This document shows, piece after piece, positions 1 through 64,000 of a stretch of 64,000 nucleotides of DNA. The DNA is from an uncultured Mollicutes bacterium (GTDB lineage: Bacteria > Bacillota_I > Bacilli_A > RF39 > UBA660): contig CANTCS010000001.1 of NCBI GenBank assembly GCA_947652375.1, positions 132,976 to 196,975 on the forward strand, written 5' to 3'. The notes beneath the pieces were generated by a model, which saw only the letters and a list, made by a program, of their open reading frames with translations, made no database searches and was not told the DNA's origin. Within the stretch, counting starts at the first letter, position 1. Each line of letters opens with the position of its first letter. Both the position numbers and the translations under genes were made by a program.

Positions 1-218
1 ACCATTTTTATAATAGATAATATAGTAACTATCATTTTATTTAAATTTGCTAATTTAATATGGAAAGTTAATCTAGCTTTCTTTATATACTATAGTTATT
101 TTATATCTATTACAATATGTATACTAATATTGTTTATTACTTTATACCTGATCCATAAAATTAAAAATACAAAAATATTAAGTCAATTATATACAAATTA
201 ATAGTATTTAACTTATAA

Positions 219-253
219 AAAACACGATGTTAGTTAATCGTGTTATTTTTTTG
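219..253. terminator. Rho-independent terminator, bidirectional (stem ACACGAT/ATCGTGT; A-run 5' and T-run 3')
   Basis: Read in sequence: aaaaaacacgatgttagttaatcgtgttattttttt. On the minus strand it follows the stop of the CAP-domain gene. Confidence 0.6.
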
Positions 254-357
254 TATCATTGTATACTCTTCCAATTAAATAATCAAATGAAATATTAGAA
301 CATTGAAATATAATTATTAAATTGTTATTAAAATTAGACAAAAAACAAATAAATTTG

Positions 358-1383
358 CTAATAATTCATCTTAAAAGAAGTTACAGCATACCACATTCCA
401 TTTACTTCATATACGCTTACCGCCATTGCAACATTCTGTTCTCTAAGCATTGTTGCATTATGAGATGGACTATTCTTCCAAGCCGTAATAAAATCAGAGC
501 CTATTCCACCATAACCAATATTTTCACCAAATCCATATCCTGCACCATCATGAGAATAATTTATTGATATCTCCTTAGATCTTCTATCAGCTTCTGATTG
601 AGTTTCAGAAGTATTTGGTAGTACAGACAAGCCATTTTCTTTTCTATATATATTTATCTGATTGGCAAAGGAATTAGAAATATCTTGACGATATTTAGGA
701 GAAGTAGCAGTGTTGTTATTAGTTATATTGTTAGATGGTTTAGATGATGGGGTTGTTGTCGATTTTGAATTATTTTTAGCTGGTTTCTTTTCTGAAACTT
801 TTGATTGCTCTTCTGTTTTCTTTTTAATTTTTAATATAAAATTCTTTGAAGTTATATTATTGTTTTCATCTTCAGCTACAACTTTTAATTTGTATTCTCC
901 AACTATTTTAAGATTATATTCTCCTTCTATTAAAACTTTTACTTTGGTTAAGTCTTTTGCTTCAAAATAAGTAGTTAAATCTAACTTATCTTCTGTTTCT
1001 TCAATTTCTATAGTATCTTTAAATGAAGAAAATTCTGGTGCAATAGTATCTTTTACTTTTATTACAAAATCAATTTTTTTCTTTTTGTAACTAATAGTTA
1101 TTTTATACTCACCTACTGGAACTAACTCTAATTCATCCATAACAAATAAATCATTATCCTTCTTTAATGATTCTGAAGATAGTTTATAATCTTTTATATT
1201 CTTAGTAGCATCAGTATCTTTTAAATAATTAGATACATCAGAACTAATTTTTTCTCCTAATTCATAAACGAATTCTTCTTTTTTTAATTCTATTTTATAT
1301 GTATTTTTATACACAATAAATAATCCTACTAAAAATATAATTAGTATTATAATAGGTATTACTATCTTTAAGATACGCTTCAT
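358..1383 (-). CDS. Secreted/membrane-anchored CAP (SCP/PR-1, YkwD-like) domain protein with N-terminal TM and Ig-like/Thr-Ser-Asn-rich linker
   Basis: 341-aa ORF. N-terminal hydrophobic segment. C-terminal motif GYGFGENIGYGG...AWKNSPSHNATML...VYEVNGMWYAVTSF, typical of CAP/YkwD domains. RBS GGAGGAG upstream. Confidence 0.7.
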   Translation of the reverse strand: MKRILKIVIPIIILIIFLVGLFIVYKNTYKIELKKEEFVYELGEKISSDVSNYLKDTDATKNIKDYKLSSESLKKDNDLFVMDELELVPVGEYKITISYKKKKIDFVIKVKDTIAPEFSSFKDTIEIEETEDKLDLTTYFEAKDLTKVKVLIEGEYNLKIVGEYKLKVVAEDENNNITSKNFILKIKKKTEEQSKVSEKKPAKNNSKSTTTPSSKPSNNITNNNTATSPKYRQDISNSFANQINIYRKENGLSVLPNTSETQSEADRRSKEISINYSHDGAGYGFGENIGYGGIGSDFITAWKNSPSHNATMLREQNVAMAVSVYEVNGMWYAVTSFKMNY

Positions 1384-1410
1384 AATTTACTCCTCCAAAC
1401 CTCTATGTCC

Positions 1411-1432
1411 TTGTGGTAATAAATTACCACAA
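1411..1432. repeat. Perfect palindrome TTGTGGTAAT-AA-ATTACCACAA. Its right half carries the putative attR core TTACCACAA (1424..1432)
   Basis: The 9-bp core is identical to the last codons plus stop of secA at 7405..7413. Flanks also match (about 15/19). See mobile element. Confidence 0.55.
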
Positions 1433-1445
1433 TATTTAATTCTAT

Positions 1446-1907
1446 TTAATCCAAGTAGAAATGATAAGTTCTTTCATAAATAAATTCCACTTGATTTGAA
1501 TAAACAGCTAAATAGAAATATGCTCTATTTTTATATCTTCTAATTGTTCTTTCTGATATTTCAAGTTTATCAGAAATTTCTCTATCCGTATAGCCGTATA
1601 AACATTTCATTCTTAGAAATTCTCTAATTGTTCTGTCTTCGTTTTGAATTCTAAAAATACTTCTTATATAATTTGCTATCTGATCTTCATTCCAAGATAA
1701 ACTTTTTAACAATCTATCAGATGACGCTGAACCTGTGGAAGCTCCAGAAAATACAACAATACTTGCTGAATTAAAGGTTTTAGTATTTAGTTGCCTTAAC
1801 CTTTTTTCAACTAAAGGTTGATATAATTCACAAATTTCCTTTCCTTTTATGACTGTTTTATCCATATCTATTTTTGATATAATTTCTTTATCAAAAATAT
1901 TAATCAT
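1446..1907 (-). CDS. ArpU-family phage transcriptional regulator (sigma-70 region-4-like HTH)
   Basis: 153 aa. C-terminal ...TIREFLRMKCLYGYTDREISDKLEISERTIRRYKNRA... resembles sigma region 4 / ArpU late-gene activators of Firmicute phages. Start overlaps stop of the upstream csp-like gene. Confidence 0.55.
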   Translation of the reverse strand: MINIFDKEIISKIDMDKTVIKGKEICELYQPLVEKRLRQLNTKTFNSASIVVFSGASTGSASSDRLLKSLSWNEDQIANYIRSIFRIQNEDRTIREFLRMKCLYGYTDREISDKLEISERTIRRYKNRAYFYLAVYSNQVEFIYERTYHFYLD

Positions 1908-2164
1908 TATTCAGAATCCATATTATCTTCTTCTGCATTGGATTCTTCTTCAGTTATTTTACGAACATTTATTGCTTTTTGTTTTTCTTCGTCATAATCA
2001 AAAATTACTGAATCATTCTCATCCAAAGTTTTAAATCCTTTCATTTGGATATCAGAAAAATGTACATATATATCATTTTCTATTTCACTACATGAGAGAA
2101 ATCCATATCCTTTCTCACTACTAAACCACTTAACATTACCTTTCATATTTACTTTTTCTTGCAT
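1907..2164 (-). CDS. Cold-shock-domain protein with acidic C-terminal tail (island cargo)
   Basis: MKGNVKWFSSEKGYGFL...DIYVHFSDIQ... CSD motifs, followed by a D/E-rich tail. RBS AAGGAGA 9 nt upstream of ATG at 2164. Confidence 0.75.
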   Translation of the reverse strand: MQEKVNMKGNVKWFSSEKGYGFLSCSEIENDIYVHFSDIQMKGFKTLDENDSVIFDYDEEKQKAINVRKITEEESNAEEDNMDSE

Positions 2165-2790
2165 ACTTTGCTTTCTCCTTTTCTATTCTTATTAACATCT
2201 GTACTACCTACTGCCAAATCATATAAACTATCAATTCTTTTTATTAAAAAATCAATAGCAAATACTAATAATGCAATAATTACTGCTAAATAGAAACTTC
2301 TCATTAAACTGCCTAACATCACAAAATTATAGGTTAATAGTGAACTTATTGGCAAAAATAATAATCCTTTAGCCATTATTGAAATAATCTTTTTTAAAGA
2401 GTATTTTCTTCTTCTACTAACATATAGAACTACAAACCACGACATAATAAAAGTTATAATGTAAGTATCAAAGACAAATTTTTTAAAAGCGTCTATATTC
2501 ACCAAAGCAACTCCCTCGTTGCAATACTTTAATCTGTTAAATAGATGAAATATAGTATTTGTAGATAAACATAAACAATATAGAATAAATACTAATAATA
2601 AAATATTCAATATTACTTTTAAAATTAATGATAACTTATGATAATTACGCATTCGCTTATTATTGCCTTCATTACACCAATAATTTTCTGAACTACTACT
2701 AAACAAATCTTTATAAAACTGCTTTACCTTTGCTTTAATATTTGTTCCTCCCTCTTTAAATCTCCAATGATACGGATAAAGCTTCATCAA
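2149..2790 (-). CDS. Hypothetical integral membrane protein (about 4 TM) with cytoplasmic N-terminus
   Basis: 213-aa ORF with several hydrophobic stretches. Overlaps the csp-like start by 16 nt and the MazF-like stop, so it is translationally coupled within an operon. Confidence 0.5.
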   Translation of the reverse strand: MMKLYPYHWRFKEGGTNIKAKVKQFYKDLFSSSSENYWCNEGNNKRMRNYHKLSLILKVILNILLLVFILYCLCLSTNTIFHLFNRLKYCNEGVALVNIDAFKKFVFDTYIITFIMSWFVVLYVSRRRKYSLKKIISIMAKGLLFLPISSLLTYNFVMLGSLMRSFYLAVIIALLVFAIDFLIKRIDSLYDLAVGSTDVNKNRKGESKVCKKK

Positions 2791-3079
2791 CTTTTTTCAT
2801 AGTTTTTTCATCTAATGTTTTAATGTAAGAAATTATTTGCTTCTTTGAAATAGTTAAAATACATTCACACAAAGCCATTTGATATGGTGTTATTACAACA
2901 TGTACAGGCATATTAGTCTTTTTAATTTTTGTTGTTAATGGTACAACAATTAGTGTTGGCGAAAAAGTATTACCCTGATTGTTTTGAACAATTAAACAAG
3001 GTCTTATTCCGTTTTGAACATGATCATAGGAATCATTTAATTCAGCTAAAAATATATCTCCTTTTTTAAAGTTTTTCAT
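2756..3079 (-). CDS. mazF: MazF/PemK-family mRNA interferase toxin
   Basis: GDIFLAELNDSYDHVQNGIRPCLIVQNNQGNTFSPTLIVVPLTTKIKKTNMPVHVVI matches the MazF/PemK fold signature. Likely start is MKNFKKGD at 3079 (the ORF extends to 3103). Confidence 0.75.
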   Translation of the reverse strand: MKNFKKGDIFLAELNDSYDHVQNGIRPCLIVQNNQGNTFSPTLIVVPLTTKIKKTNMPVHVVITPYQMALCECILTISKKQIISYIKTLDEKTMKKVDEALSVSLEI

Positions 3080-3339
3080 ATATAATAACTTTTGACCACA
3101 CATTCTACCTCTAAGATATAATAAGCATCTATTGGATATTTTACTCTTCGCTTATATCTATATTTATTTTCATATATTATTTTAAGAATACATGAATACC
3201 CTTCTTGTTCCAAAACTTCTATAATTTTTTCTCTACCGATTTTCTTGACTATATCTCTGCCACAACAACAATTGCCATATTTTCTTAAATGATGCAATAT
3301 CCAATCAGGGATTTTAATATTTTCTTTTGAAAACTTCAT
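3076..3339 (-). CDS. Small Cys/His-rich protein immediately upstream of and overlapping mazF. Putative non-canonical antitoxin
   Basis: 87 aa, HHLRKYGNCCCGR motif. No resemblance to MazE/PemI (AbrB or RHH). Position and overlap are typical of antitoxin-toxin pairs. Confidence 0.4.
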   Translation of the reverse strand: MKFSKENIKIPDWILHHLRKYGNCCCGRDIVKKIGREKIIEVLEQEGYSCILKIIYENKYRYKRRVKYPIDAYYILEVECVVKSYYI

Positions 3340-3560
3340 TTTGTTCCCCTCTCGAATCTTTTTAAACTATCCTTATTAAATCTAATTCAAATTGACTACC
3401 AACTTCAAAGAATTTTATTTCATCATCTCCATCAAATAAATAATAAACTTTGTTATTTATTACTTTAATGATAGTTAGAAAATACCCATGGTTATCAGAT
3501 AAGGTATTATATATTTTATACCTTTCCTTCTCTTTATAGTTTATTTAATCACCTCTTTTA

Positions 3561-3697
3561 GTTCATGATAGTAAACTTTTCTAATTAAAAAATAAAATAT
3601 ATTACTACATCTAAATGTGAAAAGTTTATAATACCTTTTCAAAGCACAATAACATCTACCACCTCCACTAAATCTAAAGTAGTTCACGATAGTAAAC
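3561..3697. repeat. Two direct copies of a 16-19 bp motif (TA)GTTCAYGATAGTAAAC(T) at 3561..3576 and 3682..3697
   Basis: Read directly. Related inverted copies occur at 4438..4453 and 4481..4496. Operator- or iteron-like. Confidence 0.6.
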
Positions 3698-3815
3698 TCT
3701 TTATACTAAAATAATAACCTTTTATTTAATAAAAGTCAATAACTTATTTTTATTTTTTATTTTTATAAACAAAACTGTATAGAATATCTATACAGTTCGT
3801 ACACACTTCAGTATT

Positions 3816-4118
3816 TTATGAATTTAATATTTTATCTAAAACATCTAAGGTTTTATCTAAGGATTCTTCATCTTCAACTGAAATTGTACTCACAGTACCA
3901 ATTATTTCTAATAGTCTTTCTAATTTTACTGCTGAAGAATTACAAAATAAAAGTTCTTTTTTCGTTTTATTGTAATCAGTTTCAATTTCCAAAATCTTTT
4001 TTACAACTTCTTCCATTACTTCATAAGGTATATCTTTCTTTTCTTCAAGATACTTTTCAATTTTTACTCCTAAAACTACTTCTACTTCTTTTACTGCATT
4101 TCTTTCTTCTTTAGTCAT
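3816..4118 (-). CDS. Hypothetical helical protein (island)
   Basis: The ORF runs to 4184 but the likely start is MTKEERNAV at 4118 (RBS AAGGAA about 10 nt upstream). It sits 3 nt after the stop of the upstream 64-aa ORF. Confidence 0.4.
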   Translation of the reverse strand: MTKEERNAVKEVEVVLGVKIEKYLEEKKDIPYEVMEEVVKKILEIETDYNKTKKELLFCNSSAVKLERLLEIIGTVSTISVEDEESLDKTLDVLDKILNS

Positions 4119-4120
4119 TT

Positions 4121-4315
4121 TTATTTTTCCTTTCCAATTGGTACTGCTTCTTGTGATGCCTTCTCCCTCAACTGCTTTAGACATACTTCCAAGATCTGAA
4201 TCACAGATTCATCATCCAATTGGCTTGTTGTACTTAGTTCTATATTTTTATTTGCAACTAAAATTTTGATACAACTCATCTGTTTTGAAGACTGCCCTTT
4301 ATTCAAAAATTTCAC
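4121..4315 (-). CDS. Hypothetical small protein (island)
   Basis: 64-aa ORF, first gene of a leftward operon divergent from the XRE-like gene. Confidence 0.3.
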   Translation of the reverse strand: MKFLNKGQSSKQMSCIKILVANKNIELSTTSQLDDESVIQILEVCLKQLREKASQEAVPIGKEK

Positions 4316-4437
4316 CTGCCTTTCTAATAGTCAGGATGAAAGTATCACCCATCTTACTATTTTCATTGCCTTACTCCTCCACTTCAAATATATAGTTTAA
4401 TACTATATAAAATATTTTATCATTTATTTCTTTTTGT

Positions 4438-4496
4438 GTCTACTATCGTGAACTTATTTTGGCTTTTATTGATTAATTAGGTTCACAATGGTAGAC
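4438..4496. promoter_or_regulatory. Inverted repeat GTCTACTATCGTGAAC (27 bp) GTTCACAATGGTAGAC in the divergent promoter region. Putative operator
   Basis: Read in sequence. The half-sites relate to the direct repeats at 3561/3682. Located between divergently transcribed genes (4315 minus, 4555 plus). Confidence 0.5.
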
Positions 4497-4554
4497 AATA
4501 TTATAAAAAAATAGTACAATGTTGATGATGTGATTATAACGAAAGGAGATAAAA

Positions 4555-4956
4555 ATGACTAAAGAAGAAGCCATCAGGTTTATAATTTCCGATTATTGTA
4601 AAATTCATAAAATTACGCCTACACAATTTGCAAGAGAAAGTGGGATTAGTAAAGCCTATATGAGTAAGATTATGAAAAAAAAGTATGGCAAAGTTGGTAT
4701 TTCCATGACTTATACTGAATTAATAGCTAAAGGAATGAAAATGAATATGATTGATTTTCAAAAATTAATTGAACAGTATAAGGAAAAAAATAATAGCACC
4801 AATTATAACCACGATACTGATATTCTTATAGCTCAAATTAATAATGAACTATATAATTTATCAAAAGAAGACTTAGAAGTAATACATAGTATTATAGTGA
4901 ATTCTGATTCTGGAAAATTAGATATTCTACATAATGTTTTGAAAAATATGAAATAA
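4555..4956 (+). CDS. XRE-family HTH transcriptional regulator (phage repressor/cro-like)
   Basis: ITPTQFARESGISKAYMSKIM helix-turn-helix. RBS GGAGA upstream of ATG 4555. Confidence 0.55.
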   Translation: MTKEEAIRFIISDYCKIHKITPTQFARESGISKAYMSKIMKKKYGKVGISMTYTELIAKGMKMNMIDFQKLIEQYKEKNNSTNYNHDTDILIAQINNELYNLSKEDLEVIHSIIVNSDSGKLDILHNVLKNMK

Positions 4957-4972
4957 CATATTTTTTTATTTT

Positions 4973-5836
4973 TTAATAATCTCTATCATAAAAGTCGTTT
5001 TCTTCTTCAAATTCAAGCTCCTTAAACCAACCAGTTTCTGGATCTATTTCCAATTTATCATTTATTCTTAATCTTTCAATGCAATTATTAATTGCTCCTT
5101 GAAAAAATCCAAACTTATTCTCTACTTTGTTACCATTTTCATCAATAAAATGTTTTGAAACTACTATTGGCACAATATAATGTGTCATTTTAACTAGATC
5201 CTTATATGAGTGTCCTTGCTGCAATAAATTTTCAAAATAATTGTCGTAATTGTATATATCAGTATCATATTCATCTATATAATTTTTTTCAATTAAATAA
5301 AGAGTTAAAGGATTTAATTCATCTAAATCGACGAATGGCAAATTTTCTTTAACTCTTTTAACTATTTGTTCTTTAATATTTTGTTTATTAGTATTTATTT
5401 GGGTATCCTTTTCGGCATCTCCTTCAACGGTATTCCCTTTTTGGGCATCTGGATTATCCTGTTGTTTTTCAACCTCTAATGGAATTTCACGAATAATATA
5501 TTCGTACTTATAATATCCTTTATCTCCTCTTGTTTGTTGTATTTCTAAATAGCCATGTTCTTTAAGTTCATTAAGTATAGTTCTTATGGCTTTAATATTT
5601 TCTTTACTAACTGCTACTAACCCTTTCATAGAGTAATCCCAATCTTCAGGCAAACTTAACATGAATGATAGTAGACCTTTTGCTTTATAAGAAAGATTTC
5701 TATCTTGCAAATGATAATTGCTCATAACTGTATAATTCTTTTGTTTTTTTATTTTAAATACTGCCATTACAATCACCCTTTCTTTTATTTTTAAACATTT
5801 AAAAAAGAACTGAATCTTGTCCAGTTCTATATTCAT
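4973..5836 (-). CDS. Replication initiator protein A N-terminal (RepA_N)-type winged-helix initiator
   Basis: FKIKKQKNYTVMSNYHLQDRNLSYKAKGLLSFMLSLPEDWDYSMKGL...ELKEHGYLEIQQTRGDKGYYKYEYII matches RepA_N of Firmicute plasmids, ICEs and phages. Confidence 0.6.
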   Translation of the reverse strand: MNIELDKIQFFFKCLKIKERVIVMAVFKIKKQKNYTVMSNYHLQDRNLSYKAKGLLSFMLSLPEDWDYSMKGLVAVSKENIKAIRTILNELKEHGYLEIQQTRGDKGYYKYEYIIREIPLEVEKQQDNPDAQKGNTVEGDAEKDTQINTNKQNIKEQIVKRVKENLPFVDLDELNPLTLYLIEKNYIDEYDTDIYNYDNYFENLLQQGHSYKDLVKMTHYIVPIVVSKHFIDENGNKVENKFGFFQGAINNCIERLRINDKLEIDPETGWFKELEFEEENDFYDRDY

Positions 5837-5852
5837 ATAATAACAGTTGTTA

Positions 5853-7166
5853 TCACGAAATTGATTCTGTAGGTTTCCTTGCTATAGCAATTTCTAAAGA
5901 GTCTGCATAATCTTCAAATTTACTAACTACTTCTTCTTCCATTTGAATTGTAACTCTTACATAAATGTTATAAGTTGTTTCAATCGTACTATGTCCTAAT
6001 CTTTTTGAAACAGCTTTTATATCTGCTCCTGCTTCAATTAGTCTAGTTGCATGTGTATCTCTAAAATCGTGAAATCTGCAAGGTATTCCTAACTCATAGT
6101 GAATTACTTTAAATGGATATTTACAAGTATTATTTCCCTCAAATGCTCCATTATTTTTTATAAATACTAAGTGTACTTCAGGTAAAGCAACATCAATTTC
6201 TGCAATACAATCAACTATTTTAGTTTCTGGTTTATTTGTATATGGATTTAAAACTTCTTTAGCATAATGTTTGATGTATGAATCTCCATATTGTTCTTTA
6301 TATATTTCTTGCTCTTCTTTAAATTCTTTTAAAGCAGCTGCTAATGTATCTCCAATATCAATTGTTCTGTAACTAGCTTTTGTTTTACACGGACCAAAAT
6401 ACCAAACAGTAGTCCTTTGCCCTTTTATAAGTCTGTGCTTTGTTCCACCCACTTGATTTTTTTCAACAATATTTTTATTTACTGTTAATTTCTTGTTTTC
6501 TAAATCAATGTCTTCCCATGTCAATCCAAATACTTCTGAAATTCTAAGCCCAGTATAATATGCCGTTAAAAAAGCATAATATATACAATGACTATTTTTA
6601 AATCTATTAAAAATCATTTCTATTTCTTCTGGTGTAAAAATATGAGCTGGATCTTCATCTGGACCATCATATCTTGGTAATCTTATTTTCAATGCTGGAT
6701 TATGCTTAATGAATCCGACACCATCTTCAGCATAAGCGAATGATGATTTTAAAACTTTCATTATACTTTTTAAAAAGTTTTTTGATACTCCTTTATTCAA
6801 AAATACATCTGTAAGAAAGTCATTTAATGTAGCTGTATCTATTTGCGATAACCTATAAAATCCTAGTTTTGGTTTAACATGATTTTTAATAATGCTTTTA
6901 TATGCCTCTATCGTATTATACCTTAGATTAATTTGACAATAGTTAGCCATCCAATAATCCAAAAAATCTGCATATGAACATGTATTAGGAGAAAATTTTT
7001 TACCTGTATTCATATATTCATTAAATGCTTTCATACCAGCAACATAAGCATCCTGCTTTGTCTTGAAACCTGACTTGTTAATAAACTTTCTAACTCCACC
7101 TTGTGGAGCTATTTCAAATCTATATTGATATAGATTTCCTCTTTTTGTTACATTCACTTTTCCCAT
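5853..7166 (-). CDS. int: Tyrosine-type site-specific recombinase / phage integrase
   Basis: C-terminal HDFRDTHATRLIEAGADIKAVSKRLGHSTIETTYNIYVRV (H-x-x-R...Y catalytic motifs). N-terminal arm-binding-like domain (GKVNVTKRGNLYQYRFE...). Confidence 0.85.
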   Translation of the reverse strand: MGKVNVTKRGNLYQYRFEIAPQGGVRKFINKSGFKTKQDAYVAGMKAFNEYMNTGKKFSPNTCSYADFLDYWMANYCQINLRYNTIEAYKSIIKNHVKPKLGFYRLSQIDTATLNDFLTDVFLNKGVSKNFLKSIMKVLKSSFAYAEDGVGFIKHNPALKIRLPRYDGPDEDPAHIFTPEEIEMIFNRFKNSHCIYYAFLTAYYTGLRISEVFGLTWEDIDLENKKLTVNKNIVEKNQVGGTKHRLIKGQRTTVWYFGPCKTKASYRTIDIGDTLAAALKEFKEEQEIYKEQYGDSYIKHYAKEVLNPYTNKPETKIVDCIAEIDVALPEVHLVFIKNNGAFEGNNTCKYPFKVIHYELGIPCRFHDFRDTHATRLIEAGADIKAVSKRLGHSTIETTYNIYVRVTIQMEEEVVSKFEDYADSLEIAIARKPTESIS

Positions 7167-7196
7167 AACTTCCTCCTCTAAATTTCTTTAGAGAAC

Positions 7197-7220
7197 GAAA
7201 AAATCAGCACGAATGCTGAT
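7197..7220 (-). terminator. Rho-independent terminator (stem ATCAGCA/TGCTGAT, then T-run on the minus strand) between secA and int
   Basis: cgaaaaaatcagcacgaatgctgat read in sequence. Would terminate secA read-through before int. Confidence 0.55.
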
Positions 7221-7274
7221 TATTGTGAATTTGTGTTCATTGAAAAATCCCTTGTTTTATAAGGCTTAGAGCAA

Positions 7275-7326
7275 TTGTGTGCATTAATTTTTTATTTTAC
7301 GCACACAAATTGCACACAAGTGTGCA
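7275..7326. promoter_or_regulatory. Clustered inverted repeats TTGTGTGC-N16-GCACACAA and TGCACAC-AA-GTGTGCA upstream of int
   Basis: Read directly. GC-containing palindromes in an otherwise AT-rich spacer inside the element near attL. Candidate int promoter operator or recombination-directionality / arm-type sites. Confidence 0.4.
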
Positions 7327-7400
7327 TTTTTAACTGTTTTTTGCCTATTTTTTTGACTTTTTTTACTACTGCACTACTTCACAAACCCTTATAAATTAAG

Positions 7401-9896
7401 TTATTTACCACAACATTGTTTATACTTCTTGCCTGAGCCGCAGCTGCAAATTTGATTTCGACCTATTTTTTGACTTCTTTTTGGTTGTTTTTTAGTAGTT
7501 TTTTCTTCTTTATCATTTGTTATTATTTTTTTTGTTGTTTCTTTTCTTTCTATATTTTGTCTTATTTCTGCTTTAAGTAAGAATATTGAAACATCTTTGT
7601 CTATTTTTTGTAGCATAGAATCAAATAAATCAAATCCTTCCATAGTATAAGCTCTTAAAGGATCTTCTTGAGCATAACCACGTAGGTGAATTCCTTCTCT
7701 TAAATGAGACATAGTGTTAATATGTTCCATCCAGTAATTATCTAGTACTTGTAATGTTATAACTTTTTCGAATTCTTGAACTATTTCTTCAGGTAAATCT
7801 TTAATTTTCTCTTCATATTCTTCTATAACTTTTTTAGATAAAAAGTCAATTAACTCGTTTGCTTCTTTATCTTTAATATCTTTTTCCGATAAATCAATTT
7901 TTAATAAGTTTTCATTAACAAACTCTGTTATCTCTCTAATATCATCCTCTGTTAAATAGTTTTCTGGTGGAATATGAGAATTAACTAAATCTTCTATATG
8001 ATGTCTATAGGTAGTTAAAACCATTTCATGTATTGATGTGTTATCTAAAATCTTATTTCTTTTTTCATAGATAATTTCTCTTTGATTATTCATAACATCA
8101 TCATATTGTAGTAAGCTTTTACGAATATCAAAATTATTTCCTTCTACTCTTTTTTGCGCTGTTCCAATTGATTTAGTGAATGTTTTACTTTGAATTGCTT
8201 GTTCTCCTAAACCCATTGACTCCATCATTGCACCAATTCTATCTGATCCAAAACGAACCATTAAGTCATCTTTCATCGAAACAAAGAATTGAGTATATCC
8301 TGGATCTCCTTGACGTCCTGAACGTCCACGCAATTGATTATCAATACGACGTGACTCATGACGCTCAGTTCCAACCACACACAAACCACCTAGTTCTTTT
8401 ATTTCATCTGATAATTTAATGTCTGTACCACGACCTGCCATATTTGTAGCAATAGTTACTGATTTACTTTGACCTATTTTTGAAATAATTTCTGCTTCTC
8501 TTTCATGATTTTTTGCATTTAAAACTTCATGAGGAATATGTGCTTGTTTTAACAATCTGCTAATTAGTTCACTTGTTTCAATAGCAATTGTTCCAATTAA
8601 TACAGGTTGCCCTTCATTATATCTTTCTTTTACAAACTCTATTACTGCTTTATATTTTGCTTCTTTTGTAGCATAAACTAAATCAGGAGCATCGATTCTA
8701 ATAACATCTTTATTAGTTGGAATTTCTATAACATACATATTATAAATGTTTCTAAATTCTTCTTCTTCAGTCTTTGCAGTACCTGTCATACCTGATAATT
8801 TTTTATACATTCTAAATAAATTTTGAAATGTAATTGTTGCTAAAGTTTTTGTTTCTTGATTAATATTTACGCCTTCTTTGGCTTCGATAGCTTGATGTAG
8901 TCCATCAGAATATGCTCTACCTTTCATTAAGCGTCCAGTAAATTGATCAACTATTACTATTTCGCCATCTTGAACAACATAATCTACATCATTGTTCATT
9001 GCGTAATTAGCACGAAGAGCTTGGTTTATAAAATGAAGTAATGTTGCATTATCTACATCATAAAGATTTTTTATTTTAAACATTTCTTCGGCTTTATCTG
9101 CTCCTAATTCTGTTAAGTTAACACTCTTTGTTTTTTCATCAAATATAAAATCTTTTTCAATAGTTAAACTTTTAGCATATTTATCTGCACTAGTATAAAG
9201 ATTTACATTAGACATTTCTCCACCAGATATAATTAAAGGTGTTCTTGCTTCATCAATTAAAACTGAATCAACTTCATCTATGATTGCAAAGTTTAGAGGT
9301 CTTTGAACTCTTTCTTCTTTTTTAACTACCATATTATCTCTTAAATAATCAAATCCTATTTCATTATTTGTAGAATATAATATATCACAATTGTACGCAG
9401 TTTGTTTTTCTTCTGATGTCATATCTCTTGTATTTACTCCTACTGTTAAACCTAGGAAACGATGAATTCCACCCATCCATTCAGCATCACGACTAGCTAG
9501 ATATTCATTTACAGTTATAATATGAACTCCATCTCCACTTAAGGCATTTAAATATGCAGGAAGAACAGATGTTAAGGTTTTTCCTTCTCCTGTTTTCATT
9601 TCTGAGATATTTCCATAATGTATTGCAAGTCCACCTAAAATTTGGACAAAATAATGTTTTTCTCCTATAACACGAAATGATGCTTCTCTTGCTGTTGCAA
9701 AAGCTTCTACTAAGATATCTTCTAAAGTTTCTCCTTTACTTAATCTCTCTTTAAATTCGTTTGTTTTATTTTGTAGTTCTGTATCAGTTAATTTTGAATA
9801 TTCTTCTTCTAATTCAAGAATTTGATTTGCTAGAACATTAAATCTTCTTAATTCTTTATACTCATGATCGAATAATTTTTTTAATATATTCATCAT
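7401..9896 (-). CDS. secA: Preprotein translocase ATPase SecA
   Basis: 831 aa. DEAD-like motor motifs. C-terminal zinc-binding CSCGSGKKYKQCCGK. Confidence 0.97.
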   Translation of the reverse strand: MMNILKKLFDHEYKELRRFNVLANQILELEEEYSKLTDTELQNKTNEFKERLSKGETLEDILVEAFATAREASFRVIGEKHYFVQILGGLAIHYGNISEMKTGEGKTLTSVLPAYLNALSGDGVHIITVNEYLASRDAEWMGGIHRFLGLTVGVNTRDMTSEEKQTAYNCDILYSTNNEIGFDYLRDNMVVKKEERVQRPLNFAIIDEVDSVLIDEARTPLIISGGEMSNVNLYTSADKYAKSLTIEKDFIFDEKTKSVNLTELGADKAEEMFKIKNLYDVDNATLLHFINQALRANYAMNNDVDYVVQDGEIVIVDQFTGRLMKGRAYSDGLHQAIEAKEGVNINQETKTLATITFQNLFRMYKKLSGMTGTAKTEEEEFRNIYNMYVIEIPTNKDVIRIDAPDLVYATKEAKYKAVIEFVKERYNEGQPVLIGTIAIETSELISRLLKQAHIPHEVLNAKNHEREAEIISKIGQSKSVTIATNMAGRGTDIKLSDEIKELGGLCVVGTERHESRRIDNQLRGRSGRQGDPGYTQFFVSMKDDLMVRFGSDRIGAMMESMGLGEQAIQSKTFTKSIGTAQKRVEGNNFDIRKSLLQYDDVMNNQREIIYEKRNKILDNTSIHEMVLTTYRHHIEDLVNSHIPPENYLTEDDIREITEFVNENLLKIDLSEKDIKDKEANELIDFLSKKVIEEYEEKIKDLPEEIVQEFEKVITLQVLDNYWMEHINTMSHLREGIHLRGYAQEDPLRAYTMEGFDLFDSMLQKIDKDVSIFLLKAEIRQNIERKETTKKIITNDKEEKTTKKQPKRSQKIGRNQICSCGSGKKYKQCCGK
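7405..7413. repeat. Putative attL core TTACCACAA overlapping the secA stop codon
   Basis: Identical 9-mer at 1424..1432 with similar flanks. Confidence 0.55.
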
Positions 9897-10032
9897 ACCA
9901 TCTCCTTTAGTAATTTATTTTATCAAAAAAAAAGACTTGTGTTAAGCTTTTTTCCTATTTTTACAGTATTTTCTTCATGTTTTTCTAAATATCTTTACGA
10001 TATAGAAACTTAACCTTTTGTTGTGGACCAAT

Positions 10033-10524
10033 TTAATGAGTATATTCCATAAGTACTAATTTTTTCATAATTTTTACTTGTTCTAGTAAATCCATATTTA
10101 CAGATTCAAATCCCATTATTTTATATTTTGAATCTAGTGTTACTTTAAGAAATTTGTCTTTATTATCATTTTCTTCACTTGTTAAAGTTGGCCTACCTAC
10201 ATTTAAAATTTCTAAGTATTTTTGATAGATAAATTCTAATGAAAAAAGAAAACTATTTTTGTATTCTCTATCATTTCTCTTTTCTAATTCTTCTAATATA
10301 CACTCTAATAATTCGAAAGAATCTTTTGGTAAAACTTTGATTTCTGAATCTGATAGAGTCATATAATAAGTACATACATAATATAAGCTTTTATCACATG
10401 CCATTAGCTTCTCTTTACTAGATGAATAATAGTTTGATAGCAAAAACAGAGATTCTTCTTCAGAGTTTTTTAATGAAATTTTGTTTTTTGTATTTAAAAA
10501 TAAATACTCTTGAAATTTTTGCAA
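10033..10524 (-). CDS. Hypothetical protein (Cys-containing), lineage-specific insert between secA and hpf
   Basis: 163-aa ORF. No motif recognised. Confidence 0.4.
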   Translation of the reverse strand: MQKFQEYLFLNTKNKISLKNSEEESLFLLSNYYSSSKEKLMACDKSLYYVCTYYMTLSDSEIKVLPKDSFELLECILEELEKRNDREYKNSFLFSLEFIYQKYLEILNVGRPTLTSEENDNKDKFLKVTLDSKYKIMGFESVNMDLLEQVKIMKKLVLMEYTH

Positions 10525-10602
10525 AATAATTAAAATCTACTTTTCCCATTTATATCATTTGGTATTTTATATTATACTTTTTTGATAATTATTGTAAGTT
10601 AT

Positions 10603-10629
10603 AAAATAAAAAAAGGCTAAAATTAGCCT
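10603..10629 (-). terminator. Rho-independent terminator after hpf
   Basis: Hairpin AAGGCTAA..TTAGCCTT followed by T-run on the minus strand, immediately after the hpf stop. Confidence 0.55.
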
Positions 10630-11163
10630 TTATTCTGACTCAATTAAACCATAATTTCCATCTGTTCTTTTATATACTACAGTTGGTTTATTAGTTTCAC
10701 TATCTTTATACATATAAAATTCATGATTTAGTAATTCCATTTGAAGAATTGCTTCTTCTTCATTCATTGGTTTTACTTCGATTGTTTTTCTTTTAATAAT
10801 TTTATGTTCGTCTTCAATTTCTTCTTTAAAATCAATTTTTTCAAAATTAAAGTCATAACTAGCTTTATTTTGTTTTGCCATTAATTTTGTTTTGTTTTTT
10901 CTTACTTGTCTTTCTAATTTATCAATTGTTTTATCAACAGCTGCATAAAAATCTTCTTTTGTTTCTTCTGATCTTAGAATAAATGATTTTAAAGGTATGG
11001 TAATTTCTACTGTTTGTTCATGATTTTTTACTTTTACTATGACATTTGCACGAACGGCATCACTTTTTTCTAGATATTTTTCTAACTTTCCTAGCTTTTC
11101 ATTTATATAATCTTTCATAGCATCAGTAATTTGCATTTTATCTCCTCTGATGATAATTTCCAT
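10630..11163 (-). CDS. hpf: Ribosome hibernation promoting factor, long form
   Basis: MEIIIRGDKMQITDAMKDYINEKL... aligns with the long-HPF N-terminus. C-terminal dimerisation domain present. Confidence 0.9.
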   Translation of the reverse strand: MEIIIRGDKMQITDAMKDYINEKLGKLEKYLEKSDAVRANVIVKVKNHEQTVEITIPLKSFILRSEETKEDFYAAVDKTIDKLERQVRKNKTKLMAKQNKASYDFNFEKIDFKEEIEDEHKIIKRKTIEVKPMNEEEAILQMELLNHEFYMYKDSETNKPTVVYKRTDGNYGLIESE

Positions 11164-11214
11164 ACTATCGCCTCCTTATAATTTGATTATAGCATAATAA
11201 AATAAAAATTGCTA

Positions 11215-11436
11215 CTATATTATAGTAGCAGCTTCGTTAACTAATTTTACATTTATTGCTTGAAATCCCTTGCTTGTTTCAATTAGTTTGAATTCTACTA
11301 ATTGATTTTCTGATAAAGTTTTGTATCCATCTAATTCAATTGCTGAGTAATGAACAAAAATATCTTCATTTTCTCTAAAACCAATAAAACCATAACCTTT
11401 ATCATTATTGAACCATTTCACGCGTCCAGTCATCAT
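11215..11436 (-). CDS. csp: Cold shock protein (CspA family)
   Basis: MTGRVKWFNNDKGYGFI...FVHYSAI motifs. Confidence 0.9.
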   Translation of the reverse strand: MMTGRVKWFNNDKGYGFIGFRENEDIFVHYSAIELDGYKTLSENQLVEFKLIETSKGFQAINVKLVNEAATII

Positions 11437-11589
11437 ACCTCTATAGCACCTCACATTCTACCATCTATTATTTCTATTGGTGATTTAATCTTAACAAATA
11501 TTTCCTTAATTTATTAATTTTTCTATAAATTGCTTTTTTTGAGAATGTTTTTGAGATGATTTCTACATTTTTCGACAAATTAGAATATT

Positions 11590-12306
11590 TTATATATCTC
11601 TTAGATAGGAAATTAACTCTTTCTTTTTATTTCTTGAAATAAAATTAATACTTTCTTTATTTCTAAAAATTATTATATTCTCTTTAGTGTTGTAATATTC
11701 CACTTGATCCATATTTATAATATAGCTTCTACTACACTTTATAAATCTTCTATCTAATTTTTCTTCTAAGATTTTCATATTTCCAGAATATTCAAATTCT
11801 TCTTCTTTTGTTTTTATAATACATTTTTTACTCTCTTTTTCTTTTTCTATATATATTATATTTGAAAAGCTAATATTGTAAATAGTATTTTTATAAATAT
11901 ATTTTAAAGTGTTTGGTCTTGAATCATAATTTTTTAAAGCTATATTAAATGCTGTTTCTAATTTTTTTTCATAACTTGTATCTGTTGTTAATAAATAATC
12001 AATGTACATGAATCGATGGTTAATAATTTCATATTTTAAATTATTGGACGTAGTTTTAAAAATCATCATAGATTGCCAATCACATAAATCAATTCTTAAG
12101 TATTTAGCTAAATTTAAGCCAAGATTATTTTTTATATCAGTGTTTATTAGAAATATTTTAAAGTTTTCTTTAGTTATTTTATCTTGCCAATTTGAGGATA
12201 ATTTTAAAATAGTAGTTTTGTATTCATAGTCATAATTCATCATTACTTTATCTATTAACATTTTATTAATTGTAGGGTTTTCATCAAAGATTAGAAACTC
12301 AACCAT
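11590..12306 (-). CDS. LytTR-family response-regulator-like protein (orphan, no adjacent kinase)
   Basis: C-terminal ...RRFIKCSRSYIINMDQV...IIFRNKESINFISRNKKKELISYL = LytTR DNA-binding domain. Divergent receiver-like N-terminus. Start MVEFLIF with RBS AGGAGG. Confidence 0.6.
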   Translation of the reverse strand: MVEFLIFDENPTINKMLIDKVMMNYDYEYKTTILKLSSNWQDKITKENFKIFLINTDIKNNLGLNLAKYLRIDLCDWQSMMIFKTTSNNLKYEIINHRFMYIDYLLTTDTSYEKKLETAFNIALKNYDSRPNTLKYIYKNTIYNISFSNIIYIEKEKESKKCIIKTKEEEFEYSGNMKILEEKLDRRFIKCSRSYIINMDQVEYYNTKENIIIFRNKESINFISRNKKKELISYLRDI

Positions 12307-12360
12307 ATATATTACCTCCTTTTTAATTCTCCTATATAAGGATAACATAAAAGAGCATTA

Positions 12361-13443
12361 TTAGTGCTCTAAATTTTTTTCTTTTTCAATATTCTTTTTG
12401 GATTTATCAATAATAATAGTTGTGTGAAAAATAAACCATATAAATATAAGAAATATTATAATATATAATATTTGACCAATTTTTTGATTTATTAAAGTAA
12501 AACATATAGTGGCAGAGGCAAATAAAATATTTATTCCATATATAATTAAGACAGTAACTGTTTGAGAAAAATTCATTCCTAATAATTGATGATGAAGATG
12601 TTGTTTATCTGCTTTAAATGGTGGTTCTCCTTTTAGTAATCTTCTGATTATTGCAAATAGAGTATCTAATATAGGTATTCCTAAAATTGTTACAGGAACA
12701 AAAAATGAAATTAAAGCAGGTCCTTTAAACTCTAATAAAGTTATTACTGCTATTATGAAACCCATAAAAGTAGCACAATCTCCTGCAAAGATTTTAGCAG
12801 GATGAAAATTGTGCATTAAAAATCCTAATGTAGAACCAAGCATTATAAGAGTTAAAACCATAACTAAACTACCTGCTCTTCCTTGATAAAAACCTATTAT
12901 AGCAATTGTAATAAAAAATATTGAACAAATTCCACCACTTAAGCCATCTAATCCATCTATTAAATTTATTATATTTGTACATGCTATAATAAATAAAATG
13001 GTAAAAGGATAAGCCAAAATTCCAAAATCAAAAGAAAAACCAAAAGCTGTAATATTATTTAATAAAATTCCTCCATAGAAAACAATTACCATAGCGGCAA
13101 TTAAATGTCCTAATATTTTATGAATTGCACGAATAGATTTTATATCATCAATAATACCTGTTAAAATTATAATAAAACTTCCTATTAATATTGAGTTCAT
13201 TCTTATACTTTGTTCACCAAAAAGCATATAACCTAAAAGAAAAGCTAAAAAAATCCCTACTCCGCCTAATTTTGGAGTTGCTTCTTTATGAATATGTCTG
13301 TTTCCTTCTTCCGATCTAGGAATATCTATAGCTTCTATATGCTTTGCAATTTTTTTCATTAAAAACATTATTATTGTTGAAAATAGAAAAGTTACAACAA
13401 CTATCTTTAAAGAAGACAGTATTTGTAATTTCATAAGACTCAC
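12361..13443 (-). CDS. Polyprenyl-phosphate sugar-1-phosphate transferase of the MraY/WecA family (TagO-like GlcNAc-1-P transferase)
   Basis: Multi-TM protein with NIINLIDGLDGLSGG motif and HLHHQL near the C-terminus. Length 360 aa. Confidence 0.7.
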   Translation of the reverse strand: MSLMKLQILSSLKIVVVTFLFSTIIMFLMKKIAKHIEAIDIPRSEEGNRHIHKEATPKLGGVGIFLAFLLGYMLFGEQSIRMNSILIGSFIIILTGIIDDIKSIRAIHKILGHLIAAMVIVFYGGILLNNITAFGFSFDFGILAYPFTILFIIACTNIINLIDGLDGLSGGICSIFFITIAIIGFYQGRAGSLVMVLTLIMLGSTLGFLMHNFHPAKIFAGDCATFMGFIIAVITLLEFKGPALISFFVPVTILGIPILDTLFAIIRRLLKGEPPFKADKQHLHHQLLGMNFSQTVTVLIIYGINILFASATICFTLINQKIGQILYIIIFLIFIWFIFHTTIIIDKSKKNIEKEKNLEH

Positions 13444-13517
13444 TTCTTTCTATTAAAATTATATCATGTATAATCAATTAATAAAATAGATATTTTTTAG
13501 AAAGAAAAAACCAAATA

Positions 13518-14513
13518 TTATTGGTTATCTTCTAATAGTTTAACATTATCTAATAAAATTCCTGTTCCCTCAACGACACAGGTTAGAGGAGTTTCTGCAA
13601 CTAAAACAGGTATTTTTAATTCCTCTTCGAATACTTCAACTAATCCATTTAAGAGAGAACCTCCTCCAGTTAAAATTACACCTTTTTCCACAATGTCTGC
13701 GGATAATTCTGGAGGTGTTTGTTCTAAGACATTTTTAGTAGCTTTTATTATTCCTTTAACACAATCTTTTAAGGCTTCTTTAGTTTCTTCTTGTGTAATT
13801 TCTATAGAATGAGGTAAACCTGTAACTAAATTTCTTCCTCGAACTTCTAACTTTGCTTTTTTATTAGGTTTATAAACGTTTACAAAATTAACCTTGATAT
13901 CTTCTGCGGTTTTTTCGCCAATTAATAATTTATATTTTTCTCTGATATATTTAATGATATCTTGGTCCATTGCATTTCCTGCTATTCTTACAGATGCTGA
14001 AGAGACAATTCCATTTAAAGATAGAATTGCTATGTCTGTTGTTCCTCCTCCAATATCTAAAACCATATTAGCAGTTGGCTTAGAAATATCCATTCCTGCT
14101 CCTACAGCTGCTACTTTAGGTTCTTCTTCAATATAAACCTTTCTAGCACCTGTTCTTTCTGCTGCTTCTTTTATTGCATTTTTTTCAACTGGTGTAATAT
14201 TAGTTGGACAACAGATTAAAATTCGTGGTCTAGCAAATAAATTTTTTGCTTTTATTTTTCTTATAAATAAATTAAGCATAATTTCAGTTAGTTCGAAATC
14301 AGCAATTACACCATCTTTCATAGGTCTAATTGCTTTTACTTTTCCTGGAGTTCTTCCTAACATTTCATTTGCTTCTGACCCTACAGCTATTACTCTTTTA
14401 GTTTCAGTATCTATTACTACTATACTAGGCTCATTAAGAACTATTCCTTTATCTTTTATATAAATTAAAACATTCGCTGTGCCTAAGTCAATTCCAATAT
14501 CTTTTGCTAGCAT
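13518..14513 (-). CDS. mreB: Rod shape-determining actin homolog MreB/Mbl
   Basis: MLAKDIGIDLGTANVLIY... actin-fold phosphate motifs throughout. Confidence 0.95.
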   Translation of the reverse strand: MLAKDIGIDLGTANVLIYIKDKGIVLNEPSIVVIDTETKRVIAVGSEANEMLGRTPGKVKAIRPMKDGVIADFELTEIMLNLFIRKIKAKNLFARPRILICCPTNITPVEKNAIKEAAERTGARKVYIEEEPKVAAVGAGMDISKPTANMVLDIGGGTTDIAILSLNGIVSSASVRIAGNAMDQDIIKYIREKYKLLIGEKTAEDIKVNFVNVYKPNKKAKLEVRGRNLVTGLPHSIEITQEETKEALKDCVKGIIKATKNVLEQTPPELSADIVEKGVILTGGGSLLNGLVEVFEEELKIPVLVAETPLTCVVEGTGILLDNVKLLEDNQ

Positions 14514-14598
14514 AATTTCATTCCTTCCATTAGTTATTTTACCATAATTTTATTCATTTATAATAAAATAAGTACATTTTACTTAAAAAAAAAGAAAT

Positions 14599-15228
14599 TT
14601 AGTTTTTCTTTTCTTCTACTTCTTTATTTAAGTAATTAATTGGATTAACAGCTTGTCCATTTTCATAGATTTCAAAATGTAAATGATTTCCTAATTCTTT
14701 ATCTAATTCATTTGTTCCACTTTTTCCTAAAACTTGTCCTTGTGTTATGACATCACCTTTTTTTACACTTATTTCACTTAAGCTTTGGTATGTTGATATT
14801 AAGCCATTTTCATGTTTAATTTCAATTATTTTTCCTAATGTTTCATCTTCTTTTACTGTAATTACAGTTCCCTCTAGTATAGCAACTACATCAAATACTT
14901 TAGCAGAAATATAATCGATTCCTGTATTTTGTATATATGTATTTTCATGAACTATAATAGATTTTTTTTGTTCTTCTTCGCCACCTTGATAATCATAGTA
15001 TCCTTTACCAACTGTAACAGATGGATCAGTATAAGGATTGATAATTGATTTAGTTGTATTTACCACTGGTTGAGTTTCATTTATAATTTCTTTTGTTACA
15101 TGACTTGGCTCTTCAATATCAGTTTTTAAAGACTGTTTTGTTAAAAAAACTATAGTTAAAACTGGAACTAAAATTAATAACATAACTACGATAGGAAATA
15201 CCTTTAATCTTACTTTCTTTTTGATCAT
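14599..15228 (-). CDS. Membrane-anchored M23 (LytM) family metallopeptidase
   Basis: N-terminal TM. C-terminal ...HLHFEIYENGQAVNP M23 HxH motif. Confidence 0.75.
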   Translation of the reverse strand: MIKKKVRLKVFPIVVMLLILVPVLTIVFLTKQSLKTDIEEPSHVTKEIINETQPVVNTTKSIINPYTDPSVTVGKGYYDYQGGEEEQKKSIIVHENTYIQNTGIDYISAKVFDVVAILEGTVITVKEDETLGKIIEIKHENGLISTYQSLSEISVKKGDVITQGQVLGKSGTNELDKELGNHLHFEIYENGQAVNPINYLNKEVEEKKN

Positions 15229-15278
15229 TTTTTCACCTCAATATAAGTTTTTCCCAAAAAAAAAGATTTATACACTTT

Positions 15279-15485
15279 TTAAAATAATTTTCCAGAAGTG
15301 AATAAATCCATAATACAATTTGTGACTAAATAAATTAAAGATATTCCTAATAAGAAATAAAATACGCGAGCTTGAAGTATTTTATTTTTTTTAAATATTT
15401 GATTTATATTTACTGAATCCATCGCCCAAATTACAATAATAGTAACTAAAATATATAAAAAGAATTTACCTGACATAATTTTCAT
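15279..15485 (-). CDS. Small membrane protein (DUF1146/YwzB-like)
   Basis: Two hydrophobic helices. Start uncertain (15485 or 15476). Confidence 0.45.
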   Translation of the reverse strand: MKIMSGKFFLYILVTIIVIWAMDSVNINQIFKKNKILQARVFYFLLGISLIYLVTNCIMDLFTSGKLF

Positions 15486-15918
15486 CCTCAAATTTTTGAA
15501 TTTTATTTTCACGGCGACGATATCTTTCAATTGTAGAAAATGGTGTGCTAATAAAGGTTTCTATTATTTCGATAGCATCTTTAATCGAAGTTTTCTCATC
15601 AATTGCGATAATATTTATATTATCATCATTTCTAGCTGATGCGGCGACTTCTTTTCTAATAACGTTAGCACAACGAATACCTTTTACTTTGTTACATGCT
15701 ATGGTCATACCTGCCCCACTACCACACATTGCGATACCAAAATCTACATTTTTATTAGCAACATTTTTACTTAATAAGAAAGCAAAATCGGGATAGTCAA
15801 CAATTTCTTCAGAATTTGTTCCAAAATCTACTACCTCATACCCTCTCTCTTTTAATTCCTTATAAACTTCTTGCTTTAATTTATAACCACGATGATCACT
15901 AGTAATTCCTAATTTCAT
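15466..15918 (-). CDS. rpiB: Ribose-5-phosphate isomerase B
   Basis: MKLGITSDHRGYKLK...GIAMCGSGAGMTIACNKVKGIRCA RpiB/LacAB family signature. Confidence 0.9.
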   Translation of the reverse strand: MKLGITSDHRGYKLKQEVYKELKERGYEVVDFGTNSEEIVDYPDFAFLLSKNVANKNVDFGIAMCGSGAGMTIACNKVKGIRCANVIRKEVAASARNDDNINIIAIDEKTSIKDAIEIIETFISTPFSTIERYRRRENKIQKFEDENYVR

Positions 15919-16472
15919 AAAAATTTTCCTTTCCTTTTTAATTTTTGAAAAATTAAATCTTCTCCGATTTGATTTGTTAAATGTGAATAATCTATTCCAT
16001 CATTTTCATAATTGTTTTGAAGATTAATATTTCTTTGTAATGTTTCTAATTCATAAATATTTTGGGGCAATGCGGACTCATAACCAGATTCTACTTTTAT
16101 TGTTCGTTTTAAAACATAGCTTTCGTTTTTCGAAATATTATCTAGTAAAGGTCGATAAATTATATATTTACTTTTTGGAGAAATTTTAGCTCCTGAAAAA
16201 TAACAAGTGATAAATTTTTTAGCTGAAGAGTATTTTATACCATCATATAAGATTACTAAATCTCCAGGAAAAAAATCTAAACTTCTATGATTAGCTTCTT
16301 CTTCTATTATTTTTTGATAAATACTTGGTAGTGACTGTCCATACATTTCTTGAACAATTTTTTTTGCTAAACGATTATTGCACATTTCTTTCAAATATTT
16401 ATGATATAAATCTTTATTATTTTTTAGAGTTATTTCTTCAAAATTATAATTATCAAATATTTCCATACTCAT
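15915..16472 (-). CDS. Hypothetical protein
   Basis: 185-aa ORF overlapping the rpiB start by 4 nt. No motif recognised. Confidence 0.4.
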   Translation of the reverse strand: MSMEIFDNYNFEEITLKNNKDLYHKYLKEMCNNRLAKKIVQEMYGQSLPSIYQKIIEEEANHRSLDFFPGDLVILYDGIKYSSAKKFITCYFSGAKISPKSKYIIYRPLLDNISKNESYVLKRTIKVESGYESALPQNIYELETLQRNINLQNNYENDGIDYSHLTNQIGEDLIFQKLKRKGKFL

Positions 16473-16815
16473 CTTTAACCACCCACTTTTATTATAACAT
16501 AACTATATTAATAATGATTTATTTTCTATAACATTAAACTTTAACACTTAAAATTTTTTATATCACAATTTGTTGTTTGTTTAACTTTTTGAATCTATAG
16601 ATACTTATTACTTTTAATTATAATAAATAATTTTTAAATTTATCGATATTTTTTATTGTTTTTTTTACAAATAAGTGAAATTTTATATTTAGTATTTTAA
16701 CGTTTTCTATTGCAAATTTGAAATATTAAAAAAGCAATAATAACTATTTTATTGTGATTAAGAGATAAAATATATTTATAAATTATAATATTTTTTACAT
16801 AATAAAAAAGCTACA

Positions 16816-17034
16816 TTAAGCAGCTGTTTCTTCTTGTGTAAATCCATATTTTTTGTTGAATTTGTCAACACGACCTGCACGTGATGCTCTATTTTGTTTA
16901 CCAGTATAGAATGGATGACATTTAGAACATACTTCAACATTTATTTCTGATTTTATAGATTTGCAAGTGAAAGTTTCTCCACAAGCACAAGTTACTTTAC
17001 AATCATTTGTTTCTGGATGTAAATTCTTTTTCAT
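16816..17034 (-). CDS. rpmE: 50S ribosomal protein L31
   Basis: MKKNLHPE...CxC...[22 protein letters not shown] 9 nt upstream. Confidence 0.92.
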
Positions 17035-17108
17035 ACTATTATTCTCCTTCCGCCATGACAAAGTTTTTGTCATAGTAATTAAATCGCGTAACTAATATAT
17101 CAAATTTT

Positions 17109-17798
17109 TTATTTTTTTTCAAGTGTTTTAGTAATTATTTTCTTAGCTATTTCTTGATATCCTATATTATTTGGATAATTAAGATGAGGATTTGGAAAAT
17201 ATTTTTCTCGATTTGAAAGTAAATTATATGTATCTATGTAGGTAACTTCCTTAGAATTAGATAAAGTTTCATTAAGTTTTCTTATACCTTTGTTTAAATA
17301 ATAACTTTCTTTATTAGAACAATAATATCCTATTACGATAATATCTCTTTTATAAAATCTTCTAATTTCTTTTATCATATCATTATAATCATCTGAAATT
17401 TCATTTATTACTTCATTTAGATTTTTCATATTAATTTTTTCTTTGAGGCTTAATTTATAAAGAAGGTCATTGTAACCTATAGCTAGAATTAAAAGATTAG
17501 ATTCAGATAATGTTTTTTTTATATTTGGATTATTTTTAACTTGTTCTAATAAAATGTTTATTGTTAAATCTTTTTTATTAAAATTGTTTTCAATATAGAC
17601 ACTTTTATTTTGAGCATTAATATAATCTTTTATATACTCAATATAACCGGATTCCTTTATGCCATATGGATTTACTCCTATAGCTAAATTATCTCCTATA
17701 TTGGTAATATTAAATACACTATTTTTTGTATTTTGATATATAAAATATACAGAACAACTTAAAAGAATAAGTATAATTAGTTTTTTTAATTTATGCAT
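17109..17798 (-). CDS. Secreted SGNH/GDSL-like hydrolase
   Basis: Signal peptide. ILAIGYNDL (GxND block). Confidence 0.5.
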   Translation of the reverse strand: MHKLKKLIILILLSCSVYFIYQNTKNSVFNITNIGDNLAIGVNPYGIKESGYIEYIKDYINAQNKSVYIENNFNKKDLTINILLEQVKNNPNIKKTLSESNLLILAIGYNDLLYKLSLKEKINMKNLNEVINEISDDYNDMIKEIRRFYKRDIIVIGYYCSNKESYYLNKGIRKLNETLSNSKEVTYIDTYNLLSNREKYFPNPHLNYPNNIGYQEIAKKIITKTLEKK

Positions 17799-17833
17799 TT
17801 TTTCCTCCTAAAAAAAGAAATATAACTATTAAA

Positions 17834-19087
17834 TTATATTTCTTTAATCTTTATTTTAGCACCAACATTAGTTAGTTTCTCGACAATTTGTTCATAACCT
17901 CTCAATATGTGTTCTGCATTTGTAATTGTAGTTTTCCCTTCTGCTTTTAAAGCTGCCGCTACCATTGAGGCACCTGCACGAAGATCAGTTGCGACTACTT
18001 GAGATCCTTTTAATTTTGATGGGCCCAAGATAGTAGCAGTTTGATTTTTTATTTCTACATCAGCGCCTAATTCTTTTAAATAGGGAACATGCATAAAACG
18101 ATTTTCAAAAATTGTTTCGGTTGTTTTACTTTTTCCATCACATTGTGTTTGTAAAACAGTAAATGGTTGTTGTAAGTCTGTTGGAAATCCAGGGTAAACT
18201 GCTGTTTTAATGCTTGTAGACTTATAGTAATTATTTCTTGATGTAATTACATAGTCAGCTCCTATTTCTAAGTCCACACCCATTTCTTCTAATTTAGAAA
18301 GCAAAGCATCTAAATGCTCTGGTATAACATTATCTATTTTTAGAGGATTTCCACACAATGCACCTATTATTATATAAGTACCTGCTTCTATTCTATCTGG
18401 TATTACTTCATGAAAACATTTGTGAAGGTAATCTACGCCCTCAATTTTAATGGTTGAGGTCCCTGCACCTGTAATCTTGGCCCCCATATTATTTAAAAAT
18501 GTGGCAACATTTACAATTTCTGGTTCTTTAGCAGCATTATCGATAATTGTAGTTCCTTTTGCTTTTACAGCGGCTAACATTATGTTAATTGTTGCTCCTA
18601 CTGAAGCTATATCTAAATATATATTTGCTCCATGCAATTCTTCTGCTTCAACTATATATTTATTTAATTCATTTTTTACTGTTGCTCCTAAAGCTTCAAA
18701 TCCTTTTAAATGTAAATCTATAGGTCTAGCGCCTATGGAACATCCTCCTGGAAAATACATTACAGCTTTTTTATATTTCCCTAACAAAGCTCCCATAAAA
18801 TAATAGGATGCTCTTAACTTTTTTGAAAATTCTTCTTTTATTTCAATATTTTTTATATTAGTTGGATCTATTATCATACTTTCACTTGCTCTTTTTACAT
18901 TAACATTTAATGATGAAAGAATATCGCATAGAGCATCTGTATCAGTTATTTCTGGTATATTACAAATTGTTGCTTCTTCATCAGTCAAAATTGCAGCTGG
19001 AATTAATGCAACTGTTGCGTTTTTAGCACCACTTATTCTGATAGTGCCATTAAGGTCATTTCCACCTTCTATTTCCATTATCTTCAT
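17834..19087 (-). CDS. murA: UDP-N-acetylglucosamine 1-carboxyvinyltransferase
   Basis: 417 aa, MKIMEIEGGNDLNGTIRISGAKNA... canonical MurA. Confidence 0.95.
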   Translation of the reverse strand: MKIMEIEGGNDLNGTIRISGAKNATVALIPAAILTDEEATICNIPEITDTDALCDILSSLNVNVKRASESMIIDPTNIKNIEIKEEFSKKLRASYYFMGALLGKYKKAVMYFPGGCSIGARPIDLHLKGFEALGATVKNELNKYIVEAEELHGANIYLDIASVGATINIMLAAVKAKGTTIIDNAAKEPEIVNVATFLNNMGAKITGAGTSTIKIEGVDYLHKCFHEVIPDRIEAGTYIIIGALCGNPLKIDNVIPEHLDALLSKLEEMGVDLEIGADYVITSRNNYYKSTSIKTAVYPGFPTDLQQPFTVLQTQCDGKSKTTETIFENRFMHVPYLKELGADVEIKNQTATILGPSKLKGSQVVATDLRAGASMVAAALKAEGKTTITNAEHILRGYEQIVEKLTNVGAKIKIKEI

Positions 19088-19111
19088 TTATATACCTCCA
19101 AAATAGTCTTT

Positions 19112-19954
19112 TTAATTTGTTTTAAATAAAGTTACAATCTCTCTTATTCTTTTTTTAACTGCTTCTTCGCCACTATTTATTATTTTTCGTGGGTCATATA
19201 CAGAACTATCATTTTGTAATTTTTCTCTTACTTGTTTACTCCATACTACTTGTAAATCTGTATTGATATTAATTTTAGAAATACCATTTTCAATTGCTTG
19301 TTCAATTTTATCATTTGGTATACCAGTTCCTCCATGTAACACTAAAGGGATTGGTAAATTTTTATTTATTAAATTCATTGTTTCAAAATCTAAATTTGGT
19401 TCACCTTTATAAAAGCCGTGCACACTTCCTAATGCAGGAGCAATTGCATCAATTTTTGTTAGATTATAAAGTTCTAAGCATTCTTCTAAAGTGGCATTAG
19501 TTTCTTTTGAAGATAAATTATCTTCTGTTCCTCCTATATGCCCTACTTCTGCTTCAACTGAAACACCTTTCTTATGAGCATATTCAACTACTTCTTTTGT
19601 TATTTTAATATTTTCTTCTAATTTATTACGAGAGGCATCTATCATTACTGATGTAAATCCAGCATCAATAGCCTCTTTACAAATATTAATTGTTGAGCCA
19701 TGATCGATATGTAAACAAATAGGAATAGTTATTTTTAAATCTTTTATTAAGCCTTTTACCATCCCAACTATAGTATTATAACCACCCATATATTTAGCAG
19801 CACCTTCGCTAACTCCTAAAATTACTGGAATATTTAATTCTTGACATTCTTCTAAAATATATTTTGTCCACTCTAAATTATTTATATTAAAGTGGGGTAT
19901 TGCATAATGTTCTTCTTTTGCTTTTAGTAGCATTTCATTAAAGTTTACTAACAT
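19112..19954 (-). CDS. fba: Class II fructose-bisphosphate aldolase
   Basis: ...HFNINNLEWTKYILE...LHIDHGS... Confidence 0.92.
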   Translation of the reverse strand: MLVNFNEMLLKAKEEHYAIPHFNINNLEWTKYILEECQELNIPVILGVSEGAAKYMGGYNTIVGMVKGLIKDLKITIPICLHIDHGSTINICKEAIDAGFTSVMIDASRNKLEENIKITKEVVEYAHKKGVSVEAEVGHIGGTEDNLSSKETNATLEECLELYNLTKIDAIAPALGSVHGFYKGEPNLDFETMNLINKNLPIPLVLHGGTGIPNDKIEQAIENGISKININTDLQVVWSKQVREKLQNDSSVYDPRKIINSGEEAVKKRIREIVTLFKTN

Positions 19955-20034
19955 AAAATCACCCAACTTAATCATAATTTAATTACATCTCTTTGTCAAT
20001 TAACTATGATTAATTATAATTTATTTGTCGTAAA

Positions 20035-20571
20035 TTATTTGAAAATTAAATATTTTAAAGCAATTAAAAACATTAAAAGAATTCCAAAGTTAGTAGTTTT
20101 TTCTTGATATTTTTCTGTTAAAATTTTTCCTAATTTTAAACCATAATATGTAAATATAGAACTAACTATAGAAAAGATTATTCCAGCTATTACGGTTGAT
20201 TCTTTAGTTATACCAAAAGCTATTCCTACAGAAAAACTATCTAAACTAACTGAAATTGCAAAAAGAAAAATGGAAAATATATTTAAAATATCTGCTTTTT
20301 CTTCTTTATCTTTATTTAAATACATTTGAATTGCTAAGACTAAAAATATAGTAAAAGTAATATAATTTGTTTTTAAGTAGAGTGCATTTGAAAAAAAACT
20401 GCCGATAGTACTTCCTAATAAAGGCATTAAAAAATGAAATATCCCAACGATAAGTGCTGTTTTGATTATTTGACTTTTTGTTGGTGAAGTTGTGCCAATT
20501 GAAAGTGATAAAGAAAAAGTGTCCATACTAAGACTTAATCCCATAAAAAAATATATAAGAGTTTGTAACAT
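20035..20571 (-). CDS. DUF204 membrane protein (MntP/YtaF-like putative Mn efflux pump)
   Basis: Duplicated SMDTFSLSLSIG / SLDSFSVGIAFG motifs. Confidence 0.6.
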   Translation of the reverse strand: MLQTLIYFFMGLSLSMDTFSLSLSIGTTSPTKSQIIKTALIVGIFHFLMPLLGSTIGSFFSNALYLKTNYITFTIFLVLAIQMYLNKDKEEKADILNIFSIFLFAISVSLDSFSVGIAFGITKESTVIAGIIFSIVSSIFTYYGLKLGKILTEKYQEKTTNFGILLMFLIALKYLIFK

Positions 20572-20595
20572 TTTATCACCTTATATATTCTATTC

Positions 20596-21105
20596 TTAAA
20601 AGTATTTATCCATTACTTCTTTTATTAAAGATTTATATTCAATATCATTTTCCTCATCAATCATACATAGCGGAGGAAATAAAACACACCAAAAGTTTTT
20701 TCCTTGTCCGTTTCCTAAAGTTATTACTAATGATTCATATTCTCCTGCTTCATATATGACATCATTATATATTTTTTCAGGAAAATAATTTTTTCCATAA
20801 TTTATGTGGAAAGTTCTATTTTGATTCTTTTCTTTTAAAGTTTTATCCACAACTTTTTCTAATTGAGGAAGATTATTATTGATAAATTCCCTTGTTTCAT
20901 CGATTGTTTTTAAGTTATTTGATTGATTTATTGTTGTGGAAAGATTTGCAACTATCTCTTTTTTTAAATTTTGATCTTCAACTGTATCACTATTGGCTAT
21001 TATTCTAAATCTTATAGATTCTTTAGGAATAACTATTGTTTCTTCATCTTTATTAATAACTAAAATAGATATGGCTATAGCTAAAATTATAATAAGTTTT
21101 TTCAT
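20596..21105 (-). CDS. spoIIR: Stage II sporulation protein R
   Basis: VIPKESIRFRIIANSDTVEDQNLK and YEAGEYESLVITLGNGQGKNFWCVLFPPLC match SpoIIR signature blocks. Located next to prmC as in Bacillus. Confidence 0.8.
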   Translation of the reverse strand: MKKLIIILAIAISILVINKDEETIVIPKESIRFRIIANSDTVEDQNLKKEIVANLSTTINQSNNLKTIDETREFINNNLPQLEKVVDKTLKEKNQNRTFHINYGKNYFPEKIYNDVIYEAGEYESLVITLGNGQGKNFWCVLFPPLCMIDEENDIEYKSLIKEVMDKYF

Positions 21106-21151
21106 AGAAAAACCTCGCTTTCATATTAATAGTGAGGTTTTTTTAAAATTT

Positions 21152-21976
21152 TTATACATTATTTTTTAAAATAAATAACATTCGGTCTTTTCCAGATAAA
21201 TCTTTTTTTACAATAATTTCAATATTTTTTAATTCTTCTTTTGCTATTTCTGAAATAGCTTGTGCTTGAGTGAAGCCAATTTCAAAGGCAATTATACTTT
21301 TATCTTTTAAATAAGGATTTACATTTTTTAAAATTTTTTTATAACAATCTAGACCATCATCACCAGCATATAAAGCAATATGAGGTTCATTATTTTTAAC
21401 AATATCTTCTATTTCCTCATTTGTTTTTATATAAGGAGGATTACTGATAATAATATCGTACTTTTTAGAGACATTGTTTAAAAAATCACTTTCTATAATT
21501 TTAGCTTTAGAATTTAGTAATTGACAATTTTTTTGTGTTACTTCTAGGGCGTCTTTATTAATATCTACTAAATCCACAGAATTTGTTGAAACTTTTTTTT
21601 CTAATGTCAGTCCTATTACACCACTACCACATCCTAAATCAAGAATATCCACAGGTTCTGTGAAATATTTATTAATAAATTCTATTGTATTTTCAACTAA
21701 TTCTTCTGTTTCAAATCGTGGAATTAAAACTTTTTCGTTAATTAAAAATTTGTTTCCGTAAAAATTTACAGAACCTATTACATATTGTAGTGGTTTATTA
21801 TTTGCTAAAGCTAATATCTCCTGTTTATATAGTTGGCATATTTCTTCTTTTACTTGAACTGATAAATCAACTAGTAATTCTAAAGGATTTTTTCCTAGTA
21901 ATTCTGCTAAAAGTATTTTAGCATGATCAGAATGACAATGGCTTTTGCCATATACTAAAAGTTCTTCTATAGTCAT
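21152..21976 (-). CDS. prmC: Release factor glutamine N5-methyltransferase
   Basis: NPPY motif (IISNPPYIKT). SAM-binding LDLGCGSG. Confidence 0.9.
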   Translation of the reverse strand: MTIEELLVYGKSHCHSDHAKILLAELLGKNPLELLVDLSVQVKEEICQLYKQEILALANNKPLQYVIGSVNFYGNKFLINEKVLIPRFETEELVENTIEFINKYFTEPVDILDLGCGSGVIGLTLEKKVSTNSVDLVDINKDALEVTQKNCQLLNSKAKIIESDFLNNVSKKYDIIISNPPYIKTNEEIEDIVKNNEPHIALYAGDDGLDCYKKILKNVNPYLKDKSIIAFEIGFTQAQAISEIAKEELKNIEIIVKKDLSGKDRMLFILKNNV

Positions 21977-21979
21977 TTC

Positions 21980-22531
21980 TTACCTTTTTTTTACTTTTTG
22001 TTGTCTTTTATTTTTTTCAGATAAGGCTTGATAAGCATTTTCTTCTAATGGCGTTCTTAAATTAGAAAGTTTTAAATCTAATTTAGCAGTTGCTTCATTT
22101 TTTAGACAAATTTGTGGAGTAATTTCCTTACATTTTCGACATTCTACATGGCGTTCACTATATTGTTCTGTCTCTTGTAATGTAGATTCTTCTACTAAAT
22201 TAATACTATAACAAGCAAGACAAATATATTGATTAAGAATACTATTTTCTATATCAATTTTTTCAGGTGAAATTATATAATTAAAATTTTCAGTTTTTTG
22301 ACCTTGGTTATCATTAAATACTATTTGTTTAGAGGTTTCTTTGAATTGTGTTTTTTTTGTTAATTCTGATAGAGTTTCTTTATTTCTTCCAACTTTTTCT
22401 AGTTTTGAAGATTGTTCATCTAATAAATTAAATAGAGATTCTAGTTTTTTTACTTCTTTTTTTCTCTTTTCTTTATTTTTTCTTATACTTAATTTTTTTA
22501 ATTTTTTATGTGTATTATTATTTTTACTCAT
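21980..22531 (-). CDS. Highly basic hypothetical protein with CxxC...CxxC zinc-ribbon, embedded between prfA and prmC
   Basis: 183-aa ORF overlapping the prfA stop by 8 nt and ending 4 nt before prmC. Confidence 0.45.
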   Translation of the reverse strand: MSKNNNTHKKLKKLSIRKNKEKRKKEVKKLESLFNLLDEQSSKLEKVGRNKETLSELTKKTQFKETSKQIVFNDNQGQKTENFNYIISPEKIDIENSILNQYICLACYSINLVEESTLQETEQYSERHVECRKCKEITPQICLKNEATAKLDLKLSNLRTPLEENAYQALSEKNKRQQKVKKR

Positions 22532-23585
22532 TTCCTTCTAGCTTCCTTTTCTGATCTTCTTGGATTAGAGCATTTATAACATTATCTAAGTCTCCATCCA
22601 TTACTCGATCTAAGTTTTTAGTTGTGAAACCAATACGATGATCAGTTACTCTATTTTGTGGGTAGTTATATGTTCTAATTTTTTCTGCTCGATCTCCTGT
22701 TCCAATTTTACTACGTCTTTCATTTCCTTCTTTTTCTGCTTTTTCTTGTTCTTGTAATTCATAAAGACGTGTTTTTAATACTTTCATAGCTTGTTCTTTA
22801 TTTTGAATTTGACTTCTTTCATTTTGGCATGTGACTACTGTATTTGTTGGTAAATGGGTAATTCTTACAGCCGAATCTGTTGTATTAACACCTTGACCTC
22901 CACAACCACTTGATCTATAAATATCAATTCTTAAGTCATTTGGATTTAAGTCTATTTCAATATCTTCATCTGCTTCTGGCATTACAAGAACAGTTGCTGT
23001 TGAAGTTTGAAGGCGACCATTAGATTCTGTTACAGGTACTCTTTGAACTCGATGAGAGCCACTTTCATATTTTAATAATGAATAAGCTCCTTTTCCTTTT
23101 ATTATAAATTCTATTTGACTAAAACCGCCTGCTGTTCCATCAATAGAATTATATACTTGATAAGAAAAACCTTTCTTTTCAGCGTATCTTGTGTACATTC
23201 TAAATAAGTCTCCAGCAAAAATATTTGCTTCATCGCCACCTGCGGCTCCTCTAATTTCAACAATTACATTTTTTCCATCATTAGGATCTTTTGGAATTAA
23301 TAATATTTCTAATTCGTTATCTAAATTTTCTTTTTCTAATTCTAATTCTTTTAACTCTTCTTTTGCCATTTCTCCTAAATCGGGATCTTTTATCATTTCT
23401 TTAGTATTTTCGATATCCTCTAAAAGTTTTTTATATTTTTTATAACAGGTAACTATATCTTCTAAATCTGCCATTTCTTTAGAATATTCTCTTGTTTTTT
23501 TTATATCACTTAGGACTTCGCTTTTAGTTAATTCTTGTTCTAATTGTTGATATTTCTTTAAAGTTGTTTCTAAACGTTCAATCAT
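22524..23585 (-). CDS. prfA: Peptide chain release factor 1
   Basis: GGQ motif (SSGCGGQGVN) and PVT tripeptide (RVQRVPVTES). Confidence 0.95.
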   Translation of the reverse strand: MIERLETTLKKYQQLEQELTKSEVLSDIKKTREYSKEMADLEDIVTCYKKYKKLLEDIENTKEMIKDPDLGEMAKEELKELELEKENLDNELEILLIPKDPNDGKNVIVEIRGAAGGDEANIFAGDLFRMYTRYAEKKGFSYQVYNSIDGTAGGFSQIEFIIKGKGAYSLLKYESGSHRVQRVPVTESNGRLQTSTATVLVMPEADEDIEIDLNPNDLRIDIYRSSGCGGQGVNTTDSAVRITHLPTNTVVTCQNERSQIQNKEQAMKVLKTRLYELQEQEKAEKEGNERRSKIGTGDRAEKIRTYNYPQNRVTDHRIGFTTKNLDRVMDGDLDNVINALIQEDQKRKLEGNE

Positions 23586-23643
23586 ATTTACACCCTTTCC
23601 TGGTAATATTTTTATTATATCATATTTTATGAAAAGAACTAGA

Positions 23644-24084
23644 TTATTCCTCTAGTTCTAGTTCATCTTCGTCAATTACTACTAAATCTTTCAATTCCTC
23701 ATTTGCATCTTCATCAAAATCGGCATCATCATTATCATCATAGCTATCTTCTTCTATTTCTTCTTCTGGTTTTTCTTCTGCATCTTCTTCTTCATCGTCA
23801 TCTTCTTCTTCACTAACCTTAATTAGTTTATCTGATGTATGATTACTTCTTAAATCCCATTTTCCATCGTCTAAAAGAATAAATCTTTTATCTGTTGCTA
23901 AAGCGGTATAAAAATCTGCTATTTTTGATTCAAATGTACTTTCTGGTAATTCAAGTAATTTTATTATTTTTTTATATAAATCTGCAGTGTTAATAGTTTT
24001 TTGACTATCTTCTAAAATTAATTTTGCTATATCTTTATTTGATAGTAATTCTAAATCTTCTTTTTTCATATTTTTAAGACTCAT
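23644..24084 (-). CDS. rpoE: RNA polymerase delta subunit
   Basis: N-terminal HARE-HTH-like domain plus long D/E-rich C-terminal tail, typical of Firmicute RpoE. Confidence 0.8.
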   Translation of the reverse strand: MSLKNMKKEDLELLSNKDIAKLILEDSQKTINTADLYKKIIKLLELPESTFESKIADFYTALATDKRFILLDDGKWDLRSNHTSDKLIKVSEEEDDDEEEDAEEKPEEEIEEDSYDDNDDADFDEDANEELKDLVVIDEDELELEE

Positions 24085-24195
24085 AAATAGCCCTCCTAAT
24101 CAAAACATTATATGCTTGAAATTATCTTTTGTGTGGTATTGAAAAAATCACCAACAAAGTTATAACATATATATTATTTCTTGACAACACTTTTT

Positions 24196-25944
24196 TTACA
24201 TTTTATTTGGAACATTTATTCCTAAAATTTCTAAAAGCATATTGTTTATATTATATACTACTTTTGTTAAGACTAACCAAGATTCTTGTAATTGCTGATC
24301 TTTTTCAGTTAAAACCTTATTTTCTGCATAAAATTTATTATATAGTGAAGTTAAGTTATAAAGATATTCTGCTATTTCATTTAAAGATTTTGTTTCTAAT
24401 GATTTAGTTAGTACTTGAGATAATTGAAGAATCATTAAAGCTATATCGTTTTCTGTTTGACTATTTAATTTTCTAATAGAGTCTTGTTTTAATGTCTTAG
24501 CTTTATTTAATAAAGATTTCATTCTTATTGTAGAGTATAAAAGATAAGGACCTGTTTTACCTTCTAAATCAGCAAACTTTTCTACTTCAAAAACATAATC
24601 TGTAGCTCTAAATGGTAGGAAGTCAGCATATTTTAATGCCGCAATTGCAACTGTCTCAGCAATAGCATCTTTTTCTTCATCATTTATCGTGTCAGGATTA
24701 ATTCTTTTTAATGTCTCTTCTTTTACCAAATTTATCAGACTTTTTAAAGTCATTACTCCACCATCTCTAGTTTTAAATGGTTTACCATCTTTGCCATTCA
24801 TTGTACCAAATCCGATAAATTCTAAGTTAACTTCATCATCTATTAGACTGGCTTTTCTAGCAGCACGAAATACTTGTTCAAAATGAAGGCTTTGTCTTGC
24901 ATCAACTACATACCAGATTTCATCTGGGTTGAATTCTTTTTTTCTTTGAAGGATAGTTGCTAAGTCAGTTGTTTCATAAGAAATAGTTCCGTTTGATTTA
25001 ATAAATAATAATGGTGGCATTGGTGAAGTATCTTTTTCTTCAGCAACTTCTATAATTTTTGCGTTATCGCTAATAGTTAATAGATTTTTTTGCTCGAATA
25101 TTGTATTTAATTCTTCAAAATGTTCTACCGAGTCACTTTCTCCTAACCATAATTCGAAATTTACATTCAATTTATCGTATATTTTTTTGATATCTGCTTT
25201 TGATATTTCTACAACTTTCTTCCAAAGCTCATAATATCCTCTTTCTTTGTTTTGGACTTTCATTGTAATCTCTCGAGCTTCTTCTAAATAAGTTTCATCT
25301 TCTTTTGATTTTAAAGAGGCTTTTGGATAAATTTTTTCTAAGTCCACATTAGTAATAGGTAGTTCGATATCATCATAATTTCCAGTGTAATCTTTATCAA
25401 AATATTTTAAATCAGGATATAATTTTTTTATTTCAAGAATTACTAAACCTAATGGTCTTCCATAATCTCCTAAATGAGCATCTCCTAAAACTTCATAGCC
25501 TAATAGTTTTCCTAGTCTTTTCAAAGCTTCACCTAAATTAGCACTTCTTAAATGCCCTACATGTAACGCTTTTGAGACATTTGCTCCACCATAATCAATT
25601 ATAATCTTTTTATGTTCTTTTTTTTCGATATTTGAAAAAATATCTTTGTGAATGCGATTTAGTATCTCAATTTTATAATTTTCACTTAAACTTAAGTTTA
25701 TAAATCCTGGTCCAGCAATATTAATATTTGTATAATTTTCATTTTTCTTTAATTCTTCTACTATATTTGTTGCTATAATTTGAGGATTTTCATGATATGT
25801 TTTTGCAAGTTGCATAGCATCATTTAATTGATATTCTCCTAAATCTCTTCTATTAGATGGGGTCAAGGATAACTTATCTACTTCATATCCTGCTTTTTTT
25901 ACTATTTCTTTTAAATTATTCTCTAATTCTTTTAAATTACTCAT
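24196..25944 (-). CDS. argS: Arginine--tRNA ligase
   Basis: 582 aa. Class I HIGH-type motif ANVSKALHVGHLRSA. Anticodon-binding C-terminal domain ending ...NVPNKM. Confidence 0.9.
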   Translation of the reverse strand: MSNLKELENNLKEIVKKAGYEVDKLSLTPSNRRDLGEYQLNDAMQLAKTYHENPQIIATNIVEELKKNENYTNINIAGPGFINLSLSENYKIEILNRIHKDIFSNIEKKEHKKIIIDYGGANVSKALHVGHLRSANLGEALKRLGKLLGYEVLGDAHLGDYGRPLGLVILEIKKLYPDLKYFDKDYTGNYDDIELPITNVDLEKIYPKASLKSKEDETYLEEAREITMKVQNKERGYYELWKKVVEISKADIKKIYDKLNVNFELWLGESDSVEHFEELNTIFEQKNLLTISDNAKIIEVAEEKDTSPMPPLLFIKSNGTISYETTDLATILQRKKEFNPDEIWYVVDARQSLHFEQVFRAARKASLIDDEVNLEFIGFGTMNGKDGKPFKTRDGGVMTLKSLINLVKEETLKRINPDTINDEEKDAIAETVAIAALKYADFLPFRATDYVFEVEKFADLEGKTGPYLLYSTIRMKSLLNKAKTLKQDSIRKLNSQTENDIALMILQLSQVLTKSLETKSLNEIAEYLYNLTSLYNKFYAENKVLTEKDQQLQESWLVLTKVVYNINNMLLEILGINVPNKM

Positions 25945-26291
25945 TTTATCTCCTTCAATTGTAAATTAAATTTTTCATTTTCTATTTCATAAATTATATT
26001 TAAATCATTTTTATTTCTTTTTATTTTTATTGTTTTAATTAAAACATTTAACTCTTTTTTTAAATTTTTAATATAAATTTTACCTAATGTTTCTTGTTTT
26101 TCATCAAAAATATAATTAAGCTTAATATCTTTTGTTTCTCTAATTAAATTATTTGTATGATAAATAAATTTAACCATTATATCTTTATTTTCTTGATATT
26201 TTAAAATATCGTCTTGAAGAATAGCATTTGTTTTTACATTATAATTTTTTATATTGCTTTTTATTCTTACGGATATTTTTATTTTGGCCAT
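25941..26291 (-). CDS. DUF1934 (YwiB-like) protein upstream of argS
   Basis: 116 aa, overlaps the argS start. Conserved ywiB-argS arrangement. Confidence 0.55.
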   Translation of the reverse strand: MAKIKISVRIKSNIKNYNVKTNAILQDDILKYQENKDIMVKFIYHTNNLIRETKDIKLNYIFDEKQETLGKIYIKNLKKELNVLIKTIKIKRNKNDLNIIYEIENEKFNLQLKEIK

Positions 26292-26396
26292 TTATTACAA
26301 CCTCCAAATTTCTAGTTATGATTATAGCATAATATTGTTTTTTTTTATACATAATTTTTTTATTATACATAATACTAATAAAAGAATGGAGGCTTT

Positions 26397-28364
26397 ATGA
26401 AATTTTTTAAATTGTCTTTTAAATTTATTAAAATTTTTTTAGTTATAATTATTATTGGATTGGTTTGTTGTTACATGTATGTTAAGTTTTCTCCAAAACT
26501 GACTATTGATAGTGCTAATAATATTATGTTATACGATAATAATAATAAAGTTTTTTTTAAAGGTAGTCATTCTAAAGAATGGGTCTCACTAGATGATATT
26601 AGTGATAATTTAATTAATGCAACTGTTTATACAGAAGATAAAAATTTTTATAAACATTTTGGTTTCGATTTTTTAAGAATTGGTAAAGCATTAGTTACTA
26701 ATATTTCTAGAGGGCATAATAGTCAAGGAGCTTCTACCATTACACAACAATATGCCAAAAATTTATTTTTAGATTTTGATAAAACCTGGAAAAGAAAATG
26801 GGATGAAATGTGGTATACTATGAGAATTGAGGCTAATTATAGTAAAAAGGAGATTCTTGAGGGTTATTTAAATACAATTAATTATGGGCATGGTAAATAT
26901 GGCATTGAAGCTGCTAGTAAATTTTATTTTGGCAAATCAGCTAAAGATTTGACGATGGCAGAAGCAACTTTATTAAGTGGTATTCCGAAATCACCTACTA
27001 ATTATTCACCTATTAATAATTTTGATGCGAGTAAAGAAAGACAATTATTAGTGTTAAAACAACTTGTAAATAATGAACTAATAACAGATGCGGAAAAAGA
27101 TAAAATTTATCAAGAAGAGATTACTATTTTAGGAAAGGAAAATAAAGAAGCACTTACTAGTATCAATTATTATCAAGATGCAGTTATGGCGGAGTTAAAG
27201 ACGATTGATAAGATTCCTAATAATTATAGTGATGTAAAGGGTTTAAAAATTTATACTAATTTTAATTATGATATTCAGAAATCTTTAGAAAATAATATTA
27301 AAGAAACTTTTCCTGAGGATTCAGAATTAGAAACTAGTAGTGTAGTTTTAAATCCTAATACTGGTGGTGTTATGGCTTTAGTTGGAGGTAGAGATTATAA
27401 TAAATCTACTTATAATAGAGCAATTTCTTCTGAAAGACAAGTAGGTTCTACAATGAAACCTTATTTATATTATGCTGCTCTTGAAAATGGTTTTACTTCT
27501 AGTTCAGCGTTTATTAGTGAGAAAACAACATTTCCTATGGGAAATGCTGATCCTTATGCTCCTAAAAATTATAATGATAAATATGGTAATAAAGCAATTT
27601 CTATGGCGACAGCGATTGCTTATAGTGATAATATTTATGCTGTTAAAACTCATATGTTTTTAGGAAGTGATGCTTTAATTAATGTTGCTAAAAGGGTCGG
27701 TATTACCAAAACACTAGAAAGTGTTCCATCTCTTCCTTTAGGTACTAATGAGATTAGTATTATGGAGATGGCTTCAGGATATGCTGCTTTTGCTAATTTG
27801 GGTTATAAAGTTAAATCGCATTTAATTGAAAAAGTAGTTGATGGTAATGGCAATGTTTTATACGAAGCAAATAAGAATAAGGAATTAGTATTAAATCCGA
27901 GTTTAGTTTATATTCTTAATAATATGTTAACTGCTACTTATGATCCTTTATATATTGATTATAATTATCCTACTGGTATTAGTTTATCGGCAAAGTTAAA
28001 ACATACATATGGTTTAAAAAGTGGTACTACTAGTGGTGATAATTGGAATATTGGCTTTAATAGAAATGTTTTGTGTGCGGTTTGGGTTGGTTATGATAAT
28101 AATAAAGAGCTTTCTACAAGTGATTACAAGTATGCTCAAAATATTTGGTTTAAGACTGTAGAGGATTATCAAAAAGATGTTCCATCTGATGAAGGGTGGT
28201 ATGTAAAACCTAAAAACGTTGTTGGAGTCTTAGTTGAACCTATTAGTGGAAAACCTGCTAAGGATACTGATAAAAATAAAAAATTAATGTATTTTTTGAA
28301 AGGAACTGAACCAAGTGAAGCTGATCCTACTTTTGATGAAAAAAGTCAGCCTGTAGCTAATTAA
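26397..28364 (+). CDS. Class A penicillin-binding protein (GT51 transglycosylase + transpeptidase)
   Basis: GT51 motifs (EDKNFYKHFGFD, QGASTITQQ). TP motifs STMKP, YSDN, KSGTT. Confidence 0.88.
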   Translation: MKFFKLSFKFIKIFLVIIIIGLVCCYMYVKFSPKLTIDSANNIMLYDNNNKVFFKGSHSKEWVSLDDISDNLINATVYTEDKNFYKHFGFDFLRIGKALVTNISRGHNSQGASTITQQYAKNLFLDFDKTWKRKWDEMWYTMRIEANYSKKEILEGYLNTINYGHGKYGIEAASKFYFGKSAKDLTMAEATLLSGIPKSPTNYSPINNFDASKERQLLVLKQLVNNELITDAEKDKIYQEEITILGKENKEALTSINYYQDAVMAELKTIDKIPNNYSDVKGLKIYTNFNYDIQKSLENNIKETFPEDSELETSSVVLNPNTGGVMALVGGRDYNKSTYNRAISSERQVGSTMKPYLYYAALENGFTSSSAFISEKTTFPMGNADPYAPKNYNDKYGNKAISMATAIAYSDNIYAVKTHMFLGSDALINVAKRVGITKTLESVPSLPLGTNEISIMEMASGYAAFANLGYKVKSHLIEKVVDGNGNVLYEANKNKELVLNPSLVYILNNMLTATYDPLYIDYNYPTGISLSAKLKHTYGLKSGTTSGDNWNIGFNRNVLCAVWVGYDNNKELSTSDYKYAQNIWFKTVEDYQKDVPSDEGWYVKPKNVVGVLVEPISGKPAKDTDKNKKLMYFLKGTEPSEADPTFDEKSQPVAN

Positions 28365-28431
28365 ATTTAATTTAGTTAGCTTTTTTTTATTTTAAAAATC
28401 TGGTATAATTTTATTAGTATGGAGGATTTTT

Positions 28432-28965
28432 ATGATAGAAATAATTTTAGGAATAATAGTTTTAATATCTTTAGTTATGTTATTAATTATTTTATGTAAT
28501 AATAAGTTTTGCCTTGCTAATATTAAAATTGATCGGGCTGAAGAGGATATAGGCATTTATTTATCAAAAAAGAAAGATTTGTTATATAAAACGCAACCTA
28601 TTATTAAAGATGAATTAAAGATGAAAGATTTTTTGGATGACCTTAATGAATTAAAAGAACAGAAGTATAATAATTTTCAATTACATGATTTTTTAAAAAC
28701 TAATTATAATGAACTTTTTAAAGTGCTAGATGAAAATGAAAAATTACTTAAAAGTGAAAGTTTAGTAAAAATTCTTGAAGATTTAAATGATAATGAAGAA
28801 AATATTATTGGAGCTATTAAATTTTATAATGATACTGTTGTTGAACTGAATAGATTAGTTTTATCTTTTCCATCAAGTATTCTTGCTTTTTTTAAAGGCT
28901 ATCATAAAAAAGATTTTTACAATAATGAAAAAAGAGAAATTTTTGAAATATTAAATAAAAAATAG
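28432..28965 (+). CDS. lemA: LemA family membrane protein
   Basis: N-terminal TM. AIKFYNDTVVELN...FPSSILAFFKGY matches the LemA signature. Confidence 0.75.
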   Translation: MIEIILGIIVLISLVMLLIILCNNKFCLANIKIDRAEEDIGIYLSKKKDLLYKTQPIIKDELKMKDFLDDLNELKEQKYNNFQLHDFLKTNYNELFKVLDENEKLLKSESLVKILEDLNDNEENIIGAIKFYNDTVVELNRLVLSFPSSILAFFKGYHKKDFYNNEKREIFEILNKK

Positions 28966-28980
28966 AAAGAAGGAAATGAA

Positions 28981-29979
28981 ATGAATTTTATTGATAAAAT
29001 TAAAGAGAGAGCTAAAAGAGATAAGAAGACTATTGTTCTTCCTGAATCTATGGATATTAGAACGATGGAGGCAGCTGAAAAAATTTTAAATGAAGACATT
29101 GCAGATTTGATTATCATAGGTACTGAGGAAGAAATATCTAATAATTCTAAAGGGTTAGATATTAAGAGAGCTACTTTGATTAATCCATTTACTGCCGATA
29201 TTACTGAGGAGTTAATAAATGAATTTGTTGAGCTTCGTAAAAATAAAGGAATGACTTATGAAGAGGCTAAAAAATTATTATTAGAAGATTATATGTATTA
29301 TGCTTGTATGCTTGTAAAAACGGGGAGAGCTGATGGTGTTGTGTCTGGTGCATGTCATTCTTCGGCTAATACGATTAGGCCAGCTTTACAAATAATTAAA
29401 ACAAAGCCTGGTACAATGTTAGTTTCTGCATTCTTTTTAATGGTTGTTCCTGACTGTCAATATGGTTCTAATGGAGCTTTTGTGTTTGCTGATGCTGGTC
29501 TTGAGCAAAATCCTACTTCTGAGAAGTTAGCTGCTATTGCAGCTAGTAGTGCTTTAAGCTTTGAATTATTAGTGGAAGAAGAAGCAAAAGTAGCAATGCT
29601 TTCTCATTCAACAATGGGAAGTGCAAAACATATTGATGTTTCAAAGGTTGTTGAAGGGGTAAAAATAGCAAAAGAAAAATATCCTCAATTTAAAATAGAT
29701 GGTGAATTACAACTTGATGCAGCAATCGTACCTGAAATTGCTAAGTCTAAAGCTCCTAATAGTAAAGTTGCTGGTTGTGCTAATGTTTTAGTATTTCCAG
29801 ATTTAGATGCTGGTAATATTGGTTATAAATTGGTACAAAGACTTGCGAAAGCTGAGGCTTATGGTCCAATTTGTCAAGGAATAGCGGCTCCTATTAATGA
29901 CTTAAGTAGAGGTTGCTCAAGTGATGATATCGTTGGAGTAGTTGCTATTACGGCTGTTCAAGCACAAGAAATTAAGTAA
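28981..29979 (+). CDS. pta: Phosphate acetyltransferase
   Basis: 332 aa, MNFIDKIKERAKRDKKTIVLPES... PTA_PTB family. Confidence 0.92.
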   Translation: MNFIDKIKERAKRDKKTIVLPESMDIRTMEAAEKILNEDIADLIIIGTEEEISNNSKGLDIKRATLINPFTADITEELINEFVELRKNKGMTYEEAKKLLLEDYMYYACMLVKTGRADGVVSGACHSSANTIRPALQIIKTKPGTMLVSAFFLMVVPDCQYGSNGAFVFADAGLEQNPTSEKLAAIAASSALSFELLVEEEAKVAMLSHSTMGSAKHIDVSKVVEGVKIAKEKYPQFKIDGELQLDAAIVPEIAKSKAPNSKVAGCANVLVFPDLDAGNIGYKLVQRLAKAEAYGPICQGIAAPINDLSRGCSSDDIVGVVAITAVQAQEIK

Positions 29980-30052
29980 TATTTAAGGAAGTAGGAGTTT
30001 TAACATTTAGAGATATATTAATTGTTATATTCATCTTATTTTAATATATAAT

Positions 30053-30088
30053 AAAAAATTCTACACTTAACTTGTGTAGATTTTTTTT
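30053..30088. terminator. Bidirectional rho-independent terminator between convergent pta and ung
   Basis: aaaaaattctacacttaacttgtgtagatttttttt. 7-bp stem flanked by A- and T-runs. Confidence 0.7.
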
Positions 30089-30308
30089 AATCTCAACCGC
30101 ATCGTTTTATATATTTTTAGTTACTATATATTAATTAGCTTGTAAAAATTTTAAATTTATATTTTTTTAAGCATTTTTATTTGTTAATTAACTTTTAGGT
30201 AAATTAAGAGGATTTTTTAGTTTGTTTATTCTTTATATTTTTTTCTTTTATTTTAAATTTAAATCAGCAATATATTTTTAAGAGTTTTATATTATAAATT
30301 TTATATTA

Positions 30309-30971
30309 TTATTCAACTTTCCAGTCTATCTCTTTTAAGCCTTTGCTTTTTAAAAAATTATTAGTTTTAGAGAATGGTTTACTTCCGAAGAAACCATTTC
30401 GTGCTGAAAAAGGTGATGGATGTGCTGATTCAATTATATAGTGATGAGGATTAGTAATTAATGCTTTTTTATTTCGAGCATAAGCTCCCCAAAGTATAAA
30501 AACTACTGGTTCTTCTTTTTTATTGACTATCTTAATAATATCGTCTGTAAAAGTTTCCCAACCTTTATCTTTATGTGATGTTGGCTTATGTTCTTCGACT
30601 GTTAAAACGGCATTTAATAATAATACTCCTTGTTTAGCCCATGGCTTTAATGAATTAGATTCAGGAAATGATATTCCTAAATCATTTTCTAGTTCCTTAA
30701 AAATGTTTTTTAATGATGGAGGTTTTAATACTGAATTACTTACTGAAAATGATAAACCCTCTGCTTGATTCGGACCATGATATGGATCTTGTCCTAATAT
30801 TACTACTTTTAAATCATCAAAATCAGTATATCTAAAAGCGTTAAAGACTTCATTTTCTCTTGGATAAATTGTTTTTTCTTTATATTCTTTTTTTATAAAT
30901 TCCATTAAATTAGTAAAATATTCTTTTTGATATTCTTCTTTTAATAATTGATCCCACTTATTTCCTATCAT
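30309..30971 (-). CDS. ung: Uracil-DNA glycosylase
   Basis: VVILGQDPYHGPNQAEGLSFSV and HPSPFS motifs. Confidence 0.95.
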   Translation of the reverse strand: MIGNKWDQLLKEEYQKEYFTNLMEFIKKEYKEKTIYPRENEVFNAFRYTDFDDLKVVILGQDPYHGPNQAEGLSFSVSNSVLKPPSLKNIFKELENDLGISFPESNSLKPWAKQGVLLLNAVLTVEEHKPTSHKDKGWETFTDDIIKIVNKKEEPVVFILWGAYARNKKALITNPHHYIIESAHPSPFSARNGFFGSKPFSKTNNFLKSKGLKEIDWKVE

Positions 30972-30979
30972 ATTTCCTC

Positions 30980-31435
30980 CTACTTATGATAACTTTCATT
31001 ATTATTTATTTTATATGCGCGATAAATTTGCTCTAAAAGTATGACTCTAAATAATTGGTGGGGAAACGTCATTTTTGAAAAAGAAAGATGTAAATTAGCT
31101 TTATCTTTTATTTCTTGAGAAAGTCCATAACTTCCACCTATTATAAATGTTATATTACTATTCTCTATTAAGATTTTGTCTATAGTTTTAGCAAATTCTT
31201 GAGAAGTAATTTCTTTTCCTTCTATTTCTAATGTTATTAGAAAATCTTTACTAGTAATATTTTTTCGTATTTTTTCAGCTTCTAGTTTTAAAGCTTTAGT
31301 TTCTTCTACGTACCCTTCATCTTTTAGTTCAATAATTTCTAAGTTAGTATATTTTTTTAATCTTTTTTTATATTCATTGATTGCTTCTTTAAGATAATTC
31401 TCTTTTATTTGTCCAACAACTATTAATTTTAACAT
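30980..31435 (-). CDS. rlmH: 23S rRNA (pseudouridine1915-N3)-methyltransferase RlmH
   Basis: SPOUT fold, C-terminal ...LLEQIYRAYKI..YHK. Confidence 0.88.
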   Translation of the reverse strand: MLKLIVVGQIKENYLKEAINEYKKRLKKYTNLEIIELKDEGYVEETKALKLEAEKIRKNITSKDFLITLEIEGKEITSQEFAKTIDKILIENSNITFIIGGSYGLSQEIKDKANLHLSFSKMTFPHQLFRVILLEQIYRAYKINNNESYHK

Positions 31436-31436
31436 T

Positions 31437-32192
31437 TTAGACCTCTATTAATGCGCTTTCTTCATTTTGTCTTGCTATTGTAATGCGAGCATTTTTATCT
31501 AGATTTTCTTCTTGCATTGCTTTTATAGCTAAAGCTTCAGTATTATTTTTTTCGCTTAAATGTGCCAAAATTATATTTTTAGTATTATTTCCTATAATTT
31601 TTTTTAAATATTTTGCAGTCGTTTTATTTGATAAATGTCCTCTATCACTAATTACCCTTTCTTTTAGAAATCGTGGGTATGGACCATCCATTAGCATAAC
31701 TTCATCATGGTTACTTTCTATAACATAAGCATCTTTTCCTACCATTTTTGCTAAATATTTTCTATTTATGTAACCTGTATCAGTTACATATACTAAACTT
31801 TTATTATTATATTTTATTATAAATCCGACAGAATATGGCGCATCATGTGATGTATGAATTAACTCTATCTCTACATCATTAATATTAAATTCATCTGATA
31901 TAAATTGGCATTTTGGATATGGAATATAGTCTTTTAGACTTTCATACATTTCTTCTGGTATAAATACAGTTAAATTAGTATTTTTAATAAGGGATGATAA
32001 TCCTTTAATATGATCGTTATGACAATGAGTAATTAAAACTCCTGAAAAATCATTAAATGAAAGGGAATTTTCTTCTAAACTTCTTTTTAGAGTTAGATAA
32101 GAAATTCCCATATCAATAATAATATTTGTATTATCACACAATACTATTGAACAATTTCCTTTTGAGCCACTTTGTATTGTTTTTATTTTCAT
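31437..32192 (-). CDS. MBL-fold metallo-hydrolase (WalJ/YycJ-like)
   Basis: THCHNDHIKGL motif. Adjacent to rlmH as yycJ-rlmH in Bacillus. Confidence 0.75.
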   Translation of the reverse strand: MKIKTIQSGSKGNCSIVLCDNTNIIIDMGISYLTLKRSLEENSLSFNDFSGVLITHCHNDHIKGLSSLIKNTNLTVFIPEEMYESLKDYIPYPKCQFISDEFNINDVEIELIHTSHDAPYSVGFIIKYNNKSLVYVTDTGYINRKYLAKMVGKDAYVIESNHDEVMLMDGPYPRFLKERVISDRGHLSNKTTAKYLKKIIGNNTKNIILAHLSEKNNTEALAIKAMQEENLDKNARITIARQNEESALIEV

Positions 32193-32193
32193 T

Positions 32194-33699
32194 TTAATAA
32201 AATTGCATAGCGTTTAACGCTCTTCCTCCACGATATGGGAATCCAGTCCAAATTGAGAAGTGAAGATGAACTCCTGTTGCTGCACCAGTTCTTCCCATAC
32301 CTCCTATTACTTGTCCTTTTTGAACATATTGTCCTACACTAACATAACGACATCCATTACACATATGAGCATACATTGAATAATATCCGTTTGGATGTTG
32401 AATAGTTACAAATTGTCCATTATCATATTTATAACCAGATTGAACTACCTTTCCTTCTGCTGCTGCATATATAGCTGATCCATATCCACATCCTGCTATA
32501 TCTGTTCCATCATGTAATACTCCCCAACGATATCCAAAACCACTTGACACTGATGAACATGAAGCTGGCCATCCAAAGTAACCATTGGATGGTCTTGGTC
32601 CTGTATTACTCCAGGCTCCAGATCCATAACTATTTCCGCCTCCACAATTTTTTGTACCTTTAACAACAATTTCTTTTACTGATTCTTTTAAAACCTCTTT
32701 ATCTACACCTACTGTGTTGACTGTTTCACCATTTATTTTTTGAACTTTTTGAGTAACTCTGTTTAACCCTTTTACTCCAGCTTGTGTAACTTCAGAAACA
32801 TTATTACATTTACTAGAATCTTCTATAGTTTCAGTAGGATAATTAGATTCAATATCTTTTACTACATGATCTACTTCAACAACACTAAATTGAGGTTTTA
32901 ATATTCCTAGAGTTACTACTTGTCCTGGAGATAATAAACTATTTTCATCTTGAAGAGTTGGATTTGCTATTAAAAATTCTTCAGTGGAAATTTTATTATT
33001 AAAGGCTATATCTTGTATAGTATCGCCATCTGATATTTGATATTTTGCTTGATCTTCTGTTGTTCCAAACAATAAATATTTACTAAGTTCCTCAACAGTT
33101 TGATAAATTTTTTTATCAACTGGAATATTAGATTTCTTTATTGTTATTTTATTTTGAATATAAATATTTTCAATTATTTTTCCTGTTGTTTGAATATCTT
33201 TTTGAATGTCTTTTTCATATTCTTCATATTCTTCTTTTGGTATAAATGATTTAACTGTTCTTTCAATAGATTCTGTGAAAATATTTTTATCTAGAACATA
33301 AATAGTTTGATTTTTTCCTTTAATTGTTTTTCCGTTAACGTCTTTTGTATCTTCTCCTTTTAGTTTTATCGAGTATCCACTAATTGTAAAAGGAGAAATA
33401 TCTTTTATCTCATTATAAATTTCTTTGTTTGATTTTATATTTGTATCATATGTTGTTTCTTTAACGATATCAAGTTCAGATGGAACGTATACTTTATTAA
33501 CGTCATATTTTTTCTTTATTTCTTCTTGTTTCTTATCAATATATTCCTCTAATGATTTTTGTGACTTGATTAAACCCAATGACTTTCCTTTTAAATAAAC
33601 ACGGTAAACTGTTTGTGGTTTAGTTGATATTTTAGTAAACCCAGTTGTAAATGCTAATGATAGTAGAATTATAATCAATAAATTTATTTTTTTATTCAT
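32194..33699 (-). CDS. Secreted LysM-domain M23 peptidase
   Basis: Signal peptide, LysM block (ISDGDTIQDIAFNNKISTEEF), C-terminal M23 (HDGTDIA...GVHLHFSIW). Confidence 0.8.
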   Translation of the reverse strand: MNKKINLLIIILLSLAFTTGFTKISTKPQTVYRVYLKGKSLGLIKSQKSLEEYIDKKQEEIKKKYDVNKVYVPSELDIVKETTYDTNIKSNKEIYNEIKDISPFTISGYSIKLKGEDTKDVNGKTIKGKNQTIYVLDKNIFTESIERTVKSFIPKEEYEEYEKDIQKDIQTTGKIIENIYIQNKITIKKSNIPVDKKIYQTVEELSKYLLFGTTEDQAKYQISDGDTIQDIAFNNKISTEEFLIANPTLQDENSLLSPGQVVTLGILKPQFSVVEVDHVVKDIESNYPTETIEDSSKCNNVSEVTQAGVKGLNRVTQKVQKINGETVNTVGVDKEVLKESVKEIVVKGTKNCGGGNSYGSGAWSNTGPRPSNGYFGWPASCSSVSSGFGYRWGVLHDGTDIAGCGYGSAIYAAAEGKVVQSGYKYDNGQFVTIQHPNGYYSMYAHMCNGCRYVSVGQYVQKGQVIGGMGRTGAATGVHLHFSIWTGFPYRGGRALNAMQFY

Positions 33700-33700
33700 T

Positions 33701-35053
33701 TTATTGCCCCTCCATACTTTTATCTTTTCGTAAGTTTAAAAATGTAGATGTATTTTTCTTAAATAATAACTCTAATGTTGCTGTTGGTCCGTTACGATGT
33801 TTTCCAATGATAAGTTCACTTATACTATTATTGTCTTCACTTCTTGCTTCTTTATTATAGTAGTCATCTCGATATAAAAACATAACTATATCTGCATCTT
33901 GTTCGATAGATCCTGATTCACGTAAATCACTCATAAGTGGTCTTTTATCTTCGCGAGCCTCTACTCCACGCGATAACTGAGAAAGTGCTATTACTGGTAC
34001 CTCTAATTCCATGGCTAATGTTTTTAAACTTCTTGAAATATCTGATACTTCTTGTTGTCTATTAGAACCATAATTCTTTCCACCTGAAATTAATTGAAGG
34101 TAATCGATTATTACTAAGCTTAGACCTTTTTCACTACTAGCAAGTCTACGACATTTTGCTCTAATTTCACCTATTGTAATTCCTGGAGTATCATCAATTA
34201 CCATATTAGTATTTGATAATTGTGATACAGCTTCATTTATTCTTTTCCAATCTTGGTTCATCAAATTTCCTGTTTTTAATTTAAATCCCTCTAATTGTCC
34301 TAAAGATGATAAAATACGCATAGCTAATTGCTCAGCACTCATCTCTAAATTAAATAAAGCTACTGATTTATCTTGAGTCATTGCTACATGAGTTGCTAAA
34401 TTTAGAGCAAAAGCTGTTTTTCCCATAGCTGGACGTGCTGCTATAATTATAAATTCGTTAGGATGAAGTCCTGTTGTTATTTTATCAAAATCATACCAAC
34501 CAGTTGCTAAACCAGTTATTTCTCCTTTACTTTCTGATAATCTTTCTAAGTCTTGTTGAGTTTTTATTAAAACATCTTTAATACTTCTAAATTCACTAGC
34601 TTTTCTATTTTTAACAATATTTAAAATTTTCTTTTCAGAATTATCTAAAATTTCATTTACTGTTTCATCTGTTCGATATCCCTCGGATGCAATTTCAGTA
34701 GCTGTTTCAATTAAATTTCTTAAAATTGCTGATTCTTCTACACTTTTTATATAATAATCAACGTTAGTTGCTGTTGGAACATAATTTAAAACTTCTGTTA
34801 AATATTCTACTCCTCCAACCTCGGTTAAAGTGTTTTTCTTTTTTAAATAACTTGTTACGGTTGTAATATCTATTGGTGTTTTTTCCTCAAGTAATGAAGT
34901 CATCGTAAGAAAAATTTTTCCATTTTTTTCATCATAAAATGAGTCAGCTGTTAAACTTTCTGAAGCTTTTTGTAAAGCATATTTTGATAAAAAGCAAGCT
35001 CCTAAAACTGATTGCTCGGCCTCTAGGTTGTTTGGTAATATTCTTGTAGGCAT
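33701..35053 (-). CDS. dnaB: Replicative DNA helicase
   Basis: N-terminal LPNNLEAEQSVLG. Walker A ARPAMGKTAFALNLA. 450 aa. Confidence 0.95.
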   Translation of the reverse strand: MPTRILPNNLEAEQSVLGACFLSKYALQKASESLTADSFYDEKNGKIFLTMTSLLEEKTPIDITTVTSYLKKKNTLTEVGGVEYLTEVLNYVPTATNVDYYIKSVEESAILRNLIETATEIASEGYRTDETVNEILDNSEKKILNIVKNRKASEFRSIKDVLIKTQQDLERLSESKGEITGLATGWYDFDKITTGLHPNEFIIIAARPAMGKTAFALNLATHVAMTQDKSVALFNLEMSAEQLAMRILSSLGQLEGFKLKTGNLMNQDWKRINEAVSQLSNTNMVIDDTPGITIGEIRAKCRRLASSEKGLSLVIIDYLQLISGGKNYGSNRQQEVSDISRSLKTLAMELEVPVIALSQLSRGVEAREDKRPLMSDLRESGSIEQDADIVMFLYRDDYYNKEARSEDNNSISELIIGKHRNGPTATLELLFKKNTSTFLNLRKDKSMEGQ

Positions 35054-35063
35054 ATTCTCACCT

Positions 35064-35513
35064 CTATTTTATTAAGTGGACTTTAATAGTCGCTATTATT
35101 TCTGGATATAAATTAATATTTACGTTATGAAAACCAAGAGATGAAATAGTATTTGTTAATTCTATTGCACTTTTTTCTATTTTAAATCCTTGTTCTTGTA
35201 GTTTATCTTTTATTTGTTTTACACTTATACTTCCAAATACTTTATCGCCTGCTCCAGTTTTTACTTTAAATTCTAAGATTACATTGTTAAGCTCCAATTT
35301 TTTTATTTCGGCTTCTTTTCTTTTTAAATCATCTTCTTGTTGTTTTTTAAATAATTCATGATTTAATTTAGCTAAATTTTCTTTTGTCTTTTTAACCGCA
35401 TAACCATTTTTAATTAAAAAGTTTTGGCCATAACCATCTTTTACATTTTTTATTTGTCCTTTTTTCCCTTGATTTTTTAAATCTTTTATAAAGATAACTT
35501 CCATTTTATTCAA
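35064..35513 (-). CDS. rplI: 50S ribosomal protein L9
   Basis: MEVIFIKDLKNQGKKGQIKNVKDGYGQNFLI. Confidence 0.92.
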   Translation of the reverse strand: MNKMEVIFIKDLKNQGKKGQIKNVKDGYGQNFLIKNGYAVKKTKENLAKLNHELFKKQQEDDLKRKEAEIKKLELNNVILEFKVKTGAGDKVFGSISVKQIKDKLQEQGFKIEKSAIELTNTISSLGFHNVNINLYPEIIATIKVHLIK

Positions 35514-36492
35514 CCTCTTCTTTGATATATTTTTTTAAATCTTGCTCTACTTTACTAATAGTTTTATTTTTAAAAGTAGCTGCTCCATTATAAGTGTCGC
35601 CTCCACCACCTAATTTTTCTAAAATTTTAGTAATATCAAAATTACCTAAACTTCTAGCACTTAGACCAATTAAATCTTTTCCAATTTTTCCTATAACAAA
35701 AGAAGCTTCAATATTATTAAAAAATAGTAATGTATCTGCTACTTTTGCTAAATCTTCTCGGCGATATTGCATATGTTGAGTTGCTTTAGTAAAAGCAATT
35801 TTTCCATCTATTGTTTCAATATTAGTCATTAATTTTTGTCTTTCGTTATATTCTTCTATATTTTGTTTCAATAAATATTGTACTTTTTTTGCACTTGCTC
35901 CTAAGCTTGATAAATAATAAGATGCATAATATGTTTCTGCTGTTGTGTTTAATGTATAATTATTAGTATCTAAGACAATTCCAGATAAAAGAATTGTTGC
36001 ATAATAAGACTCTAATTCTACATCATAATATTCTATTAAATTTGTGATCATTTCACATGTACTAGAGACTTTATTATCATTGATTATGGTTGCATCTTTT
36101 ATAGATGTTTTTCCTAAGTCATGATGATCGATTATTAATTTATTTTCAAATTTATGTAGAATTTCTTTACTTTGAACTAACTCTTTTTTATTGGTATCTA
36201 ATATAATTAGTAAATTTTTTGAATTTCTAGGATATAGGTATTCTTCAATGTTTTCACTTTTTATTATTTGTAAACATCCCTCTAGCTCTCTTAGTATTTT
36301 CTCTACTCCTGCTTCATGATTTTTATCATCTAGTATAATATAACATTGCTTTTTTTTACGTTTTAATAACATGTACATTCCTATTGAACTACCAAGAGCA
36401 TCTAAATCTAGATTTTTATGAGCCATTAAAAATATATTTTTAGCTTTTCTTACTGCTTTATTTAACTTTTTTCTTTCTTTAATTATACTCAT
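35506..36492 (-). CDS. Stand-alone DHH/DHHA1 phosphoesterase (NrnA / short GdpP-like)
   Basis: DHH motifs (NLDLDALGS, IIDHHD) and DHHA1 GGGGD..GAATF. 328 aa with no TM/PAS/GGDEF. Sits in the rpsR-(gdpP)-rplI position. Confidence 0.75.
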   Translation of the reverse strand: MSIIKERKKLNKAVRKAKNIFLMAHKNLDLDALGSSIGMYMLLKRKKKQCYIILDDKNHEAGVEKILRELEGCLQIIKSENIEEYLYPRNSKNLLIILDTNKKELVQSKEILHKFENKLIIDHHDLGKTSIKDATIINDNKVSSTCEMITNLIEYYDVELESYYATILLSGIVLDTNNYTLNTTAETYYASYYLSSLGASAKKVQYLLKQNIEEYNERQKLMTNIETIDGKIAFTKATQHMQYRREDLAKVADTLLFFNNIEASFVIGKIGKDLIGLSARSLGNFDITKILEKLGGGGDTYNGAATFKNKTISKVEQDLKKYIKEEVE

Positions 36493-36550
36493 TTTTCCTC
36501 CCTATAAAATACCAATTTTATTATATAATAAAATCCCTTTTTTGTCTAAT

Positions 36551-36576
36551 AAAAAAAGCCACAACAAATGTGGCTA
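36551..36576 (-). terminator. Rho-independent terminator after rpsR
   Basis: aaaaaaagccacaacaaatgtggct. Stem AGCCACA/TGTGGCT, with T-run on the minus strand. Confidence 0.65.
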
Positions 36577-36579
36577 ATA

Positions 36580-36795
36580 TTATCTTGAAAAAGGCATAAG
36601 AGCGATAGCGCGTGCTCTTTTTATTTGTCTTGAAATAAATCTTTGATGTAGTGCACAGTTTCCTGTTACTCTTCTAGGTAAAATTTTACCTTTTTCATTA
36701 ACATATCTTTTTAGTGTTTCTGGATCTTTATAATCTACAGTTTTTCCAGTACACATAAAACAGATTTTTTTCTTTCTACGATTGAATTCTGCCAT
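36580..36795 (-). CDS. rpsR: 30S ribosomal protein S18
   Basis: [19 protein letters not shown]...[12 protein letters not shown]. Confidence 0.95.
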
Positions 36796-36810
36796 ACTTT
36801 TTCCTCCTTT

Positions 36811-37296
36811 TTAGAATGGTAATTCATCATCACTAATTTCGATACTTGCTCCGAAATCGGCAAATGGATTACTGTCTACGTCTGTACCTTTAGGCTCTGG
36901 AGAATTTCCAAAGTCATATGGTGTTGGTCCTGCATTATTTCCTGCAGTACTATTCATATTATTAGAATTATTTGAGGAATTTTTTGATCCTAAAAATTCA
37001 ACGTTATCAGCAACTACTTCAGTTACATATCTTTTTTGACCATTTTGATCATCATAACTTCTAGTTTGAATTCGACCTTCTACAGCTACTTGACTACCTT
37101 GTGTTACATAGTTTTTTACATTTTCGGCTTGTTTTCTCCAAACTACTATATTAATAAAATCAGCTTCTCTTTCACCTTGTTGATTAGAAAAATTTCTATT
37201 TACGGCAAGAGAAAAAGTTGCAACTGGAGTATTGTTACCAGTATATCTTAATTCAGGATCTCTTGTTAATCTTCCTATTAAAACTACTTTATTCAT
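36811..37296 (-). CDS. ssb: Single-stranded DNA-binding protein
   Basis: MNKVVLIGRLTRDPELRYT... OB fold. C-terminal acidic tip DDELPF. Confidence 0.95.
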   Translation of the reverse strand: MNKVVLIGRLTRDPELRYTGNNTPVATFSLAVNRNFSNQQGEREADFINIVVWRKQAENVKNYVTQGSQVAVEGRIQTRSYDDQNGQKRYVTEVVADNVEFLGSKNSSNNSNNMNSTAGNNAGPTPYDFGNSPEPKGTDVDSNPFADFGASIEISDDELPF

Positions 37297-37314
37297 AAAT
37301 TACCTCTTTTTCTC

Positions 37315-37602
37315 TTAGTCTTCTACTCTTATGATTAGATGACGAAGTAAATTTTCATTAATTCTAGCAACACGATTAAATTCTTGTTCAGCTTCATTTC
37401 CAGCTTCTACTAAATATAGAAAATAGTATCCTGTATTGAACTTTTTGATTTCATAAGCTAATTCTTTTTGACCTATTGCTTTTTCTTCTAAAACTTTTGC
37501 TTTAGCATCTGTTAAAACCTTTTTCATAGCTTCAGCTGTTTTTCTGATTTCAGCTTCTTCCATATCAGGTCTTACAATAAACATAATTTCATATTTATTC
37601 AT
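37315..37602 (-). CDS. rpsF: 30S ribosomal protein S6
   Basis: MNKYEIMFIVRPDMEE... RBS AAAGGAGGTG upstream of ATG at 37602. Confidence 0.92.
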   Translation of the reverse strand: MNKYEIMFIVRPDMEEAEIRKTAEAMKKVLTDAKAKVLEEKAIGQKELAYEIKKFNTGYYFLYLVEAGNEAEQEFNRVARINENLLRHLIIRVED

Positions 37603-37743
37603 TTTTTGCACCTCCTTTTGGACTTTTGACTCATTCAAAATGAGTAAGGAGTATTTTAATACTCGGATGTATTATATCAGAGGATAATACTTTTGTCTAG
37701 TCTTTTAGAAGTATTTATTGATTTCAAAAACACTTTCTAAATG

Positions 37744-37977
37744 CTATGATTGATAATAACATGAGTCAATTAATTTTTTATATTTTTCTTCAGGATTAGA
37801 AAAGCCAAGATTATATAAAATATCATATGCATTTTCTTTACTCATTTGAAAAAAACAATCATCTCTTTTTAAAATTTCATTTATTAGATAATATTTTTTT
37901 AATTCTTCTTCAGGAAATGGTGTTGTTTGTTTTAAGATTTTAATTTTATTACAGATTATCTCTTTTAATTCATTCAT
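37744..37977 (-). CDS. Hypothetical small protein
   Basis: 77-aa ORF overlapping the stop of the upstream gene by 4 nt. Confidence 0.35.
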   Translation of the reverse strand: MNELKEIICNKIKILKQTTPFPEEELKKYYLINEILKRDDCFFQMSKENAYDILYNLGFSNPEEKYKKLIDSCYYQS

Positions 37978-39026
37978 TTTTTCCCTCCTCTTGAAGATAT
38001 CTTATAGTTATCTGCATTTAATTCAATATCATCATTTAAAGCTTGAAGATTATATGCTTCATCTTCTGAAACTTCACAAAGACCATCTTTTTTCGTGTAT
38101 AAAAAATTTATTCCATTTATGCATGGATGAAAATCACAATACCTAATTTGTTTTGTTTCAGGTGGACAATAATTAATAAGCAACCCTAGATAAATATTTT
38201 CGTCTTTCTTTACTTTAATATAATCATTTGTAATTCTTGCTTGGTCTTCTGATGATAAAAATATTTTTATTAAATTATTTAAATACATTATATTACTAAT
38301 TGTATCTAATTCAGAATCTTTTAATAATATTTTTATTTCGGAGAAAAGTGAATTTATGCTAGGTTGATTTTCTCTTTTATATTTTTTATAAGTCGAATTT
38401 GTATTTAGTATTTCAAGTAATTTTGTAATTTGATGAGAAAATGTTGGTTTTTCTATTTTTACAAGTAAATCTTTTGATATTTTTGCATCGGTTATTTTTT
38501 TAGCAATTATTTGATTATCCTCATCTTTTTCATAGATTAAAAAATTATTTGGAACTATTCCTAGTTTACTTCTAGTTATATCTGAAAATTCAAAACCATT
38601 TGTCAAGTCTTTGGAATTTTCTGTAGCATCTGCATATACTATATATCCATCTGCTTTAAAAAATACTCTACTATGCATACCACCTTTATTTATAACGGCA
38701 GGAAAATTTTTACTCTCTAAAAAAAGGGCAAATAAAGATGCCCAAATAGTGCAAATTATCGATGAATCTTCTTCAGTAATATTATTTACTTTTTTATTTT
38801 TTAAAAAATCAAAGTCTGTTTTAAATGCTAAAAAATATTCGTCATATGAAACTTTTTTGTTAAGTGATGTATAAATTTCATAGGCTAATGCTATACCTGT
38901 TAATGATTCATCAACATCATCCATTACATAATTATAAAATTCGGGATTAATACTTTCTTTTTCGTTAACTTTAGTACCATATTTTGATAAATCATCATCT
39001 TGTTGATATGTTCTTAATTCTTGCAT
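37974..39026 (-). CDS. Hypothetical protein with transglutaminase-like Cys-His-Asp core
   Basis: SSIICTIWASLFALFLESKNFPA...GMHSRVFF...YADATE resembles the transglutaminase-like cysteine peptidase core. Confidence 0.45.
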   Translation of the reverse strand: MQELRTYQQDDDLSKYGTKVNEKESINPEFYNYVMDDVDESLTGIALAYEIYTSLNKKVSYDEYFLAFKTDFDFLKNKKVNNITEEDSSIICTIWASLFALFLESKNFPAVINKGGMHSRVFFKADGYIVYADATENSKDLTNGFEFSDITRSKLGIVPNNFLIYEKDEDNQIIAKKITDAKISKDLLVKIEKPTFSHQITKLLEILNTNSTYKKYKRENQPSINSLFSEIKILLKDSELDTISNIMYLNNLIKIFLSSEDQARITNDYIKVKKDENIYLGLLINYCPPETKQIRYCDFHPCINGINFLYTKKDGLCEVSEDEAYNLQALNDDIELNADNYKISSRGGKK

Positions 39027-39039
39027 AAATTACCTCACT

Positions 39040-40140
39040 TTAAACATTAAATCTAAAATGACAAATATCTCCATCTTGCATTAAATATTCTTTTCCCTCT
39101 AGACGTGCACGTCCTGATTCTTTTACTTTTAATTCACTACCACATTCAATTAAATCATTATAAGATATTACTTCTGCTCTTATAAAACCTTTTTCAAAGT
39201 CAGTATGAATTATTCCTGCACATTGTTTAGCATTCATGCCTTTTTTAAATGTCCAAGCTCTAACTTCATCTTTTCCTACAGTAAAATATGTTGCTAGTCC
39301 TAGGATATCATAAGTTGCTGTTATAAGTTTATCTAAGCCTGAGCCATCTAATCCTAGTCCTTCTAGCATTTCTTCTTTATCTGCTTTATCTAGTTCACTT
39401 AATTCTTCTTCTACTTTTGCACATAAACTAACTACACGAGCATTTTCTAATTTGGCATAATCTTTTACTTTTTTTACATATTCATTGTCTATATTTCCTA
39501 ATTCACTTTCTTTGACATTAGCTAAATATATAATTGGTTTTAGTGTTAAAAAACTATATGATTTAATAATCTTTTTTTCTTCATCTGTTAAAGATATTTG
39601 TCTAATAGGTTTATTTTCTAATAAAGCATTCTTACATTTTTCTAATGTTTCTACTTCTAAGATATCATCTTTATTTTTACTTGTTCTTGCTTTTTTAGCA
39701 ACTTTTTCTAAGCGATTATTTATTATGTCTAAATCGGAAATGGCTAATTCTAGATTTATTGTTTCTATATCTCTGATTGGATCAATATTACCTTCCACAT
39801 GAATAATTTTTCCATCATCAAAACATCTAACTACTTCTACAATAGCATCTACTTCTCTAATATGAGATAAAAATTTATTTCCTAAACCTTCTCCTTTGGA
39901 TGCTCCTTTTACTAAGCCTGCTATATCTGTAAATTCATAAGCGGTTGGAATAAATTTATTAGGTTCATACATATTCTTTAATTTATCCATTCTCTCATCT
40001 GGAACTGTTACAACTCCAACATTTGGTTCAATTGTTGCAAAAGGATAATTCTCTGCTAAAATTTTTTGATTAGTAATTGCATTAAATAAAGTTGATTTTC
40101 CAACATTTGGTAAACCTACTATTCCTGCTGTTAAACTCAT
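39040..40140 (-). CDS. ychF: Ribosome-binding ATPase YchF
   Basis: GIVGLPNVGKSTLFNAIT G1 motif, TGS domain C-terminus. Confidence 0.93.
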   Translation of the reverse strand: MSLTAGIVGLPNVGKSTLFNAITNQKILAENYPFATIEPNVGVVTVPDERMDKLKNMYEPNKFIPTAYEFTDIAGLVKGASKGEGLGNKFLSHIREVDAIVEVVRCFDDGKIIHVEGNIDPIRDIETINLELAISDLDIINNRLEKVAKKARTSKNKDDILEVETLEKCKNALLENKPIRQISLTDEEKKIIKSYSFLTLKPIIYLANVKESELGNIDNEYVKKVKDYAKLENARVVSLCAKVEEELSELDKADKEEMLEGLGLDGSGLDKLITATYDILGLATYFTVGKDEVRAWTFKKGMNAKQCAGIIHTDFEKGFIRAEVISYNDLIECGSELKVKESGRARLEGKEYLMQDGDICHFRFNV

Positions 40141-40252
40141 AATATTACCTCTTTTCTTTGTCAATTATATCATATTTTTCTATATTTTCTCTAGTTTAAT
40201 TACTGAAGATATATTCTAGTCCCATTATAAAATATGGAACAATATATATTTT

Positions 40253-40672
40253 TTAATTATTTATATAATGAATTTTTATTTCTATATTTCCTTTTCCATC
40301 AAAATATTCTAATTCATAATCATATTTTTTTCTATAGCAATCTATTTCTTTTTCATATATTTGTTGTAAGTTCTCTTTTCTGCCTTTAAAGGTTTCCCAT
40401 TCTTCAAGATTAGGTAAATTAATTTCAATATAACTAATGTCAAAATTTGCTTTAGAAAAATCAATAGATTTTATTTTGTTTAATATATCTTCATCATCTA
40501 TAACACCTAAAGCATAATCAAAATATAAGTAATCTTCTGACCAATTCATACCTAATCCAATTAGTTTTTTTGAATCAATATTGGAACTAAATAAATCCCA
40601 ATATTGGCCTAATAAATTTTCTTGTTCCCAATTAAGACATCTAACTTTAATTTTATATCCTTTATATATCAT
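40253..40672 (-). CDS. Hypothetical protein
   Basis: 139-aa ORF. No motif recognised. Confidence 0.35.
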   Translation of the reverse strand: MIYKGYKIKVRCLNWEQENLLGQYWDLFSSNIDSKKLIGLGMNWSEDYLYFDYALGVIDDEDILNKIKSIDFSKANFDISYIEINLPNLEEWETFKGRKENLQQIYEKEIDCYRKKYDYELEYFDGKGNIEIKIHYINN

Positions 40673-40987
40673 ATTTTGCCTCCTACTCTGCTTTTATTAT
40701 ATCACTTGTAAAATAATAAATTATCTGAAAAGTTTAGATTTTTTTATAAAATATTAAAAAATTTTATTTAATGCAAAGTTTTTTTTAATTATCTTTTTTT
40801 TATTAACAATACATAATATCTATATTGTTAATTGACAGACTATATTTTTTAATGACAATTGCATATTTATTTTTTTAAATTAATTGTTAAATTAACTTTA
40901 TAAGAAATAGATTTTTAAACTTAAAGATATTATTATTCATATAAAACATGATATTTGCATATAAAAAACACCATATGGTGTATGGTG

Positions 40988-42583
40988 TTAAAGGGTTGGA
41001 TATACTCCTGGTCCTATTGGTAAGCCTATTATGTACCAACCTATTATTAATAAAATCCATGTTACTGAAATTAATAAAAAATATGGAGTTATTAATTTTA
41101 AAGATTTTCTTATTGTATATGGTTTTTCTTTATGTAAATTATAAATATTTAGATAACCAATATATATTACAAAAGAAGCTAAAAGTGGAGTATATCCTTT
41201 TGTCATTGAATCTGCAACACGTATTACAAGTTGAGCAAATTGTGGAGATATATTAGCTTGCATAAACATTGGTACAACCACTGGTGAAAATATAATCCAT
41301 TTACTCGTTGTGGATGTTAATAAAAGATTTGATAAAGCAATTAAAATAACTGTTACTATAATTAATGGTAATCCACTAAATGAAAGATGTTCTAATAATG
41401 AAGCTAACCATGCTGTTACTATATATCCTATATTACTTTTTCTAAATACAGCTATAAATTGAGATGCTACAAATATTAAAATTAATATGCTTCCACGTTC
41501 ATTAAACTTTTTACTAGCATTTTCTATAATATCTTTATCATTTTTTATTGATTTACTACCTATTCCGTATGCTATACCTGCTAAAATGAATAATAATGAA
41601 ACTAAATAAGTAAATCCATCTTGAAAATATGAATTTTCTCCAAATAATTGATTTACATAAGCATTTTCTTTCATATCTAATAACATTCCAGAATAAGGGA
41701 GATTTGGTATTAAAGAGTAGACAAATATAAAAATAATTAAAATTGTGATTATTAATGCAATTCTCAAACCTCTTTTTTCATATTTATCTTTTTCTAATTG
41801 CATTTGTTCTTGTTCTTCTAAATTTAATATTTGAAATTGCTCTGTCTTAGCAAGTTCGTCTTCTTTTTTATATTTTCCTAATTTAGGTGAAACTATTTTT
41901 TCGATAATAATTGTTCCTACTATTGATAAAATAATTGTTGCTACTATTATAAAAATTAAATTTGATATTAAAGCAATATGGGAATTTTCATCTATTAAAG
42001 AAGCTGCTACTTTTGTATAGTCCATTAGAGACACTTCCATAGATCCTACAAAAATTGAAACTCCATAACCAAATGAAACACCGCAAAATGCTGTTATGAT
42101 ACCAAGAATTGGATTTCTATTACTAATAAAATAGATTAAGGCGGCTAAAGGAATTAAAATTGCATAACCTACCTCATTTATAAGAGAAGATATTATTGAA
42201 ATAAAAATTAATAAGAATGTTAAAGTAAATTTTGGGAATTTACTGATATGTCTTTTAGTTAGTGTTTCAATAAATCCTGTTCCCTCTGCTACTGAAAGTC
42301 CTATTAATGATATTAATAGCATTCCTAATGGTCCAAAACTTAGAAAATTTCTAGTAGCATTGCTTATTATAAATTTTAAGCCATCAAATGAAAGTAAATT
42401 TTCAACTGCAACAAGAGTTGGTTCTAGTTCTTTTGTACTTGTATTAATAGTGTTATAAGTAGCTTGAATTTCAAATTTAGATAAAATACTACTAGCTATA
42501 AGTGTTAATAAAGTAAGAAATAAAAATATAGTAATTGGATGAAAGTAAAATTTTTTTAATTTTATTTTTTTATAATCATTCAT
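40988..42583 (-). CDS. AbgT-family transporter (p-aminobenzoyl-glutamate / antimetabolite efflux family)
   Basis: 531 aa, multi-TM. N-terminal region ...VENLLSFDGLKFIISNATRNFLSFGPLGMLLISLIGLSVAE typical of AbgT. Confidence 0.7.
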   Translation of the reverse strand: MNDYKKIKLKKFYFHPITIFLFLTLLTLIASSILSKFEIQATYNTINTSTKELEPTLVAVENLLSFDGLKFIISNATRNFLSFGPLGMLLISLIGLSVAEGTGFIETLTKRHISKFPKFTLTFLLIFISIISSLINEVGYAILIPLAALIYFISNRNPILGIITAFCGVSFGYGVSIFVGSMEVSLMDYTKVAASLIDENSHIALISNLIFIIVATIILSIVGTIIIEKIVSPKLGKYKKEDELAKTEQFQILNLEEQEQMQLEKDKYEKRGLRIALIITILIIFIFVYSLIPNLPYSGMLLDMKENAYVNQLFGENSYFQDGFTYLVSLLFILAGIAYGIGSKSIKNDKDIIENASKKFNERGSILILIFVASQFIAVFRKSNIGYIVTAWLASLLEHLSFSGLPLIIVTVILIALSNLLLTSTTSKWIIFSPVVVPMFMQANISPQFAQLVIRVADSMTKGYTPLLASFVIYIGYLNIYNLHKEKPYTIRKSLKLITPYFLLISVTWILLIIGWYIIGLPIGPGVYPTL

Positions 42584-42595
42584 AGATATACCTCT

Positions 42596-42781
42596 CTATT
42601 CTTTTATTTTTTTCAATTTCTTGTTAAATTCTATTCTTGGGATAAGTACTGTTCTTCCACATTTTAAACACTTAATTTTTATATCTGCACCTAATCTCAC
42701 TATTTCCCATTCATTTGTTCCGCATGGATGTTGTTTTTTCATGACAACTATAGAACCAAGTTTATAATTTTTACTTTCCAT
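42596..42781 (-). CDS. DUF951 (YyzM-like) small zinc-ribbon protein
   Basis: 61 aa, GSIVVMKKQHPCG...CLKCGR. Confidence 0.55.
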   Translation of the reverse strand: MESKNYKLGSIVVMKKQHPCGTNEWEIVRLGADIKIKCLKCGRTVLIPRIEFNKKLKKIKE

Positions 42782-43601
42782 TATGCACCTCTATTTGTTG
42801 ATATGGTATTTTTATTTTTGCTTTATCCAATGCTTTTTTTATTTCTTTTTTTAAATATCTTTCTACTGCTATTTGTTTCATAGACTCTGTTTCAACTATA
42901 ATTCTATAAATTACTGAGGAATCAGATAATTCGTTGACTCCTAATAATTCTAAGTTATTAGTTGCATATGGAATTTTACCATTAAGCTCATTAAATAGTT
43001 CATTAAATACTTTTTCTATTTTTTCTTCTGAACATTCGTAAGCTACAGCAACATCTACAACTGCTAATGAATTATTATTACTATAATTGATTAAGTTATC
43101 CATATAATGATTAGATATTATTTTTATGGCACCTTTAAAATTCTTAATTCGAGTTGTTTTTAATCCTATTGAAACTACTTCTCCCATGAAACCATCTACT
43201 TCGATTGTGTCTCCAACTTCATAAAAATTTTCTGTTATAATTGTAAAGCCTGCTATTAAATCTTTGGCTAAATCTTGAAATGCTAATCCAATTAGTGCTG
43301 TTCCTATTCCAAGTCCTGCTAAAATTGATTTTACATTGATACCAAATTCCGATAAAATGGCTAATACAATTAAAGTTGATAATGTGTATTTTATAACATT
43401 TATTATTAAAATTTTTAAAGTATTTATCTTTTGTTTTTGATAATTTTTTAAATATTTTTCACTTTTTAAAGCTTTAGTAATAATTCTTTTTAGTAGTTTA
43501 AATAAAACAATTCCAACAAAAATGTATACAAATGATAAAATTATAGATTTAATTTTTAAAGAAATTCCAAATAAAGTTAACATATTATCTTTCGACCTCA
43601 A
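42771..43601 (-). CDS. Small-conductance mechanosensitive channel (MscS family)
   Basis: TM helices plus ...ITENFYEVGDTIEVDGFMGEVVSIGLKTTRIKN beta-domain. Confidence 0.8.
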   Translation of the reverse strand: MRSKDNMLTLFGISLKIKSIILSFVYIFVGIVLFKLLKRIITKALKSEKYLKNYQKQKINTLKILIINVIKYTLSTLIVLAILSEFGINVKSILAGLGIGTALIGLAFQDLAKDLIAGFTIITENFYEVGDTIEVDGFMGEVVSIGLKTTRIKNFKGAIKIISNHYMDNLINYSNNNSLAVVDVAVAYECSEEKIEKVFNELFNELNGKIPYATNNLELLGVNELSDSSVIYRIIVETESMKQIAVERYLKKEIKKALDKAKIKIPYQQIEVHNGK

Positions 43602-44505
43602 TATTTAAAATTTCTAGAATTCTATTTAAATCATTTCCATTGACAAAACTAATTTCAATTTTATTCTTTTTGATAAGAACTTTTGTACCTAATTTATCGC
43701 TTAGTTCATTTTGTAAATAATTATATTCACTATAATTATTTTCTCGATGATGTTGTGGATTTGCTTTAACAATTGTTGGAGCTTTAGTTAAATCTTCTAA
43801 TTCTCTAACACTAATTCCCTCATTTAAAACTTTATTAACTAATTCTTGTTGCTGATTACTATTTTCTAATTTGCTTAAAACTCGTGCATGTCCCATTGAA
43901 ATATTTTTTTTACTAATTTCATTTTGAATATTAAGAGGTAATGTTAACAAACCTAACATATTAGTAATATGACTTCGGCTTTTTCCTAATCTTTTTGCTA
44001 ATTGGTCTTGAGTTATGGAAAGTGTATCTAATAATTTTCTATATGCAGTAGCTTCTTCTATTGATGTTAAGTTTTCTCTTTGAAGATTTTCAAGTAAGGC
44101 TATTTCCATCATTTGTGTATCATTAAAATCTCTAATTATTGCAGGAATTTCTGTTTTTCCTGCCATAAGAGATGCTTTTACTCTTCGCTCACCAGCTATA
44201 ATTTCGTAACCTTTTATAGATTTTTTTACTATTATTGGTTGAAATACTCCATGTTCTTTTATTGAATTTGCTAATTCTTCTAAAGCTGTTTCATCAAATA
44301 TCTTTCTTGGCTGATAAGGGTTACTTCTTAGTTCATTTAAAGATATCATAGTTATTTCATCTTTTGATGAATCTTTAACTATTTTTTCTTCTACTGCACT
44401 ATAATCTAAAACTTCACTATTAAATAATTCTTCTAAGCCTCTTCCTAAAGCTCTTCTTTTTGGAATTCCACTTTCATTTATATTATTTGTTTCCATTTCT
44501 TTCAA
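43585..44505 (-). CDS. parB: Chromosome partitioning protein ParB/Spo0J
   Basis: ParB box GERRVKAS, HTH, 306 aa. Immediately downstream of parA. Confidence 0.92.
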   Translation of the reverse strand: MKEMETNNINESGIPKRRALGRGLEELFNSEVLDYSAVEEKIVKDSSKDEITMISLNELRSNPYQPRKIFDETALEELANSIKEHGVFQPIIVKKSIKGYEIIAGERRVKASLMAGKTEIPAIIRDFNDTQMMEIALLENLQRENLTSIEEATAYRKLLDTLSITQDQLAKRLGKSRSHITNMLGLLTLPLNIQNEISKKNISMGHARVLSKLENSNQQQELVNKVLNEGISVRELEDLTKAPTIVKANPQHHRENNYSEYNYLQNELSDKLGTKVLIKKNKIEISFVNGNDLNRILEILNIEVER

Positions 44506-45271
44506 TCACTTCCTTTGCTAGATTAATGTAGGCTTCTGAACCTCTACTTTTAGGATCATATGCTATAATTGGTTCTCCGTGTGATGGAGCTTCTGTTAAT
44601 CTCACTAATCTAGGAATTATTGTATTGTAGACTTTTTCTTTAAAAAATTTCCTGATATCATCTACTACTTCAAATCCTAAGTTTGTCCTTGAGTCCAACA
44701 TTGTTAAAAGAACTCCTTCAATATCTAAAGTTGGATTTAAACTTTTTTGAGCTAACATAATTGTTTTTAATAATTGTGTAATTCCTTCTAATGCAAAAAA
44801 TTCACATTGTACTGGAATAATGACAGAATTTGAGGCAGTTAATGCATTTGTTGTTATTAATCCAAGTGATGGAGGGCAATCAATTATTACATAATCAAAA
44901 CTATCTTTTATATCTATTAAACTATTTTTTAATTGTTCACCTTTTTTAAAACCATTTTCTATACGACTTTTTTCTAATAATTCTGTATCTAATCCTGCTA
45001 AATTAATTGTTGCTGGTAGAACATATAATTTTTTATATTTAGTTTTAATCATAGCTTCAGTTACTTTACATTCTCCTATTAAAACATCATATATACTTTT
45101 ATCTATTTCCCCTTTGTTTATTCCTACACCAGTAGTTGTATTTCCTTGAGGATCTAAGTCTATTAATAATACTTTTTTACCTAATACTGCTAATGATGCA
45201 GAAAGATTGATACTAGTGGTAGTCTTTCCTACACCACCTTTTTGATTAACTAACGATATAACCTTTCCCAT
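44483..45271 (-). CDS. parA: Chromosome partitioning ATPase ParA/Soj
   Basis: Deviant Walker A NQKGGVGKTTT. Confidence 0.95.
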   Translation of the reverse strand: MGKVISLVNQKGGVGKTTTSINLSASLAVLGKKVLLIDLDPQGNTTTGVGINKGEIDKSIYDVLIGECKVTEAMIKTKYKKLYVLPATINLAGLDTELLEKSRIENGFKKGEQLKNSLIDIKDSFDYVIIDCPPSLGLITTNALTASNSVIIPVQCEFFALEGITQLLKTIMLAQKSLNPTLDIEGVLLTMLDSRTNLGFEVVDDIRKFFKEKVYNTIIPRLVRLTEAPSHGEPIIAYDPKSRGSEAYINLAKEVIERNGNK

Positions 45272-45402
45272 CTAATCACCCATTTTCCATTTTTCTAATA
45301 TATTGTATCAAATAAAAAATATTTTTTAAATGCTTTTATGAAAAAAAGTAGACTTTTATAAGAAATATAATTTTTATAACTATAAATTCTTAATAATCTA
45401 CT

Positions 45403-46683
45403 TTAATTATTATCTTTATCTAATTTTATAATTATTTGATATGATTTTTCAAAATTCATTTCATCTGTATTAACTGTAATTCCATGTTGTTCTAAATCTT
45501 CAACTAAATTTCTTATTTTTTCTGTTGCCTCTTCTATACTATAATTTTCTTTTGTATAAGTATTAATTGATTCATTAAAATTAGAAATTTCAGGGATATT
45601 TATTGATGATAAATCAGGTGTTTTAAAATAGTCTTCTTGATTATTTTCTAGTGGATCTGTTTTTACAATTTTTTCTGCTGGTGTTATAAAATTATCACTC
45701 ATTTTATTATTAATTGATCCATTTATATTTAAAAGACTATCTAGATCTCCTCCTATTGCTGAAGTATTAATATCTTCAGAGTTGTTTTTTATACTATTTA
45801 TATCTACTGTTGAAATAGCTGGAGGGATATCAAAAGAATTACCATCATCTTCATCCTCATCTTCTTCGATTTCTCCATAGTTTATGAATTTATTAATAGG
45901 AGCTTCCTCTCCAACAGGAGGTGCAATTGTTACTTTGCCATAATTAGATTTATCTTCAGGTAAATCAGCAGTTGGAATTAATGGATTATCATTAACATAT
46001 GCATTAGATAATTCACTTATATCTTTAGGTGGAAGAGGAATATAATTGTTATTCATATCATCTGATTCTTCTTTATTATAGATATTTTTTATTTCTTCTT
46101 CTAATAATCGTACACTCATTTTATTTTCTATTACTTTTTTTAACATTTCTTTTTGATTTTTTGCATCTGGGATGTTTAATAAAGTCCTTGCATGTCTTTC
46201 TGAGATTTGTTCTTTTAATAAAGCATCTTGAATTTCATCTGGTAATGTTAATAATCTTATTTTATTTGCTACTGCCGATTGACTTTTTCCCATTGTTTTA
46301 GCTAGGTCTTGTTGAGTCATCTCATCAAGTTCAATTATTTTTTGGTAAGTTCTTGCTTCTTCTATGGGATTTAAATTTTTTCTTTGTAAGTTTTCTAATA
46401 AAGCGACTTTTGAACTTTCTTTATCATCTAAATCTCTTATAATAGCGGGTATTTTTGTCATTCCTGCTAAGGCTGAGGCTTTATATCTTCTTTCTCCTGC
46501 AATAATTTCATATTTACCATTAACATTTCTTACAATTATTGGTTGAATAACACCATGTTCTTTTATTGAAACTGCTAATTCTTTTAGTGCTTTCTCGTCA
46601 AATATTTCTCGTGGTTGAAATCTATTTGGAATTATATCATCTAAATATAGTTGAACAACTTCATCTTTTATGTCTTGATACAT
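45403..46683 (-). CDS. noc: ParB-family paralog in the Noc position, with ~170-aa acidic/Asn-rich C-terminal extension
   Basis: N-terminal ParB domain (GERRYKASALAG) plus HTH. C-terminal low-complexity region (EEDEDEDDG, N-rich). 426 aa, versus about 280 for typical Noc. Confidence 0.7.
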   Translation of the reverse strand: MYQDIKDEVVQLYLDDIIPNRFQPREIFDEKALKELAVSIKEHGVIQPIIVRNVNGKYEIIAGERRYKASALAGMTKIPAIIRDLDDKESSKVALLENLQRKNLNPIEEARTYQKIIELDEMTQQDLAKTMGKSQSAVANKIRLLTLPDEIQDALLKEQISERHARTLLNIPDAKNQKEMLKKVIENKMSVRLLEEEIKNIYNKEESDDMNNNYIPLPPKDISELSNAYVNDNPLIPTADLPEDKSNYGKVTIAPPVGEEAPINKFINYGEIEEDEDEDDGNSFDIPPAISTVDINSIKNNSEDINTSAIGGDLDSLLNINGSINNKMSDNFITPAEKIVKTDPLENNQEDYFKTPDLSSINIPEISNFNESINTYTKENYSIEEATEKIRNLVEDLEQHGITVNTDEMNFEKSYQIIIKLDKDNN

Positions 46684-47074
46684 AATATTCCCTCGCTTTA
46701 TTCTTTTTTATTTTCCCTATATTATCATTATAGTTTATTTTTATGAAGATTTCAACTACTATTTTTTTTAATGTGTGAAATAGAAAATTAAATTACAGTT
46801 TTAATAATTTAAAATAGAATTTAGTCTTGCACATAATTCCAGTTAAATATTTGTAAGACTTAATTCATTTTTTGGAAATTTGGAGGATTAAAAGTTGTTT
46901 TTTTAATAAAATTTGAAAAAGAAAAAATCTCTTTGAAAAAAAGAAAATTGTAAAAAAAGAATCTACTTTTAAAAATTTCTATGTATAGGTGAATTTATGC
47001 TTTAATATGTTAACTTAAGAGCTTTTGTTTTAATATCGTTTTTTATTAATTATTTAAATTAACTATTTTTTTAA

Positions 47075-48466
47075 TCATTTTTTTATTAATTTTTTAGATT
47101 TATCATTTTTTAGAAGTAAAGCTAAATGATTTAATAAAGCAACTAAGAAAAATAATTCGTAGTTCTTAGTATATTTTATATAATCTTTTTTAACAAAGTC
47201 TTTATAACGTCTATTAATATAGTTTATATTTCTTTGGTAATTAATTTTTTTCTTTTCTTGATAACTTTCGTAAATTGTTTCTTCTGGAGTTATAAAAAGG
47301 CTATTTAAAATTTCTTCTTCTAATCTTTTTTCTCCTTCAAAATAATTTTCATTAAAACTTTTTAACTCTTCTAAAAATGTTATATTATATATTAAAGATA
47401 AATCGTTATCTAAATTTGTTAAATCAATAATATTAGTTGTATTATTATCTTCGAATGTACACCAAGCATGGCTTTCATTATTATATGAACCTGTAATATA
47501 TTCTATATCAATATTAGCATATAAACAGATAGCTTTAAAAAGGCCTGAAAAATTACAACAAATTCCATAATTATCTTTAGATTCTAGTATAGATTTTAAA
47601 ATATTAGTATTATAATTAATAACTTTTTTATTTGATATTATATTAAAAATAGCATTTTTATCTTTTGATTTTTCTGACTTTTCTTCATTTAATAATGAAA
47701 ATATTTCTGGATCATAATCTATTTTTTTCATTACATAATAAGCTATTTTAATAATTTTTTGTTCTTCTGTTTCTTGTTTAAAATTAAAAGACTTTACAAT
47801 TTCTTTAATTTTTTTTAATATCATTTTTAAACTAATAAGTTCATCTTTAGAAAACATATTTACTTTAATTCTTGCTTTTATCGCATTGGGTAACTGTTCA
47901 TATAAATAATAAAAATTTACTTGTTCTAAATCTGTAGAATTATCCTTTGTCTCTAATGTTATTTCTTTATCTTCTTTTATCCATTCTATATTATTACTAT
48001 TTAATTGTAAGTTTTTAAAATTAATAATTAAAGTGATTCTTTTTAAATGAGCAAGATTATTTATTAAATTCTTAGCTTCATTTGTTAAATATTGATAATT
48101 TTTTATTTCTATTTCTTCTATATTTGGTAAATATAAAAAATCATTTAAATCAGATTTTAATCCATCAAATACAACTTTTTTTACTAATTGTAAATTCTCT
48201 CTATTAATTGATAAATCTATTTTATCTACTTCTGAATCGACTATAGTATCTTTTAATGGATTTTCTAAATTTATTTCTTTCATTTCTGGAAAATCTTTAT
48301 TAAGCTCGTAAATTGAATTATAAGTTGGTTCTGATATTTTTAGAGGATTTTTATTTTTATTTGGAATTATTGCGTTTGATAAAGAAGTTACTAGTAATGT
48401 TCCTAAAAGTGTTTTATAAGCTTTTCTTTTTATTAAAATAAAATTTAAATTAGATTCTTTAGTCAT
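47075..48466 (-). CDS. Secreted hypothetical protein with transglutaminase-like Cys-His-Asp core
   Basis: Signal/TM N-terminus. GICCNFSGLFKAICLYANIDIEYITG...SHAWCTF...IIDLTN matches transglutaminase-like core motifs. Confidence 0.55.
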   Translation of the reverse strand: MTKESNLNFILIKRKAYKTLLGTLLVTSLSNAIIPNKNKNPLKISEPTYNSIYELNKDFPEMKEINLENPLKDTIVDSEVDKIDLSINRENLQLVKKVVFDGLKSDLNDFLYLPNIEEIEIKNYQYLTNEAKNLINNLAHLKRITLIINFKNLQLNSNNIEWIKEDKEITLETKDNSTDLEQVNFYYLYEQLPNAIKARIKVNMFSKDELISLKMILKKIKEIVKSFNFKQETEEQKIIKIAYYVMKKIDYDPEIFSLLNEEKSEKSKDKNAIFNIISNKKVINYNTNILKSILESKDNYGICCNFSGLFKAICLYANIDIEYITGSYNNESHAWCTFEDNNTTNIIDLTNLDNDLSLIYNITFLEELKSFNENYFEGEKRLEEEILNSLFITPEETIYESYQEKKKINYQRNINYINRRYKDFVKKDYIKYTKNYELFFLVALLNHLALLLKNDKSKKLIKK

Positions 48467-48542
48467 TTCTTCTTCCCCCTCGTATACGTAAATTAATACT
48501 TTACTGTTTTATCAATTAAATGTCAATATAAAAAGAAAAAAA

Positions 48543-49184
48543 TTAAATTTTCATTACTAATAGACTTCTTTTACTATCTTCTATTGGTAATAAAAATTCA
48601 TTAATTTCTATTATCTTATATTTTTTTTCTATTTTTTCTTTTACTTCTTCTGTTAATTCTTTTGATATGTCACCTTTCATCGCAATAAATAAACCATTTT
48701 TGTCTACTAAATGCATTGTATAATTAACTAATTTTTCAATATTAGCAACTGCACGTGATGTTACTAAATCAAATTTTTCGTGATAATCTTCTCCTCTTAT
48801 ATGAATTGCTTTTATATTATCTAATTTTAATTCTTTTATTATTTCGTTTAAATAATTCACTCTTTTTTGCAATGAATCAATAAGGGTTATTTTTAAATTA
48901 GGATATAATATTTTTAAAACAATTCCTGGAAAACCTGCTCCTGTTCCTACATCACATAAAGTATTTATATTATTTAAATTTACAACTTTAGTTAAAGTAA
49001 GACTGTCATAGAAGTGTTTTAGGTATACATCTTCTTTTTTAGTAATTCTTGTTAAATTAATTAAATCATTCCATTTTATAAGTAAATCATAGAATAATTC
49101 TAATTTATTCAATTGTTCTTCTGTTATTTTTATGTTTAATTTGTTTAATTCTTGTATAAATATTTCTTTATTCATCTTTTCCAT
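48543..49184 (-). CDS. rsmG: 16S rRNA m7G527 methyltransferase RsmG
   Basis: CDVGTGAGFPGIVLKI SAM motif. gidB position. Confidence 0.92.
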   Translation of the reverse strand: MEKMNKEIFIQELNKLNIKITEEQLNKLELFYDLLIKWNDLINLTRITKKEDVYLKHFYDSLTLTKVVNLNNINTLCDVGTGAGFPGIVLKILYPNLKITLIDSLQKRVNYLNEIIKELKLDNIKAIHIRGEDYHEKFDLVTSRAVANIEKLVNYTMHLVDKNGLFIAMKGDISKELTEEVKEKIEKKYKIIEINEFLLPIEDSKRSLLVMKI

Positions 49185-51039
49185 ATTCCTTTTTTAAATA
49201 AACTGATAATATTGAAATGTCTGATGGATTTACTCCACTAATTCTAATTGCTTGAGCAATTGTTTTTGGTCTTACTTCTTTTAGTTTTTGTCTTGCTTCT
49301 GATGCAATATTCTTTATTTTATCGTAATCAATATTTTCTGGAATTTGCTTCTTTTCTAATTTTAACATTTTTTCTGCTTCTTTAAATGATTTTTTAATAT
49401 AACCTTCATATTTTAGATTAATACTTACTTGTTCTTTTATTTCTTCTTTAAATGGAATTTCAATAAATTTTTCTAAAAAGCTAATCTTAATTTCAGGTCT
49501 TTTTAATAGTTGCTCTAGGCTTAATGTCGTTGTTGGTACTTCAATATTTTCTTTTTTAAAAACTTCTTCTACTTCTTTAGTTATTTTTAGTTTATTTTCT
49601 TGCATAAATACAAGTAAATCATTAATTTTTTGTTTTTTTGTATTTAGTTTATTTAGCTTTTCATCATCTATTAAGCCAACTTGATAACCATATTCTCTTA
49701 ATCTTAAATCTGCATTATCACTTCTTAATAATAGTCTAAATTCTGCACGTGATGTTAATAATCTATAAGGATCTCTAATTCCTTTTGTGATTAAATCGTC
49801 TATTAAAACTCCAATATATGCTTCATTTCTTTTTAATATTAGTGGATCTTTTTCTTCTATTTTTAAACTAGCATTAATTCCAGCTATCAAACCTTGACAT
49901 GCTGCTTCTTCATATCCACTTGTTCCATTAATTTGACCAGCTGTATATAAATTTTTAATTATTTTAGTTTCTAGACTAGCTGTTAATTGAGTTGGATAAA
50001 TTGCATCATATTCTATTGCATAACCATATTTTAAAATCTTGGCATGTTCTAAACCTGGTAAACTATGAACCATCTTTTCTTGAACTTCTTTTGGCATAGA
50101 AGTTGAAAAGCCTTGAAGATAAATATCATCATAATAACGACTTTCTGGTTCAATAAATAATTGATGTCTTTCTTTTGATGAAAATCTTACAACTTTATCT
50201 TCGATTGATGGGCAATATCTTGGACCAATTCCTTCAATATCATCTAATGCACCATACATACTTGATTTATTTAAATTATCTCTTATTATTTTATGAGTTT
50301 CTTCAGTAGTATAAGTTAAATAACATGGTTCTTGTTCATCTAATTTATAAGATGGCTCTAAATCAAAGCTAAAAGTTAGATATCTTTCTTCATCGCCTGG
50401 TTCTTTTTTTGTCTTACTGAAATCTATTGTTTTTTTATCCAGACGTTGTGGTGTTCCAGTTTTTAGACGTATTATTTTAAAACCATATTCTTTTAATTTA
50501 TCACTTAAATAATTTGATGGTTTCTCACCATGAGGTCCTTGTCTAGTTCTTGTATCTCCTACTAAAATATCGGCTTTTAGATAAGTTCCTGTTGTTAAAA
50601 TAACAATTTTTGAGAGTATTTTTTCTCCATTATCTAAGACAATTCCTTTAACTTCATTATTTTCTATTACTAAATCTTCAACCATTCCTTCTTGTATTGT
50701 TAAAAATTCTTGTTCATTTAAAGTTTTAAGCATCTCTTTCGGATAAGTTACTTTATCTCCTTGAGCACGAAGTGATTGAACAGCTGGACCTTTGGCACTA
50801 TTTAACATCTTTATTTGAAGATGAGTTTTATCGGCAATTTTTCCCATTATACCACCTAAGGCATCTATTTCTCTAACAACAATTCCTTTGGCACTTCCTC
50901 CTATATGTGGATTACATGGCATATCAGCAATATTTTTTAAATTACTGGTAATTAAAAGTGTCTTATGATGCTTTTTAGCACTTGCATAAGCAGCTTCACA
51001 TCCAGCATGACCTCCTCCAACAACAATTATTTCATACAT
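49168..51039 (-). CDS. mnmG: tRNA uridine 5-carboxymethylaminomethyl modification enzyme MnmG
   Basis: MYEIIVVGGGHAGCEAA FAD motif. Start chosen at the ATG with RBS GAAGGTGA. Confidence 0.95.
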   Translation of the reverse strand: MYEIIVVGGGHAGCEAAYASAKKHHKTLLITSNLKNIADMPCNPHIGGSAKGIVVREIDALGGIMGKIADKTHLQIKMLNSAKGPAVQSLRAQGDKVTYPKEMLKTLNEQEFLTIQEGMVEDLVIENNEVKGIVLDNGEKILSKIVILTTGTYLKADILVGDTRTRQGPHGEKPSNYLSDKLKEYGFKIIRLKTGTPQRLDKKTIDFSKTKKEPGDEERYLTFSFDLEPSYKLDEQEPCYLTYTTEETHKIIRDNLNKSSMYGALDDIEGIGPRYCPSIEDKVVRFSSKERHQLFIEPESRYYDDIYLQGFSTSMPKEVQEKMVHSLPGLEHAKILKYGYAIEYDAIYPTQLTASLETKIIKNLYTAGQINGTSGYEEAACQGLIAGINASLKIEEKDPLILKRNEAYIGVLIDDLITKGIRDPYRLLTSRAEFRLLLRSDNADLRLREYGYQVGLIDDEKLNKLNTKKQKINDLLVFMQENKLKITKEVEEVFKKENIEVPTTTLSLEQLLKRPEIKISFLEKFIEIPFKEEIKEQVSINLKYEGYIKKSFKEAEKMLKLEKKQIPENIDYDKIKNIASEARQKLKEVRPKTIAQAIRISGVNPSDISILSVYLKKEYGKDE

Positions 51040-51053
51040 TCTATCACCTTCTA

Positions 51054-52418
51054 TTATTTTCCTAAACAAAACCTTGAAAACATTTCATCTAATAATTCTT
51101 CTTCATATGATGTACCATTAATAAGTCCTAGTTCTTCCCAAATGTTTTTAATATCTAATTCAAGCATATCAATTGGTCTTTTTTCTTTTAAACCTTTTTC
51201 TACTTCTTCGATACTCTTTAAGCATCTTTTTAAAATACTTATACTTCTTGAATTACTTAAATAAGTTGGATCTTTTGTTTCTAATTCATTAATATTAAAT
51301 AATTCAATTATTTTTTCTTTTAAACTATCTATTCCTTGATGTTTTAAAACACTTAAATTTATAATTTGTTTTTCATATTTTTTTAACAAATTTTTATCTA
51401 ATTTTGTTTCTAAATCATTTTTATTAATAATTATAATATATTTTTTATTGTTTAATTTATCGAGAAGCATTTCAATATCTTTAGTTAGTTCTTCATTATT
51501 ATTTAACATAAAAAGTATTAAATCTGCCTCTTCCATTATTTTTAAACTTTTTTCTACTCCAAGAGCTTCTATTTTATCATCTGTTTCTCTAATTCCTGCT
51601 GTATCGATTATATTTAAAATTACGCCATTTATTTTTATTTGACCTTCTACTATATCTCTTGTTGTACCTGCTATATCTGTAACTATTGCTTTTTCTTCTT
51701 CTATTAAAGCATTTAATAGTGAACTTTTTCCGACATTTGGTCGACCTATGATTGAAGTTTTGATACCTTCTTTTATTATTTTTCCATTATTTGATTCTTT
51801 AATTATTTTAATTATTTGTTCTTTCAAATTTGTAATTTTTGGTATAAGAATTTCAGTCGTTAGAATATCTACATCATCATATTCAGGATAATCTATATTG
51901 ACATTTATATTTGATATTATTTGTACCATATCATCTCGTAGATCATTTATTAAATTTGATACTTTACCACTTATTTGATTAATAGCCATTTTTCTTTGAA
52001 CTTCTGTTTTTGCATCTATCATATCCATAACTGCTTCTGCTTCAAGGATATCTATTCTACCATTTAAAAAGGCTCTTTTTGTAAATTCGCCTGGTTCTGC
52101 TAGACGGCAACCATTTTCTAATAATAATTCTAAGACTTTATTAGTTGGAGCTATTCCTCCATGAGTATTTATTTCTACTATATCTTCTGTTGTAAAGGTT
52201 TTTGGAGATTTCATAATTGATACTAATACTTCATCTACTATGTTTTCTTGTTCATCTATAATATGCCCATAATTAATAGTGTGACTTGATACTTTTGTTA
52301 AATCTTTGCCTTTAAAAATTTTATTAACTATTTCAATAGATTCTTCTCCACTTATTCTAATTATAGCGATTGCTCCTATTCCACTACTTGTTGCGATTGC
52401 ACATATTGTATCATTCAT
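51054..52418 (-). CDS. mnmE: tRNA modification GTPase MnmE
   Basis: G domain GRPNVGKSSL. C-terminal CLGK. Confidence 0.95.
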   Translation of the reverse strand: MNDTICAIATSSGIGAIAIIRISGEESIEIVNKIFKGKDLTKVSSHTINYGHIIDEQENIVDEVLVSIMKSPKTFTTEDIVEINTHGGIAPTNKVLELLLENGCRLAEPGEFTKRAFLNGRIDILEAEAVMDMIDAKTEVQRKMAINQISGKVSNLINDLRDDMVQIISNINVNIDYPEYDDVDILTTEILIPKITNLKEQIIKIIKESNNGKIIKEGIKTSIIGRPNVGKSSLLNALIEEEKAIVTDIAGTTRDIVEGQIKINGVILNIIDTAGIRETDDKIEALGVEKSLKIMEEADLILFMLNNNEELTKDIEMLLDKLNNKKYIIIINKNDLETKLDKNLLKKYEKQIINLSVLKHQGIDSLKEKIIELFNINELETKDPTYLSNSRSISILKRCLKSIEEVEKGLKEKRPIDMLELDIKNIWEELGLINGTSYEEELLDEMFSRFCLGK

Positions 52419-52594
52419 AATTTACCTCCTTTTATTCATAATAAATCACTTTATTTTGCAGTTCTTATTATATAAATTTTGTATTTGTGTTAAATTAGCT
52501 TTTATTTTGTATTTTTTATTATATCAATTTTTTTAAGGTAAAAAAAGAAGTGCTCTTATCTTTTTAAAATTTTACGACAATTGATAAAAAGTAC

Positions 52595-53227
52595 TTACTT
52601 TTTTATATATTCTTTTGGATTTATATCTTTTTCTTGAGTATTAATTTTTGTATTTAAAATTTTTTTAGCAGTCTCTCCAAAAAAAGCATCTTTTTCTCTT
52701 TGACTTAATTTCTCCATATCAATTAATTCTAAATATTTAATATTTCTAGATAATACTAAAAACATAATTGGCTTACCTAGTTTATCTTTTTTATCAATTA
52801 TATAAGGTGAAACATTAAATCTTAAAAGTCTACTGTACAAATAATTTGCTTTCTTGTTGCGTAATCCTTTTATTAATTCTCTAAATTCTGCATCTTCTAG
52901 TAGTTTTATTAATGAAGGATTTTTTAAGACTTTTATATTATATGGATTATTTTCTACTAAATCATCATGGTAGCTTTTTAAATCTCTCATAACAAACTCA
53001 GCATTCTTTAAATAAAATAATAATTCTTCAACAGTTAATGATAATCCAGTATTAGGCAATTTGTCAGAATCTAAATATTTCAAAGTCAATGCACAATTAA
53101 AAAGGAAATTTAAACCATATTTTTTTTGATTAACAAAACTATTTTTAGAGAAAAAACTTCCATCTTTTCCAATTAGCAAAGAATTTACATATTCATTGTA
53201 ATTATTATCAGTTATATCTTTTTTCAT
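52595..53227 (-). CDS. Hypothetical protein inserted between jag and mnmE
   Basis: 210-aa ORF. No motif recognised. Confidence 0.35.
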   Translation of the reverse strand: MKKDITDNNYNEYVNSLLIGKDGSFFSKNSFVNQKKYGLNFLFNCALTLKYLDSDKLPNTGLSLTVEELLFYLKNAEFVMRDLKSYHDDLVENNPYNIKVLKNPSLIKLLEDAEFRELIKGLRNKKANYLYSRLLRFNVSPYIIDKKDKLGKPIMFLVLSRNIKYLELIDMEKLSQREKDAFFGETAKKILNTKINTQEKDINPKEYIKK

Positions 53228-53291
53228 AAGCTCTCCTTTTTGACGACTTATTATATCATAAATTAATTTAAAAATAAAGAAAAAAGAAGAA

Positions 53292-53906
53292 TTATTCTTC
53301 CTTTGGTTTAATAACTATATAGCGATTTGGATCTTCTCCTTCACTTTCTGTATAAACATATTTATTATTTGCTAAGGTATTATGAATAATTCTTCTTTCA
53401 TAGGAATTCATGGAATCCATTTTTACTTCTATTTTTGTTGATGTTACTTCTTTTGCTAATTTTTTTGCTAAAATTTCTAATGATTTTTCTCTTTTTTCTT
53501 TGTATTCATTAACATCTAATGTGAATTTATAATTCTGTCCTAATTCTTTATTTAAATGTTGACTTACAATTATAGATAATGCTTTTAAATTTTTTCCGTT
53601 TTTACCGATTAATAAAGCATCATTATCTGAGAATAATATATATTTTGGATTTTCTTCTTTATTTTTTATTTCAATATTTACTTTTAAACCCATCTCTTTT
53701 AATAAATTTATTAAAAATTCTTTTATATATTTAATTATTTGTCTTTTTTCAATAACTTCAATTTCTATTTTTTTACTTTTGAATAATCCACTTTTTGTTG
53801 TTTCTATTTCTTTTATTATTAAGTTTTCTTCTAACTCTTGTAGTTCTTCTTTTGCTTTTTGAATAGCTTCTTCTTTTGTTTTTCCTATATAATTATGCTT
53901 TTCCAT
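53292..53906 (-). CDS. jag: Jag/KhpB RNA-binding protein (KH + R3H)
   Basis: C-terminal R3H ...ERRIIHNTLANNKYVYTESEG. Confidence 0.88.
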   Translation of the reverse strand: MEKHNYIGKTKEEAIQKAKEELQELEENLIIKEIETTKSGLFKSKKIEIEVIEKRQIIKYIKEFLINLLKEMGLKVNIEIKNKEENPKYILFSDNDALLIGKNGKNLKALSIIVSQHLNKELGQNYKFTLDVNEYKEKREKSLEILAKKLAKEVTSTKIEVKMDSMNSYERRIIHNTLANNKYVYTESEGEDPNRYIVIKPKEE

Positions 53907-54834
53907 TTAGATCCTTACTCCTTTTAACTAAGATATTTTGAACAATTGTAAATAAATTAGATGTTACCCAATAAATACCTAAGCCTGTTGGCATAAATAT
54001 TGCTGTTATTACTATCATTACAGACATCATCATTGGCATCATTTTCATTGAAGGATCTTCCATATTACCAGTTGAATTCATTTTAAATGAGAAAAATGTT
54101 GTTATAGCAATAATAATCATTATAATCGCATATGAATAGAATGTTCCTGTTGTAATTCCTATAGCAGGTGTTGTTCCTAGTTGTAATCCTAAAAATTTAT
54201 CTTCAAATATTACAGGTGTTCTTTGAACTGCTTCAAAAAATGCTATAAAAATTGGTAATTGTATAAATGAGAATAAACAACCTGATAATGGATTAATTTT
54301 ATATTTTTGATAAACTGCCATCATTTCTTGATTTTGTTTAATCATAGATTCTTGATCTTGTTTGTTTGCATATTTTTTTTGTATTCTATTTAATTCTGGT
54401 TGAGCTTTTTTGATTAATTCAGACTGCATTGCAGTTTTTTTAGTTATGGGGAATGCTATTAATCTTATTATTAAACTTATTATAATAACTGATATTCCAT
54501 AATTACCTACAAATTTTCCTAACACTAATAAGAAAAATGCTAAGGGTTTAACAAAAAAACTTGTCCATAAACCTTCATATTTTCCTGATGTTATTTTGAA
54601 ATTGTCACATTCTGGTAACTTTTCTATTTTTACTTTGTTTTCTTTATAAAGTTTAGCTGTTTTTTCATTTGTTGGCTTACATATTATATTTTCTGTTAAA
54701 GTTTGTCCTGTTTTTTCATTTTTTATCGGTTTTTTATCACTATCAGTTAAAGTTTTTGTACAGCCTGTTGTTAAAATAAATAATGATAAAAGTATTATTA
54801 TTTTATTTGTTAATGTTTTTTTATTTCGTTTCAT
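53893..54834 (-). CDS. yidC: Membrane protein insertase YidC/SpoIIIJ (lipoprotein-type)
   Basis: Lipobox LTTGC. ...IIISLIIRLIAFPITKKTAMQSELIKKAQPELNRIQKKY. Confidence 0.9.
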   Translation of the reverse strand: MKRNKKTLTNKIIILLSLFILTTGCTKTLTDSDKKPIKNEKTGQTLTENIICKPTNEKTAKLYKENKVKIEKLPECDNFKITSGKYEGLWTSFFVKPLAFFLLVLGKFVGNYGISVIIISLIIRLIAFPITKKTAMQSELIKKAQPELNRIQKKYANKQDQESMIKQNQEMMAVYQKYKINPLSGCLFSFIQLPIFIAFFEAVQRTPVIFEDKFLGLQLGTTPAIGITTGTFYSYAIIMIIIAITTFFSFKMNSTGNMEDPSMKMMPMMMSVMIVITAIFMPTGLGIYWVTSNLFTIVQNILVKRSKDLNGKA

Positions 54835-54854
54835 TATAATTCCTTTCTATTATT

Positions 54855-55175
54855 TTAATGAATCATTAAATCATTAAAATCTTTTTCTAATTCTGCAAAG
54901 GATTTTCCTACTGCAGTCTTTCTTAATATTATAATATAATCTTCACTATTAATATAGACTTTTTTATAATTATCTACAATAACTCTTATTTTTCTTTTAT
55001 ATTTATTTCTAAAAACTGCATTACCTAATTTTTTACTAACTGATATTCCAAATCGATCAAAGAGCAAATTATTTTTTTTTAAATATATTACAAAACTTTT
55101 ATTTTTTTTACATTTTCCTGTTTTTATGATGTCTTGAAAATCTCTTGTGCTTTTAACTATAAATTTTTTTTTCAT
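54855..55175 (-). CDS. rnpA: Ribonuclease P protein component
   Basis: MKKKFIVKSTRDFQDI...FGISVSKKLGNAVFRNKYKRKIR. RBS AGGGGA. Confidence 0.9.
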   Translation of the reverse strand: MKKKFIVKSTRDFQDIIKTGKCKKNKSFVIYLKKNNLLFDRFGISVSKKLGNAVFRNKYKRKIRVIVDNYKKVYINSEDYIIILRKTAVGKSFAELEKDFNDLMIH

Positions 55176-55227
55176 AACATCCCCTATTCCTTTGTATAAG
55201 TAAAAAACCACTGTTTGGCAGCGGTAT

Positions 55228-55350
55228 TTATTTGCAAAGTCTTTTACGTCCTTTGCGACGACGACGATTTAAAATATTTGTTTTTTTACGTGCAAAAAAT
55301 CCTAATTTCTTTGATTTTTTACGATTATTTGGTTGATATGTTCTTTTCAT
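55228..55350 (-). CDS. rpmH: 50S ribosomal protein L34, apparently frameshifted
   Basis: Hand translation gives MKRTYQPNNRKKSKKLGFFARKKTNILNRRSSQRT* (stop at 55243). Removing one A near 55260/55261 restores the canonical ending ...NRRRRKGRKRLCK* at 55228. Confidence 0.6.
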   Translation of the reverse strand: MKRTYQPNNRKKSKKLGFFARKKTNILNRRRRKGRKRLCK

Positions 55351-55473
55351 TCTTCCACCTCCAGACATAAATCTACATTATTATAATAATATAATTTCTA
55401 TTTTGTCAATTAAAACTTAGTATTTCAAAAACAATTTTTAAAATTAGATTACTTGTTTAGACATTATTCGACA

Positions 55474-55615
55474 TCTTTCCACATTTCCACATAATTGTTT
55501 AAAATTTTTTTTATTATGTTAAAAGAAAAATTGTGGAAAATGTGGAAAAGTTAAATTTTTGTTTATTTTTCTATAAAATAATTGTTGAAAAAACTGTGGA
55601 ATTTTAGTGGAAAAT
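55474..55615. promoter_or_regulatory. oriC DnaA-box cluster upstream of dnaA (6 boxes of type TTTTCCACA / TGTGGAAAA)
   Basis: Boxes at about 55474..55483 and 55482..55491 (one orientation), and at 55533..55541, 55541..55549, 55595..55603, 55607..55615 (the other). Confidence 0.8.
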
Positions 55616-55698
55616 AATTTTTAAAGAAAAATTGTTTTCTTTTTCCTCAATTTAATGTAGAATAAAACATATTTATTAATCTTGTGGGGAGATGGTGT

Positions 55699-57075
55699 AT
55701 GATGAATGTTGATATTTTATGGTCTAATTTACTTAGTCAAATAAAAGAAGACCTAACTTCACTTTCATACACTACTTGGTTCTCTGACACAAAACTACAT
55801 AAATTTGATAATGGAAAAGCTTATATTATAGTTCCTATGCCTATCCATAAAAAACATTTAATTGATAATTATTCTCAATTAATCGTTGATAAATTAAAGG
55901 AATTAACTGGATCGAATTATGAAATTGTTTTACTTTTAGAAGAAGAAATTGAATCTGAGTTAAAAAACAAAGTAACTAATAGTGAAATAAGCTTAAATGT
56001 TTCAAATGATACAAATAATGTTAATTCAAATTTAAATATAAAATATTTATTTGATAATTTTATTGTTGGGAATAGTAATAAGTTTGCTCATGCTGCAGCA
56101 TTATCAGTTGCTGAAAATCCTGGAAATATGTATAATCCTTTATTTATATATGGAAATAGTGGTTTAGGAAAGACACATTTAATGCATGCAATTGGAAATT
56201 ATATTGTTGAAAACTCAAATAAAAAAGTATTATATGTAACTAGTGAACAATTTAGGCAAGATTTTGTTAAGGCTAATCGAAAAGATGACAAAGGTACTAA
56301 TTTTAATTATATAGATTTCTTTAAAAATAAGTATCGAAATATTGATGTTTTAATAATAGATGATATACAATTTTTAGGGGGAGCCAATCAATCTCAACAA
56401 GAATTTTTCCATACTTTTAATAATTTATATAATGATAGTAAACAAATTATTATATCTTCTGATAGATCTCCTGAGGATCTTAAGTTATTAGAAGATAGAC
56501 TTCGAACAAGATTTTGTTGGGGTTTAACAGTCAATATTTTTCCTCCAGAATTTTCTCTGCGAACAGAAATATTAAAGAAAAAAATTATAGCTGGTAATTT
56601 TGAACAGGATATTCCTGATGAAGTAGTGGAGTACATTGCTTCTAATATTGGACCAGATGTTAGGCAACTAGAAGGATCCGTTACTAGACTTATTGCATAT
56701 TCTGCTATAATGGGAGGAGAAACTATAAATCTTGACCTTGCTATTGAAGCTTTAAAAGACTTTATTAGTAAGGGAATAGGGGAGAAGAATGATGTTCACA
56801 GAATTCAGAAAATAGTATCAGAATACTTTCAAATTTCTGTTGAAGATATAAGGAGTAAAAAAAGAAGCTCTAATATTTCATTTCCTAGACAAATAGCAAT
56901 GTATTTATGTAGAACAATGACTAGTGAATCTTTTCCTAAAATAGGAACAGAATTTGGGGGAAAAGATCATTCTACAGTAATGCATTCTGTTGAAAAAATA
57001 GAAAATGAAATTAAAGTTAATAAAGATTTAGCTAATATAATTGAAAAATTAAAGAAAGATATTGGAATTGTGTAA
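55699..57075 (+). CDS. dnaA: Chromosomal replication initiator DnaA
   Basis: AAA+ Walker A GNSGLGKTHL. C-terminal DNA-binding domain. RBS GGGGAG 8 nt before ATG 55699 (the ORF track starts at GTG 55684). Confidence 0.95.
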   Translation: MMNVDILWSNLLSQIKEDLTSLSYTTWFSDTKLHKFDNGKAYIIVPMPIHKKHLIDNYSQLIVDKLKELTGSNYEIVLLLEEEIESELKNKVTNSEISLNVSNDTNNVNSNLNIKYLFDNFIVGNSNKFAHAAALSVAENPGNMYNPLFIYGNSGLGKTHLMHAIGNYIVENSNKKVLYVTSEQFRQDFVKANRKDDKGTNFNYIDFFKNKYRNIDVLIIDDIQFLGGANQSQQEFFHTFNNLYNDSKQIIISSDRSPEDLKLLEDRLRTRFCWGLTVNIFPPEFSLRTEILKKKIIAGNFEQDIPDEVVEYIASNIGPDVRQLEGSVTRLIAYSAIMGGETINLDLAIEALKDFISKGIGEKNDVHRIQKIVSEYFQISVEDIRSKKRSSNISFPRQIAMYLCRTMTSESFPKIGTEFGGKDHSTVMHSVEKIENEIKVNKDLANIIEKLKKDIGIV

Positions 57076-57094
57076 AATTTATAATTATCAATAT

Positions 57095-57167
57095 CTTTTC
57101 CACAATAAATTTTATAGCTAAATCTAAAAAATAATAATAAAAGAAAGAGTTTTTAACTTTTTCCACA
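57095..57167. promoter_or_regulatory. Second oriC segment between dnaA and dnaN: two DnaA boxes (CTTTTCCACA) flanking an AT-rich putative DNA-unwinding element
   Basis: Boxes at 57095..57104 and 57159..57167. AT-rich tract in between. Confidence 0.7.
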
Positions 57168-57205
57168 GTAATAATAAAAATAATATAAGAAAGAAGGAAT
57201 AATAT

Positions 57206-58333
57206 ATGAAATTTACAATAAAGAAAGAATTATTACTTGAAGCTCTTAGTAAGGTATCTAAGGCAATATCGACAAAAAATTTAATACCTGTATTAGCAGG
57301 AGTTAAATTTGAATTAAAAAAGAAAAAATTAACATTAACAGCAAGTGATAACGATATTACGATTCAAACAACTATTGATTCAACTAATGAAGAAGATTTT
57401 AAAATTGAAAATGAGGGTAGTATTATAATACAAGGAAAATATATTTTGGATATTGTTAGAAAACTTCCTGAAAAGTATATTAATATAGAAGTTATAGATG
57501 AACTTAAAATATTAATTTATACTGAGAATAGTGAATTTAATTTAAATGGTATTAGTGAAAGTGAATATCCTAATGTTGGCTTAGAAGAAAGTAAGAAAAA
57601 AATTAATATTAAAGTTGGTACTTTAAAAAATATTGTTTTTCAAACTGCTTTTGCCTCTTCTAATGAAGAAAGTAAGCCTGTATTAACTGGTATTAATTTT
57701 AATATAGTAGGGGATATATTAGAATGTAATTCTACTGACTCATATCGTTTAGCTAGAAAAATTATTAAGTTAGATAATGTTAGTGAAGAAAATTATAATA
57801 TTGTAATTCCAAGTCATAATTTACTTGAATTTACAAAAATTTTAGGAAATGATGAGGAAAATATAGAATTACATGTTTTTAATAATAAAATATTATTTAA
57901 ATCAGGTAATTTAAAATTTGAATCTAGATTGATTAATGGTACTTATCCAAATACTTCTAATTTATTACCAGATGAATCTTTATTGATTGTTAAAACAAAT
58001 TTAAATGATTTTTATAATATGATTGATAGAGTAAGTATTTTAACTAGTGATAAAGAAAAAAATATTGTTACTTTAGAAACACAAGGTAATACTTTGGTTT
58101 TAAAAAGTAGTTCTGTTGAAATTGGTAGAGTTGAAGAGAAAATGTTAATTAATAAAAATAATGAAGAAAATATTAAAATATCTTTTAGTGCAAAATATAT
58201 GATGGAGGCTTTAAAAAGTTTTTCCACAGAAAATGTGGAATTACATTTCGTTGGTGAAATAAAACCAATTTTGATAAAGTCTACTGAAGATGAGAGTTTA
58301 ACTCAATTAGTTTTACCTATTAGAACTTATTAA
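57206..58333 (+). CDS. dnaN: DNA polymerase III beta sliding clamp
   Basis: 375 aa, MKFTIKKELLLEALSKVSKAIS... three-domain clamp. Confidence 0.93.
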   Translation: MKFTIKKELLLEALSKVSKAISTKNLIPVLAGVKFELKKKKLTLTASDNDITIQTTIDSTNEEDFKIENEGSIIIQGKYILDIVRKLPEKYINIEVIDELKILIYTENSEFNLNGISESEYPNVGLEESKKKINIKVGTLKNIVFQTAFASSNEESKPVLTGINFNIVGDILECNSTDSYRLARKIIKLDNVSEENYNIVIPSHNLLEFTKILGNDEENIELHVFNNKILFKSGNLKFESRLINGTYPNTSNLLPDESLLIVKTNLNDFYNMIDRVSILTSDKEKNIVTLETQGNTLVLKSSSVEIGRVEEKMLINKNNEENIKISFSAKYMMEALKSFSTENVELHFVGEIKPILIKSTEDESLTQLVLPIRTY

Positions 58334-58496
58334 AGAGATTTTTTCTCTTTTTTTGTTTGTTAAAGAAATTTTTGTGTATTATAAATATAGAAATAATGTT
58401 TTTAACTTATTTCGACTTTATTAGTTATAATTCGATTTAGTTTTATGATATTTTAACGAAGAAGCAAAAATTTGCTTTAAATAGGGGGAAATAATT

Positions 58497-58943
58497 ATGA
58501 AATATGAAATAAGTAAGGGTACTTTAGCAGTAGTACCAAATGAATGTAGTAGCAGTTTAATTTATGAGGATGAAAGTAGATATGTCATTGACGAAAACCC
58601 TTTCAAAATTATGGATGATAGCTGTAAATATTTTGGAAGTACATATGAAGGTAGAAAAAATGGAGCTAGGGATATACTGGGAGCAGAATACAAAGTTCCA
58701 ATAGTCATTGAAGATTCAGATAATTTAATTGTATTTCCAACTACTTCTCCATCTTCTGATGATTGTGCTTGGATTACTTTAAAAAGAGTAAAAAAACTAG
58801 AGAAAATTGATTCTTGTAATACAAAGATAATTTTTGATAATAATGTGGAAATTATTGTTCCATCTTCATTTAGGTCAATGGAAAATCAACTTTCAAGAGC
58901 ATCGAGATTAGATTTAATTTTGAGAAATCATAAAAATAGTTAA
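58497..58943 (+). CDS. ComK-family protein (short, N-terminal domain only) in the usual yaaA slot between dnaN and recF
   Basis: YEISKGTLAVVPNE / IMDDSCKYFGSTYEGRKNGA / KVPIVIEDSDNLIVFPTTSPSSDDCAWITLKRV / SFRSMENQLSRASRL align block-by-block with B. subtilis ComK (as recalled from memory). Lacks the ~45 C-terminal residues. Confidence 0.6.
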   Translation: MKYEISKGTLAVVPNECSSSLIYEDESRYVIDENPFKIMDDSCKYFGSTYEGRKNGARDILGAEYKVPIVIEDSDNLIVFPTTSPSSDDCAWITLKRVKKLEKIDSCNTKIIFDNNVEIIVPSSFRSMENQLSRASRLDLILRNHKNS

Positions 58944-59057
58944 AAATAACTATTTTTTTATGTTTTTAAGCTCATTTTGTGATATAATTGATGTGTATGT
59001 ATAGGAATACTGAGATTAGGGGATAGGTGATTATATGAGTCTTTTTGATATCTTTAA

Positions 59058-60170
59058 ATGAAAATTAATAAAATAAACCTACTTAGTTTTAGAAATTATT
59101 CTAAATTATCAGTTTCTTTGGGAAAAAACATGAATATTTTTGTGGGAGATAATGCTCAGGGAAAAACAAATATTTTAGAAGCCATTACTATATTAGCTTT
59201 AACTAAGTCTCATAGAATAGGTAATAATCCTAATATTATTATGTTTGGTCGCAATAAATGTAAAATAAACGGAGTTATAAAAAGCGATAAAATTATTTCT
59301 AATTTAGAAGTAGAAATTATTGATGATTTAAAAAAATTAAGAATAAATAAAACTGATATAAAAAAAGTATCTGATTATATATCACATTTAAATATAATAG
59401 TTTTTACTCCTGATGATTTAGAAATAATTAAAGGTTCACCTAATATACGAAGAAATCTTTTAAATATTCAGTTATCGCAATTAGATCATGATTATATAAA
59501 ATATTATAATGAATATAATAAATTATTAAAAACAAGGAATGAATATTTAAAAATACTTTTTAATAATAGTATTGCTGATAATAATTATTTAGATATAATT
59601 ACTGATAAATTAATAGAAAAGGCAATATTTATTTATCAAAAAAGAAAAAAGTATATTGATTTTATAAATATGAATATTAATGAATGTTTTCATGCTATTT
59701 CTAAGGAAAGAGGATTATATATCAAATATAATACTAATATTAATTTAGAAAACTTTGATTATGAAAGTATTCGAAAAAAGTTAAAACATTTTTATAAAAA
59801 AAATTATATGAAAGAACTTAATTATGGTATGACTATATATGGTCCTCATAGAGATGACTTTAATTTTGAATTTAATGATAAAGATTTAAAAATATTTGGT
59901 TCCCAGGGACAACAAAAGTTGGCAATTTTGTCTTTTAAATTATCTGAAATTCCAATATTTAAAGAATATTGTGGTACTGAACCAGTTTTATTACTTGATG
60001 ATATTTTTAGTGAATTGGATATAAAAAAGAGAAATAAATTGTTAAAAATAATAAATTTGGATAATCTTCAATGTATTATTACAACAACTGATTTAAAAAA
60101 TATTAATAAAAAATATATTGAAAATGCAACAATTTTCAATGTTAAAAATGGAAATATAGAAAGAAAGTAG
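59058..60170 (+). CDS. recF: DNA replication and repair protein RecF
   Basis: Walker A GDNAQGKTNILEAI. SMC-like signature and D-loop near the C-terminus. Confidence 0.93.
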   Translation: MKINKINLLSFRNYSKLSVSLGKNMNIFVGDNAQGKTNILEAITILALTKSHRIGNNPNIIMFGRNKCKINGVIKSDKIISNLEVEIIDDLKKLRINKTDIKKVSDYISHLNIIVFTPDDLEIIKGSPNIRRNLLNIQLSQLDHDYIKYYNEYNKLLKTRNEYLKILFNNSIADNNYLDIITDKLIEKAIFIYQKRKKYIDFINMNINECFHAISKERGLYIKYNTNINLENFDYESIRKKLKHFYKKNYMKELNYGMTIYGPHRDDFNFEFNDKDLKIFGSQGQQKLAILSFKLSEIPIFKEYCGTEPVLLLDDIFSELDIKKRNKLLKIINLDNLQCIITTTDLKNINKKYIENATIFNVKNGNIERK

Positions 60171-62102
<1,932 letters not shown>

Positions 62103-62115
62103 GGAGGTTTATTAA

Positions 62116-64000
62116 ATGGATAGATTAGAAAATAATAATATTGTAAAAGAAGTTCAGGATTCATTTTTGGATTATTCTATGAGTGTTATAACAGCTCGTG
62201 CAATTCCTGATTTAAGAGATGGTTTAAAGCCTGTTCATCGTAGAATTTTGTATTCTATGTATGAATCTGGTTATACTCCTGATAAGCCTCATAGAAAGAG
62301 TGCTAAAACTGTTGGTGAAGTTATGGGTAACTATCATCCACATGGTGATTCTTCTATATATGAAGCAATGGTTCGTATGGCACAAGATTTTTCTTATAGA
62401 TATATGTTAATCGATGGTCATGGAAACTTTGGTAATATTGAGGGTGATGGAGCAGCCGCAATGCGTTATACTGAGTCTCGATTATCTAAGATTTCTCTTG
62501 AATTACTTAAAAATATTAACAAAAATACTGTTGATTTTACACCAAACTTTGATGAAAGTGAAAAAGAACCTGTTGTTTTACCTTCAAGATTTCCAAATAT
62601 TCTTGTTAATGGTACAACTGGAATAGCTGTTGGTATGGCTACTAATATACCTCCTCATAATTTGAGTGAAGTTATTGATGGATGTGTTGCTTACATTGAT
62701 AATCCTGATATTGAACTTGATGGATTAATGCAGCATATTAAAGGTCCCGATTTTCCTACTGGAGCTACTATTTTAGGTAATAGTGGTATTAGAAAGGCTT
62801 ATGAAACGGGTAGAGGAAGCATTACTATTAGAAGTAAGGCTCAAATTGAAGAGAAGTCTGGTAAACAATATATAATAATTGATGAAGTACCTTATGGTGT
62901 TAATACTTTGGAACTTAAAAATAAGGTTGCTGAATTAGTTCATAATAAAACAATTGAAGGAATTGCTGATTATCATTCTGATTTAAAGAATGGTATTAAG
63001 ATTACAATTACTTTAAAAAGAGATGCAAATGCGCAAGTAGTTTTAAATAAGTTATATAAACATACTTCATTACAAACTACTTATGGAATTATTTTCTTGA
63101 TGCTAGATCAGGGTGTTCCTAAAACATTAGGTCTTAAGGATATTATTGTTAAATATATAGATTATCAAAAGGAAGTTATTATTCGTAGAACAAGGTTTGA
63201 TTTAGAAGTTGCTGAAAAGCGTGTTCATATTTTAGAAGGTTTGAAGATTGCTCTTGATAATATAGATGCTGTTATAAAATTAATTAGAGGTTCTAAGAGT
63301 GATGAAGAAGCTAGAAATGGATTAATGAATGGATTTAAATTATCAGAAATTCAAGCTAATGCAATTTTAGAGATGAGATTACGTCGTTTAACAGGTTTAG
63401 AGCGCGAAAAAATAGAAAATGAACTAAATGACTTACTAAAGACAATTGCAGATTTAAAGGCTATTTTAGCTAGTGATGAGAAGATATTAGAAGTAATAAA
63501 AAATGAATTGCTAGAGATTAAACAAAAATTTGGTGATGAGAGACGTACTAATATAGATATGACTGCTATTGAATTTATCGAGGATGAGTCTTTAATTCCT
63601 GAGGAAGAAATAATTGTTAATTTAACAAAAAATGGTTATATAAAAAGATTAAGAACTGATACTTATAAAACTCAAAATCGTGGTGGAGTAGGTATTAAGG
63701 GAATGTCTACTAATGAAGAGGATTTTGTAGAACATCTAATTTCTATGAGTACTCATGATTATATTTTATTCTTCTCTAATTTAGGAAGAGTTTATAGAAT
63801 GAAAGGTTATGAAATTCCAGAATTTTCTAGACAATCTAAAGGTTTACCTATTATTAATTTATTGGCATTAGATAAAAACGAAAACATTAGTTCGATAATC
63901 AGTATTAAAACTAATGATGATTCTACTAAATATTTAATGTTTGCAACCCGTAATGGTATTGTTAAACGTACTCCTATTGAAGAGTTTGATAATATTAGAA
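62116..64000 (+). CDS. gyrA: DNA gyrase subunit A (5' partial, runs off the window end)
   Basis: RBS AGGAGG, ATG at 62116. ...[22 protein letters not shown]...[18 protein letters not shown]... Catalytic Tyr region present. Confidence 0.95.

What the first reader, a model, noticed from the sequence alone, without database searches (positions are those of the whole stretch)
3340..4554. Four copies of a 16-bp motif GTTCAYGATAGTAAAC arranged as two direct and two inverted repeats in the element's long intergenic regions
Direct copies lie at 3561..3576 and 3682..3697, each extended to a 19-bp match. An inverted pair lies at 4438..4453 and 4481..4496, about 60-100 bp upstream of the XRE-like gene and divergent from the leftward operon. 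This geometry resembles a lysogeny-type genetic switch operator set, or replication iterons for the RepA_N protein. The unusually long 476-bp non-coding stretch 3340..3815 could also encode an sRNA.
Basis: seen in the sequence. Interest (0 to 1): 0.55.

Follow-up and report, generated by a model that had tools for sequence, protein, structure and literature searches.

The report
Mobile-element repressor operator set
The four 16-bp copies are real, conserved binding sites for the helix-turn-helix repressor of a small integrated element, placed on its promoters, and the same site types also sit in front of the DNA-transfer operons of conjugative elements in the same gut bacteria, which suggests that the two mobile elements are controlled together.

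Summary
The 64-kb window has exactly four copies (3561, 3682, 4438, 4481), against 0.07 expected by chance for three at two mismatches or fewer. The motif is a quasi-palindrome, GTYCAC-N4-GTGRAC.

Twelve related elements keep four sites at the same places and in the same orientations. The sequence changes in concert within each element (types A to E) and tracks the recognition helix of the element's XRE-like protein. It does not track the Rep protein, whose DNA-binding domain barely varies. So this is an operator set, not iterons.

- The inverted pair supplies the -35 hexamers of two back-to-back promoters. Its spacing is 43-44 or 32-33 bp, which is 4 or 3 helical turns.
- Copy 3682 lies 13 nt after the -10 of a third conserved promoter.
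- Copy 3561 sits just before the ribosome-binding site of a hidden, conserved 60-codon gene with an ATA start.

The "476-bp non-coding stretch" is therefore a promoter, a leader and a gene, not an sRNA locus.

Unexpectedly, identical 16-mers of types A, B and C head the type IV secretion operons of conjugative elements in the same host clade. The subtype matches in the two co-resident pairs found. Cross-regulation between the two elements is plausible but untested.

The parts
4481..4496 (+). Operator O_R (GTTCACAATGGTAGAC). Its last 5 nt plus the next A form the -35 hexamer TAGACA of the rightward promoter P_R.
   Evidence: The position is conserved: 72-77 nt from the operator's first base to the ATG in all 12 elements.
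4438..4453 (-). Operator O_L (GTTCACGATAGTAGAC on the - strand). Its promoter-proximal half forms the -35 TAGACA of the leftward promoter P_L.
   Evidence: The O_L to O_R start-to-start spacing is 43-44 bp in 8 loci, 32-33 bp in 3 and 35 bp in 1.
3682..3697 (+). Operator m2 (O3). It begins 13 nt downstream of the -10 of the leftward promoter P3, at about +7 to +22 of the transcript.
   Evidence: The 12-13 nt offset from the -10 is seen in the 11 loci where it was checked.
3561..3576 (+). Operator m1 (O4). On the - strand it lies 5 nt upstream of the ribosome-binding site of the hidden p60 gene, and it is preceded by a TATTTT/T-run box 12 nt upstream.
4492..4520 (+). Promoter P_R for the XRE-like gene: -35 TAGACA (4492-4497), 17-nt spacer, -10 TACAAT (4515-4520).
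   Evidence: 10 of 12 matches. The string AAAAAAATAGTACAATG is almost invariant in relatives. This is a prediction only.
4414..4442 (-). Promoter P_L: -35 TAGACA (4442-4437), 17-nt spacer, extended -10 TGATAAAAT (4422-4414).
   Evidence: The TGnTAnnAT box is conserved in all relatives. This is a prediction only.
3711..3739 (-). Promoter P3: -35 TTGACT (3739-3734), 17-nt spacer, -10 TATTAT (3716-3711). It drives the p60, p87, PemK, membrane protein, CSD, ArpU-like and CAP genes.
   Evidence: TTGAC(T/A)-17-TAT(T/C)AT is conserved in all loci examined.
3772..3798 (-). Intrinsic-terminator-like hairpin that ends the P_L operon.
   Evidence: The stem is conserved in the five-locus alignment, and the same hairpin is visible in L152 and L153.
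3362..3544 (-). Hidden gene p60, 60 codons (INYKEKERYK...LIRIV), with an ATA start after the Shine-Dalgarno sequence GAGGTGA (3555-3549).
   Evidence: Differences by codon position 1/2/3 are 587/450/1305. Homologues have GTG or ATG starts and were called as genes in L121, L152, L155, L156 and L158.
3626..3666 (-). Conserved Shine-Dalgarno-like GGAGGTG (3666-3660) followed by a non-conserved mini-ORF of 1-10 codons (ATG at 3655), in the P3 leader between m2 and m1.
   Evidence: The function is inferred, not shown: possibly ribosome loading or mRNA stabilisation.
4331..4366 (-). Eleven-codon leader ORF MKIVRWVILSS* behind P_L, with the Shine-Dalgarno sequence GGAGGAG.
   Evidence: The C-terminal WV(M/I)(F/L)SS* and the surrounding nucleotides are conserved in the relatives read by eye.
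3816..4315 (-). P_L operon genes: p64 (4121-4315) and p100 (3816-4118, or from 4184). p100 is acidic and diverges in step with the XRE-like protein.
   Evidence: No family matches.
4555..4956 (+). XRE-like repressor candidate, 133 aa: a five-helix HTH domain (recognition helix at residues 33-40) plus a three-helix C-terminal domain.
4973..5836 (-). Replication-initiator-like protein (HTH_36). It is not the partner of this motif.
5853..7166 (-). Tyrosine integrase at the right end of the element, next to secA (7401-9896).

Best explanation
The four copies are operators for the element's own XRE-family helix-turn-helix repressor, the 133-aa product of 4555-4956. The element is about 7 kb, integrated beside secA, and runs from the integrase to the CAP-domain gene.

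Each site is a 6-4-6 quasi-palindrome, which suits a dimer. O_L and O_R each contain the -35 hexamer of one of two back-to-back promoters. A bound repressor would therefore shut off the leftward operon (leader peptide, p64, p100) and limit its own synthesis. The two sites lie on the same face of the helix, 4 turns apart or 3 turns in some relatives, which fits cooperative binding of two dimers.

About 750 bp away, m2 sits at +7 to +22 of a strong third promoter, P3. A second site, m1, sits about 120 bp further on, just before the ribosome-binding site of a hidden 60-codon gene. Together they would block expression of the long leftward operon: p60, p87, a PemK-type toxin, a membrane protein, a cold-shock-domain protein, an ArpU/sigma-like regulator and a CAP-domain protein.

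Shown here: the sites, their conservation, their concerted sequence change, their positions relative to consensus promoter elements, and the HTH fold. Inferred: actual binding, repression, cooperativity, and the signal that relieves repression.
For: - Rarity: there are only four copies in 64 kb.
- Positional conservation: 12 related elements (XRE-like protein 30-98% identical) keep four sites at the same positions and orientations while the flanks diverge.
- Concerted change: the sites fall into types. Type A is GTYCAC-TATC-GTGRAC. Type B is GTTTACTAGTGTAAAC. Type C is GTCTACTATTGTAGAC. Type D is GTTTACTATTGTAAAC. Type E is GTTTACGAGTGTGTAC.
- Match to the recognition helix (residues 32-39): A is SK[AS]Y[MI]SKI, including L121, which is only 47% identical overall. 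B is SKSSISKI or NKATLSKL. C is SRAYINKI. D is SKAFLSKI. E is SKSFINKI.
- Divergence pattern: the XRE-like protein and p100 are the most diverged genes between elements, for example 39-40% in L153 against 57-82% for the rest.
- Promoter overlap: consensus promoter elements overlap or abut the sites and are conserved.
- Phasing: O_L to O_R spacing is quantised at 43-44 or 32-33 bp.
- Fold: the AlphaFold model has pLDDT 91, with a five-helix HTH and a helical C-domain. The nearest solved folds are the C.Esp1396I and C.BclI controller proteins, ClgR, the N-domain of SaPI Stl, HigA and SinR.
- Independent hint: a Ruminococcus prophage region has four sites with the same CACGATAGTG core beside small HTH_26-like repressor genes.
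Against: - There are no binding or expression data.
- The Pfam HTH_26 match is below the gathering score (19.3 against 22 bits). The HTH assignment therefore rests mainly on the predicted fold.
- Covariation with the XRE-like protein is not exclusive, because p100 co-diverges with it.
- Identical sites occur in conjugative elements that carry no detectable homologue of the XRE-like protein in the parts sampled. Another protein could therefore be the binder, or a second binder.
- No clear sigma-70 promoter was found for m1 or for the conjugative-element sites. How those sites act is unclear.
- One relative (L157) has a 35-bp O_L to O_R spacing, which is out of phase. The m1 to m2 spacing (87-140 bp) shows no helical phasing.
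Confidence: 0.72

Rival explanations
1. The sites are bound mainly by a regulator encoded by the co-resident conjugative element or by the host. The small element merely carries copies of that regulator's sites so that it is switched together with the conjugative element. On this view the XRE-like protein has another role.
For: Identical 16-mers head three operons of the conjugative element: primase/T4CP, VirB2-VirB4, and HTH_3-SSB-relaxase. One site lies directly upstream of an HTH_3 regulator gene of that element, which is the classic autoregulation layout. The m1 site of the small element has the same T-run, N9, site, Shine-Dalgarno layout.
Against: The site type follows the recognition helix of the small element's own XRE-like protein. 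The recognition helix of the conjugative-element HTH_3 protein is invariant among all homologues seen, although every one whose sites were seen belongs to type A, so this argument is weak. The O_L/O_R layout on the XRE-like gene's own promoter is typical self-regulation.
Confidence: 0.13
2. The copies are iterons of a replication origin, bound by the neighbouring replication-initiator-like protein (4973-5836).
For: A Rep-like gene is adjacent. Two of the copies are direct repeats in an AT-rich region.
Against: The N-terminal winged-helix domain of Rep is almost identical in elements with site types A, B, C and D. Rep identity to the window is 77% for a type C element but 46% for a type A element. 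There are only two direct copies, 87-140 bp apart with variable spacing, not a tandem array. The other two copies coincide with -35 hexamers.
Confidence: 0.03
3. The motif is part of a promoter read by an alternative sigma or ArpU-like activator, such as the element's 153-aa protein at 1446-1907, rather than a repressor site.
For: The element encodes an ArpU/sigma-70 region 4-like protein. The m1-type and conjugative-element sites lack a recognisable sigma-70 promoter. They share a conserved upstream box, GTAGTT...TATTTTTTTT.
Against: The orientation of the motif relative to transcription is opposite at P_L/P_R and at m1/m2. This fits a symmetric dimer site, not a sigma element. P_L, P_R and P3 have good sigma-70 hexamers of their own. 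ArpU-like identity does not follow site type. The conserved upstream box, rather than the 16-mer, could be the activator target.
Confidence: 0.05
4. The m1, m2 and conjugative-element copies act as RNA hairpins (6-bp stem, 4-nt loop) in the 5' leaders and control translation or mRNA stability.
For: These copies are transcribed or lie just upstream of Shine-Dalgarno sequences. Types B and C form perfect 6-bp stems.
Against: O_L and O_R lie upstream of their transcription start sites, so they are not in RNA, yet they change in concert with m1 and m2. The 4-nt centre is conserved within each type, which a hairpin loop would not require. There is no Rfam match.
Confidence: 0.04

Closest known systems
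Temperate-phage CI/Cro-type switches with a remote operator (lambda O_R/O_L; lactococcal TP901-1 CI with O_R, O_L, O_D; r1t Rro). This comparison is from my own knowledge.
   Same: An HTH repressor gene is transcribed divergently from the genes it represses. Dyad-symmetric operators overlap the divergent promoters. Additional operators lie hundreds of bp away. Specificity ('immunity') types diversify between relatives.
   Different: There are only two sites at the switch, each built into a -35 hexamer, 3 or 4 helical turns apart. The remote sites guard a separate promoter and operon. No Cro-like HTH was recognised in the opposing operon. There is no S24 peptidase domain for RecA-type induction.
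SaPI/PICI master repressor Stl and its stl-str divergent region (PMC6695447, listed).
   Same: Both are small integrated elements with int, a master HTH repressor and a rep gene. The N-domain of the model matches the Stl N-domain (6h49, 6h4c, 8p8o). The repressor lacks a self-cleavage domain, so relief by a partner protein is plausible.
   Different: No packaging or capsid-redirection genes were found, and there is no link to a helper phage. The sites shared in trans are with a conjugative element, not a phage. Sequence similarity to Stl is not detectable.
Restriction-modification controller (C) proteins such as C.Esp1396I and C.BclI.
   Same: These are the best structural matches for the HTH domain: TM 0.8 on the target, rmsd 1.7-2 A over about 76 residues. 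From my own knowledge, C-proteins bind as two dimers to two adjacent pseudo-palindromic operators.
   Different: C-proteins have about 75-80 residues and no C-terminal domain. Their operators are adjacent within about 35 bp upstream of their own gene. The genetic context is different: there is no restriction-modification system here.
Helper-to-hitchhiker regulatory sharing: the SetCD/AcaCD activators of SXT/R391 ICEs and IncA/C plasmids also act on mobilizable genomic islands (PMC4542580). P2 Ogr/P4 delta is a further example, from my own knowledge.
   Same: One regulator's binding sites are present both on a self-transmissible element and on an unrelated small integrative element in the same cell.
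   Different: Those cases use activator sites of a single specificity. Here the sites look like repressor operators. They come in at least three matched specificity types (A, B, C) in both element families. The only type-specific regulator identified so far is encoded by the small element, not by the conjugative one.

Membership tests
XRE (Cro/C1-type) HTH repressor with operator set | Five-helix Cro/C1-type HTH DNA-binding domain | tested here: met
   The AlphaFold model has pLDDT 91 with helices at 3-17, 22-29, 33-40, 51-60 and 65-80. Foldseek matches C.Esp1396I, ClgR, C.BclI, Stl, HigA and SinR with probability 1.00 and TM up to 0.81 on the target.
XRE (Cro/C1-type) HTH repressor with operator set | Sequence match to a curated HTH family above its threshold | tested here: not met
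   The best Pfam match is HTH_26 at 19.3 bits against a cut-off of 22. HTH_3 has E = 0.17. There is no NCBIfam match and no PDB sequence match.
XRE (Cro/C1-type) HTH repressor with operator set | Dyad-symmetric sites of about 14-18 bp that overlap or abut promoter elements | tested here: met
   The 6-4-6 quasi-palindrome has 4-6 of 6 symmetric positions. The sites overlap the -35 of P_L and P_R and lie at about +7 of P3. The promoters are predicted, not mapped.
XRE (Cro/C1-type) HTH repressor with operator set | Site sequence co-varies with the DNA-reading residues of the protein | tested here: met
   Five site types correspond to five recognition-helix signatures across 12 elements. This is correlative, and p100 co-diverges too.
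XRE (Cro/C1-type) HTH repressor with operator set | Direct, specific binding and repression | not testable with these tools
   This needs EMSA or footprinting and reporter assays.
Replication-origin iterons | Clustered, regularly spaced direct repeats at an origin | tested here: not met
   There are two direct copies 87-140 bp apart with variable spacing, and the other two copies are inverted at promoters.
Replication-origin iterons | Repeat sequence co-varies with the initiator's DNA-binding domain | tested here: not met
   Rep residues of about 25-110 are nearly identical across site types A to D. Rep identity is uncoupled from site type.
Phage-inducible chromosomal island (PICI/SaPI-like satellite) | int, divergent master repressor and rep/ori, plus phage-packaging or interference genes | tested here: inconclusive
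   int, the repressor and Rep are present. No terminase small subunit or capsid-related genes were found. An ArpU-like regulator is present. The motif was not found in viral contigs in this arrangement.
Integrative mobilizable element (IME) hitch-hiking on an ICE | Own integrase plus a relaxase or oriT recognised by the helper's transfer machinery | tested here: inconclusive
   An integrase is present in most copies. No relaxase domain was found in any element protein. oriT was not searched for. Some copies lie next to serS with no integrase on that side.
Integrative mobilizable element (IME) hitch-hiking on an ICE | Co-residence and regulatory linkage with a conjugative element | tested here: met
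   Same contig (JAZQBG01: L121 and L125) or same samples and scaffold (L001-L003 with L239/L240), with matching site subtype. Site types A, B and C are shared by the two element families. Linkage is inferred from shared sites only.

The most novel reading that the evidence does not exclude
A family of roughly 7-kb integrative elements in uncultured gut Bacilli encodes a type-specific repressor. Its operators are also placed at the head of each transfer operon of co-resident conjugative elements: primase/coupling protein, VirB2-VirB4, and HTH_3-relaxase.

The two unrelated element families share at least three interchangeable specificity types. This amounts to an 'immunity-type' code that couples a small element to a conjugative helper. 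Either the small element silences the helper's transfer genes, or both elements are released together.

Closely related conjugative elements (coupling protein 95% identical) carry different site types. This implies that the operator cassettes are swapped as modules.
Probability: 0.4. Interest if true: 0.75.

Novelty: new variant of a known kind. Interest (0 to 1): 0.55.

Why it matters
Taken alone, a repressor with operators on a small integrated element is ordinary.

It is more useful than usual for three reasons.

1. It gives a clean natural specificity series. There are five operator types paired with five recognition-helix variants, and this can be tested directly by swapping residues.
2. 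It shows that a "non-coding" gap hides a conserved gene with a non-standard ATA or ATC start.
3. It points to regulatory coupling between a small integrative element and conjugative elements in uncultured human-gut Bacilli, with matched specificity types.

If the third point is real, it would extend the known helper-hitchhiker logic (SXT/MGI, P2/P4, phage/SaPI) to repressor-based, type-matched control of conjugation in Gram-positive gut bacteria.

Tried and rejected
- **sRNA in 3340-3815.** There is no Rfam match at E <= 1. Conservation there is explained by a coding frame with third-position variation. No conserved + strand promoter was found.
- **Rep iterons.** Rejected by the lack of covariation with Rep.
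- **Integrase arm sites or att repeats.** The motif lies 1.3-3.6 kb from the integrase end. No direct repeat links the int-secA spacer to the left side. That spacer has its own, different repeats.
- **Generic genome-wide repeat.** A scan of one genome per species gave mostly single hits, as chance predicts. My estimate is several hundred chance hits in 596 Gb. Multi-copy loci occur only in the related Bacilli MAGs.
- **Viral contigs.** There are 21 hits and none has this arrangement. Three of them (L132, L133, L139) are coding tandem repeats.
- **Delta-proteobacterial pairs of GTTCAC-N4-GTGAAC.** These belong to an unrelated metabolic locus.
- **First structure prediction.** With 6 sequences it was unusable, at pLDDT 52. 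It was repeated with 26 sequences.
- **The conjugative element's HTH_3 protein as the type-specific binder.** Its recognition helix is invariant, but all examples whose sites I could see are type A, so the test is undecided.
- **Homologues of small-element proteins in conjugative-element loci.** A search of 1.14 Mb found none. Two earlier runs of the same script printed nothing because of a scripting fault, and the result rests.
- **Other searches.** PADLOC gave no informative hit. A literature search for the motif core found only unrelated primer sequences.
Full report
**1. The observation.**

- 3561-3576 (+) GTTCATGATAGTAAAC
- 3682-3697 (+) GTTCACGATAGTAAAC
- 4438-4453 (-) GTTCACGATAGTAGAC
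- 4481-4496 (+) GTTCACAATGGTAGAC

The last copy differs from the stated consensus at three positions. Three hits at two mismatches or fewer compare with 0.07 expected, and no shuffle reaches three. No other copy of the relaxed pattern exists in the 64-kb window.

The 16-mer is a 6-4-6 quasi-palindrome, GTYCAC-N4-GTGRAC. This is read directly from the sequences.

**2. Context.**

The copies lie in a small element at the left end of the window. Its genes are as follows:
- tyrosine integrase (5853-7166, -), next to secA
- a replication-initiator-like protein (4973-5836, -), which matches Pfam HTH_36 and PHROG replication-initiation families, not RepA_N
- a 133-aa XRE-like protein (4555-4956, +)
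- two small leftward ORFs, p64 and p100
- the long gap
- an 87-aa ORF and a PemK/MazF-type toxin
- a membrane protein
- a cold-shock-domain protein
- an ArpU/sigma region 4-like protein
- a CAP-domain protein

G+C content is about 25%. Nearly identical or related loci are in MAGs labelled 'uncultured Bacilli bacterium' from human gut.

**3. Comparative evidence.**

Homologues of the XRE-like protein form a small family. There are 7 clusters by word-based search and 37 representatives by exhaustive HMMER.

Nine members were looked up. Eight sit in an element with the same gene order. The ninth, L157, is a partial contig that keeps p100 and the switch region but has no Rep gene in view. The genome scan adds two more such elements, L055 and L121.

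Every one of the twelve distinct elements that could be read has four sites at the same places and in the same orientations. Within close relatives the 16-mer is nearly invariant while the flanks drift.

In distant relatives the sequence differs, but all four sites change together:

| Type | Site | Loci |
|---|---|---|
| A | GTYCAC-TATC-GTGRAC | window, L055, L121, L001, L004, L005, L009; variant in L158 |
| B | GTTTACTAGTGTAAAC | L152, L155 |
| C | GTCTACTATTGTAGAC | L153, L154 |
| D | GTTTACTATTGTAAAC | L156 |
| E | GTTTACGAGTGTGTAC | L157 |

**4. Who reads the sites.**

The recognition helix of the XRE-like protein (residues 32-39) sorts the same way:

| Type | Recognition helix |
|---|---|
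| A | SK[AS]Y[MI]SKI in all proteins, including L121, which is only 47% identical overall |
| B | SKSSISKI or NKATLSKL |
| C | SRAYINKI |
| D | SKAFLSKI |
| E | SKSFINKI |

Between elements, the XRE-like protein and p100 are by far the most diverged genes. For L153 against the window they are 39% and 40% identical, against 57-82% for the other seven proteins. This is the pattern of an immunity module.

The Rep protein does the opposite. Its N-terminal winged-helix region is almost identical in types A to D. Its overall identity is 77% to a type C element but 46% to a type A element. This rejects the iteron reading.

p100 is acidic and all-helical, with no DNA-binding signature. I read it as a possible partner or anti-repressor, by inference only.

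With a 26-sequence alignment the XRE-like protein folds confidently (pLDDT 91) into a five-helix HTH domain plus a three-helix C-terminal domain. The nearest solved structures are XRE-type regulators: C.Esp1396I, C.BclI, ClgR, the SaPI Stl N-domain, HigA, DdrO and SinR. The sequence-only assignment is weak, because HTH_26 falls below its threshold.

**5. Placement on promoters.**

The consensus scan finds two promoters at the inverted pair:
- On the + strand, TAGACA (4492-4497), 17 nt, TACAAT (4515-4520).
- On the - strand, TAGACA (4442-4437), 17 nt, TAAAAT (4419-4414), preceded by TG.

In both cases the -35 hexamer is the last five bases of the operator plus one. These elements are conserved in all relatives as T(G/A)GACA, TGnTAnnAT and TAGTA(C/A/T)AAT.

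O_L to O_R spacing is 43-44 bp in eight loci, 32-33 bp in three and 35 bp in one. That is four or three helical turns, as expected if two dimers must sit on one face.

In the long gap a third promoter is conserved in every locus examined: TTGAC(T/A), 17 nt, TAT(T/C)AT. In the window it lies at 3739-3734 and 3716-3711. Copy m2 begins 12-13 nt after the -10, so it covers the start of the transcript. Upstream of this promoter a conserved hairpin (3772-3798) ends the P_L operon.

**6. The 'non-coding' stretch.**

From 3340 to about 3545 the alignment varies at every third base. The - strand frame 3544 to 3365 encodes a conserved 60-residue protein. Pairwise differences by codon position are 587, 450 and 1305.

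Its start is ATA in the window, L004, L005 and L009, and ATC in L001. It is GTG or ATG in L121, L152, L155 and L156. A strong Shine-Dalgarno sequence sits at the right distance. Gene callers found it only where the start is canonical or a canonical start lies just upstream.

Copy m1 lies 5 nt upstream of that Shine-Dalgarno sequence. Between m2 and m1 there is a conserved GGAGGTG followed by a non-conserved mini-ORF of 1-10 codons. This may load ribosomes or stabilise the mRNA, by inference only.

There is no Rfam family. I found no conserved + strand promoter, so I see no support for an sRNA gene.

**7. An unexpected extension.**

The genome scan also hit single copies in the same MAGs, outside the element. 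These lie in conjugative elements, in three places:
- between the coupling-protein gene (T4CP, 647 aa) and a VirB2-like gene
- upstream of a primase operon
- upstream of an HTH_3 regulator gene that leads an SSB, ArdC and relaxase operon

This is shown.

The local layout is the same as at m1: a TATTTT/T-run box, about 9-10 nt, the 16-mer, about 10-25 nt, a Shine-Dalgarno sequence, then the start codon.

Fetching 80 relatives of the coupling protein showed the same junction carrying different site types:
- type A: L101, L125, L173, L239, L242-251
- type B, GTTTACTAGTGTAAAC: L159-167, 187-189, 214
- type C, GTCTACTATTGTAGAC: L168-172

These are identical, 16 of 16, to the m1 and m2 sites of type B and type C small elements. 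The type B conjugative elements have a coupling protein 95% identical to that of the type A element L125. Only the intergenic cassette differs.

The two elements co-reside in two host lineages, and the subtype matches:
- JAZQBG01 contig 3 has GTTTACTATCGTGAAC in both the small element (L121) and the conjugative element (L125).
- The samples and scaffold carrying L001-L003 (GTCCACTATCGTGAAC) also carry a conjugative element with GTCCACTATCGCGAAC and CTCCACTATCGTGGAG.

No homologue of any small-element protein was found in 1.14 Mb of conjugative-element loci. The recognition helix of the HTH_3 protein is invariant, but I could only see type A examples. No sigma-70 consensus promoter was found at these sites. 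They may be weak promoters, activator-dependent promoters, or roadblock sites within operons.

**8. Interpretation.**

*Best supported (about 0.7).* The four copies are operators of the element's own XRE-family repressor. They control three promoters, with autoregulation and probably cooperative binding at the divergent pair.

*Plausible but unproven (about 0.4).* The same protein also occupies the conjugative-element sites, or a conjugative-element protein with the same specificity occupies both sets. Either way the two elements would be switched together.

Known parallels are the SetCD/AcaCD activators acting on mobilizable genomic islands (PMC4542580) and P2/P4, the latter from my own knowledge. 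The difference here is a repressor-type site that comes in several matched specificity types.

**9. Limits.**

Everything about binding, repression, promoters and transcript ends is predicted. Covariation rests on 12 elements and five types. Co-residence rests on two independent host lineages. The organism of the window itself is not named; its identity is inferred from near-identical loci.

Noticed in passing
window 3362-3544 (-): An unannotated, conserved 60-codon gene (p60) whose start codon is ATA here. It is ATA or ATC in several relatives and GTG or ATG in others. It lies directly upstream of the 87-aa ORF and the PemK-type toxin, so the toxin module may have three genes.
   Followed up: yes
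window 4331-4366 (-): An eleven-codon leader ORF, MKIVRWVILSS*, with a strong Shine-Dalgarno sequence, lies between P_L and p64. Its C-terminal residues WV(M/I)(F/L)SS and the surrounding nucleotides are almost invariant in relatives. This suggests a regulatory leader peptide or an RNA element.
   Followed up: partly
window 4104-4124 and 4549-4569: A perfect 21-nt inverted repeat: ATAAAAATGACTAAAGAAGAA. The XRE-like gene and p100, on opposite strands, therefore have identical translation-initiation regions and both begin MTKEE. In L121 the two starts are similar but not identical.
   Followed up: partly
window 7245-7352 (int-secA spacer); L001 11135-11375; L004 10550-10800: Each element has its own short repeated and inverted words beside the integrase gene. 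The window has GTGTGCA/TGCACAC, L001 has TGTTCCCAT/ATGGGAACA and L004 has TGTCCACA/TGTGGACA. These may be integrase arm-type sites or the int promoter operator. A shared ACAAACCCTTATAAA lies near the secA end.
   Followed up: no
window 3626-3666 (-): A conserved 9-nt perfect anti-16S match (GGAGGTGRT) lies about 30 nt into the P3 leader. It is followed by a mini-ORF that is not conserved in length or sequence (1-10 codons; ATG-TAA in L004). It resembles mRNA-stabilising Shine-Dalgarno elements.
   Followed up: partly
L101 4824, L113 4577, L125 1722, L161 714 and 7990, L168 7964, L239, L242 2023 and 9964: Conjugative elements of the same host clade carry the same 16-mers (types A, B, C) at the head of three transfer operons. 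Each is preceded by a conserved GTAGTT...TATTTTTTTT box. Elements with 95% identical coupling proteins differ in site type.
   Followed up: partly
L134 10600-10740, also L049 and L148: A Ruminococcus callidus prophage region has four sites with the core CACGATAGTG (for example GTTCACGATAGTGAAC and GTACACGATACTGTAC). They lie next to a row of small HTH_26-like repressor genes.
   Followed up: partly
L015, L029, L059, L083, L089: Delta-proteobacterial MAGs carry pairs of perfect palindromes, GTTCAC-[AG]ATA-GTGAAC. In four of the five loci the two sites are about 105-109 bp apart; in L029 they are 239 bp apart. In L083 the pair lies between an aldehyde:ferredoxin-oxidoreductase-like gene and a radical-SAM-like gene. 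This is probably an unrelated regulon with a similar site.
   Followed up: partly
L132, L133, L139 (viral contigs): The string ATTGGAGTTCACGATAGTGGACC recurs every 915 bp or so. It appears to be a coding tandem repeat in a large protein, unrelated to the operator.
   Followed up: no
L007, L008, L009 (next to serS); L154 234-1328: Some copies of the element lie beside serS with no integrase on the Rep side. One has a different integrase beyond the CAP gene. Integration modules and sites therefore vary within the family.
   Followed up: no
window 358-1383 (-): The N-terminal half of the CAP-domain protein gives a weak match to the SEC10/PgrA surface-exclusion domain (E = 3e-4, below the cut-off). 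This would fit a conjugation-related role for the element.
   Followed up: no

What the first reader, a model, noticed from the sequence alone, without database searches (positions are those of the whole stretch)
58497..58943. ComK-like competence regulator in the dnaN-recF intergenic slot
The 148-aa product aligns block-by-block with the N-terminal two-thirds of B. subtilis ComK but lacks the C-terminal ~45 residues. It occupies the position normally taken by the small S4-domain protein YaaA within the dnaA-dnaN-recF-gyrB operon. A competence master-regulator homolog at the origin, next to recF, is an unusual arrangement. It may couple transformation or DNA-repair genes to replication-origin dosage.
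Basis: partly seen in the sequence, partly recalled or inferred. Interest (0 to 1): 0.55.

Follow-up and report, generated by a model that had tools for sequence, protein, structure and literature searches.

The report
Tail-less ComK gene beside the origin
The ORF is a real, intact, short-form member of the ComK family of competence regulators. It is a self-contained gene fixed between dnaN and recF in a very large group of uncultured low-GC gut bacteria, and its promoter carries what look like binding sites for the sporulation regulator Spo0A.

Summary
ORF 58497-58943 (+) encodes 148 aa that match Pfam ComK (E=1e-41) across the whole domain and align with verified B. subtilis ComK (33% identity, E=6e-32). 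What is missing is B. subtilis' ~32-residue disordered C-terminal tail and ~9 N-terminal residues, not part of the fold (AlphaFold pLDDT 94; dN/dS about 0.16).

Such ~150-aa ComKs form a large subfamily. The dnaA-dnaN-comK-recF-gyrB order is the rule, not an oddity. It holds in all 42 related species genomes and in about 70 of 80 distant metagenomic loci.

The gene does not look like an operon passenger. It has an intrinsic-terminator-like hairpin on each side, its own extended -10 promoter, a 5'-UTR hairpin and a strong ribosome-binding site.

Across the clade the promoter lacks a -35. In its place are three boxes, TTYGACAAA, spaced exactly 10 bp apart. This is the reverse complement of the Spo0A box TGTCGAA. 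The boxes are eroded in this window. The window also carries spoIIR and a spoIIQ-like gene.

Spo0A control, and any role in DNA uptake, are inferred. No spo0A or com genes could be reached. It is a new member of a known kind, of moderate interest.

The parts
58332..58357 (+). Intrinsic-terminator-like hairpin plus T-run just after the dnaN stop codon
   Evidence: RNA fold gives dG -6.3 kcal/mol, z = -3.2. A hairpin plus T-run lies in the dnaN-comK spacer in most of the 41 species, with different, mutually complementary stems such as AGAGA/TCTCT, GAGGA/TCCTC and GTGGA/TCCAC (judged by eye). The generic terminator scan missed it because it requires at least 3 G-C pairs.
58366..58392 (+). Conserved box of unknown role (window TTTTTGTGTATTATAAATATAGAA; clade consensus about TTGCGAATAATATAAATAGAA)
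   Evidence: It is conserved in the close clade. In some species it lies before the terminator hairpin rather than after it. It remains unexplained.
58410..58439 (+). Three 10-bp-phased boxes. The clade consensus is TTTCGACAAA three times, which is the reverse complement of the Spo0A box TGTCGAA. The window copies are eroded: TTTCGACTTT / ATTAGTTATA / ATTCGATTTA.
   Evidence: An ungapped alignment of 38 species anchored on the -10 puts the cores at -33..-29, -23..-19 and -13..-9. Information content peaks at C, G and C, and the G position is C in only 1 of 114 boxes. The window's triple score is 16.2, against a 99th percentile of 7.1 for random windows. The array recurs in 69 of 77 distant loci. 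The motif occurs at 7.8 per kb here against 0.13 per kb in coding DNA.
58446..58454 (+). Extended -10 promoter element of comK (TGATATTTT), with no -35 hexamer at 17 +/- 1 bp
   Evidence: TGnTAnnnN is present about 50 nt upstream of the ATG in 38 of 41 species. In the clade consensus the TTGACA-like boxes lie 11 and 21 bp from the -10 hexamer. This is a sequence inference only; no transcription start site data exist.
58461..58478 (+). 5'-UTR stem-loop just upstream of the ribosome-binding site
   Evidence: dG -6.1 kcal/mol, z = -2.8 in the window. 32 of 41 species have z below -2 for the same stretch, most with a single hairpin there, and the stems differ between species, for example GAAAGC/GCTTTC, GGAAAC/GTTTCC and GGAAGCC/GGCTTCC. 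RNAalifold on a MAFFT alignment failed to register it.
58483..58489 (+). Shine-Dalgarno sequence AGGGGGA
   Evidence: GGGG is invariant in the 29-species alignment of the leader.
58497..58943 (+). comK-family gene, short form, 148 aa
   Evidence: Pfam ComK E=1.1e-41. 33% identity to B. subtilis ComK. AlphaFold2 pLDDT 94.1 and pTM 0.89. dN/dS about 0.16. Public sources already name close homologues 'competence protein ComK'.
58932..58959 (+). AT-rich hairpin plus T-run that looks like an intrinsic terminator and overlaps the comK stop codon
   Evidence: dG -7.2 kcal/mol, z = -5.3. Stems differ but stay complementary across species, for example TAGTTA/TAACTA, TAGCC/GGCTA and TAGTC/GACTA (judged by eye).
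58980..59061 (+). Neighbouring unit, not part of comK: the recF promoter (extended -10 TGATATAAT, 58980-58988), a near-invariant leader, and an 8-codon upstream ORF (59035-59061, MSLFDIFK*) whose TGA overlaps the recF ATG
   Evidence: The leader is at least 90% identical in many columns across 43 species. The upstream ORF is present in 41 of 43 species with the pattern M-x-L-[FL]-x-G-F-K. There is no significant RNA structure (z = +1.1) and no significant Rfam match (best E 4.6 and 9.3).

Best explanation
The ORF encodes a functional DNA-binding transcription factor of the ComK family. It belongs to a widespread short subfamily of about 150 aa that consists of the ComK fold alone.

Shown: family membership, a complete and confidently predicted fold, purifying selection, and a fixed position between dnaN and recF next to oriC across a deep radiation of uncultured bacteria with 20-32% GC, mostly from gut and rumen.

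Shown from sequence and conservation: it looks like a monocistronic unit. Terminator-like hairpins bracket it. It has its own extended -10 promoter, a 5'-UTR hairpin and a strong ribosome-binding site. recF has a separate promoter.

Inferred (about 50%): transcription is switched on or gated by Spo0A~P. The promoter has no usable -35. In the clade consensus it carries three head-to-tail TTYGACAAA boxes with an exact 10-bp period, spanning roughly -24 to -48. This is the 0A box in the orientation and position that I recall for Spo0A-activated sigma-A promoters. In B. subtilis Spo0A~P binds PcomK directly.

Inferred (about 40-50%): the product binds A/T-rich sites as dimers and controls DNA-uptake or recombination genes. 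It lacks the disordered tail that B. subtilis ComK needs for cooperativity between boxes and for activation. It therefore probably acts box by box, or as a ComK2-like modulator or repressor, rather than as a B. subtilis-style cooperative activator.
For: Identity: Pfam ComK E=1.1e-41 over 3-149 of 152 profile positions; BLASTP to verified COMK_BACSU gives E=6e-32.

Completeness: pLDDT 94.1, no disordered segment, and the model ends in a long helix at residues 125-147. Orthologues are 148-153 aa in 43 of 43 species. dN/dS is 0.16. Of the 150 nearest family representatives, 77 are 140-159 aa and 34 are 180-209 aa.

Synteny: 42 of 42 species genomes. About 70 of 80 metagenomic loci also share it, although their ComK is only 34-48% identical and their dnaN as little as 44% identical.

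Autonomy: hairpins and promoters.

Boxes: PWM consensus TTTCGACAAA, exact 10-bp phasing, and information peaks at the three base pairs that Spo0A contacts, G2, C4 and G5 of TGTCGAA (PMC3485338). A PWM trained only on the close clade finds the array in 69 of 77 independent distant loci, above the 99th percentile of random windows. The boxes are distinct from DnaA boxes in sequence and in distribution.

Precedent: Spo0A~P binds three activator and two operator sites in B. subtilis PcomK (PMC3297582).

Sporulation genes in the window: spoIIR (Pfam E=3e-39, TIGR02837 E=1e-43) and a spoIIQ-like M23 protein (NF053738 E=2e-50). Walled families of the uncultured orders RFN20, RF39 and ML615J-28 are reported to encode spo0A (PMC10868615).

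Consequences of lacking the tail: removing 35 aa from B. subtilis ComK abolishes activity and cooperativity between boxes but keeps dimer binding within a box (bioRxiv 10.64898/2026.03.17.710445). Deleting 25 aa keeps DNA binding but loses comG activation, and B. cereus ComK2, which lacks 22 aa, lowers comG expression (PMC3128618). S. aureus ComK2, which lacks the C-terminal helix of ComK1, represses competence (PMC12491500).
Against: No spo0A gene, no com or DNA-uptake gene and no K-box target could be examined, because only 64 kb plus origin-proximal loci were accessible.

In this window and its two nearest relatives the boxes are eroded. Box 1 matches 6 of 7 core positions, box 3 matches 5 of 7, and box 2 is poor. 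Control here may be weak or lost.

The same boxes could be the short ComK's own operator. No transcription start sites or expression data exist. NCBIfam has no model that matches the protein. K-box scans in the window are at chance level. The spoIIQ and spoIIR hits fall below NCBI's curated cut-offs.
Confidence: 0.6

Rival explanations
1. comK is a passenger of the dnaA-dnaN-recF-gyrB operon. Its position next to the origin couples competence or repair to replication initiation through gene dosage.
For: The position next to oriC is kept across a very deep radiation, which suggests that location itself is under selection. A second conserved context also lies among DNA-metabolism genes: pcrA-ligA-comK-gatCAB in 7 loci.
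Against: Terminator-like hairpins with T-runs after dnaN and after comK, with stems that differ but stay complementary between species. comK and recF each have a private promoter. Dosage and promoter control do not exclude each other. Nothing here measures dosage.
Confidence: 0.15
2. The three phased boxes are the short ComK's own binding sites. They would provide positive or negative autoregulation and would not be Spo0A sites.
For: B. subtilis ComK activates its own promoter (PMC3297582 abstract). Each 10-bp unit holds an A-tract in helical phase. The boxes accompany short comK in both genomic contexts. The predicted fold weakly resembles LytTR domains, which from my own knowledge bind direct repeats.
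Against: The conserved positions are C, G and C, not the A/T tracts. The unit is not A4-N5-T4. The core equals TGTCGAA base for base, and its information peaks fall on the bases Spo0A contacts. The same motif is about 6-fold enriched in the oriC spacer upstream of dnaA compared with two other spacers, the dnaA-dnaN and comK-recF spacers. Spo0A is known to bind oriC in B. subtilis (established knowledge).
Confidence: 0.15
3. The protein is a ComK-fold regulator that no longer controls DNA uptake, or never did. It might instead control replication, repair, growth arrest or sporulation-linked genes.
For: It lacks the tail that B. subtilis ComK needs for activation. Both conserved neighbourhoods are DNA-metabolism genes. 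No com gene lies in the 64 kb, and the comF position upstream of hpf-secA (position from my own knowledge of the B. subtilis map) is taken by a LytTR regulator. Short ComK2 proteins modulate competence rather than drive it.
Against: There is no positive evidence for other targets. Gene neighbourhood is weak evidence for a stand-alone regulator. The rest of the genome was not seen.
Confidence: 0.3
4. The boxes are weak DnaA boxes, so DnaA controls comK.
For: The local DnaA box TTTTCCACA differs from TTTCGACA at one core position. oriC is adjacent.
Against: The discriminating position is C in only 1 of 114 boxes (G in 87 of 114, and in 67 of 76 for boxes 2 and 3). DnaA boxes reach 9.8-10.8 per kb in the two oriC spacers but only 1.2 per kb here. 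TTYGACA shows the reverse pattern.
Confidence: 0.03
5. The ORF is a decaying remnant of a full-length comK.
For: It is 44 aa shorter than B. subtilis ComK.
Against: The full Pfam domain is present. pLDDT is 94. dN/dS is 0.16 and length is conserved in 43 of 43 species. The short form also occurs in thousands of protein clusters (3503 at 90% identity).
Confidence: 0.02

Closest known systems
B. subtilis ComK (COMK_BACSU, 192 aa), master regulator of competence and the K-state
   Same: Same Pfam family. 33% identity over the whole ComK domain. Monocistronic gene. The B. subtilis promoter is bound directly by Spo0A~P (PMC3297582), which parallels the 0A-like array here.
   Different: About 32 C-terminal residues are absent. 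These form the disordered tail needed for cooperativity between boxes and for activation. About 9 N-terminal residues are also absent. The genomic position differs: it sits between dnaN and recF at oriC, whereas B. subtilis comK lies elsewhere on the chromosome and yaaA/rlbA occupies this slot (established knowledge). The promoter is much simpler, with three phased boxes and an extended -10. The targets are unknown.
Short ComK paralogues: B. cereus ComK2 and S. aureus ComK2
   Same: ComK fold without the C-terminal region (PMC3128618, PMC12491500). This predicts DNA binding without B. subtilis-type activation.
   Different: Those proteins are second copies beside a long ComK1, in cultured Bacillales and Staphylococcus. 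Here the short form is the copy conserved at the origin, and whether a long paralogue exists is unknown. Sequence relatedness to ComK2 was not tested, because I had no verified ComK2 sequences.
Spo0A-dependent sigma-A promoters (spoIIG, spoIIE, B. subtilis PcomK)
   Same: Tandem 0A boxes (TGTCGAA core) in helical phase, overlapping a missing or mis-spaced -35 (PMC3485338; the spoIIG and spoIIE architecture is from my own knowledge).
   Different: No Spo0A protein or gene has been shown for this lineage. There are three evenly spaced boxes instead of the irregular activator and operator sites of B. subtilis PcomK.
YaaA/RlbA, the S4-domain protein in the dnaN-recF slot of B. subtilis
   Same: Only the map position.
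   Different: No sequence relationship. The only significant Pfam hit is ComK.

Membership tests
ComK family (Pfam PF06338) | Significant match to the family HMM above the curated threshold | tested here: met
   142.6 bits against a cut-off of 22.3, E=1.1e-41.
ComK family (Pfam PF06338) | Coverage of the whole domain, so that it is not a fragment | tested here: met
   Profile positions 3-149 of 152 are matched. The AlphaFold2 model has pLDDT 94.1 with no low-confidence segment.
ComK family (Pfam PF06338) | Direct similarity to the experimentally characterised B. subtilis ComK | tested here: met
   33% identity, E=6e-32, against a sequence verified as COMK_BACSU.
B. subtilis-type ComK (cooperative activator) | C-terminal disordered tail of about 35 aa, required for cooperativity between boxes and for activation | tested here: not met
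   There are 10 residues after the position equivalent to B. subtilis residue 150, against 42 in B. subtilis. The role of the tail is described.
B. subtilis-type ComK (cooperative activator) | Binds K-boxes (A4N5T4, a spacer of 8, 18 or 31 bp, then A4N5T4) upstream of late com genes | tested here: inconclusive
   One hit for each spacer tested (8 and 18 bp) in 64 kb, against 0.5-0.6 expected. The window holds no com genes, so the test has no power.
B. subtilis-type ComK (cooperative activator) | Controls the comG, comE, comF, dprA and ssbB genes and confers transformability | not testable with these tools
Short ComK (ComK2-like) | ComK fold without the C-terminal region | tested here: met
   77 of the 150 nearest representatives are 140-159 aa.
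Short ComK (ComK2-like) | Negative or modulatory effect on competence genes | not testable with these tools
   This needs genetics or in-vitro transcription.
Spo0A-controlled promoter | One or more 0A boxes (TGTCGAA core) with the contacted bases G2, C4 and G5 conserved | tested here: met
   The clade consensus TTCGACA is the reverse complement, and information peaks at exactly those three positions. In the window itself box 1 matches 6 of 7, box 3 matches 5 of 7, and box 2 is poor.
Spo0A-controlled promoter | Tandem boxes in helical phase overlapping a weak or mis-spaced -35 | tested here: met
   Exact 10-bp period. The boxes lie 11 and 21 bp from the -10 hexamer. An extended -10 is present in 38 of 41 species.
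Spo0A-controlled promoter | The organism encodes Spo0A | not testable with these tools
   The support is indirect only: spoIIR and a spoIIQ-like gene in the window, and a report of spo0A in walled families of the related uncultured orders.
dnaA-dnaN-recF-gyrB operon member | Co-transcription with the flanking genes, with no intervening terminator or promoter | tested here: not met
   Terminator-like hairpins at 58332-58357 and 58932-58959, and separate extended -10 promoters for comK and recF. This is sequence-based; there are no RNA data.
YaaA/RlbA (S4-domain protein of this slot in B. subtilis) | S4 RNA-binding domain | tested here: not met
   No S4 hit even at E up to 10.

The most novel reading that the evidence does not exclude
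The tail-less, roughly 150-aa ComK could be a distinct and possibly ancestral class of regulator, hard-wired next to oriC in a huge uncultured radiation of gut and rumen Bacilli. It would be switched on by Spo0A~P through a minimal three-box promoter. Entry into sporulation or stationary phase would then be tied directly to a ComK programme, either DNA uptake and repair or a K-state-like arrest of replication and growth. It would act without the cooperative, bistable activation that defines B. subtilis ComK.
Probability: 0.2. Interest if true: 0.65.

Novelty: new member of a known kind. Interest (0 to 1): 0.4.

Why it matters
ComK has been studied almost only in Bacillus, Staphylococcus and Listeria. 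Here a short ComK proves to be a fixed feature of the origin region in a very large group of uncultured, small-genome bacteria, many of them from gut and rumen samples. Homologues fall into thousands of protein clusters at 90% identity. Its promoter has a simple, deeply conserved architecture that can be tested directly.

If Spo0A drives it, these organisms link a competence-type regulator to sporulation entry more directly than B. subtilis does. That would bear on gene exchange and persistence in gut communities.

The natural tail-less proteins are also ready-made controls for current work on the disordered tail of ComK and DNA-mediated cooperativity.

If none of this holds, the result is still useful. 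The gene is an ordinary, correctly annotatable ComK homologue, and its position is a lineage trait, not an anomaly.

Tried and rejected
- **K-box scans.** This is uninformative.
- **Exact TTCGACA count in the window.** 3 found against 2.5 expected. The signal lies in cross-species conservation, not in this window's counts. A strict search for tandem boxes in the window found none, because its own boxes are eroded.
- **DnaA-box reading.** Rejected on base frequencies and on distribution.
- **CtsR operator (GGTCAAA direct repeats; consensus from my own knowledge).** The base after GAC is A in 28-32 of 38 species, where CtsR needs a pyrimidine. Rejected by inspection.
- **CodY box (AATTTTCWGAAAATT; consensus from my own knowledge).** An 11 of 15 match arises only from the A/T flanks, and the conserved C-G-n-C pattern does not fit C-W-G. 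Rejected by inspection.
- **Rfam.** Nothing significant in 58300-59120.
- **RNAalifold on the 5' UTR.** It returned no pairs because MAFFT misaligned the 3' arm. Folding each sequence on its own showed the hairpin.
- **recF leader as a structured RNA.** No structure, z = +1.1.
- **PDB sequence searches.** Neither the window protein nor B. subtilis ComK has a solved homologue in the copy searched.
- **NCBIfam.** No model matches the protein.
- **Metagenome scan.** The 25-sequence alignment was too diverse to scan with, so a 7-sequence alignment was used.
- **Placing the lineage taxonomically.** Source names and the literature on the genome-bin identifiers gave only 'Bacilli bacterium' or 'Firmicutes bacterium'.
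- **Literature on comK between dnaN and recF.** Nothing relevant found.
Full report
**1. The observation**

Window 58497-58943 (+) is an ATG-to-TAA ORF of 148 aa. On its left are rnpA and rpmH on the minus strand, then dnaA (55684-57075) and dnaN (57206-58333). On its right are recF (59058-60170) and gyrB (60180-62102). The window has about 25% G+C. GC skew changes sign near 55.4 kb. DnaA-box variants TTTTCCACA lie upstream of dnaA and between dnaA and dnaN. The locus is therefore the chromosomal origin.

The product matches Pfam ComK (PF06338) with E=1.1e-41 and 142.6 bits against a cut-off of 22.3. The match covers profile positions 3-149 of 152. NCBIfam has no model that matches it.

I checked my own recalled copy by exact look-up, and it is COMK_BACSU. 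BLASTP gives 33% identity and E=6e-32, with residues 3-138 aligned to 12-150.

**2. 'Truncated' is the wrong word**

The ComK domain of B. subtilis is residues 10-158 of 192. The window protein contains that whole domain. Beyond the residue equivalent to B. subtilis 150 it has 10 residues, where B. subtilis has 42. It also lacks about 9 N-terminal residues.

An AlphaFold2 model built on a 43-sequence alignment has pLDDT 94.1 and pTM 0.89, with no low-confidence segment. It ends in a long helix at residues 125-147.

A full HMMER scan of 1.84 billion cluster representatives found 1195 relatives at E up to 0.001. Among the best 150, 77 are 140-159 aa and 34 are 180-209 aa. The 150-aa form is thus a large natural subfamily.

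In 42 related species genomes the orthologue is always intact at 148-153 aa. The median dN/dS is 0.16, and it is 0.07-0.10 against the nearest relatives.

**3. What the missing tail means**

The literature on the tail is consistent.
- The last 35 residues or so of B. subtilis ComK are intrinsically disordered. Removing them abolishes transcriptional activity and cooperativity between the two boxes. Dimer cooperativity within a box is kept (bioRxiv 10.64898/2026.03.17.710445).
- Deleting 25 residues preserves DNA binding but loses comG activation. B. cereus ComK2, which lacks 22 residues, lowers comG expression (PMC3128618).
- S. aureus ComK2 lacks the C-terminal helix of ComK1 and represses competence (PMC12491500).

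A natural tail-less ComK should therefore bind DNA. It is unlikely to behave as a B. subtilis-type cooperative activator. This is an inference from homologues and was not shown here.

**4. The arrangement is a clade trait**

A scan of one genome per species found 42 loci with ComK 65-85% identical to the window's. All are bins from uncultured 'Bacilli', 'Erysipelotrichaceae', 'Tenericutes' or similar labels, from human, goat, rumen, rabbit and mouse gut. Every locus long enough shows rnpA-rpmH, then dnaA-dnaN-comK-recF-gyrB.

I then scanned metagenome contigs with an alignment of distant short ComKs. Most of the 80 loci returned carry a ComK only 34-48% identical to the window's. About 70 of them have the same order, even where dnaN is only 44-55% identical and G+C ranges from 20% to 32%.

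Seven loci show a second recurring context, pcrA-ligA-comK-gatCAB.

Named homologues are only 'MAG: competence protein ComK [Bacilli bacterium]' and the like. I could not place the lineage more exactly. I found no paper that describes comK at this position.

**5. The gene is its own transcription unit**

I aligned the dnaN-comK spacer of 41 species and then aligned the promoters without gaps, anchored on the -10. These alignments, with the downstream-spacer alignment, reveal a constant anatomy.
- **dnaN terminator.** A hairpin plus T-run follows dnaN. The stems differ between species but stay complementary. In the window it lies at 58332-58357 (dG -6.3, z -3.2).
- **Three 10-bp units** at window 58410-58439.
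- **Extended -10.** TGnTAnnnN occurs in 38 of 41 species. In the window it is TGATATTTT at 58446-58454.
- **5'-UTR hairpin** at 58461-58478 (z -2.8). 32 of 41 species have z below -2, and the stems vary.
- **Ribosome-binding site** AGGGGGA.
- **comK terminator.** An AT-rich hairpin plus T-run overlaps the stop codon at 58932-58959 (dG -7.2, z -5.3). Its stems also differ but stay complementary across species.

recF then has its own near-perfect extended -10 at 58980-58988.

These are sequence-level inferences, because no RNA data exist. They argue against simple co-transcription with dnaA and dnaN.

**6. The three boxes**

Anchored on the -10, the cores fall at -33..-29, -23..-19 and -13..-9, an exact 10-bp period. 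The unit consensus is TTTCGACAAA. The positions with most information are C, G and C.

The reverse complement of the 7-bp core is TGTCGAA. This is the 0A box of Spo0A, which contacts G2, C4 and G5 of that motif and is flanked by A/T. The specificity is shared by Bacillus and Clostridioides Spo0A (PMC3485338). The three contacted base pairs are exactly the three information peaks.

The TTGACA-like boxes lie 11 and 21 bp from the -10 hexamer, so there is no usable -35. From my own knowledge, this resembles the Spo0A-activated spoIIG and spoIIE promoters.

They are not DnaA boxes. The discriminating position is C in only 1 of 114 boxes. Across all loci the two motifs are distributed in opposite ways.

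| Region | TTYGACA per kb | DnaA boxes per kb |
|---|---|---|
| dnaN-comK spacer | 7.8 | 1.2 |
| rpmH-dnaA spacer | 1.4 | 9.8 |
| dnaA-dnaN spacer | 0.24 | 10.8 |
| comK-recF spacer | 0.20 | 1.7 |
| Coding DNA | 0.13 | 0.41 |

A PWM trained only on the close clade scores 69 of 77 independent distant comK upstream regions above the 99th percentile of random windows from the same loci. The array is therefore old and under selection.

In B. subtilis Spo0A~P binds PcomK directly at three activator and two operator sites (PMC3297582).

**7. Does the lineage have Spo0A?**

The evidence is indirect.
- The window encodes SpoIIR (Pfam E=3e-39; TIGR02837 E=1e-43, 148.6 bits against a cut-off of 151.9).
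- Next to mbl it encodes an M23 protein whose best NCBIfam hit is SpoIIQ (E=2e-50, but 171 bits against a cut-off of 250).
- By eye, it also encodes murA, a class A PBP and mreB/mbl.
- Walled families of the uncultured Bacilli orders RFN20, RF39 and ML615J-28 are reported to encode spo0A and to be predicted spore formers. Two RFN20 families lack it (PMC10868615).

One caution applies. In this window and its two closest relatives the boxes are degraded: TTTCGACT, TTAGTTAT and ATTCGATT. The triple score is 16, against up to 38 in other species, though still above the random 99th percentile of 7.

I put Spo0A control at about 50%. The main alternative is that the boxes are the short ComK's own operator.

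**8. What the protein regulates is open**

The 64 kb contains no comG, comE or comF genes. In B. subtilis the comF genes lie upstream of hpf-secA (from my own knowledge). That position holds a LytTR-domain protein here.

K-box scans are at chance level.

The best structural matches in the PDB are LytTR DNA-binding domains (3d6w, AgrA 4xqn, ComE 4cbv). They are weak, with E about 0.01-0.2 and TM-score 0.4-0.6. This is a lead, not a finding.

**9. Verdict**

The finding is real and its family assignment is right. The 'unusual' position is the standard position in a very large uncultured clade. The 'truncation' is a natural short class. The gene appears to be independently controlled rather than an operon passenger.

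The new elements are the depth of the synteny and the conserved three-box promoter with an extended -10. I file it as a new member of a known kind. Interest is moderate at 0.4. A less likely reading, at about 0.2, is that tail-less ComK is a Spo0A-triggered, origin-linked regulator with a role different from B. subtilis ComK.

Noticed in passing
window 58980-59061 (and all 42 related loci): The recF leader is more conserved than the flanking genes. It has an extended -10 TGGTATAAT, then GTATGTATAGGAATACTG..ATAGGGGATAGGTGATTATATG, then an 8-codon upstream ORF (M-x-L-[FL]-x-G-F-K*) whose TGA overlaps the recF ATG (ATGA). This is present in 41 of 43 species. recF itself has no Shine-Dalgarno sequence, and two gene calls in public data start it 24 codons late. 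This looks like translational coupling, and the near-invariant leader sequence might also be a protein-binding site. No RNA structure (z = +1.1) and no significant Rfam match.
   Followed up: partly
loci L058, L062, L080, L091, L094, L111, L122: There is a second recurring home for short ComK genes: pcrA-ligA-comK-(gatC-gatA-gatB). This is again among DNA-metabolism genes, and again there are 0A-like boxes upstream, though they are weaker. I do not know whether these are paralogues in the same genomes or the only copy in other lineages.
   Followed up: partly
window 55456-55485 (oriC, upstream of dnaA): Two 0A-like boxes (TTAGACA, TTCGACA) stand in 10-bp phase with a DnaA box (TTTCCACA). Across all loci, TTYGACA is about 6-fold enriched in the rpmH-dnaA spacer compared with two other spacers, the dnaA-dnaN and comK-recF spacers. 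This recalls Spo0A binding at B. subtilis oriC.
   Followed up: partly
window 20596-21105 (-) and 14599-15228 (-): Sporulation genes in a genome with 25% G+C: spoIIR (Pfam E=3e-39), and an M23 peptidase next to mbl whose best NCBIfam match is SpoIIQ (E=2e-50, below the curated cut-off).
   Followed up: partly
window 11590-12348 (-) and 11560-11589: A 252-aa protein has a C-terminal LytTR DNA-binding domain (E=1.7e-17) and no recognisable receiver domain. It sits upstream of hpf-secA, where B. subtilis has the comF genes. A tandem pair of 0A-like boxes, TTTCTACATTTTTCGACAAA, lies just beyond its stop codon.
   Followed up: no
window about 1-7200: A probable integrated mobile element lies next to secA. 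It includes a tyrosine-recombinase-like ORF (5853-7166, judged by eye), a replication or primosome-like ORF (4973-5836, by eye), a PemK/MazF-like ORF (2756-3103, by eye) and a small sigma/LuxR-type HTH protein (1446-1907, weak Pfam hits).
   Followed up: no
window 58366-58392: A conserved box (about TTGCGAATAATATAAATAGAA) lies between the dnaN terminator and the three boxes. In several species it lies before the terminator hairpin instead. Its function is unknown.
   Followed up: no
[not shown]
   Followed up: partly
window 43585-44505 (-) and 45403-46683 (-): Two ParB-type genes flank soj. One is Spo0J-like. The other is a 426-aa Noc-like protein with a long, acidic, low-complexity C-terminal extension. 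Judged by eye only.
   Followed up: no
window 17044-17075 (-): The only Rfam hit in the 64 kb above its gathering score is the L31-Firmicutes ribosomal-protein leader (36.2 bits).
   Followed up: no
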